A stretch of 24,000 nt of DNA, taken from NCBI RefSeq assembly GCF_008014345.1, contig NZ_VPFL01000012.1, positions 1 through 24,000 of the forward strand. Reading direction: 5' to 3'. How positions within the stretch are numbered: position 1 is the stretch's first letter; each line of letters opens with the position of its first letter. Under the pieces are notes generated by a model. The model did no database searches. It was not told the origin of the DNA and was given only the letters and a program-made list of their open reading frames with translations. Shown here one piece after another: positions 1 through 24,000 of this stretch. Both the position numbers and the translations under genes were made by a program. Source of the DNA: Pelomicrobium methylotrophicum. GTDB taxonomy: Bacteria; Pseudomonadota; Gammaproteobacteria; Burkholderiales; UBA6910.

Positions 1-2
1 CC

Positions 3-431
3 AAGCGCCTATGCCCCCAGTGCAAGCGTCCCAGGGTCGCGACCCAGGAAGACATCAAGCGGCTGCTGGCCGAGTACACGGAAGAGCTCAAGAACGTGGA
101 ATGGTTCAGGCGGGACCCGGCGGCGGCCGTCAAAAGCATCTACGGCGAATGGCGGGAGCATTTTGCCGACGAGAAGGGGCAGTTCACGCTTTACGATCCT
201 GCCGGCTGCGAACATTGCAGCGGAACCGGATACCGTGGACGGATTGGGCTGCACGAACTGCTGGTCTGCACCGACGAAATCAGGCGTCACATCCAGAGCC
301 GCTCCCCCGTTTCCGCCATCGCGCTGACTGCGATGGCGCAGGGCATGCGCACGCTCAAGCAGGATGGGATCGAAAAGGTCCTCCAGGGCCTGACCGACAT
401 GCCGTCCGTCCGGTCGGTGTGCATCAAATAA
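3..431 (+). CDS. GspE/PilB-family secretion/pilus ATPase, C-terminal end (5' truncated by window edge)
   Basis: Frame 3 is open from base 3 and reads KRLCPQCK...CEHCSGTGYRGRIGLHELL. The CxxC...CxxC tetracysteine cluster and the GYxGRxGxxE motif are typical of the C-terminal domain of GspE/PilB/PulE ATPases. TAA at 429-431 is followed by a hairpin. Confidence 0.85.
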   Translation, partial: KRLCPQCKRPRVATQEDIKRLLAEYTEELKNVEWFRRDPAAAVKSIYGEWREHFADEKGQFTLYDPAGCEHCSGTGYRGRIGLHELLVCTDEIRRHIQSRSPVSAIALTAMAQGMRTLKQDGIEKVLQGLTDMPSVRSVCIK

Positions 432-433
432 AA

Positions 434-468
434 AACGCCGCGGCTGCCACCGCGGCGTTTCCGTTTCC
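434..468 (+). terminator. Rho-independent terminator after the ATPase gene
   Basis: AACGCCGCGG (434-443) pairs with CCGCGGCGTT (450-459) in a 10-bp stem with a 6-nt loop, followed by TTCCGTTTCC. An A-run on the 5' side could make it bidirectional. Confidence 0.6.
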
Positions 469-661
469 GCCCTTCCGGACGGTCGTGGCGCGCCACTGAC
501 GGCGCGCCACTCCCAGAACGGTTTCTCCGGTCCTGCCTTCTTCGCCCCCGGGGAGTCTGGTGGCTCCGCGGGCTACCCCCACAGACCTCGAGATCCGTGC
601 CGCGGCAGGTTGCGTCCGGCCAGCATTTGCGTCCCGGGCCGGGTGGGACGCCGCGCGTCGC

Positions 662-699
662 GCGGAAATCAAAACGCCCCGGAAGATCCCCGGGGCGTT
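662..699 (-). terminator. Rho-independent terminator (minus strand), downstream of the tRNA-like gene
   Basis: AACGCCCCGG (673-682) pairs with CCGGGGCGTT (690-699) in a 10-bp stem with a 7-nt loop. On the minus strand the hairpin is followed by UUUGAUUUCC (reverse complement of 662-671). Confidence 0.55.
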
Positions 700-808
700 C
701 CCAGTCTATTCGGCAAACCCCCGCTGGGGCGGGAGCTGTCAACCCGGCTTGATGCCGTGCCTGCCTTATTTGCAACTCAGTTTAGCACTGAGCTGCTGGT
801 TCATGGAA

Positions 809-879
809 TGGAGCGGACGGGACTCAACCCGCAACCAACAGGTTGGCGCCTGTTGCTCTCCCAGTTGAGCTACCGCCCC
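809..879 (-). tRNA. tRNA-like gene, non-canonical (possible pseudogene or atypical tRNA)
   Basis: The minus strand from 879 to 809 folds by hand as GGGGCGG TA GCTC AACTGGGA GAGC A ACAGG CGCCAA CCTGT TGGTT GCGGG TTGAGT CCCGT CCGCTCC A. The acceptor stem has 7 bp with G3:U70, and the D arm is canonical. Both the anticodon loop (CGCCAA, + strand 843-848) and the T loop (TTGAGT) have 6 nt instead of 7. No CCA is encoded. Confidence 0.5.
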
Positions 880-958
880 AGCGGACAGCGAATATCCGCC
901 CTCTCGCGCTTGTCAGGCGCACGGATATCAGCTGCTGCGGCTTTCCAGCCTCTACCGC

Positions 959-1165
959 TCAGATTGCTTTCCAGCCGGTGACCATTTGGGCGACCGGACG
1001 GCCGCGGCGGAAGATGGTCTTGCGTGCCACGAGGGCACGCTTGCCCCCGCCTTCGTAGAGGGTCAGGGTTCTTCCCTTGGTTCTGACTTCTCCCGTCTTG
1101 ACGAACGGGCCGGCGAAGAACTTTTGAATGCGGGGAGCGTAGCTTCCCCAGTTGACTGTTTTCAT
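959..1165 (-). CDS. Small hypothetical protein (68 aa), array gene 'a'
   Basis: ATG at 1163-1165 (minus strand) is preceded by AAGGAGG (reverse complement of 1171-1177). It translates MKTVNWGSYAPRIQKFFAGPFVKTGEVRTKGRTLTLYEGGG... The longer track ORF (to 1201) would read through the conserved leader. I recognise no family. Confidence 0.55.
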   Translation of the reverse strand: MKTVNWGSYAPRIQKFFAGPFVKTGEVRTKGRTLTLYEGGGKRALVARKTIFRRGRPVAQMVTGWKAI

Positions 1166-1167
1166 AT

Positions 1168-1232
1168 GGGCCTCCTTGTTGAACCGCCCGGAGAAGCCCA
1201 TCCCCCGTCCGGGGAAGGCTCCCCGGGCGGGG
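1168..1232 (-). promoter_or_regulatory. Conserved leader copy 1: SD-sequestering helix + palindrome P1
   Basis: In minus-strand RNA, GGGCUUCU (reverse complement of 1192-1199) pairs with the SD GGAGGCCC (reverse complement of 1168-1175): 8 bp including 2 G:U. P1 arms are CCCCGTCCGGGGA (1203-1215) and TCCCCGGGCGGGG (1220-1232), with loop AGGC. Confidence 0.6.
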
Positions 1233-1260
1233 TTGACAAAATCCGCGTCGCCGCTAATCT
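1233..1260 (+). promoter_or_regulatory. Sigma70-type promoter for X1 (TTGACA-16-TAATCT)
   Basis: TTGACA at 1233-1238 directly abuts P1. TAATCT is at 1255-1260, and the X1 ATG is 29 nt downstream. The same arrangement recurs at 1705-1732 and 2163-2190. Confidence 0.55.
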
Positions 1261-1288
1261 TCAGTCAGATTAAGCAAGGACGCACAAG

Positions 1289-1498
1289 ATGAAAAAATTT
1301 CAAGTCGTCGAAGGAAAACGCGAAGAGCTCCGTACGGAAGCTCTTTACGCGCTCTTTGACTATCTGCGCTCAGGCGACCAGGCGGCATCGAATCGCTTCG
1401 ATGCGATTGACAAACGCCTAGCTCGCCGAGCGGAGCTCAACGTTGTTGAAATCTCTCAATCTCCCACCGGGAGATCTTTTCCTCCTCGATTGCCCTGA
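1289..1498 (+). CDS. Small protein X1 (69 aa), paralog family MKKFQV(V/I)EG
   Basis: N-terminus MKKFQVVEGKREELRTEALYALF. It aligns with X3 (MKKFQVIEGSRQQMEQKAYEAF), and the DNA differences fall mostly at codon third positions (aaa/aag, caa/cag, gtc/gtt, gga/ggc). An AAGGA motif lies 9 nt upstream. The last 62 nt overlap gene Yb on the opposite strand. Confidence 0.6.
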   Translation: MKKFQVVEGKREELRTEALYALFDYLRSGDQAASNRFDAIDKRLARRAELNVVEISQSPTGRSFPPRLP

Positions 1499-1640
1499 TC
1501 ATCCGCCGGATGTCCCCGGCAAGGTCCCGGTCAGCGCAATTACTCAACTTCGCCTTTGCTTCTTCCAGAGCGAAATCGAGACCTTCATCCGTGGCCCGAT
1601 CGAGCCAACCATAAAAATCTTTCCAGAATTGCTTGTTCAT
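1437..1640 (-). CDS. Small helical protein Yb (67 aa), paralog family with Yc and Yd
   Basis: ATG at 1638-1640 is preceded by GGAGGAACC. It translates MNKQFWKDFYGWLDRATDEGLDFALEEAKAKL...IEEEKISRWEIERFQQR. It aligns without gaps to Yc/Yd over F..WL..A....L...L. Confidence 0.65.
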   Translation of the reverse strand: MNKQFWKDFYGWLDRATDEGLDFALEEAKAKLSNCADRDLAGDIRRMIRAIEEEKISRWEIERFQQR

Positions 1641-1704
1641 GGTTCCTCCGTTGATGCGCCCGAAGGAACCCATCCCCCGTCCGGGGAAGGCTCCCCGGGC
1701 GGGG
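1641..1704 (-). promoter_or_regulatory. Conserved leader copy 2: SD-sequestering helix + palindrome P1
   Basis: GGUUCCUUCG (reverse complement of 1661-1670) pairs with CGGAGGAACC (reverse complement of 1641-1650): 10 bp including 1 G:U, ending at the AUG. P1 arms are 1675-1687 and 1692-1704. Confidence 0.6.
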
Positions 1705-1732
1705 TTGACAAAACAAGCGTCTCCGCTAACCT
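1705..1732 (+). promoter_or_regulatory. Sigma70-type promoter for X2 (TTGACA-16-TAACCT)
   Basis: TTGACA is at 1705-1710, abutting P1. TAACCT is at 1727-1732. Confidence 0.5.
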
Positions 1733-1763
1733 GCATATCATCTATGCAGATCAGGACGACGAA

Positions 1764-1961
1764 ATGAACGAACTGAAGGTTATCGAGGGCGGCCGAAGGA
1801 TCCTGGAAGAAAAGCTGATCAAGCTTCTCTTCACCCCGGGGCCGGTCCCTTCTGACGAGGTCGAAAGGCTGAATGCCCGGCTTTCATCCCGGGCGAACCT
1901 CAAGATCGTTTCCGATCGCCGAGAGCCAGACGGGCCGCAATCTCCTCTTCGAGGAGGCTGA
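1764..1961 (+). CDS. Small protein X2 (65 aa), paralog of X1/X3
   Basis: ATG at 1764 has AGGA 7 nt upstream. It translates MNELKVIEGGRRILEEKLIKLLF...RLNARLSSRANLKIV. It shares the xxLKVIEGGR N-terminus and the RL..R..L segment with X1/X3. The last 62 nt overlap Yc. Confidence 0.5.
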   Translation: MNELKVIEGGRRILEEKLIKLLFTPGPVPSDEVERLNARLSSRANLKIVSDRREPDGPQSPLRGG

Positions 1962-2100
1962 TTCCCAGCCTCAGGTCTCTCAATCCCTCGCTGGATAGTT
2001 TTTTTTCGTGGAGCCTAAACAGCTCCAACCGCTCTTCAAGCTCATTCAGGCTTGCCTTTCCGAGCCAGCGCATGAACGAGCGCAGCACTTCCTTATCCAC
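1900..2100 (-). CDS. Small helical protein Yc (66 aa)
   Basis: GTG at 2098-2100 lies 5 nt after AGGAGG (reverse complement of 2105-2110). It translates VDKEVLRSFMRWLGKASLNELEERLELFRLHEKKL...LLEEEIAARLALGDRKRS. The longer track ORF would translate the palindrome. Confidence 0.6.
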   Translation of the reverse strand: MDKEVLRSFMRWLGKASLNELEERLELFRLHEKKLSSEGLRDLRLGISLLEEEIAARLALGDRKRS

Positions 2101-2162
2101 GGCATCCTCCTGATGCCCGGAGGAAGCCGCTTCCCCGTCCGGGGAAGGCTCCCCGGGCGGGG
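2101..2162 (-). promoter_or_regulatory. Conserved leader copy 3: SD-sequestering helix + palindrome P1
   Basis: GGCUUCCUCC (reverse complement of 2119-2128) pairs with GGAGGAUGCC (reverse complement of 2101-2110): 9 of 10 bp. P1 arms are 2133-2145 and 2150-2162. Confidence 0.6.
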
Positions 2163-2190
2163 TTGACAAAACCGGCGCCGCCGCTAATCT
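2163..2190 (+). promoter_or_regulatory. Sigma70-type promoter for X3 (TTGACA-16-TAATCT)
   Basis: TTGACA is at 2163-2168, abutting P1. TAATCT is at 2185-2190. Confidence 0.55.
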
Positions 2191-2215
2191 GCAACCATCA
2201 GCAGCGGAGACGGGA

Positions 2216-2410
2216 ATGAAGAAATTTCAGGTTATTGAAGGCTCCAGGCAGCAGATGGAACAGAAGGCTTATGAAGCGTTTTTGGAAAATGACTTCAAGA
2301 CCTTTTTTACAATCTGCCGCAGGATGGACAAAAGAGCCCGCCTCAGCGATGTAACCGGCGAAGCTCCTGGCGAGCCGCCAGCTCCTCGCGGATCATCTCC
2401 GCGGCCCTGA
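2216..2410 (+). CDS. Small protein X3 (64 aa), paralog of X1/X2
   Basis: It translates MKKFQVIEGSRQQMEQKAYEAFLEN...MDKRARLSDV. GGAG lies 7 nt upstream. The last 68 nt overlap Yd. Confidence 0.6.
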   Translation: MKKFQVIEGSRQQMEQKAYEAFLENDFKTFFTICRRMDKRARLSDVTGEAPGEPPAPRGSSPRP

Positions 2411-2537
2411 CCAATCCGGCGCGAATTTCTTCGTCGCCTTTCTTGAGGGCCTGCTCGATGGCGGCGAGCTTTTGGAGAAGCTCGTCATCACTGGCCTCGT
2501 TGCAGAAACGGGCCAGCATTTTGATTGCCTCCTTCAT
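2343..2537 (-). CDS. Small helical protein Yd (64 aa)
   Basis: ATG at 2535-2537 is preceded by GGGAGGAAACC. It translates MKEAIKMLARFCNEASDDELLQKLAAIEQALKKGDEE...IREELAARQELRRLHR. Confidence 0.65.
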   Translation of the reverse strand: MKEAIKMLARFCNEASDDELLQKLAAIEQALKKGDEEIRAGLVRAAEMIREELAARQELRRLHR

Positions 2538-2603
2538 GGTTTCCTCCCGACTTTTCCCCGGAGGAAACCGCTTCCCTGTCCGGGGAAGGCTCCCCGGACG
2601 GGG
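2538..2603 (-). promoter_or_regulatory. Conserved leader copy 4: SD-sequestering helix + palindrome P1
   Basis: GGUUUCCUCC (reverse complement of 2560-2569) pairs with GGAGGAAACC (reverse complement of 2538-2547): a perfect 10 bp ending at the AUG. P1 arms are CCCTGTCCGGGGA (2574-2586) and TCCCCGGACGGGG (2591-2603). Confidence 0.65.
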
Positions 2604-2618
2604 TTGAACAAAGGCCGT

Positions 2619-2695
2619 GACGGCTTCCGCCGCTCGGCCCACAAGCCCCGCGCGCGGCGGGGCGGACATTGCCGGGATGACCTCCCGGCAGGGTT
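2619..2695. repeat. 77-nt repeat, copy 1 (identical to 3475-3551)
   Basis: GACGGCTTCCGCCGCTCGGCCCACAAGCCCCGCGCGCGGCGGGGCGGACATTGCCGGGATGACCTCCCGGCAGGGTT. It contains two hairpins: GCCCCGC/GCGGGGC (2645-2663) and GCCGGGA/TCCCGGC (2671-2689). Confidence 0.9.
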
Positions 2696-2747
2696 GAATC
2701 AAGCTCTCCTTTCTGTGCCGTCCGCGCCGGCGTCATAGAAAGGAAAC

Positions 2748-2775
2748 TTGCATCGCGCGAAACGTATGCTAAAGT
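2748..2775 (+). promoter_or_regulatory. Candidate promoter for the basic small ORF (TTGCAT-16-TAAAGT)
   Basis: TTGCAT is at 2748-2753 and TAAAGT at 2770-2775. AAGGAGG at 2789-2795 precedes the ATG at 2802. Confidence 0.45.
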
Positions 2776-2801
2776 CAAGCCATCGAACAAGGAGGCTTTT
2801 C

Positions 2802-2957
2802 ATGATCTCCAAGAGAAAAACGCCAGCCCAAGCAAGGCCGAAAAAGATGCTCCGTCCGGTAGGAAAAACAAAGATTCCGTCGCTTGCAAATGTCAACGAA
2901 GAGCAAAAAGAAATCTTCGTCGAAGCCATTAGAAGAAACAAGAAGATAAAGATTTAG
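2802..2957 (+). CDS. Very basic small protein (51 aa), lower GC than surroundings
   Basis: A strong SD (AAGGAGG) lies 6 nt upstream. It translates MISKRKTPAQARPKKMLRPVGKTKIPSLANVNEEQKEIFVEAIRRNKKIKI. It is convergent with the PemK-like gene. Confidence 0.55.
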   Translation: MISKRKTPAQARPKKMLRPVGKTKIPSLANVNEEQKEIFVEAIRRNKKIKI

Positions 2958-3019
2958 AGCAAACCCCTCGACCCGTCTGCGCGCAATGCGCGGGCGAAGT
3001 CGCGGTGGTCTGCTCCTTT

Positions 3020-3394
3020 TTAGGCGAGCGGGAATCTTACCGCTCTGGCGGCGTTTTCGATCGCCAGTGCCTTCGTGTTGGGGAGCGCTTTGTAACTTCT
3101 CCCCTCCGAAATAACATCCTGGTCAAGAAACGCCACCAGGGATTGTCTCGAGAAACGAAGCACTCCTTCGCCCTCGAGCCCCACCGCCCTCGCCTCGGCA
3201 TCGGTCAGAGTGACTTCGACTTCACCCCTGACTTTTGCGGAGGACGAGAACTTCGCCGCGCCGATGTAAACCACATCCCCTTTCGGGGTTCTGGCGCGGC
3301 CAAGGATGAGGACGGGCCTTATTTTGTACCGCCCGTCTCCTTCTTGAAACGGAACCCTCGCCCTCACGAAGGTCCCTATCGGGACTGCATTCAT
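3020..3394 (-). CDS. PemK/MazF-like toxin-fold protein (124 aa), array gene 'e'
   Basis: ATG at 3392-3394 follows AAGGAGGAGCC. It translates MNAVPIGTFVRARVPFQEGDGRYKIRPVLILGRA...GDVVYIGAAKFSSS. The pattern (G.i..v.fP...g..K.RPvlvl) is typical of PemK/MazF SH3-like toxins. The track ORF extended to 3649 reads through the non-coding repeats. Confidence 0.75.
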   Translation of the reverse strand: MNAVPIGTFVRARVPFQEGDGRYKIRPVLILGRARTPKGDVVYIGAAKFSSSAKVRGEVEVTLTDAEARAVGLEGEGVLRFSRQSLVAFLDQDVISEGRSYKALPNTKALAIENAARAVRFPLA

Positions 3395-3459
3395 GGCTCC
3401 TCCTTTCATTGCCAGGAGGAAGCCTCCCCCGTCCGGGGAAAGGCTTCCACCAGACGGGG
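3395..3459 (-). promoter_or_regulatory. Conserved leader copy 5: SD-sequestering helix + degenerate palindrome P1
   Basis: GGCU(U)CCUCCU (reverse complement of 3414-3424) pairs with AGGAGGAGCC (reverse complement of 3395-3404): 10 bp with one bulge. The outer P1 stem is CCCCGTC (3427-3433) / GACGGGG (3453-3459), and the inner part is imperfect. Confidence 0.6.
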
Positions 3460-3474
3460 TTGAACAACGACCGG

Positions 3475-3551
3475 GACGGCTTCCGCCGCTCGGCCCACAA
3501 GCCCCGCGCGCGGCGGGGCGGACATTGCCGGGATGACCTCCCGGCAGGGTT
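3475..3551. repeat. 77-nt repeat, copy 2 (identical to 2619-2695)
   Basis: 77 of 77 identical by eye. It sits at the same distance from the downstream minus-strand start codon as copy 1 (157 vs 158 nt). Confidence 0.9.
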
Positions 3552-3704
3552 TGTGCCCCGATCTTAACCCCTTCCGCCTTATCGGCCGTCAGGAATGACG
3601 CATTTTCCACCTCATTTTTCGCCGACTTGCGAAGACTTTTCCGTCTCATTCTTTCTCCAGGCGGGCATGCGCCGGCCGATGACCGCGCGCCGGAAGCCCC
3701 GCCG

Positions 3705-3731
3705 TTGACTTTTGGTCTCGCGCGTTAAGAT
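3705..3731 (+). promoter_or_regulatory. Candidate promoter for the 3766-5006 operon (TTGACT-15-TAAGAT)
   Basis: TTGACT is at 3705-3710 and TAAGAT at 3726-3731. The 15-nt spacer is short. Confidence 0.35.
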
Positions 3732-3765
3732 CAATACGGGCGCGTCAAACGAGAAAGGGCAATCG

Positions 3766-3993
3766 ATGGAAATCTTCTACGAGAGCGAAAACCGGATTTC
3801 CGGCGCCGGTTTCGAAATCAGACTGAGAGGCGACCGGTGGTACTGGAGCGTCGCCAAATCCGTCCGGCCAGGCAGCCAGGGCGTCGCCTCTCACCTGGAG
3901 ATCGCAATTACAGAAGTTCGGCGTTGCCTGGGCGAGACAGGCGCATGCGCCGGCGGCAATGTCCGGCGGAACGGTTTGGGCTGGAGATCATGA
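3766..3993 (+). CDS. Hypothetical small protein (75 aa)
   Basis: ATG at 3766 follows GAGAAAGGG. It translates MEIFYESENRISGAGFEIRLRGDRWYWSVAK... Its stop overlaps the next start (ATGA at 3990-3993). Confidence 0.5.
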   Translation: MEIFYESENRISGAGFEIRLRGDRWYWSVAKSVRPGSQGVASHLEIAITEVRRCLGETGACAGGNVRRNGLGWRS

Positions 3994-4205
3994 TACAAAG
4001 CAGATGCAAGTGCGGAGAAGTCGTGCTTGTTGAAACCGGTCGATACGACTTGTGCCGACTGGACGGCAAGCGGCCCCATCATCCCGGAGATGGGCCGAAC
4101 ACGACGAGGTTCCGCTGCAGAAAATGCCTTGGCTGGCTGGCCGAAACCTGCGAGGAGGCGTCTTTTTCGACGGCGCAGGATTGTGGCAACGCATATCAAC
4201 CTTAA
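3990..4205 (+). CDS. Small Cys-rich (zinc-ribbon-like) protein (71 aa)
   Basis: ATGA coupling to the upstream ORF. It translates MIQSRCKCGEVVLVETGRYDLCRLDG...FRCRKCLGWLAETCEE, with a CxC ... CxxC arrangement. Confidence 0.55.
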   Translation: MIQSRCKCGEVVLVETGRYDLCRLDGKRPHHPGDGPNTTRFRCRKCLGWLAETCEEASFSTAQDCGNAYQP

Positions 4206-4329
4206 TTAACTCTCATCCCCGCTCTAACGGGGTAATGCACTCAGACACTTCGTTCGAAGGACATCCATGGGAACCAAAAGGAAAAACCGCTTCGTTTCGG
4301 CCTCTTCCGGCTGCCCTCAAGGGGATTAT

Positions 4330-4692
4330 ATGAACCCGGCGCAGCTCGAATGGTTTCGGGCGAGGCTGCTTGATATGCTCAAGGCGTGCCGCGAAGAGCT
4401 TCGGGGCTTGCGGTCTGAAAAATCCGGTTTCGATTCCAGCGGCGACGAGGCCGATGCGGCGGCAGCGCGCGAGATCGACTTTCGCGACGCCGCCAAGGCG
4501 GCGCTGATCTCCGCCCGATGCGAAGAAATCGAAGCGGCTCTTCGACGAATCGATTCCGGGGAGTACGGATGGTGCGAGGAAACCGGAGAGCCGATAGGGC
4601 TTCAGAGGATGATTGCCAATCCACTGTCGCGTTTCAGCCTCGAAGCCCAGGCGCGCAGAGAAGCCATGTCGCGTTTAAGCAAAAGTCATTAA
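4330..4692 (+). CDS. DksA/TraR-family protein with degenerate zinc finger (120 aa)
   Basis: It translates ...ALRRIDSGEYGWCEETGEPIGLQRMIANPLSRFSLEAQ. This matches the DksA/TraR C-terminal signature (G.YG.C..CGe.I...RL.a.P.a..C..Cq), but only 1 of the 4 Cys is retained. The start at 4330 (after AAGGGG) is preferred over 4267. Confidence 0.7.
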   Translation: MNPAQLEWFRARLLDMLKACREELRGLRSEKSGFDSSGDEADAAAAREIDFRDAAKAALISARCEEIEAALRRIDSGEYGWCEETGEPIGLQRMIANPLSRFSLEAQARREAMSRLSKSH

Positions 4693-5006
4693 TGGGTACA
4701 CTACATTTTTATGCCCAGGAAGGGCCCCACGACGTTGCGTATGTTGCAGGGACGAAGAAAGCGCTTATCCTGTTGCGCGACGCAATCGATCGTGCGCTTT
4801 CATCTGGCCGGAGCGAATTTTGGACTTTCGCATCCGATGGCGAGGGCTACGCGGTCATCGTCCACGAAGTGTGCGACTCTCTGGCCGCGCGCCTGGCCGT
4901 TCCGTACATGCGGGACGAATACATGGAACGCAGCCGGGAAGCGATTCGCCCGTTCGATTTGGACGCCGCCAAAAGCGATCTGGCTGGAGACGATCTCCCG
5001 TTCTAG
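4692..5006 (+). CDS. Hypothetical protein (104 aa)
   Basis: TAATG overlap with the DksA-like stop. It translates MGTLHFYAQEGPHDVAYVAGTKKALILLRDAIDRAL... Confidence 0.6.
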   Translation: MGTLHFYAQEGPHDVAYVAGTKKALILLRDAIDRALSSGRSEFWTFASDGEGYAVIVHEVCDSLAARLAVPYMRDEYMERSREAIRPFDLDAAKSDLAGDDLPF

Positions 5007-5082
5007 TTCCTGGCGCCGCAGGCGGCCAGCCTGGCATGAGCCGGCACCGTCCGCTGCTTTTTCTTGAAGACGGGAAAGGCAA

Positions 5083-5346
5083 TCAGCCTTCGTGGTGTTT
5101 GACCGCGTTGCCGTGATGCGCCTTCGCCTTCTGGCGCATCGATTCATGACATTGCTTGAGCGCAGAGACGTCCTCGGCCTTCTCCACGCAGGCCCGGTGC
5201 TCCCGCAGCATCGCCTCCCGGCGGTCGATCCTCTCCAGCGCCCTCGCCTTCATCTGCTGAAAGTCCGGGCCCCCGGGCGCTTTCCCGTCCGCGGCAAAAG
5301 CGCCGAGGGAGAAGACAAGGCCCGCCATCGCAACGAAAAGACGCAT
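5083..5346 (-). CDS. Secreted small helical protein with His-rich C-terminus
   Basis: ATG at 5346 follows AAGGAG. The signal peptide is MRLFVAMAGLVFSLGAFAADG. The C-terminus reads KAKAHHGNAVKHHEG. Confidence 0.6.
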   Translation of the reverse strand: MRLFVAMAGLVFSLGAFAADGKAPGGPDFQQMKARALERIDRREAMLREHRACVEKAEDVSALKQCHESMRQKAKAHHGNAVKHHEG

Positions 5347-5440
5347 CGCCCGCTCCTTCGCATTCAAGGTTGAAAAAAGACGCCGATTTGGACCCCAGAT
5401 CGACCATCGACCGCATCGGTTCCAGGAACGGCATTCGCGC

Positions 5441-5647
5441 TCAGTTGGGCGGCAATCTCCACTTCCATCGCCCAGCGGGCACTTTCATGCTGATCCTCCC
5501 TTTCCCATGGATCTCCACATAGATTTCCAGCTCCCCGGACGGAAGCGCCCTCGCCCTTTCGTCCGGAATGTCAGCCGGATTCACGCCGCGCAGGCAAGCC
5601 GCTGCCCGGCGCCCGCCTTCCGAAACCTCGATTCTTTCTTCGTCCAT
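5441..5647 (-). CDS. Hypothetical small protein (68 aa)
   Basis: ATG at 5645-5647 lies 6 nt after AAGGAG. It translates MDEERIEVSEGGRRAAACLRGVNPADIPDE... Confidence 0.4.
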   Translation of the reverse strand: MDEERIEVSEGGRRAAACLRGVNPADIPDERARALPSGELEIYVEIHGKGRISMKVPAGRWKWRLPPN

Positions 5648-5771
5648 CACTCTCTCCTTCAGGCCGATCGATCAATTCTACCGGTTCCATTAAAATACCG
5701 GCCTGGCGCGGCAAGCTTGCCGCCGCGCCATTCTGAGCTTTCGGACGTCCCAGCTTCGGCCATTGGGAGGC

Positions 5772-6359
5772 TCAAAAAAGCGCGTCCTCCGGCCGTCCGA
5801 GGGCTCGAAGCACGCGCTCCACATCAATGTTGACATCGATCGCCCGAAGCATGCCCTTGATTGATTCCATTGCGATCAGAAGCGCGCCATTTTCATCGAT
5901 GACGCGCCTCCTCACGAGGACGTGCCGAAGTCCAGCCCGCGCCCCCGGCGATCGGCACGCAATCTTTCTCGCGTCGCGGCACTCCAGAATCGCCATGATT
6001 CCTATCGCCCCCGACATCGGTTGGCAGTCCCAAAACGAAAAGTCTTCCCCAAGCAGAGCACTGCTTCGCTCCGGCGTGAGCGCGCCGTTACGCGCGAGAA
6101 GCAGCCACCGTGCGCATCGGACTATGATCTCTCCGGCGAGCCGCGCATCAGTCAGCACGACTGGATCCCAGCGCTCGTCGTCCACGAAACGCACCAGCCT
6201 GGACCGCCTACGCAGCCTTCGTGTCAGCTCTTCCCCTATCACGCCAAGCATTTCGGCATATGCGTTCTCGTCCTGATTGGACAAGCGGTATGGCATCCGC
6301 CAGGCTGGATTCTGCATTTTCAGCCGTCTTTCCATGTCGACACGATATTCTTCGTCCAT
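5772..6359 (-). CDS. Hypothetical protein (195 aa)
   Basis: ATG is preceded by GAGGAGACTTGAA. It is a long ORF with a non-repetitive composition. I recognise no family. Confidence 0.6.
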   Translation of the reverse strand: MDEEYRVDMERRLKMQNPAWRMPYRLSNQDENAYAEMLGVIGEELTRRLRRRSRLVRFVDDERWDPVVLTDARLAGEIIVRCARWLLLARNGALTPERSSALLGEDFSFWDCQPMSGAIGIMAILECRDARKIACRSPGARAGLRHVLVRRRVIDENGALLIAMESIKGMLRAIDVNIDVERVLRALGRPEDALF

Positions 6360-6995
6360 TTCAAGTCTCCTCGATTTGTCGGTCCGTTATGTCGGCACCT
6401 GTATATATGTCGACGAGGAAATCCATGGACCCCGGCTTTCTTGCCGTGCGTTCGGCTGGCGGCCTCCCGCGCCTGGCCTGATGCGTCCTCCGTTGCGATT
6501 GCCGGCGGATGACGGCTTCTTGCCGACCATGGCGCCTTAATCAAAAGACGCCCGTCCACCTCATGCCCCGCCCTTCGTGGCATATGATGGCCGTCCGCGG
6601 GCCCGCAGACCAATGGTTCCCTGGACGATGCGCATGCAACGGAGTCCGCGGTTTGCCGGGCATCCCACCTGGCGCCTCTTTGGGAGATGACGCCCAAAGA
6701 TGCCCAAGAACGACTCAAGATCGACTTGGCGCTCTTCAACAAGAAACGGCGGCCGGCTGGCTCCTCTTCTCTACAACGCCCAGCGCCCCAACCATCGCCT
6801 GGGGCAACAAGCGCCCCTACAATTCCTCCTCCAACATCAACCCCGGCGCCAGAGGTGCTGGACTCATATCTTCAGCCCAAAGAGGATGTTAGTTGAAAGA
6901 TTTCCAGATCGGCCTCCATTGGCTAAAACCCAGGCTTGCATGCAGCGCGGTTTATGATGTAATGGCGCAGACTGAGGTTTCATCGTCGGCGCGGC

Positions 6996-7381
6996 ATGGA
7001 AATAAAGGAAACCCGAAAAAAAGACGGAACCCGCGAATGGAGGTTTTGCGGCAAACTCCACCGCGTGGACGGCCCGGCTGTTGAAAAGGCCGATGGCACG
7101 AGGGAGTGGTGGCGGGAAGGCAAGTTGCACCGCAAACACGAGCCTGCAGTAGAAAGCCTGATGGGACTAAAGAATGGTGGAGGCATGGCAAGCTGCACCG
7201 CATTCTCGCTCCGTCAGTAGAGCGTCCGGATGGCACGAAAGAATGGTGGCGGTTTGGCAAGCGCCATCGGGAGGATGGGCCGGCTGTAGAAAAGGCCGAC
7301 GGCACGAAGGAATGGTGGGTCGATGGACGGAGGCTCGATCCGATCGAATTCATAGCGTTGCGTTGCACCGGCCCTTCCTGA
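6996..7381 (+). pseudogene. MORN-repeat protein, frameshifted
   Basis: There are five 23-aa repeats (DGT[RK]EWW..GKLHR.DGPAVEKA). Reading switches from the frame of 6996 to the frame of 7157 at 7152-7159. The sequence there is GAAAGCCTGAT, where the paralogous repeat junctions read GAAAAGGCCGAT, so it is one base short. The first frame stops at 7218-7220. Confidence 0.7.
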
Positions 7382-7513
7382 CGGCCGGCCGGAGACCTCG
7401 GCGACGGCCGCCATCCGCGCCCGCAAAAGGAGACGGTTGGACGTGCAGAGCATGGAGCATGGAGGCCGCCTTCGAATCCGTTTGAGCGACTGGCCGTTTT
7501 CGTCTAATATTAT

Positions 7514-7525
7514 GTGAACGTTCAC
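7514..7525. promoter_or_regulatory. Perfect 12-bp palindrome GTGAACGTTCAC between a TAATAT -10-like box and the methyltransferase start
   Basis: GTGAAC|GTTCAC is at 7514-7525, TAATAT at 7505-7510 and the ATG at 7536. This position fits an operator. Assigning it as one is inference. Confidence 0.4.
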
Positions 7526-7535
7526 GAAGAAAAAC

Positions 7536-8555
7536 ATGGACGACACAGCAGTTCTACGCCAGAGAAAACGCCTGGAGCGGTTGGCGAAAAGAGGAATAAA
7601 GCGCAGCACTGTCATGGTGCACGATGCCTGTCGCTCTGCGCTGGATGCGCTTCGACCCCACTATATCGATCCATCAAGTGCGCAGGCTCTGCAAAGAGCC
7701 GCCGTAATCGTAAAGAGCGAGACGAGGCTCGTTAACGTAGCGCAGGTCAGGCAACTAAGTCCTTTCCGTTACCCTGGCGGAAAGACATGGCTCGTGCCAG
7801 AGGTAAAAACGTGGTTGCGATCGTTGCCCCGGCGACCGTCGATTTTTCTGGAACCATTTGCTGGAGGCGCGATCGTCGGTCTGACGGTGGCCGCAGAAAG
7901 CATGGCCGGCAAGGTCATACTGTGCGAGCTTGATGATTCAGTTGCAGCTGTCTGGAAAACGCTGATTCACGGAACCGACACGGACGCGAATTGGCTATGT
8001 GATCGGATCCTCAAATTCGAGGTCACGGAAGACAACGTGCGATCATTGCTTGAAAAAAAAGTCAAAAGCGACAGGGAAAGGGCTTTTCAGACCATCGTTC
8101 GAAACCGCATGCAGCGCGGCGGCATCCTGGCTCCAGGCGCTTCTCTGATGAAGTCTGGCGAGAACGGAAGGGGCCTGGGATCGAGGTGGTATCCGGAAAC
8201 GTTGGTTTCCAGAATCAAGGCTATTCGGAACATCAGACACAGAATTGAGTTCCGACACCAGGACGCCTTTGATCTTATCAAAGAATACACTGCCAAGAAC
8301 GATGTCGCCTGGTTTGTGGATCCTCCTTACACGGCCGGCGGAAAGCGAGCTGGAGCGCGCCTCTATACACACACGCAGATAGATCACGACAGACTGTTTC
8401 GGGAGATGTCCTGCACAAAAGGAGATGTATTGATGACTTATGATGATGCGCCCGAAGTCGCGCATCTTGCGGAACGATATGGAATGGGCATTAGAAAAGT
8501 GCCTATGAAAAGCACGCACCACGCGATCATGTACGAACTTCTTTTATCAAAATAG
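7536..8555 (+). CDS. N6-adenine DNA methyltransferase, Dam/D12 class, with ~75-aa N-terminal extension
   Basis: Motifs present: FRYPGGK, EPFAGGA and VDPPYT, in the order typical of Dam-like (alpha group) m6A methyltransferases. The region has lower GC than its flanks. Confidence 0.9.
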   Translation: MDDTAVLRQRKRLERLAKRGIKRSTVMVHDACRSALDALRPHYIDPSSAQALQRAAVIVKSETRLVNVAQVRQLSPFRYPGGKTWLVPEVKTWLRSLPRRPSIFLEPFAGGAIVGLTVAAESMAGKVILCELDDSVAAVWKTLIHGTDTDANWLCDRILKFEVTEDNVRSLLEKKVKSDRERAFQTIVRNRMQRGGILAPGASLMKSGENGRGLGSRWYPETLVSRIKAIRNIRHRIEFRHQDAFDLIKEYTAKNDVAWFVDPPYTAGGKRAGARLYTHTQIDHDRLFREMSCTKGDVLMTYDDAPEVAHLAERYGMGIRKVPMKSTHHAIMYELLLSK

Positions 8556-9506
8556 TTTGATGACCTTCTTACGCTTATTTGAGGCTTTTTCTATCAAGTC
8601 GTTTAGTTGAGACGTGAATCGGTTGGCCGGAATGGGAAGCGCAGCTTCAACGGCTTTGACGGAGCTGATTAGAGTTGTGTAATGCTCATTTACTACCTTT
8701 GCACACTCTCCAGGCCGAAGATCAACAACGAACCAAACTATTTGTGACAAAGCGAGCTTCTCAAGGCGCAGTTCTTCGTCGTTCATGCCGTCGCAGTTTA
8801 CGCTGACCTCCTCGAGTTCAGCCATTTGGCTGCGAACGTATGTATCCACGATGACGGCCAGGTATTTGCCACTGCCCAAGTATGGCGCTTTCAACATCAA
8901 TTGGGGTGACAAACGTTTCGGAACCGAGCTGCGATAATCCGGCCTTCGCCGCGCAACAGGCATTGTCAGTTCTCCGCCGGCTGAGATAATGGCATCGAAT
9001 TCTATTTTCATGTTGCGTCCAGAAAAATAGACGGACTGCGTTTCGACAGCGCACCATCTCTTACGATCAATGTTGTCGACGAGCACAAAGTCGAGGCGCC
9101 CTGCCTTTGCGCCGATGAATTGACTATTTGCCGCCGCATTCTGAAGAAAAGGGACCTCGCGCACCAAATAGACCTCGTCAGAGCCAAGGATGGCTTTCCC
9201 TATGCGCTTGAAAACCTCTGGCTCAAGCAGTCTCGAAGGGCAGAGAGAAACAATGTCTTGCGAAACATTTGGCAGATTGTCGTCAGTCGACTGTGTATAT
9301 AGCGCGATGCTGCATACCCCTCCGTTTTTATTGCACATCATGGGCCTGCCAAACAGTCTCGTGCGATATGGGCATTCGAGATTTGCAACTTTATGCGTTA
9401 GTTTTGCTTTATGAGCGAATTCAAGGCGGTCATTGGCGGTCATGGAGACAATTGGCCTGCCGAACCACTCCGAGATTCCATACTTTATGGCAACCATTTC
9501 TTGCAT
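8547..9506 (-). CDS. Type II restriction endonuclease, NotI-family-like
   Basis: It is convergent with the methyltransferase and overlaps it by 9 nt. The N-terminus reads SEWFG ... CPYRTRLFGRPMMCNKNGGVCSI ... LCPSR, and later ETQSVYFSG. From memory this resembles the NotI Cys cluster and the E.Q...F.G core. It shares the low-GC island. Confidence 0.7.
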   Translation of the reverse strand: MQEMVAIKYGISEWFGRPIVSMTANDRLEFAHKAKLTHKVANLECPYRTRLFGRPMMCNKNGGVCSIALYTQSTDDNLPNVSQDIVSLCPSRLLEPEVFKRIGKAILGSDEVYLVREVPFLQNAAANSQFIGAKAGRLDFVLVDNIDRKRWCAVETQSVYFSGRNMKIEFDAIISAGGELTMPVARRRPDYRSSVPKRLSPQLMLKAPYLGSGKYLAVIVDTYVRSQMAELEEVSVNCDGMNDEELRLEKLALSQIVWFVVDLRPGECAKVVNEHYTTLISSVKAVEAALPIPANRFTSQLNDLIEKASNKRKKVIKLF

Positions 9507-9955
9507 AGTAGGAATATATTGTTTTTTCTAAAGAATTTTTTGTTGGAACGATTCTACAGAACGAGGAAGTGCGCTCATAATGCCACGTTTTTGCGAAACT
9601 CGGGATCGATTCGGCTGCCCATCGTTCAGTTCAACCGTAGCCATCGATTCGTACCGAAAGGATTGTGCAGTCCCTTTTCTGCCGATTCCGTGGCGCCTGG
9701 AATGACGGGGTTTACGGGTCGAGACAGAAACAGCCCTTGAACTTACTCCTCGCGCCACTCGGCCATCCAGGCAGAGATGAGCCGGAGGCAGTCATCGTGT
9801 CCGGGAAAACGCTCCGCCAAGCCGGGCCGATCACGGCGCTCATACGGCATGTTCACCTCGAATGCGGAGGTGCGCTTCCCTGGCGTCATGGCGCGACGCA
9901 AACGCAGTTTGAGGAGCGGTGCGGACTTAGGCGGTTGTGATGTCCTGGAGCGACC

Positions 9956-11188
9956 ATGCGGATTCTGAACCGCCGCCATCTCGTCTCCCCCTGGCCGGCG
10001 CACGCGGTCTGGGTAGGCCGTCCGACGCCGCTGGGGAATCCTTTCGTCATCGGCCGGGACGGCTCGCGCGAGGAGGTGATCGCGCGCTACCGCGAGTGGC
10101 TCGAGGCCAGGATCCGGGAGCGCGACCCGGCGGTGCTGACCGCGATGGCGGGTCTGCGCGAAGACTCTTCTCTGGTGTGCGCCTGCGCCCCCGAGCCCTG
10201 CCATGCGGAAGCGATCCGGGAAGCCTGGATGAAGCATTTCAGGGACGGAATCGTGGTGCGTCCGGCCTACCATGAGGATGGCTCCATACCCCTCGACGGC
10301 GAAGTGTTCGTGTTCGGCTCGAACCTGGCCGGCCGGCATGGGGCGGGGGCGGCGGCGGAAGCCTTCGACCGTTTCGGCGCGCGCCGGGGCGTGGGCGAGG
10401 GCTACATGGGCGAGCCGCCCCGGCACTGTTACGCCATCCCGACCAAGGACGAGCGGCTTGCCGTCCTGTCGCTGGACAAAATCGCCGCGGCGGTCGGGCG
10501 GTTTGTTGAGTTCGCGGCCTCGCGCCCCGAACTGCGCTTCTTCGTCACCCGCGTCGGCTGCGGCCTGGCGGGGTACCGGGACGAGCAAATCGCGCCGCTT
10601 TTCGCTGGCGCGCCGCTTGCCCGGTGCAGCTTTCCCCGGCCGTGGCGCAGGTATTTGGAGCCGCGCTCGATGGCCTACGCCGGCGGCGGCGCTCGCCACG
10701 CCCCGCTTCCCGTCCTGCGCAGGATGACCCGCATCGCGCAGCGGCTGGAGGCGCGCGGCTACGTGCTGCGGACCGGCGGCGGCAACGACACGGACAGCGC
10801 CTTCGAGGCCGGGTGCGCGAAGAAGGAAGTGTTTCTGCCCTGGCCCGGCTTCAACGGACGCACTTCGGCCTTCGATTCGGTGTCCGAGGAGGCGCTGGCG
10901 GTGGCGAGCGCGGCGCACCCGGCGTTTCGCAGGCTCACGGCGGAGGCGCGGCTGCTGGCGGGGCGGGAAAGCCACCGCATCCTGGGGGCGGACCTGCGCA
11001 CGCCGGCCGATTTTCTCGTCTGCTGGACGCCGGACGGCGCGCAATCGGAGGCGGAGATCGGGCGGGAGACGGGAGAGGCCGCGTTGGCCATCGCGCTCGC
11101 CGACCGCTGGGCGGTCCCCGTGTTCAACCTCGCCCGGGCGGACGCGCTGGAGCGGCTGGCGGCGCTTTTGGATGTTGCTGCAGGATGA
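9956..11188 (+). CDS. Three-domain fusion: DUF4326 + A1S_2505-like phage domain + SLOG/DprA-like Rossmann domain (410 aa)
   Basis: aa 1-95: VWVGRPTPLGNPF...ARYREWL...LVCACAPEPCHAE (DUF4326 pattern). aa ~105-235: VFVFGSNLAGRHGAGAAAEA...YAIPTKD...VTRVGCGLAGYRDEQIAPLF (A1S_2505-like). aa ~240-410: GYVLRTGGGNDTDSAFEAG...FLPWPGFNG...VCWTPDG (DprA/SLOG-like). GGAG lies 6 nt upstream of the ATG. Confidence 0.8.
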   Translation: MRILNRRHLVSPWPAHAVWVGRPTPLGNPFVIGRDGSREEVIARYREWLEARIRERDPAVLTAMAGLREDSSLVCACAPEPCHAEAIREAWMKHFRDGIVVRPAYHEDGSIPLDGEVFVFGSNLAGRHGAGAAAEAFDRFGARRGVGEGYMGEPPRHCYAIPTKDERLAVLSLDKIAAAVGRFVEFAASRPELRFFVTRVGCGLAGYRDEQIAPLFAGAPLARCSFPRPWRRYLEPRSMAYAGGGARHAPLPVLRRMTRIAQRLEARGYVLRTGGGNDTDSAFEAGCAKKEVFLPWPGFNGRTSAFDSVSEEALAVASAAHPAFRRLTAEARLLAGRESHRILGADLRTPADFLVCWTPDGAQSEAEIGRETGEAALAIALADRWAVPVFNLARADALERLAALLDVAAG

Positions 11189-11203
11189 GGCTCAGTATAG
11201 GCG

Positions 11204-11740
11204 ATGGAGATCAGGCCGAATGCGATCCTTACGCGCCGGGTAAGGGGCCTCTATGGCCCGTCAGGCGCCTTGTTTCTCGTCCTTTCGCTGCTTTCGGCGC
11301 CTTTGAGCCTCGTGCTGGACGGCCCGAAGATGCTCGCGCCAGGCGCCGCCGTAGGCCTCCTTATGCTGGGGTGCGGCCTGTGGGCAAGGGCCTACAGCGG
11401 CGGCATTCCGGAATGCATGACGCTGGAAGGCGACAGGCTCAGAATCGTCTGGCCGGACGGGAAAATCGATCTCCTTCCGCTCGATGACCTCATGATTGGA
11501 AAGCGCGGCCTGCTGGCCGGATCCCGCTGGGTGGCTTTCTACGCGAAGTTTCGCGGCAGACCCTATGAGCCGCTGTACGACGCGCAAGCCCTCGGGCCGC
11601 TTTTTCTTCGGGCGCCGGAAGCGGGCGCCGTGGAATTCTTTCTGGAGGGCTTGAAGCGCGGCGCGCTCATGTGCTGGGGGCAAGCGCTCATCTGGACGGG
11701 CGCGGCCGCCGCCATCGCGGCCCGGATGGCCATCCTCTAG
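11204..11740 (+). CDS. Membrane protein (2 N-terminal TM segments, beta-rich middle, C-terminal hydrophobic tail)
   Basis: Hydrophobic segments are ALFLVLSLLSAPLSLVL, AAVGLLMLGCGLWA and a C-terminal ALIWTGAAAAIAARMAIL. It starts 16 nt after the fusion gene. The SD is weak and the start is uncertain. Confidence 0.5.
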   Translation: MEIRPNAILTRRVRGLYGPSGALFLVLSLLSAPLSLVLDGPKMLAPGAAVGLLMLGCGLWARAYSGGIPECMTLEGDRLRIVWPDGKIDLLPLDDLMIGKRGLLAGSRWVAFYAKFRGRPYEPLYDAQALGPLFLRAPEAGAVEFFLEGLKRGALMCWGQALIWTGAAAAIAARMAIL

Positions 11741-11927
11741 TCCCGCCGGGAAGAGATCGTTTTTTCAGGGCCTCCCTCTCCATCTCCTCGGCGCGCTCGG
11801 CGCTGGCGCGGGCAAAGACTGCGTCGACGGTCAGCGCGTAGCCGGCGTCCACGAGCCGGGCGGCGCCCCAGCGATCGAGGGCCTTGCGCGCACGGTGGAC
11901 GGCTGACCTGGCTCCTGGATGAGACAT
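11688..11927 (-). CDS. Hypothetical small protein, last gene of the nuclease-SRAP operon (uncertain)
   Basis: ATG lies 13 nt after the SRAP stop. It translates MSHPGARSAVHRARKALDRWGAARLVDAGYALTVDAVF... The C-terminal part is low complexity and overlaps the 3' end of 11204-11740. Confidence 0.3.
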   Translation of the reverse strand: MSHPGARSAVHRARKALDRWGAARLVDAGYALTVDAVFARASAERAEEMEREALKKRSLPGGTRGWPSGPRWRRPRPSR

Positions 11928-11940
11928 GATGCGCTCCAGT

Positions 11941-12627
11941 CTACATCGAAGCGGGCGCCAAGAGCTCAGGCGCGTCGTTCCGGGGGCTATTGACCTTCGG
12001 GCTCACGGGGTAGGCCTCAAGCTGTTCCGGCGGGCAGGGCGCGAGGAGCGGACGCAGCGCCTCGGGCTCCTGAATGCCCGGATCGAGCCAGAAGTCGTAG
12101 TCGCCGGGGGCGAGGATCACGGGCATCCGGTCATGGATCGGCTTGACCAGCGCATTGGCTTCGGTCGTCAGGATGCAGCAGGTGTCAATGATCTCGCCCT
12201 CGGGCGACACCCAGCACTCGGCAAGCCCCGCAAAGCCAAACAGTTCATCGTCCTTGTGCGGACGAATGAAAAATGGCTGCTTCAGGGTGCGTCCGCTCTC
12301 GACGACGATCTTCCACTCATAGAAACCGCTGGCCGGGAGGATGCACCGACTTCGACGCAACGCCGCCCGAAAGGCGGGTTTCGCGACCACTGTCTCCGCG
12401 CGGGCATTGATGAGTTTCGAACCGATGGAAGGGTCCTTGGCCCACCGAGGGATCAGCCCCCAACGGCAGAGGCCGGCACGCCGCCGGCCATCCGAGTCTT
12501 CCCGAACGACCAGCACGTGCGTCCCCGGCGCAATGTTGTACCGTGGCTCGAGATCGAGCTCATCCTCGAGCCGGAAGTGTTCGCGGATGCGTCTGCCCGG
12601 GGCGTACAGGGCGTAACGTCCACACAT
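11941..12627 (-). CDS. SOS-response-associated peptidase (SRAP/YedK/HMCES family)
   Basis: N-terminal MCGRY with the catalytic Cys2, then ...YNIAPG...RWGLIP.WAKD...INARAET...FYEW...TTEAN...HDRMPVIL, the canonical SRAP motifs. Confidence 0.9.
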   Translation of the reverse strand: MCGRYALYAPGRRIREHFRLEDELDLEPRYNIAPGTHVLVVREDSDGRRRAGLCRWGLIPRWAKDPSIGSKLINARAETVVAKPAFRAALRRSRCILPASGFYEWKIVVESGRTLKQPFFIRPHKDDELFGFAGLAECWVSPEGEIIDTCCILTTEANALVKPIHDRMPVILAPGDYDFWLDPGIQEPEALRPLLAPCPPEQLEAYPVSPKVNSPRNDAPELLAPASM

Positions 12628-12628
12628 C

Positions 12629-12913
12629 TCAGTGAACTTTCACAACCGCCTCGCGCAGGCGTCGCCACAGCGCCTCGATGATCACCATCGCGGCGTCGTC
12701 GGCGTGCCGGGTGCCCGTATCCGCCAGCAAGGCCTCGTTGCCCGACCACAAGCCAAAGTGGCTCCGAATCCACGCTCCCAATCCGAAGTGCAACATGATC
12801 AGATCGCACTCTGCCATCGCGGCAATCTTGGCCTTCTGATCCTCCGGCAGCAGCCCGAGGAGGACACCGACCGCCTGATCGACGGTTCGCGGCCATCGGA
12901 CCTCGTCACTCAT
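12629..12913 (-). CDS. Hypothetical protein, DUF6794-like (94 aa)
   Basis: It translates MSDEVRWPRTVDQAVGVLLGLLPEDQKAKIAAMAECDLIMLHFGLGAWIRSHFGLWSGNEALL. ATGA overlap with the upstream nuclease gene. The family name is from memory of the LHFGLG.WIRN.FGLW motif. Confidence 0.55.
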   Translation of the reverse strand: MSDEVRWPRTVDQAVGVLLGLLPEDQKAKIAAMAECDLIMLHFGLGAWIRSHFGLWSGNEALLADTGTRHADDAAMVIIEALWRRLREAVVKVH

Positions 12914-13461
12914 CGCATCGCCCTTCGCCATTCCCAGGGCGGCATCGGCTGGGTCTGCTCCCATAGACCCACCCGGCGCGAGCGCGCCTGCCACTCGGCA
13001 AGTTCATACTGCCGCGCATCTTCGGGCGATTGCTCGTGCGCGTACTTCCGATACCACCACGCCAGCCCGGCCTTCAGCTGCGCAAGCCCCGCATCCAGCG
13101 TCTTCGGACATGCGCCCGACCGGCAGCCTGGCTCCGCCACCATCACTTTGCCCACCACCCGCTGGAAGCGGTCGCGCTTGTGCCACTGCACCTCGACCGC
13201 CCTGCCGAAGACGAGTCCCGCCAAGGATTGTTTCGCGCGGCTGCCGAACGGCTGCCCCTTCTCCGGGGCGTCGATGCCGGCGAGCCTGACCCTGTGCTGC
13301 CGATGCGCTGAATCCAGCACCGTGATCGTGTCGCCGTCCGCTACGCCCACGACGGTGCCAATCAATACCTCTGCCCGGGCAGTTAGGCCCGTTGCCAGCA
13401 CGATCAAGACGAGCAGCAGTTCGATTGCCCGAATCGTCGTTGTCCCCTCTTTTGCTCTCAA
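12910..13461 (-). CDS. Secreted thermonuclease (staphylococcal-nuclease/SNase family)
   Basis: The signal-like N-terminus is followed by GTVVGVADGDTITVLD...RVRLAGIDAPEKGQPFG..AK..L...V.G. These are canonical SNase motifs. The start is a TTG and is uncertain. Confidence 0.85.
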   Translation of the reverse strand: MRAKEGTTTIRAIELLLVLIVLATGLTARAEVLIGTVVGVADGDTITVLDSAHRQHRVRLAGIDAPEKGQPFGSRAKQSLAGLVFGRAVEVQWHKRDRFQRVVGKVMVAEPGCRSGACPKTLDAGLAQLKAGLAWWYRKYAHEQSPEDARQYELAEWQARSRRVGLWEQTQPMPPWEWRRAMR

Positions 13462-13529
13462 ACCCGCAGTTCCGACCGATTACCGGCCATATTATCCCTG
13501 AAGGTTTGCACGACGTCTCGGGTGCCATC

Positions 13530-13712
13530 ATGACCATCGAACAGACTCCGCCCGATCTCTTGTCTTCCCGCCAGCGCGCCCGCGAGGCGGCCGCCCTCCT
13601 CGCCTTAGGGATCGCCCGCCTCTACGCCACCTTGCCGCAAGAGCACGAAATTTCCCTTGGCTTTCCGGCCCCCGAGCGCCTTCATACAAACCCCTCTCAA
13701 CCAGGCGTTTGA
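13530..13712 (+). CDS. Hypothetical small protein (60 aa)
   Basis: ATG at 13530. It translates MTIEQTPPDLLSSRQRAREAAALLALGIARLY... It ends 2 nt before the DUF2924 start. Confidence 0.4.
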   Translation: MTIEQTPPDLLSSRQRAREAAALLALGIARLYATLPQEHEISLGFPAPERLHTNPSQPGV

Positions 13713-13714
13713 CG

Positions 13715-14173
13715 ATGAAGGCAAGCGTTCAAGAACAATCCGTCGCGGCCCGCGTGGCCGCACTCGCCGACCTGCCGATGAACGAACTGTGGGCGTTGTG
13801 GGACCGGTACTTCCCACGCCGCCCCAGCCACCACAACCGCCACTACGTGGAGGCCCGTCTCGCCTACAAGCTCCAGGAAGAGGCCTTCGGCGCCTTGAAA
13901 CCCGAGGCCCGGGAACAGCTCCTGCGTATCGGCGAAGCGCACTCCAGGATCCAACGGCGCGCGCGCCGCGAGATTCACATCGTGCCCGGCACGGTGCTCG
14001 TCCGGGAGTACGGCGAGCGCGAGCACCGGGTAACCGCCTTGCCCGACGGCGGCTTCGACTACGAAGGGCGCCGCTTCAGGAGCCTGTCGGCGGTTGCCCG
14101 CTTCATCACCGGGCAACACTGGTCCGGACCGCTTTTCTTCGGGCTCGTCAAGCAGAAGCGGGAGCGCCGATGA
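13715..14173 (+). CDS. DUF2924-domain protein (recombinase-associated)
   Basis: It translates MKASVQEQSVAARVAALADLPMNELWALWDRYFPRRPSHHNRHYVEARLAYKLQEEAFGAL, the typical DUF2924 N-terminal pattern. Its stop overlaps the recombinase start (ATGA). Confidence 0.75.
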   Translation: MKASVQEQSVAARVAALADLPMNELWALWDRYFPRRPSHHNRHYVEARLAYKLQEEAFGALKPEAREQLLRIGEAHSRIQRRARREIHIVPGTVLVREYGEREHRVTALPDGGFDYEGRRFRSLSAVARFITGQHWSGPLFFGLVKQKRERR

Positions 14174-15303
14174 ACCCCGTGGTCCCCAAGAAGCGCTGCG
14201 CCGTCTACTGCCGGGTGTCCTCGGATGAGCGGCTCACCCAATCCTTCAACTCCCTCGATGCCCAGCGCGAGGCGGGGCGCGCTTATATCGCCAGCCAGCG
14301 GGCGGAAGGGTGGACGGCGGTCGAAGACGACTACGTCGATCCCGGCTACTCCGGCGGGACGCTCGAGCGCCCCGCGCTCCAGCGGCTGCTCGCCGACATC
14401 GAGGCCGGCCGCATCGACATCGTGGTGGTCTACAAGATCGACCGGCTCACGCGCTCCCTCACCGACTTCGCGCGCATGATCGAGCTCTTCGAGCGGCACG
14501 GGGTGTCGTTCGTGTCGGTCACCCAGCAGTTCAACACCACCACCTCCATGGGCCGGCTCATGCTCAACATCCTGCTCTCCTTTGCCCAGTTCGAGCGAGA
14601 GGTGACCGGCGAGCGCATCCGCGACAAGATCGCCGCCTCCAAGAAGAAAGGCCTCTGGATGGGCGGCCACGTGCCCCTAGGCTACGCGGTGAAGGATCGC
14701 AAGCTCCTCGTGGTCGAGCCGGAGGCGGAAATCGTGCGGCGCATCTTCCGGCGGTTCGTCGCGCTCAAGTCGGTCACCGAGCTCTCCCGGGAGCTCAAGG
14801 CGGAGGGCCTCACCACGAAGCCGATCCGGCTTAGGAACGGGTGCGTGCGGCCCGGCACGCCCATGGACAAGAAGTACCTCGCCAAGCTGCTGCGAAACCC
14901 CCTCTACGTGGGCGAGATCCGCCACAAGGGGAAGACCTACCCGGGGCAGCACGAGGCAATCATCGACCGGCCCCTGTGGGAAGAAGTGCAGGCGATCCTG
15001 GCCGAGGACGCCCATGGGCGCGCAGGACACACCCAGACCCGGCGCAAGACCGATGCGCTCCTGCGGGGGCTGCTCTACGACGAGAACGGCGTGAAGTACT
15101 ACCCCACCTTCTCCACCAAGCCCTCGGGCAAGCGCTACCGCTACTACCTGCCCAAGGCGCACGCCCGATACGGCGTCCGCACGAGCACGACCGGCCTCAT
15201 CCCGGCCGAGGAGATCGAGGCGGTGGTGGTGAACCTGCTTCTCTCCGCCCTGCAATCGCCCGAGTCGGTGCAGGCGGTGTGGCCGGACATGGCTCCACCT
15301 TGA
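14170..15303 (+). CDS. Large serine recombinase (resolvase + recombinase domains), probably C-terminally truncated (377 aa)
   Basis: It reads CAVYCRVSSDERLTQSFNSLDAQREA...YSGGTLERPALQRLL...IDIVVVYKIDRLTRSL...FAQFEREVTGERIRDK, then LRNPLYVGE. It ends about 50 aa after the KRYRYYLP segment, with no zinc-ribbon or coiled-coil region. Confidence 0.88.
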   Translation: MNPVVPKKRCAVYCRVSSDERLTQSFNSLDAQREAGRAYIASQRAEGWTAVEDDYVDPGYSGGTLERPALQRLLADIEAGRIDIVVVYKIDRLTRSLTDFARMIELFERHGVSFVSVTQQFNTTTSMGRLMLNILLSFAQFEREVTGERIRDKIAASKKKGLWMGGHVPLGYAVKDRKLLVVEPEAEIVRRIFRRFVALKSVTELSRELKAEGLTTKPIRLRNGCVRPGTPMDKKYLAKLLRNPLYVGEIRHKGKTYPGQHEAIIDRPLWEEVQAILAEDAHGRAGHTQTRRKTDALLRGLLYDENGVKYYPTFSTKPSGKRYRYYLPKAHARYGVRTSTTGLIPAEEIEAVVVNLLLSALQSPESVQAVWPDMAPP

Positions 15304-15340
15304 AACGGAAGACTTACGGCCAGGCGGCCAAGCAAGGCGA

Positions 15341-15942
15341 CTCTCAAGCCGCATTTGATAACGCCAGGCATTCGACAGCCAGTTCGACCTGTTCGGCCCC
15401 AACATCGCGCCAGTATTTCCCACCAGGCGCCTTGCGGTTCCACGCCATGCCAGAGGTATGCGGCATGGGAACGGCGAAAACGCCGTCCAGCACGCCATGA
15501 AGCCTCAAGATCGCCGGCTTGAGAATCGGGTGCGCATCCTTGGCAAGCAGCACCGGAGACTTCCTGGATCGCTCGATGTGCCAGTACAGCGGACCCGGAC
15601 CGAGAAACACTTCCGTCGCCGTGGTCCCGACCAGCAATAGAACCTTGGGGCGGGTCCTCAGCAGGAAAGCCGACAGCCACGGCAGGCAATGGTCGATCTC
15701 GGCCTTGGAGGGCTTCCGGTTGGCAGGCGGGCGGCACCGGACGATGTTGCCACGCCTTAGTCGCGGTTACGCTCCAGGCCACGCCGCCACAGCATGGCGT
15801 CGAGCACACGGCCGGCCTGCCCAACGAACCCCTCTCCGATCTCGTCCTCCTCAGCGCCGGGCGCCTCCCCAATGGCAAGCAGACCACCCGGCGGACAGGG
15901 CGTGGGAAAAACCGATCCGCGCGCGGCTTACGACAAGCCCAT
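15341..15942 (-). pseudogene. Family-4-like uracil-DNA glycosylase, decayed (stops + frameshift)
   Basis: Minus-strand translation gives ...LLAIGEAPGAEEDEIGEGFVGQAGRVLDAML...RNRD*, with the in-frame TAA at 15757-15759. A frame change follows, then GNIVRCRPPANRKPSKAEIDHCLPWL...LLLVGTTATEVFLG...MPHTSGMAWN. A further in-frame TAA is at 15928-15930. The N-terminal CxxC region is missing. Confidence 0.65.
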
Positions 15943-15956
15943 CACACAGCCGGCAC

Positions 15957-17015
15957 TCAGGCTCTTGACTCAATTTCCGCTTGCAGTCCTCGATCATCAC
16001 CCCTGCCTCGCTTCAGACCTTCTACGAGCGGCCCCAGATACGCCCCCGCCTTGTACGGGTCCGAATGCCCCGCCCGCTCCACCACCTCCCGCATCGCTAG
16101 CTCAAGAAGCCCCGGATCGTAGCCCCCGCCTCCCTTCACCGGCGCCGGGCGCCCGGTGATCCTCTCGAACATCCGCTGCAGATACTGGTGCCGAAGCCCG
16201 TGGCTCGTCACCTTCAACCCCTCCTCCCGCGAAATCCCCGACCTGCGCACCACGTAGTAGTAACGGTTCCTCCACCCCTCCAGCGTGTACTTCCTCGGAA
16301 TCATCGTCCCGGAGGCCGACACCGCCAGATCCGCCGCTCGCGACAGCACCTCCACCTGCACCACCTCGTCCAGGCTCACCTCCCGGGGACGCCCGCCCTT
16401 GGTGCCATGCTCCACCCGCACCCGCTCCCGCTCCAAGGCTTGCTTGAGCGCCTGCACCGGACGCAGGAGAAAGGACTCCTCCACCCGCAGCCCCAAGGCC
16501 CACTGCAGCTCCAACTGCATCGCCACCACCCGGTCAAGGCGCGACACCCGCTCGATGACATCCAGCGGATCCACCCCCTTGGCCTCCCAACTTTTGTCTT
16601 CCTTCGCATACGAGGTCCGACGAAACGCTTCCGGATCGGAAGCGTACGCCCGGCTTTCCTTCACCATGCCCCGCTTGCCCGCCCAGGCCGCCAGCGTCCG
16701 AAGATAGGAGAGCTTGTTGTCGATGGTGCCCACCGCATCGCCCCTCGCCTCCCACGCGCGCACCAGCGCCCGCACGTGCTCCTCCCGCAGGTTGTAGACC
16801 GATTGCAGCCGGTAGCCGATCTCATGCAGGTCCCGAAAACAGGCACACAGGTTCACAAAGCGCCGGTAGGCGGTCTTGTAGCTCACAGGCTTCTGGGTGA
16901 AACGCTTCTTCGCACTCTCGTGATTGTGCCGCCTGAACAGATCCTCCAGCTCCGCGCGCAACCTGCCCGGCAACCCGTACCTCGCAAGCTCATCTCGATA
17001 GTCCAGCTTGATCAT
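15957..17015 (-). CDS. Tyrosine recombinase/integrase (phage-integrase family)
   Basis: It contains ...ALGLRVEE...GGRPREV...SHGLRHQYLQ...AGHSDPYKAGAYL, which gives the R...HxxR...H...Y catalytic signature. ATG at 17013-17015 lies 5 nt after GGAGG. Confidence 0.85.
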   Translation of the reverse strand: MIKLDYRDELARYGLPGRLRAELEDLFRRHNHESAKKRFTQKPVSYKTAYRRFVNLCACFRDLHEIGYRLQSVYNLREEHVRALVRAWEARGDAVGTIDNKLSYLRTLAAWAGKRGMVKESRAYASDPEAFRRTSYAKEDKSWEAKGVDPLDVIERVSRLDRVVAMQLELQWALGLRVEESFLLRPVQALKQALERERVRVEHGTKGGRPREVSLDEVVQVEVLSRAADLAVSASGTMIPRKYTLEGWRNRYYYVVRRSGISREEGLKVTSHGLRHQYLQRMFERITGRPAPVKGGGGYDPGLLELAMREVVERAGHSDPYKAGAYLGPLVEGLKRGRGDDRGLQAEIESRA

Positions 17016-17914
17016 GTCAGCCTCCAATCACACCCTTGCCCACCGGCGGCACTCCAGGCAGCCGCCACGCCTCCCCTCGCAGTCAGCGACGTTTCGATCC
17101 GGACGGCAGGCATGCGGGGACATGTCCACCGTGCGCATGAAAAGCGCTCCAGCCGGCCTCGACCGGCTGTCGGTCGGCTCATTTGTCAAGCGCCCGCCGT
17201 GAGCGCCATCAATTCCTGAACCGCCGCAGCGGCCTCCCGCGCACTGCCCGACCTCACCCGGCGCAGAGCCCCAATCCATCGGGGACGGCTCAAGCTCGAT
17301 CAGGCGGCCCATCGCACGCCTTGGGCGCGGGATTCAAGATTTCTTCAGTGGCGAGATTTGCTGAAACGTCGCCTCCAGGGCTTAAAAAATCCTTTTGCCC
17401 TCGGAAGCTACGTCGCAACCCTCACCCTTCAGTGTTACTCATTCAGTCTTCCGCCAACGCGATGACGCCTTCTGGGAGATCACCGCGGTCTCCACTCCCA
17501 AGACTGCAGAGCAGGCTTCGCAAGGTGGAAGGCGGAAAACCGATGAGACGCCGCCCTGCAGGCAGCGAGACGATGCCGGGAGACCTCCCGGCGGGGTGAA
17601 ACCTCCGCTGCAAAGCCGAAGATCAGGGTTCGCAGCGCGGGGAAGGGATCCTTGTGATCTGCCGTGACGGTAGCAGATTTTTCTCGGACCGACTCGGCCA
17701 AAAGCGTGCATCGAACCCAACGCTTTCGCCGGGTTCCAGGGCGGCGGATCCAGGAAAATGCGTCTGCCGTGTCCGGTTCTCGCCGCTCTTTCAAGGCGTT
17801 GGGAATTTCCCGGCACGGGGCTGCCGGTTGAGCGCCCATTTTTTGAGGTCCTGTTCTTTTTTGGGCGCCCAGACGGCGATTTGAGACCGGATTATTCGCA
17901 GGAGGTTGACCCGC

Positions 17915-18922
17915 TTGGAAAAATTCATCGTCCGATCCGTCGATGTCGGCTACGGCTACACCAAGTTCGTCCTGGGCCGAACCCCGCAGGGCGACTATGT
18001 CTGCGAGAGCTTTCCGTCGGTGGTGGCCTTCGCCCAGAAAAAGACCCTGGGCGGTGGGTTCTTCGCCGAACGATCCACCCTCACGGTGTTGCACAACGGG
18101 GTCGAGTACGAGGTTGGGCCCGACGTGCTGCTCGCCACCGGCGCTTATGGATCTAGGAACCTCGATCTCGGCTACGTCCAGACCGACACCTACCAGATCC
18201 TGCTCAAGGGGGCGCTCAAGCGCATCGGGCTGCCCAGGATCGACGTGCTGGTGCTCGGCGCGCCGGTGGCCACCTACGATCAGGCGAGGGAGCACCTTCG
18301 GCGCGCCTTCAGCGGCAGGATCGCGCTGGACCGCGCCCAGGAGGTCGTCGTGGGCAAGGTCCTGGTGCTGCCCCAGCCCCTCGGAGGCTATGCCTGGCAC
18401 GGGCATGTCAGCGGCTCCTACGGCCGCATCCGCAGCCAGCTCAATCTCCTGATCGACCCCGGTTACTTCACCCTGGATTGGCTGGTCGCCCGGGGCACCA
18501 CCATCGCCCCGGCGAGAAGCGGCAGCCACCCGGCCGGCATGTCGGCGCTGGTGCGCGCCATCGCCTCGGAGATTTCCCGGGAGACGGGCGAGGAGGTCAC
18601 GAGCCTTCTGCTGTGGGAGTCGATCGAACGCGCCCTCTACGCCGAGGAGCCCCTGCACCTGGACGGCCGCCCCTACGACCTCACGCGCCATCTGGGGGCG
18701 GTGAACCAGCTGCTCGCTCAGGCCGCGGAGGTGCTTGCCTCCAGGGTGGGCGACGCCAAGGACATTCAGAACGTGATCCTGGTCGGAGGGCCGGCGAGGC
18801 TCTATGAGCCGGCGTTGAAGCGGGCGCTCCATGGCAAGCTGATCCAGATCGCGCAGGACCCGCAGTTTGCCAACGTGAAGGGCTTCCAGCGCGTGGGCGA
18901 AGACATCGCGGAGCGGCTGTGA
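17915..18922 (+). CDS. parM: ParM/StbA-family actin-like segregation ATPase
   Basis: It contains SVDVGYGYTKF ... LIDPGYFTLDW ... VILVGGPA, the actin-fold phosphate-1, phosphate-2 and adenosine motifs. The TTG at 17915 lies 9 nt after AGGAGG (17900-17905). The track start at 17906 abuts the SD. Confidence 0.8.
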   Translation: MEKFIVRSVDVGYGYTKFVLGRTPQGDYVCESFPSVVAFAQKKTLGGGFFAERSTLTVLHNGVEYEVGPDVLLATGAYGSRNLDLGYVQTDTYQILLKGALKRIGLPRIDVLVLGAPVATYDQAREHLRRAFSGRIALDRAQEVVVGKVLVLPQPLGGYAWHGHVSGSYGRIRSQLNLLIDPGYFTLDWLVARGTTIAPARSGSHPAGMSALVRAIASEISRETGEEVTSLLLWESIERALYAEEPLHLDGRPYDLTRHLGAVNQLLAQAAEVLASRVGDAKDIQNVILVGGPARLYEPALKRALHGKLIQIAQDPQFANVKGFQRVGEDIAERL

Positions 18923-19233
18923 CAGAAGGGGTTCGCCGGCGGGGCAGGCCCCGTCTTGACGCGGCGGCGATTCGCATCCGGTGCGCCATTACCCGCGATG
19001 CTCATCCTGTGCTCTACGACGCGTTGCTCAATGTCAAGGGGAGAAAACGTCAGGAGCGCCTGCGCAACCTTGCCCAGCTCGGGGCCATGGTCGAGGCGGG
19101 CGCGTTCCGGCTCTCGCCGGAAGAGCCTCCGAAACCGGCTGAGGCCATGCAGAGGAAGCCTCGTTCCGTGACGGCCCGGGACGAATCCGCGCCCGCGAAA
19201 ATCGGCGACGACTTCCTCGGCTTCGGACTCTGA
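18919..19233 (+). CDS. ParR-like partition adaptor (candidate)
   Basis: GTGA overlap with the parM stop. The N-terminus is basic (RRRGRPRLDAAAIRIRCAI, RHH-like) and the tail is acidic/hydrophobic (DDFLGFGL). Position and size fit ParR. Confidence 0.5.
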   Translation: MTEGVRRRGRPRLDAAAIRIRCAITRDAHPVLYDALLNVKGRKRQERLRNLAQLGAMVEAGAFRLSPEEPPKPAEAMQRKPRSVTARDESAPAKIGDDFLGFGL

Positions 19234-19239
19234 GTCTTC

Positions 19240-20217
19240 GTGATGAGGCAAGGCATCGATCCTGCGGTTCGGCCGTTTGTGCTGGCGCTCAACAAAACGG
19301 GCCGCTTCCGCACGTTCGCCTCCTGCCAGGGACACCCGTTGCGTCCGTCCTGGCCTTACGTTGCGTTTTACGGGGCGCTCGAGGACGCTCAGCGCCTGGA
19401 ACGCATGCTGCGCCGAGCTTGGGCGCAGGGGCGCTTCAACTACGAATGGGAGGTATCCGGCCACTTCGACGGCTATTGCCGCCCGTCGTTCATGGTCCAG
19501 ATTTTCGACCTGCAAAACGATTCCTCGCGAACATCACTTCGTGTCGGAAAGATAAGGAATGACTTCCTGGCATTAGCTGGCGTCGTGGAACAGTTCCAGG
19601 AGCGCAACGAGGGATCCGAGGCGAATCTCATAGGCAAGGAAAAGAATGGCGGCAGCCGCGATGCCAAAACCGACCGTGACGCGCAGTTTCTCCAGGCGCT
19701 CCTGGCGAATGGCCCTCGGACCGGGGCGCCCGCATCCTGGACATCTGGACGCTTCCGAGATATGTTTTCCGCAATTTTCGCATGGCACGGATGCCGCGGA
19801 AGCCTCCCCTACCCGTTACAAGCCGATATACGAACCGAAAACCTACTGGATCTTTCAAGATGGTGTCGATTCGTGGATGGCTATGATCCGCTTAATTTGC
19901 GAAGTGTGGAAGGAAGGCTTTGCTGCCTCGGGTACGAAGGCGCAGGCGGCTGGCTGTCGCTGCGCGGAAACGCACGCTGGTTCCTGTTCTCCGGAGAACT
20001 GGATCTCATGGCGCGCCTTGTCGCCAGGATGAGACGGGCGCAACACGCAGAGCCGCAAGCGCTTCAAGTCCATTGGGAGGCCTCAGTCCGGTTCGACGTC
20101 GCGATGAATCCGATACTCGTTCTGTACTGGGTTGGCGATCGTGGCTGCCATGAGGATGCAGGAACAGACATGGCGATCATTGCGCGCTGGTTTCTCGATA
20201 TCGTTGATAAAACATGA
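19240..20217 (+). CDS. Hypothetical protein (325 aa; internal region uncertain)
   Basis: The ORF is uninterrupted. The N-terminal (MRQGIDPAVRPFVLALNKTGRFRTFASCQGHP...) and C-terminal parts look protein-like. The middle (about 19570-19790) is antisense to a zinc-ribbon-like ORF. Confidence 0.45.
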   Translation: MMRQGIDPAVRPFVLALNKTGRFRTFASCQGHPLRPSWPYVAFYGALEDAQRLERMLRRAWAQGRFNYEWEVSGHFDGYCRPSFMVQIFDLQNDSSRTSLRVGKIRNDFLALAGVVEQFQERNEGSEANLIGKEKNGGSRDAKTDRDAQFLQALLANGPRTGAPASWTSGRFRDMFSAIFAWHGCRGSLPYPLQADIRTENLLDLSRWCRFVDGYDPLNLRSVEGRLCCLGYEGAGGWLSLRGNARWFLFSGELDLMARLVARMRRAQHAEPQALQVHWEASVRFDVAMNPILVLYWVGDRGCHEDAGTDMAIIARWFLDIVDKT

Positions 20218-20591
20218 CATTTCTTTCCCGTCGCGTTGCAACCCGTAGCGCGTGGATGCATGTCAAGAAACCCCAGTGGTCTGCCATGCCCGTTCTGGAC
20301 GTGCGCAATCTGTCGCCGGAAATCGTCTCGCGCCTCGCCGACGATTACGATGCGCTGTGCGACAAGGAGCTTCTGGCGCTCGCCAAGCTGGATGTCGATC
20401 CCATCCGCGCAAGGATTGACGACGCCCTGTCGGACGCTCTGGGCCTGCCGGACTTAGCGCCGTTGCGCGAGCTCCTTGCCAGAGAGCCTGGGCTTACCGG
20501 GACTTCGCTGTCCAGGAAGCCGGAGCAGACGGAGATGTTCTCCGGCGTGAAGGATGCGCGGGGCGCGGCGGCGCAGCTTCGGCTCATCTGA
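20214..20591 (+). CDS. Hypothetical protein (125 aa)
   Basis: ATGA overlap with the upstream ORF. It translates ...WSAMPVLDVRNLSPEIVSRLADDYDALCDKELLALAKLDVDPIRARIDDALSDALGLP... Confidence 0.45.
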   Translation: MTFLSRRVATRSAWMHVKKPQWSAMPVLDVRNLSPEIVSRLADDYDALCDKELLALAKLDVDPIRARIDDALSDALGLPDLAPLRELLAREPGLTGTSLSRKPEQTEMFSGVKDARGAAAQLRLI

Positions 20592-20663
20592 TCGTTCGGA
20601 CTTGACAGAACCCCTTTTCATGCTCAAATCATGCCTGGGCTTTGGTTGAAAGAAAGGAGACTT

Positions 20664-21266
20664 ATGAGAAAACTTCTTCTTGCCCCCCTACTGCTCGCCG
20701 CGGCGCTCGCGGCGGGGTGTGTTTCTGTCCCGGCCACCGAACCTGGATTGCGTATCGAGGTGCCAAAGGGACAGCGGATCGTGGTGCTTGTGACCGCCAC
20801 CACGAGAACGGGGAGTCGCGGATACGAAACGGAGCTTGAAGGCGAGAAGCGCATTCGCGAATCGGACAAGATTCGTTACGGGCTCGAATATCCAGAGGAC
20901 TGGGAGTGGGCGAAGGGGCGGTACAGCTGGGACGCGTTTTGGGGCCTGAAAAACGAATTCGGGTTCTTCATCCCGAAGAAGTGGCAGGTGGAGCCTGGGG
21001 ACTACGTGGAGATCGAATCCGGCGGTCCGGACTATCGGGCGAAGGCCATCCGGGTCGTCACCCGCTGGGACGACCCGCGCCCCGGAGGCTGCTACTGGCC
21101 GAGGAAGTCGGCCAACCCCCAGGGCACCCTGAGCACCTTCACCGTGGTGTGCCCGGAGAGCGATCCCGAGGCGCCGAAGTACCGGAGGGCGGTGCGCGAA
21201 TCGGGCCTGCGGTGGGGCGTGAAACCCCTTCCGCCTGAGGACCGGGCGAAGGCGGTGGATCAGTAA
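20664..21266 (+). CDS. Lipoprotein (200 aa)
   Basis: AAAGGAGA lies 5 nt upstream of the ATG. It begins MRKLLLAPLLLAAALAAGC, with an LAAGC lipobox. Confidence 0.75.
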   Translation: MRKLLLAPLLLAAALAAGCVSVPATEPGLRIEVPKGQRIVVLVTATTRTGSRGYETELEGEKRIRESDKIRYGLEYPEDWEWAKGRYSWDAFWGLKNEFGFFIPKKWQVEPGDYVEIESGGPDYRAKAIRVVTRWDDPRPGGCYWPRKSANPQGTLSTFTVVCPESDPEAPKYRRAVRESGLRWGVKPLPPEDRAKAVDQ

Positions 21267-22765
21267 GGCGCGGCGGCGTTGTAGGGTCCCGGGGCGGCGC
21301 ACCTCTGGAGTTCCGCCCCGGTGTAGCCCAGGCTCTTGCAGCGTTCGTAATTATCCCGCAACCAGCGCACGGTGTTCATGGCCGCCCAGGTGTCGGTGCG
21401 AGGGGCGATGCCTGAGCGGTAGCCCGCCGCCTTGCACTGATCCGACGTCCATCCGATGGGGCAGTTTCCGGCGTAGAGCTCCCGGACGCCCGTCAGGCCC
21501 CCTTCCATCGTCCCGTTCACGTGCCTTGCCCGGATGGCCTCCGTCAGCATCCGCTCGGGTTCGCTTCCGGGCGTCGCGGGGTCCATCCAGCCGCTGTCGG
21601 TCGCGCCGAACATCCCGTCCTGCGGGCTCGTCCAGCTTCCACCCCTGTCTATGATGGTCCCCGCGCCGTAGATGCCTCCCGCCGCGGCGCCGATCAGCGC
21701 GGCGTCGGTCACCGACGTGCCAAGAGCGCCAGTGCCAACCCACGTCGCCGACCCGGCGAACAGGGTTGGCGTGACGTATGCGGCGAAGCCCACGAGCACG
21801 GCGGTGAGGACGGCAAAAGCGAGCACGCTCCAGCTCGTTTTGGTCTGGCTCCAGACGGAGAGGAGGTCTTCCATCTCCGGCATGTTGCCGCCGGTCCAGG
21901 GTTCGAAGGACACCCCGGCGGGGGCGACGTGTTCGATGGCGTCGCAGCTCGTCGCCCTGGGGATGACGCAGATCTGGGCCGTGAAGCCGCGGGGTTGCAG
22001 CTCTTTGGGCAGCGCCACGTACCACCTGGGCTTGGCGTATCCGCGCACGATGGTGGTCACCTTTTTCCTGAGCGCGCCGCCGCTTTTTCTCACCTCCTGT
22101 TCGAACCGTGGTTCGGTCACCGCCAGCATGCCGACGAACGATCGGGTGTACTGCATGGCGTGTCCGACTGCGACCAGGGCCCCGGACAGGTTGATGTTAT
22201 GGAACACCGGGTCTGTCGTGTCGCCCCGGAACTGGGCGAAGGGGTTGTAGCCCGGGCGCGCGGGGTCGGCAAGTTCTTGTTGCGTCAGGTAGTTGCGCGA
22301 CGCGCGCCAGCGCTCGCCGTGGTGCGGCGTGAAGTCGGAGATCATCACCCGGATTTTGCCGTCGATGCCTTTTTCCACCTTCACGGCGTTGACCCGGAGC
22401 TGTGCCGTCTGGGGGCTGTAACGCCCGAAGACCATGACATGTCCCGCGGGGAAGGCCTTGACAAGGTCCGAAAGACGCTTCGAGTCCAGGCCCGCGGCGC
22501 CCAGTTCTTCGCGCCCCACCGTGATCCACCGCTCGCCTTGGATCATCCTGACGTCGAAGGTGTCTGGAAGGACGCCGGGCTCAAGCTCCGCGATGCTCTG
22601 CCAGTTGTCGCCGGGATAGGTCACCTCAGTCCAGTTGGCGGGCGTGCCCAGCCGCATGTTGAACCACGTGGCGTTGAACTGCCCGACCGCCGCCGTCGCC
22701 TTCATGGGCGAAATCAGCGTCGTGGCGATGAAGATGGAAAGAAAGAACCTTGCGAGCGCACGCAT
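21260..22765 (-). CDS. Secreted/membrane-anchored protein of unknown function (501 aa)
   Basis: ATG at 22763-22765 lies 8 nt after AAGGAA. The signal peptide is MRALARFFLSIFIATTLISPMKATAAVG. An internal TM segment reads WSVLAFAVLTAVLVGFAAYV, followed by a Gly-rich segment. The C-terminal domain carries 4 Cys. Confidence 0.7.
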   Translation of the reverse strand: MRALARFFLSIFIATTLISPMKATAAVGQFNATWFNMRLGTPANWTEVTYPGDNWQSIAELEPGVLPDTFDVRMIQGERWITVGREELGAAGLDSKRLSDLVKAFPAGHVMVFGRYSPQTAQLRVNAVKVEKGIDGKIRVMISDFTPHHGERWRASRNYLTQQELADPARPGYNPFAQFRGDTTDPVFHNINLSGALVAVGHAMQYTRSFVGMLAVTEPRFEQEVRKSGGALRKKVTTIVRGYAKPRWYVALPKELQPRGFTAQICVIPRATSCDAIEHVAPAGVSFEPWTGGNMPEMEDLLSVWSQTKTSWSVLAFAVLTAVLVGFAAYVTPTLFAGSATWVGTGALGTSVTDAALIGAAAGGIYGAGTIIDRGGSWTSPQDGMFGATDSGWMDPATPGSEPERMLTEAIRARHVNGTMEGGLTGVRELYAGNCPIGWTSDQCKAAGYRSGIAPRTDTWAAMNTVRWLRDNYERCKSLGYTGAELQRCAAPGPYNAAAPY

Positions 22766-23035
22766 GGCCGTGTTCCTTCGGAGACAGCATCCCGCAGAAA
22801 AGCATAGGCCATCCACGCCGAAAAAACCGCACGGAATCGTCGCGTTGAACTTGCGCCTTTTGTCTGGCGGATGCGGCGGCGCGCATGCCGGTCAACCCGG
22901 ATCGGTCTTTCGCCTCCCAATAAGGCCAACGGGCGATGATCCTTTCATCGCCAGTTTTTTTCCTCGCGCGTTAGTCGTCCGGACGGACGCGAAAAATCCC
23001 CTTCCGGGTCAACGTTTCTCCGGCCTGCGTTTCGA

Positions 23036-23296
23036 ATGCCGTGGCATGTTTTTCGCATGGATGCGGATTTCGAAACCCTGGCTGACCAGCTCTTTTCTCT
23101 TTCTTCGAGACACAACCTGACTTCCACGGAGGCCTCCGCCCTTGTCGGCTGCGCGTCCGTGCTCTTGCACCGGGTGGCGCCGTCGCCGGAGCGCGTGTTG
23201 GCGGCTGTTTCCGTCCTGCGCCGGATCGGCGGGCATGCCGGTCTTGAGGAGGCGCTTTTGCGGTTTGCGGCGCGGCAGGGCTTGACAGGCGGCTGA
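23036..23296 (+). CDS. Hypothetical small protein (weak)
   Basis: The ORF has no clear SD. The alternative start at 23057 gives MDADFETLADQLF... Confidence 0.3.
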   Translation: MPWHVFRMDADFETLADQLFSLSSRHNLTSTEASALVGCASVLLHRVAPSPERVLAAVSVLRRIGGHAGLEEALLRFAARQGLTGG

Positions 23297-23330
23297 TCTG
23301 CGTAAGATCGAGACCGAAAGGAGGCTCGGC

Positions 23331-23531
23331 ATGCAGGAAGTCGAAGGCGTCTATTCGGACGAATACATTGATTATTGGGGCGACGTGTACGTTGCGCTGG
23401 ATCTCCGTGAGCGGGCGGGCGTTGATTTCGAGCGTTTCCTGAAGTCGCCGGACACGATCTTGCGGGAAGCTGGGATCGAGCCTCTGCTCCCGGAGCAAGC
23501 GGAGGCTGCGGCGCGGATTTTCTCCCGGTGA
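23331..23531 (+). CDS. Hypothetical small acidic protein (66 aa)
   Basis: A strong SD (GAAAGGAGG) lies 6 nt upstream. It translates MQEVEGVYSDEYIDYWGDVYVALDLRERAG... Confidence 0.55.
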   Translation: MQEVEGVYSDEYIDYWGDVYVALDLRERAGVDFERFLKSPDTILREAGIEPLLPEQAEAAARIFSR

Positions 23532-23926
23532 TGGGGATCATCAGTTTTGCGCTCGATTTCCAGGTCGTGCTCGGTTTCGGGCGCATCGCGGTCAAGGCCC
23601 GCGCGGACGCGAAAGCCCCGATAGTCGTCGTGGGCGGCGACGAGGGGGCGATGGGCATGGCGCCCGAAGGCGCCTTCGAGGATCTGGCGGCGCGGATTCT
23701 CGCCCATCCTTCGCTCGCGGGAGCCGATCCGGCCGCGGTTCGCTGGATCTGGCGCAGGCCGCCCTTCTTGTTTCGCGGCAGGAGGCATCCGGAGGCCTGG
23801 TTCGGGGTGATCATGGTCTGGGATTCCCGGGCGCGCCGCTACAGCAACGCCAGGTGGTCCGCGCTTCGATGGGCGGAGGAGGCGGAAGCCAGGGCGCTGT
23901 GGAATGGGCAAACCGCCCGCGACTGA
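23528..23926 (+). CDS. Hypothetical protein (132 aa)
   Basis: Its start overlaps the stop of the preceding ORF (GTGATG). I recognise no family. Confidence 0.4.
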   Translation: MMGIISFALDFQVVLGFGRIAVKARADAKAPIVVVGGDEGAMGMAPEGAFEDLAARILAHPSLAGADPAAVRWIWRRPPFLFRGRRHPEAWFGVIMVWDSRARRYSNARWSALRWAEEAEARALWNGQTARD

Positions 23927-24000
23927 AGCCGCTGGTTTCCTTGCGGGGGTTCTGAAAGGCGTATGCCTTCGCCATTGCTTGGCCAAAGCGTGGATTTTGT

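Follow-up and report, generated by a model that had tools for sequence, protein, structure and literature searches.

A two-hairpin leader repeated in front of five small genes of a mobile island: a candidate translational lock

Introduction

What could one and the same structured element be doing in front of five small genes that are not all related? The question is raised by an array within a 24,000-nt stretch of Pelomicrobium methylotrophicum DNA (NZ_VPFL01000012.1:1-24000), the whole of which we call the window. An earlier note on it had described a conserved structured leader before unrelated minus-strand small genes. This description holds, and we add to it a hairpin between the Shine-Dalgarno (SD) sequence and an anti-SD block, which covaries with each gene, and a decoy SD in the conserved part of the leader. 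The explanation that we prefer, and to which we give about an even chance, is that the element is a reused two-sided control module, either copied together with five different small genes of a mobile island or grafted onto them, and that it acts as a translational lock.

Five copies of one element

The five copies reported earlier are indeed present at 1168-1232, 1641-1704, 2101-2162, 2538-2603 and 3395-3459, and the spacing of the palindrome family is 472, 458, 441 and 853 nt as described. The pattern GTCCGGGGAA-N6-18-GRCGGGGTTGA matches five times against 0.00 matches expected in shuffles. A covariance model, proposed in the earlier note and now built from the five copies, recovers all of them on the minus strand (E<=5.5e-17); beyond these, a search of the 24 kb at E<0.8 returned just palindromes read on the other strand. 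By this search, the element (~80 bases) is confined to the array. Each copy lies immediately 5' of a minus-strand ORF and ends at its start codon, the distance to the start codon being the same in all five. The minus-strand fold comprises two hairpins, a nearly invariant GC hairpin (P1) and a gene-specific one (P2), and both are predicted in four of the five copies (z-scores -3.3 to -4.4). The copies, with their covariance-model scores, are as follows.

1160..1241, minus strand: leader copy E1 (84.8 bits; also folds and alignment), P1 at 1203-1232, P2 extending as far as the gene a AUG at 1165
1635..1713, minus strand: leader copy E2 (93.5 bits), P1 at 1675-1704, P2 predicted to hide the Yb ribosome-binding site and AUG
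2095..2171, minus strand: leader copy E3 (76.3 bits), P1 at 2133-2162, P2 predicted to hide the Yc ribosome-binding site and GUG
2532..2612, minus strand: leader copy E4 (80.7 bits), P1 at 2574-2603, a 10-bp P2 predicted to hide the Yd ribosome-binding site
3389..3468, minus strand: leader copy E5 (66.6 bits), P2 predicted to hide the ribosome-binding site of the MazF-like gene

E5 is the most divergent copy, its P1 stem being rebuilt from different bases, and P1 of E4 carries a compensatory change from C-G to U-A. The genes behind the copies are listed next.

959..1165, minus strand: gene a, 68 aa, pI 11.8, predicted fold of one helix and a 4-stranded sheet
1437..1640, minus strand: Yb, 67 aa, helical, pI 5.1
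1900..2100, minus strand: Yc, 66 aa, GTG start
2343..2537, minus strand: Yd, 64 aa
3020..3394, minus strand: MazF-like gene, 124 aa, remote member of the PemK/MazF superfamily

The mutual identity of Yb, Yc and Yd is 26-33%. Substitutions by codon position number 5/2/10 in gene a (against L029), 14/5/18 in Yb and, in the plus-strand gene X1 described below, 7/8/19 against L022 and 0/0/3 against L029. Given this third-position excess, the X, Y and a genes are coding genes. The leader and its genes, apart from the remote relationship of the MazF-like protein, fall outside the RNA and protein families searched: Rfam gave no match to the element even at E<=5, and genes a, X1-3, Yb-d and a 51-aa plus-strand ORF matched no Pfam, PHROG, NCBIfam or PADLOC family, so that no family with a known function emerged. 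A scan of one genome per species gave no true matches to the element.

The gene-specific hairpin and the ribosome-binding site

In P2, CUUCCUCC pairs with the SD sequence and the spacer up to the AUG. The full anti-SD block consists of CUUCCUCC together with 3-5 gene-specific bases, opposite GGAGG and the spacer. In every one of the 15 sequence variants the minus-strand form of P2 is more stable than its plus-strand form (for example, -16.8 versus -10.7 kcal/mol in E2 and -26.0 versus -20.4 kcal/mol in another variant); minus-strand G.U pairs would be A.C mismatches on the plus strand. The two arms also belong together: among the 120 permutations of 5' and 3' arms from the window's five copies, the cognate assignment is the single best, and with eight variants the same swap test gives p=0.0008, all sequences being from one lineage and the variants few and related. 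Five of the nine P2 pairs change on both sides, as counted in a structure-fitted alignment. The covariation score is 0.209, compared with 0.152+-0.012 for shuffles (none of 500 reaches the observed value) and 0.057-0.158 for slid partners.

Because P2 pairs the anti-SD with GGAGG and the spacer, it would close the ribosome-binding site, and the default state of each gene would be 'not translated'. On the minus strand the element would thus serve as the 5' leader of the downstream gene and as its translational lock. The hidden ribosome-binding sites suggest that one shared signal keeps five unrelated genes silent.

The invariant hairpin and a possible switch

The 5' half of P1 mimics an SD sequence; its arm and loop, CCCGGGGAGCC, can pair with the anti-SD instead, and the RNAalifold consensus is the P1 5' arm paired with the anti-SD. 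With its two potential partners, this arm varies less than any other segment. Two independent single-base variants (G>A in copy 2 of L027 and C>A in copy 4 of L021) weaken P1 and add A-U pairs in the alternative helix.

From these features we infer that the leader may be an OFF/ON switch. The P1 5' arm and loop would take the anti-SD, giving one long alternative hairpin and setting the real SD free. Opening P1 or capturing its 3' arm would turn the gene on, and stabilising P1 would keep it off. Since P1 is common to all copies, a single trans-acting protein or RNA might set all five genes together. In most copies, folding with the SD and AUG kept open restores the long alternative hairpin, for a penalty of 1-18 kcal/mol; copy 4 lacks a good one. 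A spontaneous switch is unlikely, since three copies would have to pay 13-16 kcal/mol for the ON state; opening the SD of E3 costs 15.6 kcal/mol.

Plus-strand genes and antisense transcription

The other side of the element faces the plus strand, and the following features are found there and beside the copies.

1233..1260, plus strand: P(X1), promoter-like TTGACA-16-TAATCT lying directly against P1, 9/12 matches
1289..1498, plus strand: X1, 69 aa, basic, coding, its last 62 nt overlapping Yb
1705..1732, plus strand: P(X2), promoter-like TTGACA-16-TAACCT
1764..1961, plus strand: X2, 65 aa, 62-nt overlap with Yc
2163..2190, plus strand: P(X3), promoter-like TTGACA-16-TAATCT
2216..2410, plus strand: X3, 64 aa, 68-nt overlap with Yd
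2604..2695, no strand assigned: repeat R copy 1, three GC-rich hairpins, in place of an X promoter beside E4
2802..2957, plus strand: 51-aa ORF, basic, pI 11.2, with an AAGGAGG ribosome-binding site and promoter-like TTGCAT-16-TAAAGT
3460..3551, no strand assigned: repeat R copy 2, beside E5

The interleaving with promoter-driven plus-strand paralogs is confirmed, X1-X3 being 29-38% identical to each other. The sites in front of them are promoter-like, but calling them near-consensus goes too far: the -35 TTGACA is perfect and the spacer is 16 nt, whereas the -10 TAAYCT matches at three of six positions (9/12 overall), and the sites fail a stricter scan. They are the only sigma-70-like sites in the array, and between 880 and 3800 none was found for the five minus-strand genes. 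A 7-9-bp inverted repeat, CTGCATA-N5-TATGCAG, lies downstream of P(X2). The 77-nt repeat reported beside copies 4 and 5 is identical as stated (2619-2695 equals 3475-3551) and sits within a 102-nt repeat of 96% identity.

To the earlier picture we add the convergence of X and Y, whose 3' ends overlap by 62, 62 and 68 nt. Under the proposed lock, the sigma-70-type promoter beside P1 in copies 1-3 would drive the X genes, and X transcription would run head-on into the next Y. Each Y gene, locked by P2 at its 5' end, would then face antisense transcription at its 3' end, and X may interfere with Y in this way.

Could antisense RNA be the whole story? Type I toxin-antitoxin systems are known for convergent RNAs overlapping at their 3' ends (bsrG/SR4, txpA/RatA) and for locked ribosome-binding sites (hok, tisB, zorO), and SD sequestration is typical of their toxin mRNAs. 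In F-like plasmids, traJ, the target of FinP, has a two-stem-loop 5' leader that holds the ribosome-binding site and leaves the loops free for kissing. By analogy, X1/Yb, X2/Yc, X3/Yd and the 51-aa ORF/MazF-like gene would be cis-antisense pairs, in which X mRNAs read through the opposite-strand Y, end at the next P1 and are antisense to the whole Y mRNA with its leader hairpins, the latter being kissing or target structures as for FinP on traJ or SR4 on bsrG. We consider this unlikely, even though much of the layout agrees with it. As in type I loci, the genes are small, the SD is sequestered by an upstream anti-SD, a convergent partner overlaps the 3' end (in all three X/Y pairs), and several paralogous copies are borne on a mobile element. 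No terminator separates the stop codon of an X gene from the element that follows; the only terminator-like site (1459-1475) falls within X1 and is not shared by L022. In 11 of the 15 variants, G.U pairs make the plus-strand form of P1 the more stable one, an observation that speaks for a function of P1 in plus-strand RNA or in DNA instead of the leader and that would be expected if P1 closed plus-strand transcripts. The P1 loops of the two strands are exact complements, and a block that has diverged between lineages holds X1 and Yb together.

Against this, P1 is followed by TTGACAAAA instead of a U-tract. The partners are conserved protein-coding genes, and the X genes are under purifying selection and hence not plain antisense RNAs. 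The locked proteins (Y, a and MazF-like, 64-124 aa) are hydrophilic and have no membrane segment (maximal 15-residue Kyte-Doolittle mean <=0.89). Gene a has a leader but no convergent partner, and the 51-aa ORF and the MazF-like gene, though convergent, do not overlap but leave a gap of 62 nt. An identical P1 before unrelated genes would also be left unexplained. The leader resembles that of traJ in its two stem-loops, its enclosed ribosome-binding site and its loops free to kiss a complementary RNA; unlike FinP/traJ, it has no internal antisense promoter, the only plus-strand promoter for an antisense RNA being ~400 nt away.

P1 as an operator

Alternatively, P1 might act as double-stranded DNA, a 12-6-12 palindromic operator at the upstream edge of the X-promoter -35 for one island-encoded regulator, with the RNA hairpin either of lesser importance or a further target of that protein (cf. 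Aca1 and Aca2). This possibility, too, we judge improbable. In every copy 0-1 nt separate the palindrome from the TTGACA that follows it. Variant mismatches fall on either strand, so that neither is favoured throughout; for instance, copies 1 and 2 of L021 have an A.C mismatch on the plus strand where the minus strand would have a G.U pair. One contig has the 6-nt P1 loop inverted between unchanged arms, which would be neutral for a DNA site. On the other hand, no HTH or RHH regulator was recognised among the 40 ORFs of the window scanned, and the X proteins do not resemble RHH proteins. P1 is retained in copies 4 and 5, where repeat R takes the place of the X promoter, and operators do not usually have a 12-bp all-GC arm. 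As the covarying P2 would stay unexplained, an operator is at best part of the story.

There are two precedents for such a regulon. In the kil/kor regulon of IncP plasmids, one palindromic site at many promoters co-represses potentially harmful genes. The array shares the repeated palindromic site and possibly the co-repression of such plasmid genes; it differs in lacking a recognised KorA, KorB or ParB homologue, in having the site upstream of the -35 of the divergent gene and in coupling this site to a putative RNA-level lock. Aca proteins are reported to act through DNA and RNA motifs that recur upstream of as many as three adjacent operons (PMC13551039). The Aca1, Aca2 and Aca14 loci described there resemble the array in having one short motif repeated before adjacent operons whose mobile-element genes are small, unrelated and quick to evolve, an inverted repeat at the promoter, a stem-loop in the 5' UTR near the ribosome-binding site, and repression of translation besides transcription, which in our case is predicted. 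A DUF1874/AcrIII-1-family gene even adjoins the array in one sister contig. Yet the array has neither a recognised Aca-like HTH or RHH gene nor a known acr gene. Its motif is far larger (~80 nt, two hairpins), GC-rich and present in five copies with one gene each; the ribosome-binding site would be hidden by RNA-RNA pairing itself, the leader holds a decoy SD, and the palindrome-side promoter points away from the locked gene. The earlier statement that the architecture matches none of the known systems was therefore too strong, its logic being close to that of type I toxin mRNAs with sequestered ribosome-binding sites and of Aca-type regulons.

Turnover of the array and its mobile context

The system was found in one island lineage only, comprising a few metagenome contigs and one MAG, and sister contigs differ by the presence or absence of whole modules. 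Yc is missing in L021-L023. The deletion that removes 1900-2183 has its junction between X2 and the -10 region of P(X3), at the microhomology AACCT/AATCT and away from the palindrome. The MazF module was lost between two 145-nt direct repeats, and the 51-aa ORF and the MazF-like gene are present or absent together. The block carrying X1 and Yb is 15% diverged between near-identical flanks and ends outside the elements, at ~1181 and ~1738.

Such modularity, together with structured palindromes every 441-853 nt between small orphan genes and GTTGAAC (GTTRRRY) after the palindrome in copies 4 and 5, might recall attC sites of an integron-like cassette array with no integrase in view. We find this very improbable and largely refuted: there is no inverse core site (RYYYAAC) to pair with, copies 1-3 read GTTGACA, the element sits at the 5' end of a gene and includes its covarying ribosome-binding site, genes lie on both strands, the deletion junction does not fall at the palindrome, the ends of the diverged block lie outside the elements, the loss of the MazF module resembles ordinary homologous recombination, and the sole tyrosine recombinase matches Integrase_1/XerC weakly.

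The mobile-element setting itself is borne out by PRTRC_D (above the curated cut-off), recombinases, a restriction-modification pair, DksA/TraR and SRAP in the neighbourhood. Most PRTRC_D homologues (1161 of 1451) reside on conjugative plasmids, and the surroundings of the array may be those of a conjugative element. A repeat of a generic or selfish kind (REP/BIME or MITE type), or an Frpo-type single-strand DNA promoter of a conjugative leading region, would agree with this context, with the GC-rich palindrome, with the lack of a double-strand promoter found for the minus-strand genes and with the repeated Frpo-like promoters described upstream of different leading-region genes (PMC11541004). 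Both have very little probability in our view and failed their tests. The earlier note's concern about a repeat scattered regardless of gene context is answered by just five copies in 24 kb, all at a constant distance from a start codon, and by the species scan; single-strand DNA folds of either strand leave TTGACA and the spacer unpaired with no long promoter-mimicking duplex, and the other flank contains no reverse complement of the -35/-10 region. A tandem-RNA reading also failed its test.

Under the translational lock, silencing at both ends, the presence of a MazF-like gene and the rapid mosaic turnover would be in keeping with harmful or time-critical genes. We read the array as shared-leader regulation of toxin-like or anti-defence genes, and such cargo may be its biological role.

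The MazF-like gene

The 'PemK/MazF-like' label given earlier stands as a remote relationship, the protein's own Pfam match being at E=0.11. In its small family, seven of nine members match PemK_toxin (best E 3.2e-06), and the top matches of the family profile among PDB sequences are MazF, PemK and EndoA (E 0.08-0.45); the AF2 model was too poor for use. Thus the fifth gene links the array to type II MazEF/PemIK modules, from which it differs in that its operon has no co-transcribed antitoxin upstream. Another metagenome contains a homologue of 43% identity, likewise solitary behind a structured leader.

A structured leader element in front of five genes

The repeat finder returned one family with a 16-nt core at 1201, 1673, 2131, 2572 and 3425, spaced 472, 458, 441 and 853 nt apart, and a second, 56-nt family that covers copies 1-4. 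The pattern GTCCGGGGAA-N6-18-GRCGGGGTTGA matched five times, compared with 0.00 times in shuffled sequences. A covariance model of the element, built from 13 variants, matched the minus strand at 1160-1241, 1635-1713, 2095-2171, 2532-2612 and 3389-3468 with 66-94 bits. Pattern scan and covariance model agree with the earlier note on the places and spacings of the five copies (E1-E5, the leader copies) and on each of them abutting a minus-strand ORF. The covariance search suggested there, run with filters off, found within the 24 kb only the five array copies at E<0.8, except for the palindromes on the opposite strand. The genes preceded by the element are:

959-1165, minus strand: gene a; a leader copy ends at its start codon
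1437-1640, minus strand: Yb; a leader copy ends at its start codon
1900-2100, minus strand: Yc, with a GTG start, where a leader copy ends
2343-2537, minus strand: Yd; a leader copy ends at its start codon
3020-3394, minus strand: the 124-aa MazF-like gene; a leader copy ends at its start codon

Beside copies 4 and 5 lies a 77-nt repeat, R, which had been described as identical in both places, and 2619-2695 is indeed exactly the same as 3475-3551. The tRNA is the only Rfam match in the 24 kb, and the region 880-3800, searched with permissive filters, gave 0 matches at E<=5. The feature is real, structured, in part strand-specific and unannotated.

Predicted fold of the leader

As 5' leaders of their downstream genes, four of the five copies share one fold (z-scores -3.3 to -4.4), in which P1, a predicted 12-bp GC hairpin, is followed by a 2-4-nt linker and then by P2, a hairpin formed between an anti-SD and the SD. 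P1 lies 35-45 nt ahead of the AUG, and the ribosome-binding site falls within P2; the 3' arm of P2 is predicted to comprise GGAGG and the spacer up to the start codon, and a short outer stem often extends into the first codons. The 5' arm of P2 combines the conserved anti-SD CUUCCUCC with copy-specific bases that match the equally variable spacer between SD and AUG (variable pairings GGGC/GCCC, GGUU/AACC, GGCU/UGCC, GGUUU/AAACC and GGC/GCC).

In all 15 variants the minus-strand form of P2 is the more stable one, as it has G.U pairs at positions where the plus strand has A.C. When P2 halves were swapped among the five copies of the window, the cognate assignment was the best of 120 permutations, and the same swap over eight variants gave p=0.0008. 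Both sides had changed in five of the nine P2 pairs, as counted in a model-fitted alignment of related sequences. The covariation score was above all 500 shuffles and all slid controls, likewise for related sequences in an alignment fitted to the structure. Strand, swap and covariation tests therefore support the predicted P2 hairpin and its placement on the minus strand. P2 is predicted in five of five copies, though the minimum-energy fold of copy 1 is an alternative hairpin.

A possible decoy switch

P1 has a 5' arm and loop (CCCGGGGAGCC) that look like an SD region and are complementary to the anti-SD. Pairing between the P1 5' arm and the anti-SD is the consensus picked by RNAalifold, the minimum-energy fold of copy 1 and, with SD and AUG forced open, the best fold of most copies. 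In this alternative fold the leader becomes a single long hairpin with GGACG at its centre, which leaves the real SD free. Its cost relative to P1+P2 is 1-2 kcal/mol for gene a and 13-16 kcal/mol for Yc, Yd and the MazF-like gene; copy 4 has no good alternative fold. Two single-base variants found in sister contigs (metagenome contigs carrying the same island) weaken P1 and simultaneously add A-U pairs to the alternative helix, and no part of the element varies less than the P1 5' arm, which could pair with either of two partners. From the RNAalifold consensus, the fold of copy 1, the forced-open folds, the variants and the invariance of the P1 5' arm, we infer that the leader may be a decoy-SD/anti-SD/SD switch that would be OFF by default. 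The large energy gaps suggest that a trans-acting factor would be needed for switching.

The best-supported function, to which we give an even chance, is a translational lock shared by cargo genes of a toxin-like or anti-defence kind. It is tempting to speculate further that the array exemplifies a new class of control cassettes carried by mobile elements, each a portable "translational lock with a common key", although as a whole this reading strikes us as rather unlikely. A cassette of decoy SD, anti-SD and real SD might be joined to the start of any gene that is harmful or time-critical, and a single trans-acting RNA or protein of the island would open all copies together, for example upon entry into a new host. 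Each locked gene would moreover have a convergent, protein-coding partner, with an mRNA that also serves as antisense. If true, this would be a new toxin-antitoxin-like or anti-defence regulon architecture in which all proteins are orphan.

Should the lock model hold, the array would be a natural case of one modular RNA switch (decoy SD, anti-SD, real SD) reused in front of unrelated genes, and would show mobile elements silencing risky cargo and releasing it in a coordinated way. Its nine orphan small proteins (a, X1-3, Yb-d, the 51-aa ORF product and the deviant MazF relative) would become candidates for toxins, antitoxins or anti-defence proteins, and the leader would offer a compact, testable part for synthetic translation control. 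The reach of the model is limited for now because the system is found in one island lineage only, and the mechanism is incomplete.

Plus-strand promoters and other readings of P1

P1 ends 0-1 nt ahead of the hexamer TTGACA. In copies 1-3 this hexamer is the -35 element of sigma-70-like sites (spacer 16, -10 TAAYCT), of which the array has no others; these sites drive the plus-strand paralogs X1-3. The earlier note had called this X promoter near-consensus. The site is present, but the description is too generous, as the -10 hexamer of TTGACA-16-TAAYCT matches at three of six positions. In copies 4-5 the hexamer is TTGAAC and the promoter is replaced by R, which is predicted to fold into three GC hairpins on either strand. 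A promoter scan of the array found none for the minus-strand genes, and this is the main gap in the lock model.

Two rivals to the translational lock are live. According to the first, control would be exerted by antisense RNA. The 3' ends of each X gene and the next Y gene overlap, by 62, 62 and 68 nt, and P1 is more stable on the plus strand than on the minus strand in 11 of the 15 variants, so that P1 may also act in plus-strand RNA. There it might serve as the 3' terminus for X transcripts that run on, antisense, through the next Y gene. According to the second, P1 would act as DNA, namely as an operator; in its favour, P1 directly adjoins the -35 hexamer in copies 1-3, and against it, copies 4-5 keep P1 beside R in place of a promoter. 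The antisense, DNA-operator and lock readings may be complementary and not exclusive.

Several smaller features of this strand can be added. Behind the X2 promoter (window 1705-1760; 1130-1190 in the sister contig L021) comes a perfect inverted repeat of 7-9 bp, which shares bases with the end of the -10 hexamer; in L021 it reads ATCTGCATA-N5-TATGCAGAT and looks operator-like, and its counterparts in X1 and X3 are weak. As a conserved RNA structure, the hairpin after the -10 of the X promoters was discarded, being convincing in X2 only and partly transcribed at best. A terminator-like hairpin at 1459-1475 was likewise set aside, as it lies inside X1 and is not kept in the sister contig L022. 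In another such contig, L037 (4-84, cf. window 2574-2603), the 6-nt loop of the copy 4 P1 is inverted (AGCCUU to AAGGCU) with both imperfect arms unchanged, that is, a hairpin-loop flip.

Proteins encoded in the array

Homology and structure-based checks of the small ORFs, which the earlier note had proposed, turned up no known families. The products of a, X1-3, Yb-d, the 51-aa ORF and a 75-aa ORF had no match in Pfam, PHROGs, NCBIfam or PADLOC, and PDB sequence searches with a, X and Y gave noise only. Against sister contigs that are 85-96% identical, substitutions at the three codon positions numbered 7/8/19 (one contig) and 0/0/3 (another) for X1, 14/5/18 for Yb and 5/2/10 for gene a. Judged by this concentration at third codon positions, a, X and Y are real genes.

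X1-3 have basic pI values (9.4-9.7), those of the Y proteins range from acidic to neutral, and gene a is very basic at pI 11.8. The overlapping X tails are rich in Pro, Gly and Ser and look like a by-product of the Y C-terminal helix read backwards. The possibility that X is a ribbon-helix-helix (RHH) protein was dropped after hhalign of the X profile against RHH proteins gave no signal. The model of the gene a product (pLDDT 78) is predicted to have one helix packed on a four-stranded sheet; its fold search yielded nothing significant, with no match better than E=0.67, and the match to 7jta (TM-score 0.53-0.63 at E=1.4) is no more than a weak hint of anti-defence cargo.

The 124-aa protein had been described as PemK/MazF-like. 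Kinship at the level of the superfamily is probable, but it is remote: on its own the protein reaches a Pfam E of 0.11, below the cut-off. Its family comprises about nine 50%-identity clusters among 1.8 billion representatives; seven of nine members match PemK_toxin (best E 3.2e-06), and the top PDB matches of the family profile are MazF, PemK and EndoA, full length, at E 0.08-0.45. On the strength of these profile matches we accept it as a remote member of the PemK/MazF superfamily. The fold search with the MazF-like protein was meaningless, its model being too poor (pLDDT 51). No antitoxin gene lies directly upstream of the MazF-like gene, where only the non-coding E5 and R are found, whose reading frames differ between the two copies.

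A long ORF at 3020-3649 (minus strand), which continues the MazF-like frame across R and E5, was rejected as coding: before Yd, R is read in another frame, and in L022 the upstream ORF has an early stop. The upstream part of this stretch is therefore non-coding. Open frames run through R and the leader for 209 codons into the MazF-like gene (3020-3649, minus strand) and for 119 into Yd (2343-2702, minus strand), probably as an effect of stop-poor GC-rich sequence.

A metagenome search with the MazF-like protein found one true homologue and 24 actinobacterial PemK-domain proteins, which share the N-terminal motif only and have no such leader. The homologue (metagenome contig L039, 547-1010) is 43% identical, solitary and the only full-length metagenome relative found; it has a hairpin-rich leader of its own (ATCCCCC...GGGGGAT beside GGAG), a clean terminator and no antitoxin upstream.

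Comparison with known systems

Aca-controlled anti-CRISPR loci are the closest published parallel. There, up to three neighbouring anti-defence operons are preceded by an inverted repeat in the DNA and, close to the ribosome-binding site, by a stem-loop in the RNA; both transcription and translation are repressed (PMC13551039). In the array, one RNA motif near the ribosome-binding site likewise recurs upstream of several transcription units, in five copies; an HTH or RHH regulator of the Aca kind had no Pfam match among the 40 ORFs of the window.

Type I toxin-antitoxin loci have a locked ribosome-binding site and a convergent 3' overlap, and the array resembles them in both. SD sequestration that would make the mRNA translationally inert, a mark of type I systems, is found here in the predicted folds. 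The small hydrophobic membrane toxin of type I systems is absent: none of the nine proteins has a hydrophobic segment, the maximum 15-residue hydropathy being <=0.89. Unlike both Aca-controlled and type I loci, the array has no recognisable regulator, its occlusion would be RNA-only and involve a decoy SD, its antisense partners are protein-coding, its locked proteins are hydrophilic, and there are five copies, each for one unrelated gene.

Other systems agree less well. For attC sites of integrons, GTTGAAC is one-sided and confined to copies 4-5, with no RYYYAAC partner, and copies 1-3 have GTTGACA; the element, ribosome-binding site included, is at the 5' end of genes, both strands carry genes, and junctions fall at microhomology and within 145-nt direct repeats, not at a core site. 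No IntI integrase is encoded in the 24 kb, where the only recombinases are a serine recombinase and an Integrase_1/XerC-like tyrosine recombinase, 12 kb away. The earlier note had allowed for a generic REP-type repeat, and no scattered copies were seen: for a REP, BIME or MITE reading, there are none outside the array in the 24 kb, and a scan of one genome per species gave chance matches only. A co-transcribed upstream antitoxin as in type II MazEF/PemIK is lacking, 700-4300 holds no tandem antitoxin RNA of type III (ToxIN-like) systems beyond two chance 9-10-nt rows, and an Frpo-type single-strand DNA promoter is contradicted by DNA folds of both strands, in which TTGACA and the spacer are unpaired. 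We do not assign the array to any named family.

Distribution, turnover and island context

Searches with the X, Y and MazF-like proteins return the same island only. It is known from about 20 short contigs of metagenomes and from a single NCBI MAG with the label Azospira oryzae, whose pipeline annotation has the five minus-strand genes and lacks the X genes. Plasmid BLAST with the region 900-3700, the MazF-like protein and gene a gave no match, and IMG/VR held no relatives of a or X. The pattern scan of one genome per species gave 16 single matches in unrelated phyla, all chance on inspection; three matches in IMG/VR were taken for chance without inspection. A sixth weak covariance-model match (23 bits, sister contigs L026 and L033) was dismissed, as it lies in the terminator region behind a tRNA and not at a gene start.

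One sister contig is without an 856-bp module (51-aa ORF, MazF-like gene, E5 and R), lost between two 145-nt direct repeats. Three contigs (L021-L023) are without 1900-2183 (Yc and E3), a deletion that fuses X2 in frame to X3 in a 143-aa ORF (1587-2018 in L022, also in L021 and L023), with AACCT/AATCT microhomology to the -10 hexamer of the X3 promoter at the junction. The window and L022 differ by about 15% in a block that spans about 1181 to about 1738 (E1, X1, Yb, E2 and the X2 promoter), and the flanking gene a and X2 are nearly identical. Turnover of the array, as read from these alignments, is fast and mosaic, and breakpoints outside the palindrome argue against site-specific cassette recombination.

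The window is a mobile island, with genes for a DksA/TraR protein, a DUF4326/A1S_2505 protein, SRAP, a large serine recombinase and a tyrosine recombinase. It also encodes the actin-like PRTRC_D at 17906-18922 (plus strand), above the curated cut-off, with plasmid homologues mostly on conjugative plasmids; no neighbouring ORF was recognised as another PRTRC component. A D12-class adenine methyltransferase gene (7536-8555, plus strand) converges with a NotI-family endonuclease gene (8547-9506, minus strand), their 3' ends overlapping by 9 nt. This restriction-modification pair (window 7536-9506; segment 5723-9864 compared) is missing from L026, in which 6736-8598 corresponds to window 9864-11726, inverted, with the DUF4326/A1S_2505 gene.

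L026 (749-1444) and L033 share a ~700-bp insertion between the secretion-ATPase gene and the tRNA, next to the array, with its insertion point at window ~672-738. It carries tRNA-Val(GAC) and a STIV_B116-like/DUF1874 gene (AcrIII-1 ring-nuclease family), and is flanked by a ~65-bp duplication that includes the tRNA terminator. The DUF1874 neighbour lends an anti-defence flavour and proves nothing about the array.

The tRNA gene adjoining the array (808-880, minus strand) scores 47 bits in Rfam, and ARAGORN gives it no identity. Compared with the tRNA-Asp(GTC) that occupies this position in L026 and in another sister contig, L029, it has one anticodon-loop base fewer (CUGUCAA to CGCCAA), which changes the anticodon from GUC to GCC and removes U33, and also one T-loop base fewer. 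The independent assemblies L021-L023 carry this variant too, which rules out a read error; the gene may be a pseudo-tRNA or an unusual tRNA.

Follow-up and report, generated by a model that had tools for sequence, protein, structure and literature searches.

Translational attenuators of the ermC/cat type consist of four consecutive RNA segments whose resting pairings, 1:2 and 3:4, bury the Shine-Dalgarno (SD) sequence and start codon within 3:4, and in which an alternative pairing sets both free. The leader described here, found in a window of 24,000 nucleotides from Pelomicrobium methylotrophicum, follows the same plan in its predicted folds. It differs in that the alternative pairing is 1:3 and not 2:3, that there is no conserved leader peptide preceded by an SD of its own, the frames through the leader varying by copy, and that the cargo consists of diverse small mobile-element genes and not of resistance genes. 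The leaders of hok/sok, tisB and zorO type also have their SD occluded by an upstream complementary box, and share with this locus alternative or metastable folds, tandem arrays of modules and a nearby promoter on the opposite strand (here promoter-like). However, no antisense RNA was found here that covers the leader or ribosome-binding site, the proteins are mostly hydrophilic, and the partner appears to be a conserved protein-coding gene. Riboswitch platforms and the ROSE and fourU thermometers likewise control translation through SD/anti-SD pairing, to which riboswitches add an anti-anti-SD. In contrast to riboswitches, the present leader has no aptamer-like conserved junction, and with no Rfam match at E<=5 (window) or E<=1 (nine loci) it matches no catalogued RNA family. 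In contrast to thermometers, its GC-rich helices of 8-11 bp are worth -12 to -22 kcal/mol, a stability much too high for melting at 37-42 C and for the RNA thermometers that the earlier note had named as similar in logic. PeSL elements of T4-type phages and integron attC sites resemble it in two ways: a conserved intergenic element separates small genes that have diverged strongly or are unrelated, and the arrays of close relatives differ by entire modules. What sets it apart from attC is the lack of R''/R' cores and of a single long bulged hairpin; of the ORFs scanned, none had an IntI-type domain. Unlike PeSL, it sits over the SD and start codon of the gene behind it.

A leader on the start codon of each gene

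The earlier observation that a leader masking the ribosome-binding site lies ahead of all five minus-strand genes is confirmed, the SD-sequestering helices being present in every copy (Table 1). The leader, of about 75 bases and one per gene, belongs to a mobile-element region and is larger than the element first noted, comprising in 5' to 3' order a YCAACCC motif, a hairpin P1 and a hairpin P2. In P2, a CCUCC-type anti-SD is paired with the SD and spacer as far as the start codon, and the 3' arm ends 0-2 nt 5' of that codon (both in 5/5 copies); the position of the leader is set by the start codon and not by the gene upstream. A core pattern of 34-37 nt matched five times in the window and never in 100 shuffles, and the covariance model R1, which gave 67.9, 67.0, 64.2, 66.5 and 53.9 bits for copies 1 to 5, found nothing further in the other 20 kb. 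A consensus promoter scan and reading of the sequence yielded no convincing promoter on the gene strand. The P1 portions of copies 1 to 3 are recent duplicates.

Table 1. Coordinates of leaders (c), genes (g), partner ORFs and associated features in the window
Feature	Coordinates	Strand	Details
c1 leader	1163..1239	-	UCAA 1233-1236; P1 1203-1232; start codon 1163-1165 (g1)
c1 P2	1168-1199		5' arm GGGCUUCU(CC) / 3' arm GGAGGCCC; loop 14 nt
c2 leader	1638..1711	-	UCAA 1705-1708; P1 1675-1704; start codon 1638-1640 (g2)
c2 P2	1641-1670		5' arm GGUUCCUUCG / 3' arm CGGAGGAACC; loop 10 nt
c3 leader	2098..2169	-	UCAA 2163-2166; P1 2133-2162; GUG start 2098-2100 (g3)
c3 P2	2101-2128		5' arm GGCUUCCUCC / 3' arm GGAGGAUGCC; loop 8 nt
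c4 leader	2535..2610	-	UCAA 2604-2607; P1 2574-2603; start codon 2535-2537 (g4)
c4 P2	2538-2569		5' arm GGUUUCCUCC / 3' arm GGAGGAAACC; perfect 10 bp; loop 12 nt
c5 leader	3392..3466	-	UCAA 3460-3463; P1 3427-3459; start codon 3392-3394 (g5)
c5 P2	3395-3424		5' arm GGCUUCCUCCU / 3' arm AGGAGGAGCC; loop 9 nt
g1	959..1165	-	starts at 1165; 68-aa basic protein, no assigned function; ORF kept in L001/L002
g2	1437..1640	-	starts at 1640; 67 aa; member of ~66-aa three-helix family
g3	1900..2100	-	starts at 2100; 66-aa g2 paralogue, GTG start
g4	2343..2537	-	starts at 2537; 64-aa g2 paralogue
g5	3020..3394	-	starts at 3394; 124-aa orphan protein behind leader 5
Partner ORF a (MKKFQVVEGK...)	1289..1498	+	convergent with g2, overlaps its last ~62 nt
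Partner ORF b (MNELKVIEGG...)	1764..1961	+	convergent with g3
Partner ORF c (MKKFQVIEGS...)	2216..2410	+	convergent with g4
Promoter-like site, partner ORF a	1233..1260	+	TTGACA 1233-1238, N16, TAATCT 1255-1260
D3 copy 1	2594..2695	-	102-nt repeat upstream of leader 4
D3 copy 2	3450..3551	-	96% identical; upstream of leader 5

When folded with real energies, the SD pairing claimed by the earlier note is stable, P1 plus P2 being the RNAfold minimum free energy (MFE) structure in four of the five window leaders, with z-scores between -2.8 and -4.0 relative to dinucleotide shuffles (c2 and c3 -3.9, c4 and c5 -4.0). In the case of copy 1, the MFE is an alternative fold containing the helix PA described below, almost isoenergetic with P1 plus P2 (ddG 0.7 kcal/mol). 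Across the seed leaders P2 is an MFE feature in 20/21, and the final 42 nt 5' of the start codon average -16.9 kcal/mol (z -2.3) over 23 such leaders versus -8.2 kcal/mol (z 0.0) in 20 control genes of the same loci; in long GC-rich windows the SD pairing probability is 0.80 for leaders and 0.62 for control genes. The compensatory change between the arms is also borne out: the spacer pairs with its own upstream arm at 85% of positions versus 73% with the arms of other leaders, a value matched in none of 5000 permutations of an SD-anchored test. Covariation was assessed throughout by such purpose-made permutation tests, the 22-25 sequences used being in part related, and in the model-fitted alignment P2 is poorly aligned, with 68% of cells paired. 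Taken as predictions, these folds support the idea of a functional RNA structure by which the SD and the start region are masked.

The leader is not private to the window. It recurs on Alpha-, Beta- and Gammaproteobacterial contigs and on two complete plasmids, and many of the small genes behind it lie on plasmids and genomic islands. Those genes comprise one family of 66-aa proteins and ten or more others that are unrelated; RadC-like and DUF3577 genes and, at locus L021, a 45-aa hydrophobic peptide also follow such leaders. Among loci that were not in its training set, R1 gave matches ending exactly on start codons on a Piscinibacter plasmid and on JGI contigs L027-L033, and a weak match on a Methylophaga plasmid. 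The same architecture in a different sequence occurs in L012 (an Alphaproteobacteria MAG) and in L013, L016, L017, L021, L022, L023 and L025, and the pairing that the earlier note expected of homologues is kept in these distant loci.

The helix PA and a proposed two-state leader

A third helix, PA, is mutually exclusive with the resting (OFF) pairing, the 5' half of P1 acting as a mimic of the SD and spacer and pairing with the anti-SD arm. The exclusive folds conceived in the earlier note do exist, with the difference that the partner of the anti-SD is the 5' arm and loop of P1 and not its G-rich 3' arm. PA, of 8-14 bp, was found in 24/24 leaders (mean z -2.8, 20 of them below -2); duplexes within a leader average -17.9 kcal/mol versus -12.4 with partners from other loci, and 0/5000 permutations were equally stable. 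P1, P2 and PA are each present with covariation, and distant relatives retain the architecture before unrelated genes.

We consider it reasonably probable, at about 0.6, that this is a portable cis-acting 5' leader which controls translation initiation of small mobile-element cargo genes through two exclusive folds. The YCAACCC motif would be single-stranded at the 5' end, followed by segment 1 (..GCCnGGGGAGnn.., the mimic of SD and spacer), segment 2 (..UCCCCnnnGGGG), segment 3 (the anti-SD arm, nnnCCUCC(GGC)) and segment 4 (the SD, GGAGG, and spacer to AUG). In the OFF state 1:2 would form P1 and 3:4 would form P2, burying the SD and the last bases 5' of the start codon, while in the ON state segment 3 would be captured by segment 1 as PA and the SD left single-stranded. 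When the SD is left out of the folded RNA, about half of the leaders are predicted to have their anti-SD in PA, and P1 and PA are predicted to be near-isoenergetic until the SD is transcribed. OFF is predicted as the equilibrium state by 0.7-16.7 kcal/mol (mean 9.4), with 24/25 leaders favouring it; that translation is off by default is a thermodynamic prediction. With an OFF advantage that reaches 17 kcal/mol in some copies, spontaneous switching is unlikely. Translation may be turned on by a factor acting in trans, either through destabilisation of P1 or by engaging segment 2 or YCAACCC, or else the nascent RNA may be translatable for a short time and then lock itself.

Another possibility, which we hold to be unlikely, is a static damper or stability element with no regulated switching. 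In this view P2 either keeps cargo expression permanently low or offers ribosomes a standby site in its A/U-rich loop, the function of P1 is protection or processing, and the complementarity seen as PA merely follows from the two hairpins being mirror images. The predicted OFF equilibrium agrees with this, as do the A/U-richness of the P2 loops relative to the remainder, the persistence of P2 in predicted folding when the P1 5' arm is deleted, and the fact that neither a trigger nor an aptamer-like junction nor a leader peptide emerged from Rfam scans and reading of ORFs. It also weighs against the two-fold reading that segments 1 and 4 are alike, as are 2 and 3, so part of the PA complementarity could be heritage of an inverted duplication and not selection. 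Against the static damper, PA reaches loop bases and a conserved mismatch that are unpaired in P1, the C.A or A.A of P1 turning into C-G or A-U once PA forms, and it covaries leader by leader, where a by-product would not be expected to last across Alpha-, Beta- and Gammaproteobacterial copies.

Cargo genes and convergent partners

The protein of g1 has a homologue in L021, also behind a leader of the same type. The family of g2 carries the signature MNKxFWKDF..WLD.AS..EL...RRMIRLIDEE and has 148 relatives at E<=1e-3; its AF2 model is a three-helix bundle (pLDDT 97), for which no PDB match was found, and g5 has no relatives outside its own cluster. Partner ORF a has a conserved core of about 50 aa, predicted to be a two-helix hairpin, and a third-position bias of 7/8/19; its family, together with the overlap, recurs in L012, L013, L016, L021, L026 and L031, and the partner ORFs look like a coding, conserved protein family. 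From its sequence, TTGACA-N16-TAATCT is a putative promoter for partner ORF a, missed by the consensus scan because its -10 matches at only 3/6 positions. Sites of the same kind are present at 1705-1732 and 2163-2190, the TTGACA hexamer is the complement of the leader UCAA, and analogous sites are TTGACG-N16-TACGAT (L018), TTGATA-N17-TAAACA (L016) and TTGCAT-N16-TATCCT (L031).

Tandem arrays are known for the ldr and ibs/sib loci, and the array here could likewise be read as a type I toxin-antitoxin-like module, in which minus-strand toxins are silenced by SD sequestration and plus-strand transcripts starting from the TTGACA-N16-TAATCT sites serve as cis-antisense over their 3' ends, or over whole genes by read-through. 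Each 66-aa gene overlaps its partner ORF convergently by 62-68 nt, an arrangement conserved in distant loci, and the hydrophobic peptide of L021 would suit a toxin. We nevertheless find this improbable, since the partner ORFs appear to code for a conserved protein family, their promoter-like sites do not face the leader next to them but point the other way, the products of g1-g5 are hydrophilic, with the g2 family a three-helix bundle, RadC-like and DUF3577 genes also stand behind leaders, and PADLOC and Pfam scans returned no toxin-antitoxin match.

Module turnover and roles at the DNA level

Related arrays differ by entire modules, c3 plus g3 and D3-c5-g5; leader 3 and g3 (2190..1901) are missing in L001-L004. 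This turnover of modules fits homologous or microhomology recombination between repeats, for which, under the two-fold reading, the leader repeats would also supply the matching sequence. The intergenic repeats are about 90% identical versus 26-38% for the flanking proteins. The same facts might suggest an element acting as DNA, the P1 palindrome being an operator for a regulator encoded by the element, or the repeat a recombination or cassette junction of attC or PeSL type, with SD pairing secondary. P1 lies directly beside the -35-like hexamer of the promoter-like site for the divergent partner, and the strands fold equally well: the earlier note had taken G:U pairs as a mark of the minus strand, a claim that fails, with 29 on the gene strand versus 41 on the opposite one and equal fold energies in 22 leaders. 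Wobble pairs thus give no strand, which leaves room for a DNA-level role of P1. Against a DNA-level element of this kind, to the point of making it very improbable, P1 has a loop of 3 to 10 nt and asymmetric bulges, unlike an operator, and is kept where the divergent partner is absent (c4, c5, three in L021, L025); the partner protein is a predicted helical hairpin and not a ribbon-helix-helix; neither an R''/R' core pair nor, in the Pfam scan of ORFs, an IntI-type integrase domain was found; and the start codon fixes the place of P2 and PA. That the pairing is a chance by-product of G+C-rich repeat DNA duplicated along with the genes, as the recent duplication of P1 parts in c1-c3 and the high SD pairing of control genes might hint, is hardly credible, being already disfavoured by the shuffle and permutation controls and by the same architecture in unrelated primary sequence before unrelated genes of many taxa.

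The D3 copy upstream of leader 4 contains three more hairpins (z -4.8), the first of which is P1-like and preceded by UUCAACCC.

The leader and its masking hairpin

In front of each of the five small minus-strand genes g1 to g5 lies a copy of a ~75-nt leader, and the Shine-Dalgarno (SD)-masking hairpin that the earlier note had proposed for all five is present, each at the site it described; the range given there, 1168-3424, spans the five helices exactly, its limits being the 3' end of the first and the 5' end of the last. In all five window copies the 3' arm of this hairpin, P2, consists of the SD and spacer and ends 0-2 nt short of the start codon, while 8-14 nt upstream lies its 5' arm, an anti-SD of the CCUCC type. 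While the hairpin itself was as described, the true repeat is larger and takes in UCAA, CCC(C) and an upstream hairpin, P1, the alignment of the five copies giving the whole unit as single-stranded UCAA, CCC(C), the 13-bp imperfect palindrome P1, 0-5 nt, P2 and the start codon.

Positions of the genes behind the leaders, their partners and other features in the window
Feature	Position	Strand	Remark
g1 start	1165	minus	
g2 start	1640	minus	
g3 start	2100	minus	GUG
g4 start	2537	minus	
g5 start	3394	minus	
Linker AUG, leader 1	1201-1199	minus	
Linker AUG, leader 2	1673-1671	minus	
Partner ORF	1289-1498	plus	converges on g2
Partner ORF	1764-1961	plus	converges on g3
Partner ORF	2216-2410	plus	converges on g4
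51-aa ORF (MISKRKTPAQ...)	2802-2957	plus	convergent with g5
Sigma-70-like promoter	3706-3766	plus	TTGACT-N17-TAAGAT
Gene MEIFYESENR...	start 3767	plus	divergent from array
tRNA-like gene	808-880	minus	just downstream of g1
MORN-like repeats	7020-7340	plus	
44-nt direct repeats	7089-7269		
D12-class adenine methyltransferase	7536-8555	plus	
NotI-like restriction endonuclease	8547-9506	minus	convergent with methyltransferase
Serine recombinase	13657-15303		
Tyrosine recombinase	15957-17027		PF12835/PF12834

With real folding energies, P2 was part of the minimum-energy structure in four of the five leaders (z -2.8 to -4.0), and copy 1 preferred an alternative fold of almost equal energy. The P2 helices have up to 10-11 consecutive pairs and energies of -12 to -22 kcal/mol. 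Across 23 leaders the 42 nt preceding the start codon average -16.9 kcal/mol (z -2.3) when folded, against -8.2 kcal/mol (z 0.0) for 20 other genes of the same loci, and the P2 helix ends at most 3 nt from the AUG in 20 of the 23. The global SD pairing probability in 105-nt windows (0.80 versus 0.62) is non-discriminating in this GC-rich DNA, and the local-hairpin test was therefore used instead. The co-variation claimed for the two arms was borne out by comparing each SD-plus-spacer with its own and with foreign upstream arms, register optimised alike: the spacer paired with its own arm at 85% of positions versus 73% with the arms of other leaders, a value reached by 0 of 5000 permutations. 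A helix between a 5' UUCA and UGAA at the start codon, seen in several minimum-energy structures, was rejected as inconsistent between loci.

A covariance model built from 21 leaders picked out the five minus-strand copies and no other leader in the 24-kb window, its only match on the opposite strand being the P1 palindrome; it also recovered start-codon-ending leaders in loci outside its training set, with E-values that are rough, the calibration having been shortened. The covariation score of the model-fitted alignment was reached by 0 of 500 shuffles, but P2 is badly registered there and we therefore relied on the SD-anchored test. Since MAFFT and model-based alignments alike leave P2 out of register, covariation of P2 and of the alternative helix PA was tested by SD-anchored and duplex-energy permutation scripts, so that these statistics are custom permutation tests, as opposed to R-scape on a large alignment, on a sample of ~25 distinct and partly interrelated leaders. 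The G:U pairs that the earlier note took as a mark of the minus strand do not distinguish the strands, there being 29 on the gene strand versus 41 on the other at equal energies; the minus-strand assignment stands because the position of the leader is fixed relative to the SD and start codon. Exact and degenerate DNA patterns of the P1 core had no matches in genome, viral and metagenome collections, because the element is too variable.

The DNA around members of the 66-aa protein family of g2-g4 was fetched from an Alphaproteobacteria MAG (L012), from ENA, Logan and JGI contigs (L013, L016-L025 and L027-L033, with L021 belonging to genome assembly GCA_040752535.1) and from the complete plasmids of Piscinibacter gummiphilus SBD 7-3 (L026, NZ_CP136337.1) and Methylophaga thalassica IOM01 (L035, NZ_CP143310.1). 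In nearly all of these loci YCAACCC, P1 and P2 lie upstream of the family gene with differing primary sequence, and distant loci preserve the P2 pairing despite this difference. The leader is also found there before a g1 homologue, a 45-aa membrane peptide, a DUF3577 protein, a RadC-like JAB protein and several unannotated ORFs. The gonococcal genetic island has DUF3577 genes in its DNA-processing cluster, which has been likened to the clusters bordering PAGI-2/3 and clc-like islands (PMC3334931).

Some leaders have features of their own. An AUG in the P1-P2 linker (GGGGGAUGGG) of leaders 1 and 2 and their counterparts in L001, a related locus, shares the frame of the main ORF in the window copies, is without a usable SD and is not kept in the remaining leaders. 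At 1-42 of L010, at the very contig end, the P1 loop of leader 4 is inverted (AAGGCT for AGCCTT), which is probably an assembly artefact at the palindrome and conceivably genuine loop flipping. Short C-rich, G-poor direct repeats directly precede YCAACCC in L023 (~490-520, TCATCACCCAT/TCATCAACCCAT) and in L025 (~480-515, CCCACTGTTCA twice). L013 has a HEARO-like RNA at 941-1179 beside a YqaJ exonuclease gene, sub-threshold at 64.6 bits versus a gathering score of 83, and L021 has a group II intron domain at its end (4097-4213).

A third helix and the proposed switch

With the SD forced open, many leaders refold into a single long hairpin: the P1 5' arm, along with the P1 loop, is base-paired to a stretch that covers the linker, the anti-SD arm and the beginning of the P2 loop. 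This helix, PA, joins segments 1 and 3 of a leader whose segments otherwise pair as 1:2 (P1) and 3:4 (P2), and it was found in all 24 leaders tested, e.g. GCCAGGGGAAGUC/GGCUUCCUCUGGC in L001, UAGGGGAGAC/GUCUCCCCUG in L031, UGGGGACGUA/UGCGUCUCCG in L033 and CACGGGGAC/GUCUCCGUG in L026. Against shuffles its mean z is -2.8, with values below -2 in 20 of the 24. Own-leader PA duplexes average -17.9 kcal/mol versus -12.4 with partners from other loci, and none of 5000 permutations was equally stable, a signal just as strong as that of P2 in the same duplex-energy test (-14.5 vs -9.3). Bases left unpaired in P1 take part in PA: those of the loop, and a conserved C.A or A.A mismatch, which becomes a C-G or A-U pair. 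From the PA pairing and its covariation, we infer that the 5' half of P1 is a mimic of the SD plus spacer and that it and the true SD compete for the anti-SD. The mutually exclusive folds that the earlier note had considered conceivable do exist, as P1+P2 versus PA, but with another partner than it named: the anti-SD was not seen to pair with the 3' arm of P1, and P2 remained intact after truncation of the P1 5' arm.

The best-supported interpretation of these findings is that the leader is a portable four-segment translational switch for the small cargo genes of mobile elements. Its three helices co-vary and are conserved before unrelated genes in three proteobacterial classes. The P1+P2 state is favored over PA by 0.7-16.7 kcal/mol (mean 9.4), and for about half of the leaders the anti-SD of an RNA ending just 5' of the SD is predicted to be in PA; the leader is thus predicted to be OFF at equilibrium, with P1 and PA near-degenerate before the SD is made. 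The likeliest rival explanation is a static damper, for which the SD masked in the favored P1+P2 state would be enough, and it is the leader-by-leader covariation of PA, and its use of bases unpaired in P1, that speak for the switch. A trigger with P1, segment 2 or YCAACCC as its target could bring about the switching; alternatively, there could be a kinetic window in which the nascent RNA alone is translated.

A wider reading, to which we give a probability of only about 15%, is that the leaders represent a new class of riboregulator of integrative and conjugative elements and plasmids, gating the whole set of small cargo genes together. An element-encoded factor would bind YCAACCC and P1, free segment 1 and flip all the leaders to PA, the ON state with a free SD, and candidates for such a factor would be the ubiquitous 66-aa three-helix protein, the convergent two-helix partner or an RNA. 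Alternatively, only the nascent transcript would be translated, giving a self-limiting burst on entering a new host.

Comparison with known systems

After the static damper, the next likeliest alternative is a system akin to type I toxin-antitoxin pairs (hok/sok, tisB/istR, ldr/rdl), with which the leader shares SD sequestration, by P2 in all copies. However, the toxins of such pairs are small and usually hydrophobic, whereas g2-g4 encode charged three-helix proteins and g1 and g5 hydrophilic ones. The promoter-like sites on the opposite strand read away from the adjacent leader, and transcripts from them, barring read-through, would extend over no more of the next gene than its 3' end.

An operator or recombination site acting at the DNA level is less likely still. 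The leader nYCAAC resembles the R'' of integron attC sites, but these form a single long imperfect hairpin and the leader two adjacent ones; the R'' (RYYYAAC)/R' (GTTRRRY) pair is absent, with no complementary GTTGRn 3' of P1 or P2 in any copy. Nor does this look like an integron array, there being no adjoining IntI among the ORFs scanned with Pfam and the sole tyrosine recombinase found, of the PF12835/PF12834 type, lying 12 kb off. Single-stranded DNA promoters of the Frpo type, from conjugative leading regions, have their -35 and -10 boxes within the stem of a long hairpin; that type was rejected here, P1 being of 13 bp and TTGACA lying outside the stem without a complementary partner. Chance ranks last, a pattern search for the leader unit having given five matches in the window versus 0 expected.

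Among RNA devices, the leader has four segments, mutually exclusive pairings and a buried SD in common with erm/cat-type attenuators; in these, segment 1 is overlapped by a leader peptide ORF that has an SD to itself, while no conserved leader peptide is found here, ORFs crossing the leader in some copies only, with varying frame and start and no SD. The RNA thermometer logic invoked in the earlier note requires a weak SD helix, mismatched or with non-canonical pairs, that melts at physiological temperatures, and P2 is far too stable (-12 to -22 kcal/mol). Its riboswitch analogy found no counterpart among curated families either, as Rfam 15 matched neither positions 900-3800 of the window at E<=5 nor the leaders of nine related loci at E<=1. 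An intrinsic terminator was rejected for want of a U-tract, P1 being followed by GAUGGG/AAGCGG on the gene strand and UUGACAAAA on the other, and a terminator scan called none at the leaders.

SD occlusion with competing helices is control of a known kind, and the anti-anti-SD principle is textbook knowledge. This particular leader appears to be undescribed within the searched libraries, and what is distinctive about it is the conserved motif, the occurrence on mobile elements and the placement before many unrelated genes: a compact, portable, sequence-recognisable leader, not in Rfam, common to unrelated small mobile-element genes of at least three proteobacterial classes. If real, it could serve as a search key for small cargo genes that annotation has missed, as with several ORFs that follow it in the deposited plasmids. 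It also points to a common post-transcriptional control of accessory regions, which hold RadC-like, DUF3577, YqaJ and restriction-modification genes as well, and a ~75-nt bistable RNA with three co-varying helices makes a tractable system.

The array, its partners and module turnover

The g2-g4 family (~66 aa) has 148 cluster representatives at E<=1e-3 in an exhaustive HMMER profile search, which alone uncovered it; word-based homology searches with g5 and the partner ORFs returned their own clusters only, and none of g1-g5 or the partners matched Pfam, NCBIfam, PHROGs or PADLOC. AlphaFold gives a confident three-helix model of the 66-aa protein, for which a fold search returned generic helical matches only (E>0.5) and no informative structural neighbour. 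The plus-strand partner ORFs form a family of their own and overlap the ends of g2, g3 and g4 by 62-68 nt. Compared with an 83-90% identical array in other assemblies, the frames of both gene sets are maintained, with a third-position bias, and the convergence and stop-codon overlap are kept in related loci too. A ribbon-helix-helix operator binder was rejected for the partner protein, which is predicted to have two helices.

On the plus strand, TTGACA-N16-TAATCT adjoins P1 and is directed into each partner ORF, its -35 hexamer being the complement of the leader UCAA; a consensus promoter scan did not call it. Copies 4 and 5 have an extra upstream 102-nt repeat, D3, of three further hairpins. 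On the gene strand no convincing sigma-70 promoter was found, the only hints being weak -10-like hexamers 7-9 nt before D3 (TAAGAT in the window, TAGAAT in L002) and a weak GATAAT in L031. The plus-strand 51-aa ORF has a strong AAGGAGG SD, no homologues in the searched libraries and no counterpart in the L001-L004 arrays. A good sigma-70-like promoter precedes the gene MEIFYESENR....

The window belongs to a mobile element, and its gene content includes a DksA/TraR-type zinc-finger gene, a DUF4326 gene, a ParM-like gene and the two recombinases. Near-identical contigs bear the label of an Azospira oryzae MAG. Among close relatives of the array, entire modules vary: L001-L004 lack leader 3 with g3 (window 2190..1901, junction at an AGRTT microhomology) and also the D3-leader 5-g5 block. 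The intergenic repeats are ~90% identical, versus 26-38% for the flanking paralogous proteins, and we attribute the module-wise variation to recombination between the repeated leaders.

Elsewhere in the window, the methyltransferase and NotI-like endonuclease are likely a type II restriction-modification system of the element. The three to five MORN-like repeats (DGT[KR]EWW..GKLHR.DGPA), with which the 44-nt direct repeats coincide, belong to a gene that is degenerate or frameshifted, since the frame shifts between repeats. The tRNA-like gene, on the same strand as g1, corresponds to a normal tRNA-Asp(GUC) in L005/L006 (98% identical contigs), but the copies of the window and L001-L003 have single-base deletions at U33 of the anticodon loop and at the C of the T-loop UUCGA, leaving a 6-nt anticodon loop that ARAGORN could not assign; as the deletions recur in independent assemblies, they are not sequencing errors. 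L005/L006 also have ~960 extra bases (L005 7600-8561 vs window 481-672) with a STIV B116-like (PF08960) gene and a tRNA-Val that are absent from the window, and the same B116-like gene closes the leader array in L021.

Follow-up and report, generated by a model that had tools for sequence, protein, structure and literature searches.

The window analysed here, a stretch of 24,000 nucleotides from Pelomicrobium methylotrophicum, carries a series of short genes on the minus strand, each preceded by a copy of a GC-rich palindrome, and three small genes that run against them on the plus strand. The minus-strand genes are Y1 (1165 to 959, start codon at 1165-1163), Y2 (1640 to 1437), Y3 (2100 to 1900, with a GTG start), Y4 (2537 to 2343) and a gene of 124 aa (3394 to 3020) that is weakly PemK/MazF-like, its match to Pfam PemK_toxin reaching only E 0.11. 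On the plus strand, X1 (1289..1498; alignment A8) converges on Y2 and overlaps its 3' end, while X2 (1764..1961) and X3 (2216..2410) converge on and overlap Y3 and Y4, respectively.

The palindrome, P1, is found by a search of the window as an exact 30-nt sequence at 1203-1232, 1675-1704 and 2133-2162, and with two mismatches at 2574-2603; none of 100 shuffled sequences contained a P1 match. The window copies carry a T:G pair on the plus strand, which reads as an A.C mismatch on the gene (minus) strand. The fourth copy had been described as keeping the pairing with different bases, and this is confirmed: arm position 4 has become T:G, and T:A has replaced the former T:G. For the fifth, degenerate copy (about 3425-3457) the preliminary description had claimed that only the outer 7 bp are kept; the outer 7 bp are indeed retained, yet some inner pairs are retained as well. 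Likewise, the repeats themselves are real, but they are not three isolated operators; they belong, all five, to a family of which the genome contains about 21 copies.

Read in the direction of the gene that follows it, which in the window means on the minus strand, P1 lies within a predicted leader of about 75-95 nt. Its layout, from 5' to 3', is a U-rich stretch with YAA, then P1, a 2-6-nt linker, and a second helix, the SD helix, which extends up to the start codon. In the leader, P1 is an 11-13-bp GC helix based on CCCC/GGGG; the SD helix has 8-12 bp, and its 3' arm is the Shine-Dalgarno (SD) sequence running to the start codon. Read outward from the gene, the order start codon, SD helix, linker, P1 and TCAA was seen in the 15 first-found copies and then in 47 aligned copies, with a distance of 2-6 nt between P1 and the SD helix in nearly all of them. 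In 5/5 window copies, and in most of the aligned 47, a helix encloses the SD sequence and the start codon or has them at its foot.

Leader 1 (1160..1240, minus strand; 66.4 bits with covariance model R2, fold z -3.0) precedes Y1, and in its SD helix the anti-SD arm at 1190-1199 pairs with the SD arm at 1168-1175. Leader 2 (1635..1712, minus strand; 80.6 bits with R2) precedes Y2 and folds into two hairpins (z -3.8), P1 being followed by a helix that sequesters both SD and AUG; leader 3 (2095..2170, minus strand; 77.8 bits with R2, z -4.0), in front of Y3, likewise has P1 and then the SD helix. Leader 4 (2532..2611, minus strand; 78.5 bits with R2, z -5.1), in front of Y4, contains the variant P1 and a perfect 10-bp SD helix, and was the seed of covariance model R1. 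Leader 5 (3389..3467, minus strand; 63.6 bits with R2, z -4.7) has the degenerate P1 followed by an SD helix and precedes the gene of 124 aa. Single-sequence minimum free energy folds independently give the two separate hairpins (z -3 to -5), the whole leader folding at about -43 to -54 kcal/mol.

Upstream of leader 4, on the same strand, lies a further module, E2 (2604..2700; repeat family D3), with three more GC hairpins; a second E2 upstream of leader 5 (3460..3551, minus strand) shares 96% identity with the copy at 2594-2695. The E2 at 2604..2700, read on the gene strand, starts with AUUCAACCC and a hairpin, that is, a P1-like unit lacking an SD helix, and E2-related copies stand upstream of leaders at C3:68712, 71718, 74978 and 86084. 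The TGA inside GGGGTTGA was considered as the stop codon of a short peptide, but the frame differs between copies and the idea was rejected.

Alignments of the copies made with MAFFT were out of register for structure and were replaced by a single-sequence seed model and model-based alignments. In one of these (alignment A6), which is fitted to the model and composed of related copies, so that permutation tests overstate independence, 95.6% of the cells are paired against 77.5% in shuffles; the observed pairing values were reached by 0/500 shuffles, and controls with slid helices drop to 48-64% paired. Changes on both sides occur in 15/23 pairs over the two helices and in 8/10 pairs of the SD helix. 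The two-helix structure is thus kept by covariation. Moreover, the wobble pairs in the SD helix of the unique copies read as G:U on the gene strand in 38 cases and on the opposite strand in 8, a bias that assigns the helix to the gene strand, where it evolves as RNA. In P1 the corresponding counts are 29 for the gene strand and 18 for the other, which leaves the strand of P1 undecided. The suggested role of P1 as a hairpin in the 5' leader RNA of the minus-strand genes is therefore supported by the covariation, by the hairpin sequestering SD and AUG that stands beside P1, and by the G:U bias of the SD helix.

The same preliminary description had also proposed that P1 is an operator for a dimeric repressor occluding the -35 of the X genes. 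As it reported, the three exact copies each abut a promoter-like site on the plus strand, which on sequence reading consists of TTGACA, a 16-nt spacer and a TAATCT or TAACCT: TTGACA at 1233-1238 and TAATCT at 1255-1260 for X1, TTGACA at 1705-1710 and TAACCT at 1727-1732 for X2, and TTGACA at 2163-2168 and TAATCT at 2185-2190 for X3. The -35 matches the consensus at 6/6 positions in all three sites (1233, 1705 and 2163); the -10 matches TATAAT at 3/6, with A2 and T6 present, and because of these 3/6 matches a consensus scan calls no sigma-70 site here. The -35 of X1 is the reverse complement of UGUCAA, the 5' flank of leader 1. As a sequence feature, then, the putative X promoter abutting P1 is real.

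A double-stranded palindromic operator bound by a dimeric repressor, perhaps X itself, would fit several of these observations. P1 touches the -35 without a gap in copies 1-3 and at C3:68096; the upstream region of every X-family gene in the genome, as well as one in another order, immediately adjoins a P1 helix; the copies of contig C3 have almost invariant P1 arms, which would also suit a sequence-specific binder; and X is a genuine family of small proteins, with 96 homologues at E<1e-3. Matches to the X HMM occur only beside leaders. Nevertheless, no X-family gene stands beside 40/47 copies, and an exact TTGACA is found at only 4/47, namely at the three X genes and at one unrelated divergent ORF. 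Within C7 and within plasmid pSTJ2 (see below) the arms differ between copies while pairing is kept, and the spacer between the arms varies from 3 to 9 nt, being 3-5 nt even among the C3 copies whose arms are conserved. As to the protein, X has no Pfam, NCBIfam or PHROG family match, and the idea that it is a ribbon-helix-helix repressor was abandoned: its predicted model, made up of a tail and two helices, matches nothing in the PDB significantly, DNA-binding folds included.

Palindromes repeated at many transcription units, sometimes overlapping promoter boxes, are also the operators of plasmid global repressors of the KorA/KorB/KorC type, and these keep both their sequence and the spacing of their half-sites. 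P1 resembles them in being iterated across the transcription units of one plasmid; it differs in that it keeps pairing, varies in sequence and loop length, and is mostly found without an adjacent promoter. Covariation, the gene-strand G:U pairs of the SD helix, the varying P1 loop and the 40/47 copies lacking an X neighbour argue against a fixed double-stranded operator, which is unsupported as the primary role of P1 and appears quite improbable. P1 is probably not a free-standing operator but the 5' helix of a minus-strand, two-hairpin leader. The TTGACA beside copies 1-3, the reverse complement of a 5' flank conserved in the leader, would serve the small divergent X genes as their -35, a secondary and local elaboration; given that the P1-adjacent promoter recurs by every X-family gene, some coupling between P1 and X transcription is conceivable.

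The covariance model finds the roughly 21 genomic copies only at C3:1-3.5 kb, C3:68-86 kb and C7:28-43 kb, all three being mobile-element regions; the chromosome-wide dispersal of REP/BIME-type repeats is thus not seen. Leader matches occur in 11 of 250 other sampled genomes, from several bacteria and mostly in multi-copy arrays: 6/100 genomes in a sample of the same order (0/8 in the same family) and 6/150 in a class-wide sample, one of the six being shared with the order sample. Altogether, the leader stands before dozens of genes of the "establishment" kind on plasmids or islands. A case in point is plasmid pSTJ2 of Sulfuricystis multivorans, which carries a leader array together with a MobH relaxase and type-F transfer genes, and whose leader-preceded genes encode SSB, RecT, a DUF3799 nuclease, a primase, ArdC, RadC, RNR, a methylase and an SNF2 helicase. 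Where the pSTJ2 junctions are compact, 8-11 nt separate P1 from the stop codon of the preceding gene. The model finds no leader in a Pseudomonas aeruginosa megaplasmid that has one of the array proteins in common. Scans with the Rfam 15 covariance models, some to E 10, returned nothing on the leaders and only tRNA, HEARO and cobalamin matches elsewhere; a DUF3085-RNA match of 12 bits on one pSTJ2 copy was not repeated on the homologous copy and was regarded as noise.

Arrays of this kind could call to mind integrons or CALINs, in which case the repeat units would be cassettes and P1 with its GTTGA flank an unusual attC. The genome does encode a true integron integrase (TIGR02249, 470 bits, contig C37), the units are tandem and of about 460 bp, and P1 is followed by GTTGAAC or GTTGACA, resembling the GTTRRRY core. 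However, the GTTGA flank is on one side only, with no paired inverse core RYYYAAC; the classical attC next to intI on C37 bears little resemblance to P1, and the arrays do not adjoin intI. Moreover, the leader precedes genes of a conjugative-plasmid backbone (SSB, RecT, primase), and its SD helix is RNA-like. The integron-type reading is largely refuted by these features and seems very improbable. P1 is probably helix 1 of an SD-sequestering leader on the strand of the downstream gene, and the leader a cassette-like cis element with which mobile elements akin to MobH/type-F conjugative plasmids would precede most of the genes in their arrays for establishment and anti-defence.

How such a leader might act is suggested by a second complementarity. 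If its four segments are numbered 1 (P1 5' arm), 2 (P1 3' arm), 3 (anti-SD arm) and 4 (SD), segment 1 is complementary not only to segment 2 but also to segment 3. Duplexes between segments 1 and 3 have a mean of -12.07 kcal/mol in cognate combinations versus -9.34 kcal/mol in non-cognate ones (0/5000 permutations), and the difference is also found among 9 cluster representatives (-9.83 versus -7.92 kcal/mol; 60/20000 permutations), the relatedness of the copies making such tests overstate independence. The negative control, segment 1 with segment 4, gave no cognate effect. In the window copies the duplexes between segments 1 and 3 amount to -15 to -24 kcal/mol.

This cognate-specific complementarity suggests a four-segment translational switch with two RNA states: 1:2 plus 3:4, in which the ribosome site would be closed, and 1:3, in which it would be open. 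The default fold would keep translation off, and P1 would be the control helix, given that its 5' arm can also pair with the anti-SD arm; the gene would be turned on by whatever opens P1 or occupies the P1 3' arm. On average, the closed state is favoured by about 11 kcal/mol over any open one, hence the 1:3 alternative would need an additional factor; in leader 1, the alternative fold of the P1 5' arm with the anti-SD arm is about isoenergetic.

A simpler role for P1 would be that of an intercistronic element for RNA processing or stability only, such as an RNase cleavage site or an end stabiliser in a long polycistronic minus-strand transcript, with no part in a switch. The position of the leader between co-directional genes, the U-rich single-stranded stretch before the helix and the upstream stop codons close to P1 at the compact pSTJ2 junctions are compatible with it. 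So is the transcriptional context: no conserved gene-strand promoter upstream of P1 was detected, either in the 47 aligned upstream regions or by a scan. A processing element would, however, leave unexplained both the cognate-specific complementarity of the P1 5' arm to the anti-SD arm and the fixed short distance to the SD helix, and it is rather unlikely that P1 is nothing else. P1 is not an intrinsic terminator, for no U tract follows it on either strand and a terminator scan makes no call. Antitermination of the ops/RfaH type, considered because some C7 and pSTJ2 leaders have a GGCGGTAGCTGG-like hairpin loop upstream of them, was rejected, only the housekeeping NusG being present; the GGCGGTAGCTGG-like loop module is absent from the window.

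Another possibility is that P1 acts as single-stranded DNA, either as a priming or initiation signal for the Toprim/zinc-ribbon primase of the element, as a protein loading site, or as a recombination site, the SD helix being a separate feature at the RNA level. The arrays do resemble the leading regions of conjugative elements, whose DNA arrives in the recipient as a single strand; on a MobH/type-F plasmid their genes include those for SSB, primase and ArdC, and the copies lie in one orientation every 0.5-2 kb. As a near-perfect palindrome, P1 can form on either strand; its non-Watson-Crick pairs show no clear strand bias (the 29 versus 18 given above), and in the window copies T:G is preferred on the plus strand, the template for the Y genes. 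Furthermore, both E2 and a site at C7:35084 contain P1-like units that lack an SD helix. Against this, the spacing of 2-6 nt between P1 and the SD helix and the covariation of the P1 5' arm with the anti-SD arm tie P1 to a switch at the RNA level.

The comparison with Frpo/ssi single-strand promoters, known from plasmid leading regions (PMC12672017, PMC11541004), points in the same direction. These are also structured, GC-rich intergenic elements and stand, within co-oriented conjugative arrays, before genes for SSB, anti-restriction and methylase functions; yet those of the Frpo type are long hairpins below -75 kcal/mol that rebuild the -35 and -10 boxes and are present in few copies per plasmid (PMC12672017), whereas P1 has 13 bp, a stem without promoter boxes, and 10-20 copies per element. 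A role of P1 as single-stranded DNA therefore looks unlikely.

The putative switch can be set beside known RNA leaders. With the translational attenuation leaders of the ermC/cat type and with other SD-sequestering leaders (RNA thermometers, type I toxin mRNA) it shares the burial of SD and start codon in a helix, the four segments, the mutually exclusive pairings (1:2 plus 3:4 versus an alternative that frees segment 4) and the closed default. It differs from them in that the alternative pairing is 1:3 and not 2:3, in that no leader peptide or ligand pocket is evident, and in that its closed state is too stable for a thermometer. Such leaders, moreover, serve one gene, whereas the present leader is repeated before 10-20 different genes per mobile element. 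The DUF1874 motif (Weinberg et al. 2017, PMC5737381) is an RNA motif that recurs in consecutive intergenic regions and is associated with mobile DNA; it shows the same succession of motif, ORF and motif again, a pattern in which an RNA role and a single-stranded DNA role are indistinguishable by sequence alone. The leader described here differs from it by including the ribosome-binding site of the downstream gene and by matching no Rfam 15 family.

It is tempting, if still speculative, to regard the leader as a hitherto undescribed RNA switch that acts across a whole element. Its four segments (P1 5' arm, P1 3' arm, anti-SD and SD) would precede nearly every establishment and anti-defence gene in a group of MobH/type-F plasmids and islands, and a single signal from the element or the host that opens P1, on entry to a new host for instance, might cause the whole set to be translated. 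This proposal, drawn from sequence comparison and predicted folds, is perhaps the less likely part of the present interpretation, the assignment of P1 to an SD-sequestering leader being the firmer one.

Within the window, this reading would detach the palindrome from the X promoters on the plus strand and assign it to the genes on the minus strand. Beyond it, the leader provides a search model for such arrays, and for their many uncharacterised small genes, in other genomes. For the conjugative genes that are needed early, such as those for SSB, recombinases, anti-restriction proteins and methylases, the known control is mainly transcriptional, via single-strand promoters; if the present reading is true, a leader that occludes the ribosome site before each early gene would add a layer of translational control. 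Such a switch would be compact and also testable, because its four short segments are open to compensatory mutation.

The 30-nt GC palindrome P1 is found where the preliminary description had placed it, as identical copies at 1203-1232, 1675-1704 and 2133-2162 (copies 1-3) and with two substitutions at 2574-2603 (copy 4), no match being obtained in 100 shuffles; a degenerate fifth copy lies at ~3425-3457. The boxes described for copies 1-3 are likewise in place, TTGACA, 16 nt and TAATCT or TAACCT following directly after P1 in all of them, yet a consensus scan of the window calls no promoter there because the -10 boxes match the consensus at only three of six positions. The right flank of P1 is variable: promoter-like boxes and a small plus-strand ORF (X) in copies 1-3, and in copies 4 and 5 a block of 77-100 nt (E2) with three more GC hairpins. 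The left flank of every window copy, in contrast, carries a second inverted repeat, in which, on the minus strand, an anti-SD arm (e.g. GGUUUCCUCC) pairs with GGAGG and the bases up to the ORF start codon. What accompanies P1 constantly is therefore the start of a minus-strand gene and not the X promoter.

The resulting two-hairpin leader was searched for genome-wide by profile, by pattern, and then with two covariance models, R1 (a single copy, its structure given by hand) and R2 (17 model-aligned copies). About 21 copies were found in the 3.3-Mb assembly, confined, over the whole of it, to C3:1-3.5 kb (in the window), C3:68-86 kb and C7:28-43 kb (another contig). Read on the gene strand, every copy is built alike: a U-rich stretch with YAA, then P1 (CCCC...GGGG), a short linker, the SD helix and finally the start codon. 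The genes behind them are mutually unrelated, and include a weakly MazF-like protein, proteins of 218 and 230 aa, small membrane peptides, a PD-(D/E)XK nuclease (DUF3799), RecT, a primase, a ribonucleotide reductase and ArdC.

In a 17-copy alignment, which had been fitted to the covariance model, 95.6% of cells are in standard pairs, versus 77.5% in column shuffles and 48-64% with slid partners; the observed pairing values are reached in none of 500 shuffles, and 15 of 23 pairs have changed on both sides (7/13 in P1, 8/10 in the SD helix). Single-sequence MFE folds, which are model-free, recover the same two hairpins, with z from -3.0 to -5.1 for the window copies. As to the strand, non-Watson-Crick cells were counted over the unique helices of 47 aligned copies: in the SD helix, 38 G:U pairs fall on the gene strand versus 8 A.C cells (G:U on the opposite strand), a bias indicating that it evolves as RNA on the mRNA strand. 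For P1 the same count is 29 on the gene strand versus 18 on the other, without a clear strand bias, and the window copies have their T:G on the plus strand; P1 may also have a role as single-stranded DNA during transfer.

P1 had been proposed to act as a duplex operator, its two half-sites read by a dimeric repressor. This is not supported, for the arms vary even within one element (C7 has CCCCUCUCGGGG/CCCCGAGAGGGG as well as CCCCUGCGGGAU/GUCCCGCAGGGG), the inter-arm loop is 3-9 nt long and still varies, at 3-5 nt, in the C3 copies with conserved arms, differences that a dimeric half-site reader would not tolerate but a hairpin would; besides, 40 of the 47 leaders have no X-family gene as neighbour, leaders far outnumbering X genes. 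The other proposal, a hairpin in the 5' leader of the minus-strand genes, is favoured by the paired changes and the gene-strand G:U pairs, and can be extended to a putative leader with an SD helix at the gene start.

The P1 5' arm (segment 1) is complementary both to the P1 3' arm (segment 2) and to the anti-SD arm with the bases just after it (segment 3), as in CUGUCG/CGACAG, CCAGCCG/CGGCUGG and UGUGG/CCACG for segments 1 and 3. Cognate 1:3 duplexes average -12.07 kcal/mol versus -9.34 for non-cognate ones among 44 unique copies (0/5000 permutations), and -9.83 versus -7.92 kcal/mol with one representative for each of 9 sequence clusters (60/20000), figures that are not true probabilities because the copies are related. 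The two known helices behaved as positive controls should, and segment 1 against segment 4, the control pairing, gave no cognate effect. In the five window copies the 1:3 duplex amounts to -24.0, -17.0, -18.2, -15.1 and -16.5 kcal/mol; in copy 1 an SD-open fold using it lies within 0.7 kcal/mol of the closed fold, the average cost of opening the SD arm being ~11 kcal/mol. The cognate pairing and the fold energies may be read as a four-segment switch, in which 1:2 plus 3:4 (the SD helix) would be the closed state and 1:3 the open one, with a strong preference for the closed state as long as P1 is not opened and its 3' arm not bound.

As its 5' flank the leader mostly has UUUCAA, GUUCAA or CUUCAA. 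Window copies 1-3 and the copy at C3:68096 have UGUCAA instead, the reverse complement of which is TTGACA. X itself is, by its sequence conservation, a real protein family. The six paralogues in this genome share the motifs M-x-K-x-[FL]-x-V-[IV]-[EDN]-G and R-L-x-x-R-A-x-L in diverged DNA, and a profile search over 1.84 billion representatives retrieves 96 proteins (E<1e-3), most of them 55-70 aa long. The predicted fold is an N-terminal tail and two helices (pLDDT 74), with no significant match in the PDB, and no match to X was found in Pfam, NCBIfam or PHROG. Each X is convergent with a gene of another family of small helical proteins, Y (Y2, Y3 and Y4 in the window), and overlaps its 3' end by 17-92 nt. 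This genome has six such pairs, always convergent, and a genome from another order has one (window 1289-2537; loci L009 11342-11681, L011, on C7, 17138-18068, and L039 1122-1788). The region upstream of each X directly abuts P1 of the next leader, also in the other-order genome (TTGAGT, 17 nt, TACGCT), which indicates that the P1/-35 contact is a conserved property of X-Y modules; some coupling of P1 to X transcription may thus exist. The layout suggests antisense or collision control, or else a two-gene addiction-like module. A terminator-like hairpin with a T-rich tail lies in the 3' part of the X1 ORF, inside the X-Y overlap (1459-1475, plus strand), with a related sequence at 1976-1994; the hairpin may be where X transcripts terminate, short of the stop annotated for the long X ORF. 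Each X 5' region also has its own small hairpin starting in or just after the -10 box (1255-1272, 1729-1755 and 2187-2210, plus strand), differing in sequence with pairing kept (e.g. TAATCT...AGATTA, CTGCATA...TATGCAG).

Upstream of some leaders, E2 adds two or three GC hairpins (window 2604-2700 and 3460-3551; L009 8745-8827, 11750-11830 and 15010-15070; L010 8120-8180). On the gene strand it begins with AUUCAACCC and a hairpin, which together make a P1-like unit with no SD helix. Over 102 nt the E2 copies of the window share 96% identity, even though the P1 and SD helices next to them have diverged. A second upstream module, absent from the window, consists of a 4-5-bp hairpin with the invariant loop TAGCTGG, a AAACAGCAUCAAGG-like sequence, the CAGC of which might base-pair with GCUG of the loop to give a pseudoknot, and another hairpin before the leader (L011 4172, 6114, 9470, 12654 and 17007; many intergenic regions of L032/L033, on the plasmid pSTJ2). 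In some copies the sequence is GGCGGTAGCTGG, which resembles the ops element GGCGGTAGnnTG; no NusG paralogue of the RfaH type was found in the genome.

No family in Rfam 15 matches the leader. An intrinsic terminator was rejected, P1 having no subsequent U tract, as was a Frpo-type single-strand promoter, that type being a long hairpin that rebuilds promoter boxes (PMC12672017). P1 is not an attC site either, for it lacks paired core sites and the arrays lie away from C37, the contig of the full-length integron integrase (G000:C37:7409-8353, TIGR02249, 470 bits), ~650-800 bp upstream of which lies a classical attC (GCATAAC...GTTAGGC); partial matches to more intI-like genes occur on C24, C11 and C65. 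In function the leader comes closest to SD-sequestering leaders and to four-segment attenuators of the ermC type. In layout it comes closest to the DUF1874 motif, which is repeated in successive intergenic regions and may likewise act either as RNA or as ssDNA (PMC5737381).

R2 matches occur in 6 of 100 other genomes of the same order (0/8 of those of the same family) and in 6 of 150 sampled class-wide, one being already in the order sample, hence 11 distinct genomes out of 250; they are mostly multi-copy, in one orientation and within a few kb. This patchy distribution fits horizontal spread. One array lies on a 102,623-bp contig, which corresponds to the complete plasmid pSTJ2 of Sulfuricystis multivorans (NZ_AP018720.1) by its length and by where a shared protein lies. 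pSTJ2 encodes a MobH-family relaxase, type-F transfer genes, an AcaB-family regulator and a helicase, followed by a tRNA gene and ~20 same-strand leader copies. These precede a DUF3799 nuclease, RecT, SSB, a Toprim primase, ribonucleotide reductase, ArdC, RadC, a 696-aa methyltransferase-like protein, a SNF2-type helicase and many small ORFs without assignment, and the C7 region has the same gene order.

At compact pSTJ2 junctions (L032 9569, 12197 and 13184; L033 1122 and 7448) the upstream stop codon is only 8-11 nt before the first base of P1 (e.g. UAA-GUCAA-CCCC), so that a terminating ribosome could reach the P1 foot, a possible coupling mechanism. In C7, pSTJ2 and a third genome, the ORF with the first leader behind the tRNA gene encodes a conserved hydrophobic peptide of 25-28 aa (…VISRP[VI][IV]RAL…; L011 5634-5720, L032 6618-6700, L034 8075, L035 7923) resembling type I toxin-like small membrane peptides. 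In C7 and pSTJ2 a normal tRNA gene is directly upstream of the array; in the window a tRNA-like gene (808-880, minus strand; Rfam tRNA, 47 bits), for which ARAGORN gives a 2-base 'cc' and no anticodon is assigned, is directly downstream. The C7 array also contains a HEARO RNA (RF02033; L011 6194-6430, i.e. G000:C7:30194-30430, plus strand; 93.7 bits, above the gathering score). The mobile-element genes at 4267-24000 of the window comprise a TraR/DksA zinc-finger protein, a D12-class methylase with a NotI-like endonuclease, a DUF4326 fusion protein, a large serine recombinase, an Integrase_1-family protein and a ParM-like actin.

To sum up, the gene sets behind the leaders of pSTJ2 and C7 indicate that the leader is a feature of establishment/anti-defence gene arrays in one kind of conjugative plasmid or island, and the element appears to be a hitherto undescribed translational leader, structured and multi-copy, that serves establishment genes of mobile elements.

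Follow-up and report, generated by a model that had tools for sequence, protein, structure and literature searches.

Three convergent gene pairs with overlapping 3' ends

Three pairs of small genes lie face to face between positions 1,289 and 2,537 of the window (the whole 24,000-nucleotide stretch of Pelomicrobium methylotrophicum DNA that was analysed). In each pair a plus-strand gene, X, converges on a minus-strand gene, Y. The two overlap at their 3' ends by a length equal to 2 mod 3, and Y stands behind a leader made of two hairpins, P1 and P2 (Table 1). The ORF coordinates agree exactly with the 62, 62 and 68-nt overlaps of the original prediction. Mutual identity is 29-38% among the X paralogs (X1, X2 and X3) and 26-33% among the Y paralogs (Yb, Yc and Yd). 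An RBS can be read from the sequence before the window X genes. A site resembling an intrinsic terminator within the X1/Yb overlap (1459-1475) was not conserved in the related locus L001 and was put down to chance. X/Y is a two-gene module not described before, made up of two uncharacterised small-protein families, and its three copies here lie on a mobile DNA island; one NCBI MAG annotation lists Yb as 'hypothetical'.

Table 1. Positions of the X/Y pairs, their leaders and promoter-like sites, and neighbouring features in the window.
Feature	Position	Strand	Description
Ya	959-1165	-	68 aa, unrelated to Y; strong RBS; same type of 5' leader (R1)
R1, leader of Ya	1166-1232	-	P1 1203-1232, then anti-SD segment and SD; repeat families D1/D2; z = -2.9
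X1 promoter-like site	1233-1260	+	TTGACA 1233-1238, 16-nt spacer, TAATCT 1255-1260; abuts P1 directly
X1	1289-1498	+	69 aa; ~50-aa conserved core, then variable tail
X1/Yb overlap	1437-1498	convergent	62 nt
Yb	1437-1640	-	67 aa
R2, leader of Yb	1641-1704	-	P2 adjoins start codon; P1 1675-1704; MFE P1+P2, SD paired; z = -4.1
X2 promoter-like site	1705-1732	+	TTGACA, 16-nt spacer, TAACCT; read from sequence
X2	1764-1961	+	65 aa; 'TPGP' subfamily
X2/Yc overlap	1900-1961	convergent	62 nt
Yc	1900-2100	-	66 aa; GTG start
R3, leader of Yc	2101-2162	-	P1 2133-2162; MFE P1+P2; z = -4.8
X3 promoter-like site	2163-2190	+	TTGACA, 16-nt spacer, TAATCT; read from sequence
X3	2216-2410	+	64 aa
X3/Yd overlap	2343-2410	convergent	68 nt
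Yd	2343-2537	-	64 aa
R4, leader of Yd	2538-2603	-	P1 2574-2603; perfect 10-bp anti-SD:SD stem; z = -5.3
D5 repeat	2594-2695; second copy 3450-3551		102 nt; copies 96% identical
51-aa ORF	2802-2957	+	own RBS; TTGCAT-N17-TAAAGT site; convergent with next gene, no overlap
124-aa gene	3020-3394	-	weak PemK/MazF likeness; leader R5
R5, leader of 124-aa gene	3395-3466	-	z = -5.1

Selection points to two protein-coding genes

Selection on the window genes was measured against a sister lineage (L001-L005). The non-overlapping parts of X carried 35 synonymous and 16 non-synonymous changes, giving a pN/pS of 0.13, and this constraint was confined to the annotated frame (binomial p = 4e-12). By gene, pN/pS was 0.08 for the non-overlapping part of X1, 0.16 for X2 and 0.06 for X3. 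Y showed a pN/pS of 0.33 outside the overlap (p = 1e-4), a signal again specific to the annotated frame. Inside the overlap the Y frame remained constrained at 0.27, against 1.5-2.9 for the X frame. Values for Yb were the same inside and outside the overlap (0.18-0.19) and those for Yd ranged from 0.22 to 0.38. The neighbouring gene Ya differed from its L001 counterpart at 6 positions in 204 nt (pN/pS 0.31).

On these substitution patterns, X and Y are both real coding genes under purifying selection. The frame-specific selection on X supports the earlier proposal that it is translated and that its N-terminus is kept at the protein level. It had likewise been predicted that Y would be the constrained frame within the overlap and that the X tails there would be variable and Pro/Gly/Ser-rich, and both predictions held.

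An HMM search of 1.84 billion representative proteins recovered ~20 or more small relatives of X, with a Gly-x-Arg motif invariant across distant lineages, and the proteins partnering them proved to be Y homologs. X, which the original prediction had allowed might be peculiar to this locus, is therefore conserved beyond it. Relatives of Y came from 11 genome loci and 33 metagenome loci. A tblastn search with Y gave no match among the plasmids of PLSDB or the phages of INPHARED, nor was Y matched in IMG/VR.

Neither X nor Y had a match in Pfam, NCBIfam, PHROG, PADLOC or PDB sequences, and the sole hits from PDB sequence profiles were designed helical proteins with weak E-values. AlphaFold2 modelled X1 as a helical hairpin (pLDDT 88) and Yb as a three-helix bundle (pLDDT 94.5), and a Foldseek comparison of the models with the PDB yielded only generic helical matches (E > 0.5). 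Y is charged and predicted to be soluble; X is hydrophilic too. A ribbon-helix-helix fold was considered for X and not adopted, the model having an N-terminal helix at low confidence.

The convergent layout recurs across bacterial classes

We asked how often the two genes occur together at 48 distinct Y genes from other genomes and metagenomes, these being the loci with enough flanking sequence to judge. At 38 of them a convergent X overlapped the 3' end of Y. The layout persists in different bacterial classes, with proteins ~30% identical; every one of the 38 pairs is convergent, and in all 38 the overlap length is 2 mod 3, so that the relative reading frame is invariant. Dozens of other bacteria have the two genes facing each other in this way, so the layout is inherited. 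Overlap length was more variable than had been proposed: it spans 38-104 nt in the family (median ~71 nt), and 62-68 nt is not a conserved length. Pairwise distances of X and Y were correlated (r = 0.33), a value reached in none of 2000 Mantel permutations. Such a correlation is equally expected from simple linkage.

Neither X nor Y strictly requires its partner. A whole clade of Y, of the Methylomicrobium type, lacks X (L030, L059-L064), and X occurs without an intact Y at L014, L031 and L033.

The original prediction had also inferred three duplications that kept the layout, and this did not hold up. The window modules are as distant from one another as from modules in other bacterial classes (0.59-0.7), and each window X has closer relatives elsewhere than its window paralogs. 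The X1 ortholog P0003 is 78% identical, the nearest relatives of X2 are P0015, P0017, P0022 and P0036, and the nearest outside relative of X3 is P0021; the L015 and L017 Y proteins are nearest to Yc. The array is thus a stack of three old modules, each from a diverged subfamily, and not a set of recent duplicates. Within an array all control regions are identical; between lineages they have diverged. The coding parts are strongly diverged. Lineages differ in which modules they carry, indicating gain and loss: Yc and its control region are missing from the sister lineage L001-L005, and the whole 856-bp unit with the 124-aa gene is absent from L010.

Leaders, promoter-like sites and mobile-element setting

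The leaders share a common anatomy, a two-tier hairpin P1 followed by hairpin P2, which pairs an anti-SD segment with the SD. We folded each sequence separately with shuffled controls, and all 16 leaders tested folded well (z -1.8 to -6.1). For 15 of these the MFE structure comprised both P1 and P2, the SD being paired; R1 alone had an MFE that uses an alternative pairing. Stem sequence varies by locus and the pairing is kept. RNAalifold on MAFFT leader alignments did not recover the structure, the stems differing in both sequence and length. The core repeat, sought as an exact pattern in GTDB genomes, had 0 matches, and Rfam searches of the window and related loci, at the gathering threshold and at a permissive E, returned only tRNAs and an unrelated ALIL element. 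The P1+P2 leader was also found within ICE gene strings of other genomes, and longer repeats of 150-230 nt are carried by L020, L024 and L028. No promoter for Y was identified in the window.

A sigma-70-like site lies beside P1 at all three window pairs and, in varied form, at L020, L026, L028, L031 and L046. A consensus promoter scanner did not report the X promoter sites; for X1 the reason is that its -10 fits at just 3 of 6 positions. The X promoter-like sites are weak consensus matches. After R4 and R5, the D5 repeat stands in place of the X promoter.

The 24-kb window further contains a serine recombinase with DUF2924, an Integrase_1 protein, a ParM-like protein and an R-M system. X/Y loci with long flanks lie in an ICE-type setting (ParB, DUF3577, TopB, RadC and SSB/RecT), with DUF6094 methyltransferase, SNF2 helicase, SLT and YqaJ as further neighbours. 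Y is co-directional with the other element genes and X is the lone opposite-strand gene; at other loci Y is one of a string of genes with a common direction, and the string reads through the X region. Searches of Pfam, NCBIfam, PHROGs and PADLOC gave no family for Ya or the 51-aa ORF, and for the 124-aa protein only a sub-threshold match to Pfam PemK_toxin (E = 0.11).

Structured repeats are familiar in mobile DNA. Gene strings in conjugative leading regions carry repeated Frpo/ssi elements, long imperfect hairpins that rebuild double-stranded -35/-10 boxes (PMC11541004). As at the X/Y loci, co-directional ssb, parB, methyltransferase and anti-defence-type genes each stand behind a repeated structured element, and toxin-antitoxin genes are common in leading regions with Frpo/ssi. 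The P1+P2 leader differs in being only ~65 nt long and having no paired -35/-10 boxes. The radC (RF01754) and STAXI (RF01728) RNA motifs are likewise structured repeats of mobile DNA, and their neighbours include radC, ssb, topoisomerase, integrase and antirestriction genes (PMC2864571). Their covariance models matched nothing in the window, L020 or L028, whether the cut-off was the gathering score or E < 10.

A proposed model of coupling by convergent transcription

The X/Y layout probably couples the expression of both genes. We tentatively favour a reading in which the locus is a tandem stack of X/Y modules on ICE-type elements, each an antagonistic pair coupled by convergent transcription. 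Within it we infer X promoter activity, antisense or interference coupling, an X-Y protein interaction and a biological role as follows. Translation of Y, a ~65-aa protein of predicted three-helix fold, would be off by default because P2 pairs its RBS with an upstream complement. X, comprising a ~45-50-aa helical-hairpin core and a variable tail, would be transcribed from its own sigma-70-like promoter adjoining P1 of the following leader, and its reading frame runs into the 3' end of Y. Because the genes converge, the X transcript would lie antisense to the Y end and to any Y transcript that continues into the next gene, and the converse would also apply. Transcription of X may in this way interfere with Y, and vice versa, through polymerase collision, an RNA duplex or both; the original prediction had put forward pairing of the mRNA 3' ends, with RNase III cleavage or transcriptional interference as possible routes. 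The X and Y proteins themselves may form a cognate, co-diversifying antagonistic pair.

Switches built on convergent promoters provide a regulatory parallel in this respect. One of them, prgQ/prgX of pCF10, lies on a conjugative element. The scbA/scbR genes of Streptomyces form another (PMC3134472), and the general behaviour of such switches has been modelled (PMC4519249). As predicted for X/Y, two units that encode proteins are transcribed in converging directions and their transcripts overlap; the reciprocal control by transcriptional interference and antisense RNA found there is what we propose here. In these switches, however, the overlap lies at or near the 5' ends and promoters and the products are known regulators, whereas X and Y overlap 3' to 3' and encode uncharacterised proteins.

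Several other explanations were weighed. The modules could be toxin-antitoxin-like addiction or defence pairs, in which Y would be a growth inhibitor kept low by its sequestered RBS and X a labile antidote whose tail is disordered and whose promoter is constitutive, convergence adding a type-I-like antisense control. Small, paired, co-inherited genes on mobile elements, tandem arrays of varying module content and a variable, Pro/Gly/Ser-rich X tail all suit this idea, as does a neighbouring cassette that has the same leader and in which a small ORF converges on the gene of a weakly PemK/MazF-like protein. The hidden start site of Y also recalls type I toxin mRNAs. Type I systems with convergent, 3'-overlapping transcripts include txpA/RatA, bsrG/SR4 and par of pAD1. 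Like X/Y, they are convergent units on mobile DNA that overlap at their 3' ends, with the start of the target mRNA in a hairpin, and an RNA duplex and RNase III cleavage would be expected. Here, though, the antisense partner X encodes a conserved protein in place of a non-coding RNA. Y, as a predicted soluble, charged three-helix bundle, is neither a small hydrophobic membrane-active peptide nor a nuclease fold, and has no sequence relationship to the type I toxins. The type II systems are co-directional bicistronic operons, whereas X/Y was convergent in every pair, and neither partner was homologous to any known superfamily of toxins or antitoxins (Pfam, NCBIfam, PADLOC, PHROGs, PDB; Foldseek). 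Y standing alone throughout a clade is unexpected for a toxin, and the PemK match falls under threshold. We consider toxin-antitoxin function unlikely.

To much the same degree we doubt that tight packing produced the overlap as a frozen accident, with two independent small genes, X running on to the first stop inside Y, and no selection for regulatory coupling. The overlap length itself does look unselected, because the median of ~71 nt (mean ~23 codons) is near the ~20 codons expected of random termination from antisense stop density. The X tail lacks constraint of its own, each gene is found without the other, and an overlap, once formed, is hard to undo, which alone would be enough to fix the frame. 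Stop avoidance does not account for the constant frame, because the antisense frame used is the richest in stops (5.1 stops per 100 codons; the other two have 2.7 and 1.5). Against an accident, X has been kept at most Y genes examined despite the divergence of the proteins across classes. None of the pairs overlaps by less than 38 nt, although random termination predicts that about half should. Conserved Y codons could freeze a stop-free run, a caveat to these missing short overlaps. Overlapping transcripts are in any case unavoidable if X and Y are both transcribed, and convergent transcripts must meet whatever caused the overlap.

A more speculative possibility, to which we attach a low probability, is that conjugative elements use X/Y as a strand-asymmetric timing switch. 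The early genes would be Y and the neighbours that run in its direction, read from the incoming strand or by read-through, with the P1+P2 leader gating their translation. X, lying behind an ordinary double-strand promoter on the complementary strand, would be made only after second-strand synthesis and would then shut the early genes off by convergent transcription and by binding Y. If this were true, diverged modules under one shared control region would offer several specificities with one regulatory input.

It is very improbable that the repeats are attC-like sites and the region an integron-type cassette array or an attC cluster without integrase. Five hairpin repeats 441-856 nt apart do flank unrelated small genes; as in integron arrays, units come and go by lineage whilst the repeats are homogeneous within one, and GTTGAAC in R4 and R5 fits GTTRRRY. 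This reading is largely refuted by the absence of IntI from the 24 kb, where the sole tyrosine recombinase is of the Integrase_1 type, and of an inverted R'' (RYYYAAC)/R' (GTTRRRY) core pair. The repeat is instead a 5' leader whose stem pairs the RBS of its own gene, this leader is also found within strings of ICE genes in other genomes, and the L001 deletion endpoints lie away from the repeat.

Finally, that the X ORFs are untranslated and the plus-strand transcripts serve only as antisense RNAs against Y might seem to follow from the NCBI annotation of a related MAG, which calls the Y genes alone under consecutive locus tags, and from X2 having no gene call of its own in the protein database, but it is rejected on the frame-specific selection, the family-wide Gly-x-Arg motif and the RBS of the window X genes.

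Significance

Long antisense overlaps between two selected bacterial protein-coding genes are rare, and conservation as deep as this is rarer still: X and Y keep the same frame relation across classes at ~30% protein identity, in small-gene regions of ICEs that are poorly understood. Two unannotated protein families are brought to light. The module also offers a concrete, testable case of expression coupling by convergent transcription, for which there are cultured Thioalkalivibrio carriers, among them T. denitrificans ALJD and Thioalkalivibrio sp. ALE14, ALJ16 and ALMg11. The RBS-hiding leader is conserved at many mobile-element genes and may be a general control point.

Coding status and constraint of the convergent pairs

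The three overlapping convergent pairs of the original prediction matched the ORF list of the window exactly. Each module consists of a small plus-strand ORF (X1-X3) and a small minus-strand partner (Yb, Yc or Yd). Identity was 29-38% among the window X paralogs, which share the motifs M..[FL].V[IV]EG.R and R...RA.L..V, and 26-33% among the Y paralogs. A plausible ribosome-binding site precedes all Y and all window X genes.

Substitutions were counted by the Nei-Gojobori method against a sister lineage (L001-L005), found by exact-protein look-up and 83-93% identical to the window in DNA. Outside the overlap, X showed 35 synonymous and 16 non-synonymous changes (pN/pS 0.13, binomial p = 3.7e-12), and the other five frames of this region were neutral or carried 3-10 stop codons. 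For the non-overlapping part of Y, pN/pS was 0.33 (p = 1e-4). Judged by these substitution patterns, both X and Y are translated. The overlap gave a pN/pS of 0.27 read in the Y frame and of 1.5-2.9 read in the X frame, the latter indicating less constraint than on Y rather than proving zero constraint, because each synonymous Y change falls on X codon position 2. Y is thus the constrained frame in the overlap, as had been proposed.

Coordinates of features in the window and, where named, in related loci
Feature	Coordinates	Strand	Remarks
X1	1289-1498	+	overlaps Yb by 62 nt
Yb	1437-1640	-	
X2	1764-1961	+	overlaps Yc by 62 nt
Yc	1900-2100	-	GTG start
X3	2216-2410	+	overlaps Yd by 68 nt
Yd	2343-2537	-	
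Ya	959-1165	-	unrelated to Y
Core repeat R1	1186-1241		
Core repeat R2	1658-1713		
Core repeat R3	2116-2171		
Core repeat R4	2557-2612		
Core repeat R5	about 3407-3465		
D5 repeat, two copies	2594-2695; 3450-3551		102 nt, 96% identical
tRNA gene	808-880	-	Rfam 47 bits
51-aa basic ORF	2802-2957	+	own RBS, TTGCAT-N17-TAAAGT site
124-aa protein	3020-3394	-	PemK/MazF match sub-threshold, E = 0.11
Tandem coding repeats	7035-7318		about four, 68-69 nt each
Methyltransferase/endonuclease pair	7536-9506	+/-	convergent
Segment missing in L001 lineage	1901-2182		Yc plus R3
X2-X3 fusion	L001 1190-1533		window equivalent 1764-2410
tRNA cluster	L014 5024-8062		~17 genes in 3 kb
Extra ~1 kb	L007 7599-8562		absent from window (about 481-672)
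-10-like hexamer before X	L015 about 3995-4015		
150-230-nt repeat	L020 1801-8478; L024 5378-9675; L028 3886-10807		5-7 copies per locus

Distribution and age of the modules

Word-indexed searches gave matches limited to the window locus and the sister lineage. An X-core HMM run against 1.84 billion representative proteins recovered some 20 small proteins of 56-86 aa (E 1e-7 to 1e-3), aligned over the whole core, with Gly9 and Arg11 invariant, a C-terminal motif RL..RA.L.hV and variable tails. Two distant relatives, P0035 and P0036 (~30% identity to the window X genes), lie on contigs where X meets a convergent gene, with an overlap of 80 nt on one contig and 41 nt on the other; both partners are clear Y homologs, e.g. 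MNKFTIKAFIAWLETASQEQ...LRLIDEEIIARLELSKSGDQ. Back-translated Y patterns led to 11 GTDB genome loci (Thioalkalivibrio species, gammaproteobacterial MAGs, a Gallionella MAG and Methylomicrobium) and 33 metagenome loci. Pfam has no model for either family, and tblastn with Y found no match in PLSDB plasmids, INPHARED phages or IMG/VR.

The original prediction held that three duplications had preserved the layout. This was not borne out, the window modules being as distant from each other as from modules in other classes (0.59-0.7 among X cores, ~0.7 among Y proteins). Each window X has closer relatives elsewhere than its window paralogs: X1 is similar to P0025, P0013 and P0023, X2 forms a 'TPGP' type together with P0015, P0017, P0022 and P0036, and X3 is similar to P0021. 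The nearest relatives of Yc are Y proteins accompanying TPGP-type X, and at L031 a Yd-like remnant lies alongside the X3-like P0021. X and Y distances were correlated (r = 0.33; none of 2000 Mantel permutations gave an r this high), which fits co-inheritance as a unit. On these distances, the window holds three old modules and no recent duplicates. Further tandem stacks occur at L046 and L058.

Conservation of the overlap and its frame

Every locus was scanned with X and Y profile HMMs. A convergent overlapping X was present for 38 of the 50 distinct Y sequences and absent for ten, seven of them from one Methylomicrobium-type clade; the other two lay too near a contig end for judgement. X was found without an intact Y at three loci (L014, L033 and L031), Y being reduced to its C-terminal half at L031. 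The L014 contig, with X homolog P0032 and no Y, also carries a tRNA cluster, a hint of a large phage or a comparable element.

Overlap length ranged from 38 to 104 nt and was 2 mod 3 in all 38 pairs, so that Y position 3 always lies opposite X codon position 2. This constant frame is not explained by stop avoidance, since it is the most stop-rich antisense frame (5.1 stops per 100 codons vs 2.7 and 1.5). Overlap length itself looks unselected, as the observed mean of ~23 codons is close to the ~20 codons that stop density predicts. No pair overlaps by less than 38 nt, where random termination would put about half, though the stop-free run could be frozen by conserved Y codons. That the overlap as a whole is a frozen by-product, without selected coupling, we consider unlikely.

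Leaders, repeats and putative promoters

A core repeat of ~56 nt occurs in five copies in the window, each directly upstream of a minus-strand gene: the three Y genes, Ya and the 124-aa weakly PemK-like protein, which forms a non-overlapping convergent pair with the 51-aa ORF. Two hairpins form in each copy on the minus strand: a two-tier P1 (CCCCG.CCGGGGA / UCCCCGG.CGGGG) and P2, in which the Shine-Dalgarno sequence pairs with an upstream complement (e.g. GGUUUCCUCC with GGAGGAAACC). Y leaders at distant loci have the same architecture with different sequences: a CCC/GGG outer stem, an internal loop and a 5-8 bp inner stem (e.g. GGGCAUU/AAUGCCC, GGGGAG/CUCCCC, CAAGGG/CCCUUG or GCGGGGA/UCCCCGC) form P1, after which P2 covers the Shine-Dalgarno sequence. 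All 16 tested leaders folded better than dinucleotide shuffles (z -1.8 to -6.1), the MFE structure being P1 plus P2 in 15. No Rfam family matches the leader, including the radC and STAXI motifs, which are found in similar gene neighbourhoods (PMC2864571).

On the plus strand of R1-R3, P1 is directly followed by a TTGACA hexamer, spaced 16 nt from TAATCT or TAACCT; beyond these lie a short hairpin and then X with its ribosome-binding site. Promoter-like sites by P1 also precede X at L031 (TTGACA-N16-TAGGAT), L020 (TTGATT-N17-TACGCT), L028 (TTGAAG...TAATAC) and L026 and L046 (TTGGGT...TAGAAT or TAGACT); these sites were matched by eye, and a strict scanner reported none. At L015, L020, L026, L028 and L046 a -10-like hexamer lies 6-9 nt before the X ATG with no Shine-Dalgarno sequence, a spacing that suggests leaderless X mRNAs; window X genes by contrast have a predicted 5' UTR of ~23-31 nt with an RBS. 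After R4 and R5, the X promoter is replaced by D5, which terminates in a degenerate P1-like hairpin.

Inside an array, the control regions hardly differ (R1-R3 share an identical 30-nt core, and the L046 copies are identical), and no other segments are as diverged between lineages; this indicates concerted evolution beside highly diverged coding parts. The P1+P2 leader of the window corresponds to the 3' end of a structured 150-230-nt repeat that precedes most co-directional ICE genes at other loci. In this longer repeat, hairpins are capped by UUCG and a pseudoknot (GGACC...GGTCC) is possible; one copy folds with z = -4.9, and the repeat matches no Rfam family, including radC and STAXI.

Mobile-element setting

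At the genome loci Y is co-directional with ParB, DUF3577, topoisomerase III, RadC, a DUF6094 methyltransferase with an SNF2 helicase, and a lytic transglycosylase, which together make up a PFGI-1/ICEclc-type integrative conjugative element (ICE) gene set; at L017 and L030 it is co-directional with SSB, RecT and YqaJ. X is the sole opposite-strand gene in these loci, placed between Y and the leader that follows.

The window is a mobile island adjoining a tRNA gene. It encodes a large serine recombinase with DUF2924, an Integrase_1 protein, a ParM-like protein, a NotI-like endonuclease with a D12 methylase, and SRAP, SNase, DUF4326 and TraR/DksA zinc-finger proteins. The D12-class adenine methyltransferase and the NotI-family enzyme form a restriction-modification pair, and within one ORF the tandem coding repeats specify units of the type EWW..GK.HR..GPA, which look MORN-like by eye. 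The array begins 79 nt from the 5' side of the tRNA gene, for which ARAGORN gave an undetermined identity and anticodon '(cc)'. Between the tRNA side and a GspE-like gene, the near-identical L007 and L008 carry an extra ~1 kb that includes a STIV_B116-like ORF.

Module content differs by lineage. In L010 exactly one R+D5 unit is missing, along with the 856-bp segment that separates the two copies. Absence of Yc plus R3 from the L001 lineage fuses X2 in frame to X3, which there begins with GTG, as a 143-aa ORF (P0010), the junction lying within GCGAACCT/GCTAATCT microhomology.

Proposed mechanism

The anatomy of the X/Y modules is observed directly, and from it we infer a mechanism. Y would be made from element-direction transcripts with its start site hidden by P2, and X on the other strand from its own predicted promoter. 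Two polymerases and two RNAs would have to meet over the Y end and, in operon settings, over the whole X region as well. The simplest reading would be reciprocal interference between X and Y transcription, to which a cognate X-Y protein pair may be added; this combination we hold tentatively, at somewhat less than an even chance. prgQ/prgX is a known convergent switch acting by reciprocal interference. So is scbA/scbR (PMC3134472); general modelling of such switches is given in PMC4519249.

A specifically toxin-antitoxin-like role is improbable. The integron and RNA-only readings, even jointly, are very improbable.

The libraries searched appear to contain no description of the X or Y family, of their convergent pairing in a fixed frame or of the P1+P2 leader. 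As a principle, coupling by convergent or antisense transcription on mobile DNA is already known. In a bolder version of the reciprocal-interference reading, which we regard as quite doubtful, X would be a switch firing only after second-strand synthesis and then turning off early genes, consistent with known leading regions (PMC11541004).

Follow-up and report, generated by a model that had tools for sequence, protein, structure and literature searches.

Within the 24,000-nt stretch of Pelomicrobium methylotrophicum DNA analysed here (the window), a 77-nt tract occurs twice on the minus strand, once upstream of the gene Yd and once upstream of a gene for a 124-aa "PemK-like" protein (Table 1). 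The tract is the 5' extension of two copies, d and e, of a multi-copy minus-strand leader and not a free-standing element. It holds hairpins A and B and most of hairpin C, whose loop is GGAA, and is followed by the leader core, composed in order of a U-rich stretch, the motif CAACCCC, the P1 hairpin and an anti-SD/SD helix that runs to the start codon. The two hairpins described in the initial annotation (GCCCCGC-GCGCG-GCGGGGC and GCCGGGA-TGACC-TCCCGGC in the plus-strand reading) both exist in both copies, and its view of the tract as a structured extension of the leader was borne out; its count of four stem-loops was wrong, and the number is five with the addition of hairpin C. This hairpin straddles the inner edge of the 77-mer in each copy, and in copy d its 3' arm falls outside. 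Directly 5' of hairpin A in copy d lies UUCAACCC, a short version of the motif preceding P1. Compared with shuffled sequences, the full leaders d and e fold with z-scores of -5.7 and -4.3, and 0/200 shuffles were as good.

Table 1. Positions of the leaders, their parts and the genes behind them in the window
Feature	Position	Strand	Basis or remark
Core leader, copy a	1163..1245	-	Covariance models R1, R2; without A/B/C extension
Core leader, copy b	1638..1719	-	Covariance models R1, R2; without extension
Core leader, copy c	2098..2177	-	Covariance models R1, R2; without extension
Gene Yd	2343-2537	-	Behind leader d
Anti-SD/SD helix, copy d	2538..2569	-	Ends 1 nt ahead of start codon 2535-2537
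P1 hairpin (core), copy d	2574..2603	-	CAACCCC before
Hairpin C, copy d	2612..2640	-	Two-tier stem, GGAA (GNRA) tetraloop, then UUUGUU
77-nt identical tract, copy 1	2619..2695	-	Sequence identity; extension of Yd leader (copy d)
Hairpin B, copy d	2645..2663	-	GCCCCGC / GCGGGGC
Hairpin A, copy d	2670..2690	-	RNAfold MFE; 8-bp stem, loop GGUCA
124-aa gene	3020-3394	-	Behind leader e
Anti-SD/SD helix, copy e	3395..3424	-	Then start codon 3392-3394
P1 hairpin, copy e	3427..3459	-	
Hairpin C, copy e	3469..3495	-	GGAA loop, two G.U pairs on sense strand
77-nt identical tract, copy 2	3475..3551	-	Extension, leader of 124-aa "PemK-like" gene (copy e)
Hairpin B, copy e	3501..3519	-	
Hairpin A, copy e	3526..3546	-	
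A/B-type module without P1	17521..17601	-	Model R3, 32 bits

The genes that follow the leaders are of the establishment type, including ArdC, which was recognised by a Pfam match, and SSB, RadC, RecT, a PD-(D/E)XK-type nuclease and a methylase-helicase, which were recognised by eye from the translations. The leader-carrying elements encode a TraI_2 relaxase and a T4CP, and the integrase of the window matches Integrase_1 (PF12835). The leaders stay open in frame with all five of the window genes. The 124-aa protein had no match in Pfam or PHROG, and a 3-sequence profile compared with PDB sequences reached MazF3 only at E 0.9-1.4. Its AlphaFold model had a pLDDT of 47, which is too low for fold comparison. 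A word-index homologue search returned only the protein itself, and homologues sit behind the same leader in a second element, C7, and in G033.

Identity of the 77-nt tract

The two tracts agree at 77 of 77 positions, lie 856 nt apart, and the match breaks off at once at either end (0 extra bases); as members of repeat family D3, the two copies are 96% identical across 102 nt. The adjoining P1 and SD-helix parts of d and e are just 77% identical, so a perfect repeat does lie beside diverged helices, as had been claimed, and at this level of identity an unbroken run of 77 matches would be expected with a probability of about 2e-9 (0.77^77). The extensions of d and e as a whole, the identical tract included, are 93% identical, and the remaining pairs of extensions are 48-78% identical. 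The complete 77-mer occurs in two copies in the genome and no more. The mosaic, an identical tract beside a 77% core, agrees with the earlier proposal of recent gene conversion. We infer that sequence was copied recently from one leader to its neighbour, by gene conversion or as a segment, and that this, rather than the strong constraint also suggested in the initial annotation, probably produced the identity. Taken alone, the 77-mer would be an ordinary outcome of repeat homogenisation.

The distances to the start codons on the minus strand, 158 nt (2695 to 2537) and 157 nt (3551 to 3394), were reproduced, and therefore the 77-mer sits in differing frames in the two leaders. Its non-coding nature was likewise upheld, because the frames differ, the two read-through ORFs give unrelated peptides, and 70 leaders display no frame-specific stop depletion. 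A translated leader or leader peptide was rejected: stops occurred in 17, 29 and 15 of the 70 leaders in the three frames, and this scarcity in all three gives no sign that the leaders are translated through.

The core leader and its upstream modules

Eleven cores were located by blastn and covariance models on one ICE (contig C3), all on the minus strand and all just 5' of start codons, with CAACC lying 64-70 nt from the start codon in the ten C3 copies whose start codons were mapped. The second element, C7, carries about 12 diverged copies, all on the plus strand, and among 151 genomes from the same order, 20 contain co-oriented leader arrays. The leader unit is 75-165 nt long and is repeated 11-15 times per element, ahead of nearly every gene. 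In the core, 87.7% of cells are paired and double changes were found at 14 of the 21 pairs, which 0/500 shuffles matched. Stability of the SD helix favours the sense strand in 53 leaders versus 19 (p = 4e-5), with 72 G.U cells versus 31 A.C cells, and the initiation regions are unusually structured: those of eight of ten C3 leaders rank within the lowest 3% when set against 599 control SD-ATG sites. The covariation, the sense-strand G.U bias and the structured initiation regions lend the core good support. Copies a and b have mini-hairpins with GNRA loops ahead of CAACCCC.

The A-B-C module stands ahead of seven of the 11 C3 cores, the exceptions being a, b, c and f. All seven C3-type extensions fold into A and B and four of them also into C, whose loop is of the GNRA type on the sense strand in all four (GGAA in d, e and h; GCGA in g). 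In the extension 97.5% of cells are paired, as compared with 35-49% after the partners were slid, and one-sided changes lead to G.U pairs on the sense strand. There is one double change only, equalled by 104/500 shuffles; the hairpins of the 77-mer fold well but scarcely vary, and so they come without covariation proof. They are not more stable on the sense strand, and the antisense strand is slightly better in six of the seven copies. The hairpins are retained even in copies 48-59% identical to d and e, and the span of hairpin A, counted on the sequences, ranges from 14 to 19 bp. A GGAAAG box recurs 19-31 nt upstream of hairpin A, at variable distance.

About 11 further diverged A/B-type modules were found, all of them co-oriented and all but two on the same ICE, and each module whose position was checked lies upstream of a gene. 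Three of them (C3:81007, 85438 and 87008) stand directly before a start site, the first two with SD and AUG within a few nt. The module without P1 in the window belongs to a structured region of about 500 nt upstream of the tyrosine-integrase gene (15957-17027, minus strand), and its positions 17570-17597 match hairpin A of leader copy i (C3:75035-75062) at 28/28 positions. When model R3, built on the extension, was run on 150 further genomes of the order, it gave weak matches only, at most 32 bits. A degenerate hairpin A pattern matched once among 185,579 species genomes, the genome being that of an actinomycete and the match taken as chance, and had no match in metagenome contigs; a blastn search of PLSDB plasmids with the 77-mer found nothing. 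The 17-mer P1 pattern had 120 metagenome matches; 80 of these were examined as loci, and none gave a score with model R2. This type of extension was convincingly found only in this element.

A sister extension, W/X/C, is carried by C7, G033, G117 and G088. Its helix X has compensatory changes at 5/5 pairs and is 100% paired in an unfitted MAFFT alignment, which 0/500 shuffles matched. The GNRA loop of its hairpin C is present in 8/14 by column count, or in nine when one misregistered row is read. In the X-type extension, loop and linker nucleotides are invariant (UAGCUGG loop) and a pseudoknot is possible, and a terminator-like hairpin precedes the element in X-type copies. A riboswitch couples an expression platform to a conserved aptamer for a ligand, in which unpaired nucleotides are invariant. 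The C3-type 77-mer carries no conserved-aptamer signal, and the expression platform occurs free of the extension in a, b, c and f.

Known classes and competing explanations

In Rfam 15 the whole window matched just a tRNA at the gathering threshold, and positions 900-4300 gave two chance matches at E <= 10. In the related loci the leaders were matched by none of the models, which included radC, STAXI, sbcD, ROSE thermometers, riboswitches and ribozymes; weak sbcD/radC scores were 18-21 bits against a cut-off of 40, the best being sbcD at 21 bits and E = 0.9 for one P1 in G033. The leader family is uncatalogued, though leaders of this kind are known. In architecture the leaders fit the SD-sequestering two-stem-loop class, in which the 5' UTR has a 3' stem-loop that pairs the SD, and at times the start region, and a second one just 5' of it. 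In the com/mom system of phage Mu, the small Zn-finger protein Com attaches to a hairpin that lies immediately upstream of the one occluding the SD. The leader architecture fits this system; a 71-aa Cys-rich Zn-finger ORF nearby (3990-4205) matched only PHROG 19024 (function unknown), with no Pfam and no Com-family match.

Several other classes were rejected. The attC sites of integrons are imperfect palindromes 3' of each cassette, with pairing inverse core sites R'' (RYYYAAC) and R' (GTTRRRY). The leaders have YCAAC before P1 but no inverted GTTG partner after it, the 3' flank being GGGG and then the anti-SD, and they also differ in position, lying upstream of the gene with a constant spacing to the start codon. 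An intrinsic terminator has a GC-rich stem-loop followed by at least 5 U in 8 nt; the scan flagged three other sites and none at A, B, C or P1, and hairpin C with its short interrupted U tract may have a weak termination effect. Frpo/ssi promoters are formed by a long ssDNA stem-loop, the stem of which contains -35 and -10 hexamers and an UP element (PMC11541004). The hairpins here are of 5-13 bp, GC-only and free of hexamers, and a scan of positions 900-4300 for sigma-70-type promoters gave 0 sites, so that they are not Frpo-like. Inspection by eye also spoke against a sigma-54 or other promoter in CCGGCAUUGU, where the spacing is unsuitable, and CsrA-type GGA loops, which the C7 copies do not conserve.

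The initial annotation had offered a cis-regulatory RNA, a small-RNA gene and a REP-like or miniature mobile element, and of these the cis-regulatory RNA fits best. We lean, with slightly better than even confidence, towards the explanation that the 77-mer is an accessory module of the translational-lock leader of an ICE, homogenised by local gene conversion or duplication. That it is an independent small-RNA gene seems highly improbable. Stable hairpins and a sequence conserved at two sites would suit such a gene, but the scan flagged neither promoter nor terminator around the 77-mer, its boundary cuts through hairpin C, Rfam has no match, and in all cases the 77-mer or its relative either runs on into a leader, with a constant spacing to the start codon, or stands directly before SD and start codon. 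REP/BIME repeats occur in dozens to hundreds of copies throughout the chromosome, in both orientations and mostly at the 3' ends of genes. The 77-mer occurs twice only, its relatives are co-oriented and nearly all on one ICE, and the genome does not hold it at dozens of unrelated intergenic sites; the proposal of a REP-like or miniature mobile element was therefore dropped. A more general form of this idea, in which homologous recombination has spread the 77-mer among the intergenic regions of the element as a functionless sequence, be it a selfish or neutral REP-like repeat or a scar of recombination, is only a little less improbable than the small-RNA gene. It would account for perfect identity adjoining diverged flanks, for the exact 28-mer common to two distant modules, for an extension without covariation, and for its absence both from four of the 11 cores and from the remaining genomes searched. 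Against it stand the constant orientation and gene-upstream position with the same junction to C/P1 or SD, the survival of the hairpins in the most diverged copies, and the roughly 13 copies, which are not dispersed over the chromosome and in which neither terminal repeats nor target duplications were seen.

Two further explanations, both unlikely and to the same degree, grant the hairpins a function of another kind. The extension might act mainly as an insulator or attenuator of transcription, in that its GC hairpins, above all C with its U tail (UUUGUU, UUUUU or UGUCUU), stop or pause transcripts arriving from upstream and leave each establishment gene to be expressed solely from its own regulated start. 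Every C3 copy indeed has a GC hairpin and a U-rich tract immediately 5' of CAACCCC, X-type copies have their terminator-like hairpin, and the modular EGeRS1 regions block read-through in one orientation only (PMC8708921). However, the terminator scan left these sites unflagged, the U tracts are both short and broken up, neither A nor B carries a U tail, and the three modules directly at start sites would abolish expression if they terminated transcription. Alternatively, the hairpins might work as DNA, either as single-stranded sites in conjugation (priming/ssi, Frpo-like or protein landing) or as operators, in which CAACCC boxes and palindromes would be bound by an element-encoded repressor, as are the TTATCCC heptamers of p576. 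There is precedent both for operators repeated before establishment genes (PMC6294495) and for ssDNA promoters (PMC11541004), and the copies are all co-oriented in conjugative elements. Neither P1 nor the extension has a sense-strand advantage. The C.A mismatch on the sense strand in P1 of five C3 copies is a G.T pair on the opposite strand, and in copies a-c that other strand has a promoter-like TTGACA-N16-TAATCT (TAACCT in b) abutting P1. On the other side, the extension hairpins lack -35/-10 hexamers, the promoter scan was empty, and the variable span of hairpin A fits a hairpin rather than a dimer operator of fixed spacing. The TCAACCCC 8-mer is tied to P1, occurring apart from it just once on the relevant strand, and the fixed distance from core to start codon also argues against a DNA site. 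The G.U bias of the SD helix and the GNRA loops, both on the sense strand, point to RNA.

Proposed function and comparison with known systems

For the translational-lock leader with its accessory module, the predicted structure suggests that a CCUCC-type anti-SD pairs with the SD up to the start codon and would thereby lock initiation of the gene behind. By analogy with the switches of the gonococcal genetic island, P1 could set or tune this lock or be the site of a trans-acting factor. Hairpin A with its UUCAACCC or UUAAACCC flank has the look of a shortened repeat of the CAACCCC-P1 unit, and hairpin C with its U-rich tail resembles a weak terminator. On the RNA, the A-B-C module would work in cis by at least one of three routes: it could duplicate the recognition unit, insulate the fold or stabilise the 5' end, or brake read-through from upstream. 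A wider interpretation is possible but doubtful: the family may be a modular RNA regulon belonging to conjugative elements of this bacterial order, in which a shared CAACCCC-P1/SD switch is combined with interchangeable sensor modules upstream of it (A/B/C here, W/X/C elsewhere) and one factor or ligand unlocks translation of a whole set of genes once the element has entered a new cell. The same switch would then stand before nearly every establishment or anti-defence gene, the factor would be encoded by the element or the host, and the 77-mer would be one sensor module kept identical by concerted evolution.

Establishment genes such as those for anti-restriction, SSB, recombination and methylase need a brief joint switch-on in a new host. 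Known solutions are the ssDNA promoters of F-like plasmids, the repressor operators of p576 and the unexplained EGeRS1 of pLS20. The leader family adds a compact candidate solution at the RNA level in a group of proteobacterial ICEs, with a covariation-supported core and swappable upstream modules that are apparently exchanged or homogenised between neighbouring leaders. As a defined element of 75-165 nt, the leader is open to simple reporter fusions.

In p576, the TTATCCC heptamers before establishment genes are bound by Reg576 (PMC6294495). One conserved upstream signal before many establishment genes, forming a jointly switched set, is common to both systems, but the p576 signals are dsDNA operators beside clear promoters, whereas here hairpins of variable stem and an SD helix occur with no recognisable promoter. 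STAXI (RF01728), radC (RF01754) and sbcD (RF01757) are candidate structured RNAs described by Weinberg et al. 2010 (PMC2864571). STAXI is found in mobile DNA, close to ssb, anti-restriction, integrase and DNA-handling genes, and the question of RNA or ssDNA was argued there from tetraloops (PMC2864571); all three differ from the leaders in architecture, and none of their models matches them. The EGeRS1 regions of pLS20-family plasmids, reported by Val-Calvo et al. 2021, are GC-rich, multi-hairpin regions that stand in several copies before establishment operons (ardC, methylases); the copies of an element are 62-95% alike, and no constitutive promoter is recognisable (PMC8708921). They are likewise modular, with a 5' section in some copies only and internal duplications (PMC8708921), but they measure 400-750 bp, are Gram-positive and unrelated in sequence, and SD sequestration is not described for them; the unit here is 75-165 nt and stands before nearly every gene. 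According to the passages of Callaghan et al. 2021 (PMC8716806) that summarise Ramsey et al. 2015, the traH and parA 5' UTRs of the gonococcal genetic island are two-stem-loop RNA switches, in which SL1/SL2 occlude the SD and mutagenesis showed a translational lock and a role of SL1. As those passages describe them, these switches are also present in more than one copy per element. The likeness is one of architecture, our leader being known from its sequence. In contrast to the gonococcal switches, it occurs 11-15 times per element, ahead of establishment-type genes, and has a CAACCCC flank and optional upstream modules of the A/B/C or W/X/C type.

The 77-nt repeat within two leaders

The initial annotation had described a perfect repeat of 77 nt at window positions 2619-2695 and 3475-3551. 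The 77/77 identity was confirmed and ends exactly at both borders, and a repeat finder listed the same pair as 102 nt at 96% identity. The distances of the two copies from their minus-strand start codons, 158 and 157 nt, also held, and therefore the 77-mer stands in different frames in the two leaders; the ORFs reading through it encode unrelated peptides. RNAfold of the full leaders d and e, which precede the Yd gene and the 124-aa gene, predicted five hairpins in place of the four stem-loops proposed earlier (z = -5.7 and -4.3, respectively, versus dinucleotide shuffles). Hairpins A, B and C extend a core of U-rich tract, CAACCCC, P1 hairpin and anti-SD/SD helix on its upstream side. Hairpin C is cut through by the inner border of the 77-mer; the 77-mer is part of a larger leader and no unit of its own.

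Positions of leader features and related modules (window numbering unless a contig is named; C3 carries the window as its positions 1-24000, C7 is another contig of the same genome, L027 is part of C7)
Feature	Position	Strand	Remark
64-aa Yd gene	2343-2537	minus	start codon at 2537, behind first 77-mer copy
124-aa gene	3020-3394	minus	start codon at 3394, behind second 77-mer copy
Hairpin A	2670-2690 (d), 3526-3546 (e)	minus	RNAfold
Hairpin B	2645-2663 (d), 3501-3519 (e)	minus	RNAfold
Hairpin C	2612-2640 (d), 3469-3495 (e)	minus	RNAfold; two-tier stem, GGAA tetraloop
P1 hairpin	2574-2603 (d), 3427-3459 (e)	minus	RNAfold
Anti-SD/SD helix	2538-2569 (d), 3395-3424 (e)	minus	RNAfold; abuts start codon
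Start codons behind C3 leaders, in window	1165, 1640, 2100, 2537, 3394	minus	
Start codons behind C3 leaders, further along	C3: 68062, 68677, 71681, 74945, 86052	minus	
A/B-type modules without P1	C3:81007-81117, C3:85438-85477		directly before SD and AUG; model R3
A/B-type module without P1	C3:87008-87071		model R3
A/B-type module without P1	17521-17601		within long structured region upstream of integrase gene; model R3
Sister-module copies	C7:33422-33543, 36606-36729, 40959-41079 (L027:8422-8543, 11606-11729, 15959-16079)		also in loci of genomes G033, G117, G088; order GGAAAG box, hairpin W, hairpin X, A-rich linker, hairpin C, U-rich tract, CAACCCC-P1

The identity of the repeat had been ascribed to recent gene conversion or strong constraint. 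The cores on C3 share 62-87% pairwise identity, with d and e ordinary at 77%, and the extensions share 48-78%, except that d and e reach 93% including the 77/77 tract. The downstream genes are unrelated and the upstream flanks are unalignable. Local sequence transfer between these leaders, 856 nt apart, appears to explain this mosaic better than purifying selection, which has not kept the remaining copies the same. Strong constraint is the less likely half of the earlier claim, and the transfer could have proceeded by gene conversion or by copying of the module. Window 17570-17597 matches hairpin A of copy i at 28/28 positions; this second exact tract supports the local-transfer view and shows that such exchanges recur in this element.

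The PemK-like label that the initial annotation gave to the 124-aa gene is tentative. Between leaders d and e, the opposite strand holds a 51-aa basic ORF (2802-2957, plus), which has TTGCAT-N16-TAAAGT and a strong SD and encloses a terminator-like site of the minus strand (2841-2823). Copy d therefore probably needs a transcription start of its own. A 71-aa Cys-rich (CxC ... CxxC) ORF at 3990-4205 (plus) adjoins the leaders, and its sole match was PHROG 19024 (function unknown, E = 9e-12); the idea that it encodes a Com-like RNA-binding protein found no support. In copies a-c (1203-1260, 1675-1732 and 2133-2190), P1 adjoins plus-strand TTGACA-N16-TAATCT (TAACCT in copy b), promoter-like sites that escaped a strict promoter scan. 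They read into a set of small paralogues (MKKFQV.., 1289, 1764, 2216), which run convergently towards the minus-strand Y genes and overlap these by 62-68 nt.

Distribution and RNA signatures of the core

A blastn-short and regular-expression search covering all 65 contigs (3.33 Mb) of the genome found ten copies of the P1/SD-helix core, all on the minus strand of C3 and each with 64-70 nt from CAACC to the start codon. A covariance model added an eleventh, weaker core at C3:71163-71242 and, at C7:28.7-43.3 kb, a second, diverged array, whose roughly 12 copies all lie on the plus strand. The C7 copies and those of other genomes have quite different sequences in the inner P1 stem and retain the CAACCCC ... 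GGGG flanks and the anti-SD/SD helix. The core model R2 matched 20 of the 151 genomes in a sample of the order, typically with 3-15 co-oriented copies on one contig (15 in G033, 8 in G117 and 9 in G139). None of eight other genomes of the same family had matches, and outside the order only about one genome did in a phylum-wide sample of 150.

Among 20 leaders drawn from four genomes, paired cells made up 87.7% of the core (44-63% in slid controls), and compensatory double changes occurred at 14 of 21 core pairs, including 9 of 10 in the SD helix, in an alignment that was fitted to the model; 0/500 shuffles reached the observed values. Double changes at seven pairs were already present in an unfitted MAFFT alignment of ten C3 copies. 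The SD helix is an RNA-level feature: across 73 leaders it held 72 G.U against 31 A.C cells and was stabler on the sense strand than on the complement in 53 versus 19 cases (Wilcoxon p = 4e-5), and the -45 to +3 region of 8/10 C3 leaders ranked within the lowest 3% of 599 SD-ATG control starts, which belong to long ORFs in other parts of the genome. P1 showed no strand bias in stability (33 versus 36).

Two upstream modules

An upstream extension was present on 7 of the 11 C3 cores, with hairpins A, B and C in copies d, e, g and h and hairpin A plus one further hairpin in copies i, j and k. All begin with UU(C/A)AACCC, a short version of the pre-P1 box, and end in a U-rich tract immediately 5' of CAACCCC. 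All seven folded as expected, though d and e are only 48-59% identical to i, j and k. The MAFFT alignment had 97.5% of its cells paired against 35-49% in slid controls, yet covariation amounted to one double change, equalled by 104/500 shuffles; the structure is thus thermodynamically plausible and unproven by covariation. Where only one side of a pair has changed, the result is a G.U pair on the sense strand, on which the tetraloops of hairpin C are GNRA (GGAA three times, GCGA once), whereas the total folding energy is slightly better on the antisense strand in 6/7 copies.

The extension model R3 also found A/B-type modules without P1 (see table). One stands at the start of a structured region of about 500 nt (17089-17700) upstream of a tyrosine-integrase gene (15957-17027, minus); contigs C59 and C18 carry this region again at 95-98%, and C37 the integrase at 97.6%, which gives the genome a second copy of the module. 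R3 gave weak matches only (at most 32 bits) in the 150 further genomes of the order. Across 185,579 species genomes the exact degenerate pattern of hairpin A had a single match, in an actinomycete, which is probably fortuitous, and metagenome contigs had none; blastn against PLSDB plasmids found nothing. Therefore, as far as could be searched, the A/B/C extension is specific to this element lineage. The 77-mer itself is an accessory module of this lineage and was probably homogenised recently.

Many cores in C7, G033, G117 and G088 carry a different, longer sister module, which is absent from Rfam. Its hairpin X has a variable 5-bp stem and an invariant UAGCUGG loop, whose GCUG can pair with the invariant CAGC of the A-rich linker; the pairs of this putative pseudoknot are themselves invariant. 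In an unfitted MAFFT alignment of 14 copies, helix X was 100% paired with compensatory changes at 5/5 pairs, hairpin C had such changes at 7/9 pairs, and 0/500 shuffles reached the covariation score. Hairpin C is often GNRA-capped (8/14 by column count, 9 after reading one misregistered row). Genuine conserved structures can therefore occur among the upstream modules of this leader family, which makes it more likely, by analogy only, that the A/B/C module is one too.

Element context, proposed function and known systems

C3 encodes a TraI_2-type relaxase fragment (about 59.8-60.3 kb), a coupling protein (57.4 kb) and, beside tRNA-Ser(GCT) at 91-92.6 kb, a P4-type integrase, identified by eye on its N-terminal sequence. 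The window encodes a DksA/TraR zinc finger, a D12 methylase with a NotI-like endonuclease, DUF4326, a ParM-like actin and a second tyrosine integrase. At 7536-9506 the D12-class adenine methylase converges on the NotI-family endonuclease (Pfam E = 4e-38), the two forming a type II R-M pair within the element. C7 has a coupling protein of its own, and its array, like that of G033, starts directly after tRNA-Asp. The leaders of both precede ArdC (Pfam matches to ArdcN and a zincin domain), and, from translations read by eye, SSB, RadC (JAB motif), RecT, a PD-(D/E)XK/YqaJ-type nuclease and a large methylase-helicase, besides small membrane peptides and homologues of the window's small helical Y proteins and of the 124-aa protein. 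Such a set of genes is described for leading or establishment regions of conjugative elements, in which genes are likewise strictly co-oriented (PMC11541004).

At the array heads of C7 and G033, a conserved stretch right after tRNA-Asp (L027:3560-3700 and L028:11390-11535) consists of (T/G)TGACA, a CCCC..GGGG hairpin and TAGATT, resembling a promoter whose over-long spacer holds a hairpin. A HEARO RNA (RF02033, 93.7 bits) lies between two leaders at C7:30194-30430 (plus; L027:5194-5430). A tRNA-like gene at window 808-880 (minus), with 6-nt anticodon and T loops, is, by eye, almost the same as the normal tRNA-Asp(GUC) ahead of the second array (C7:28469-28540), apart from a few single-base indels including one base missing in each of these loops. 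Its altered T arm, GGGUUGA, is the complement of the leaders' UCAACCC box, which may be coincidence.

The leader has a defined architecture, a covarying core and a sense-strand signature in its SD helix, and is restricted to co-oriented arrays before establishment-type genes. The SD helix would block ribosome binding, and P1 with the optional upstream modules may tune or release this block. The 77-mer may act in cis as a second CAACCC-hairpin recognition unit, as a 5' stabiliser or fold insulator, or as a weak read-through brake through hairpin C and the U tract, and these roles are non-exclusive. Less probably, P1 and hairpins A-C act at the DNA level, by folding on the transferred single strand or as operators like those of p576 (PMC6294495); against this, their stems are without -35/-10 hexamers, hairpin A varies from 14 to 19 bp as counted on the sequences, the TCAACCCC box is almost only found together with P1, and the signatures noted favour the RNA sense strand. 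Neither a promoter nor a trans-acting factor was identified for the leaders.

The leaders match no Rfam family. The radC, STAXI and sbcD motifs are candidate RNAs of the same general kind but differ structurally; among them, STAXI is placed near ssb, anti-restriction and integrase genes (PMC2864571). The kind of leader is known, and this family and its modules are uncatalogued. In modularity the closest precedent is EGeRS1 of pLS20, GC-rich, multi-hairpin regions present in multiple copies before ardC and other establishment operons, with a 180-bp 5' section in some copies only, without a constitutive promoter, blocking read-through in one orientation only, and of still unknown mechanism (PMC8708921). 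For the proposed lock itself, the closest tested precedent is the pair of two-stem-loop RNA switches of the gonococcal genetic island (PMC8716806): at traH and parA the SD and start codon are occluded by SL2, translation rose more than 10-fold after removal of the inner strands, and weakening of SL1 abolished expression.
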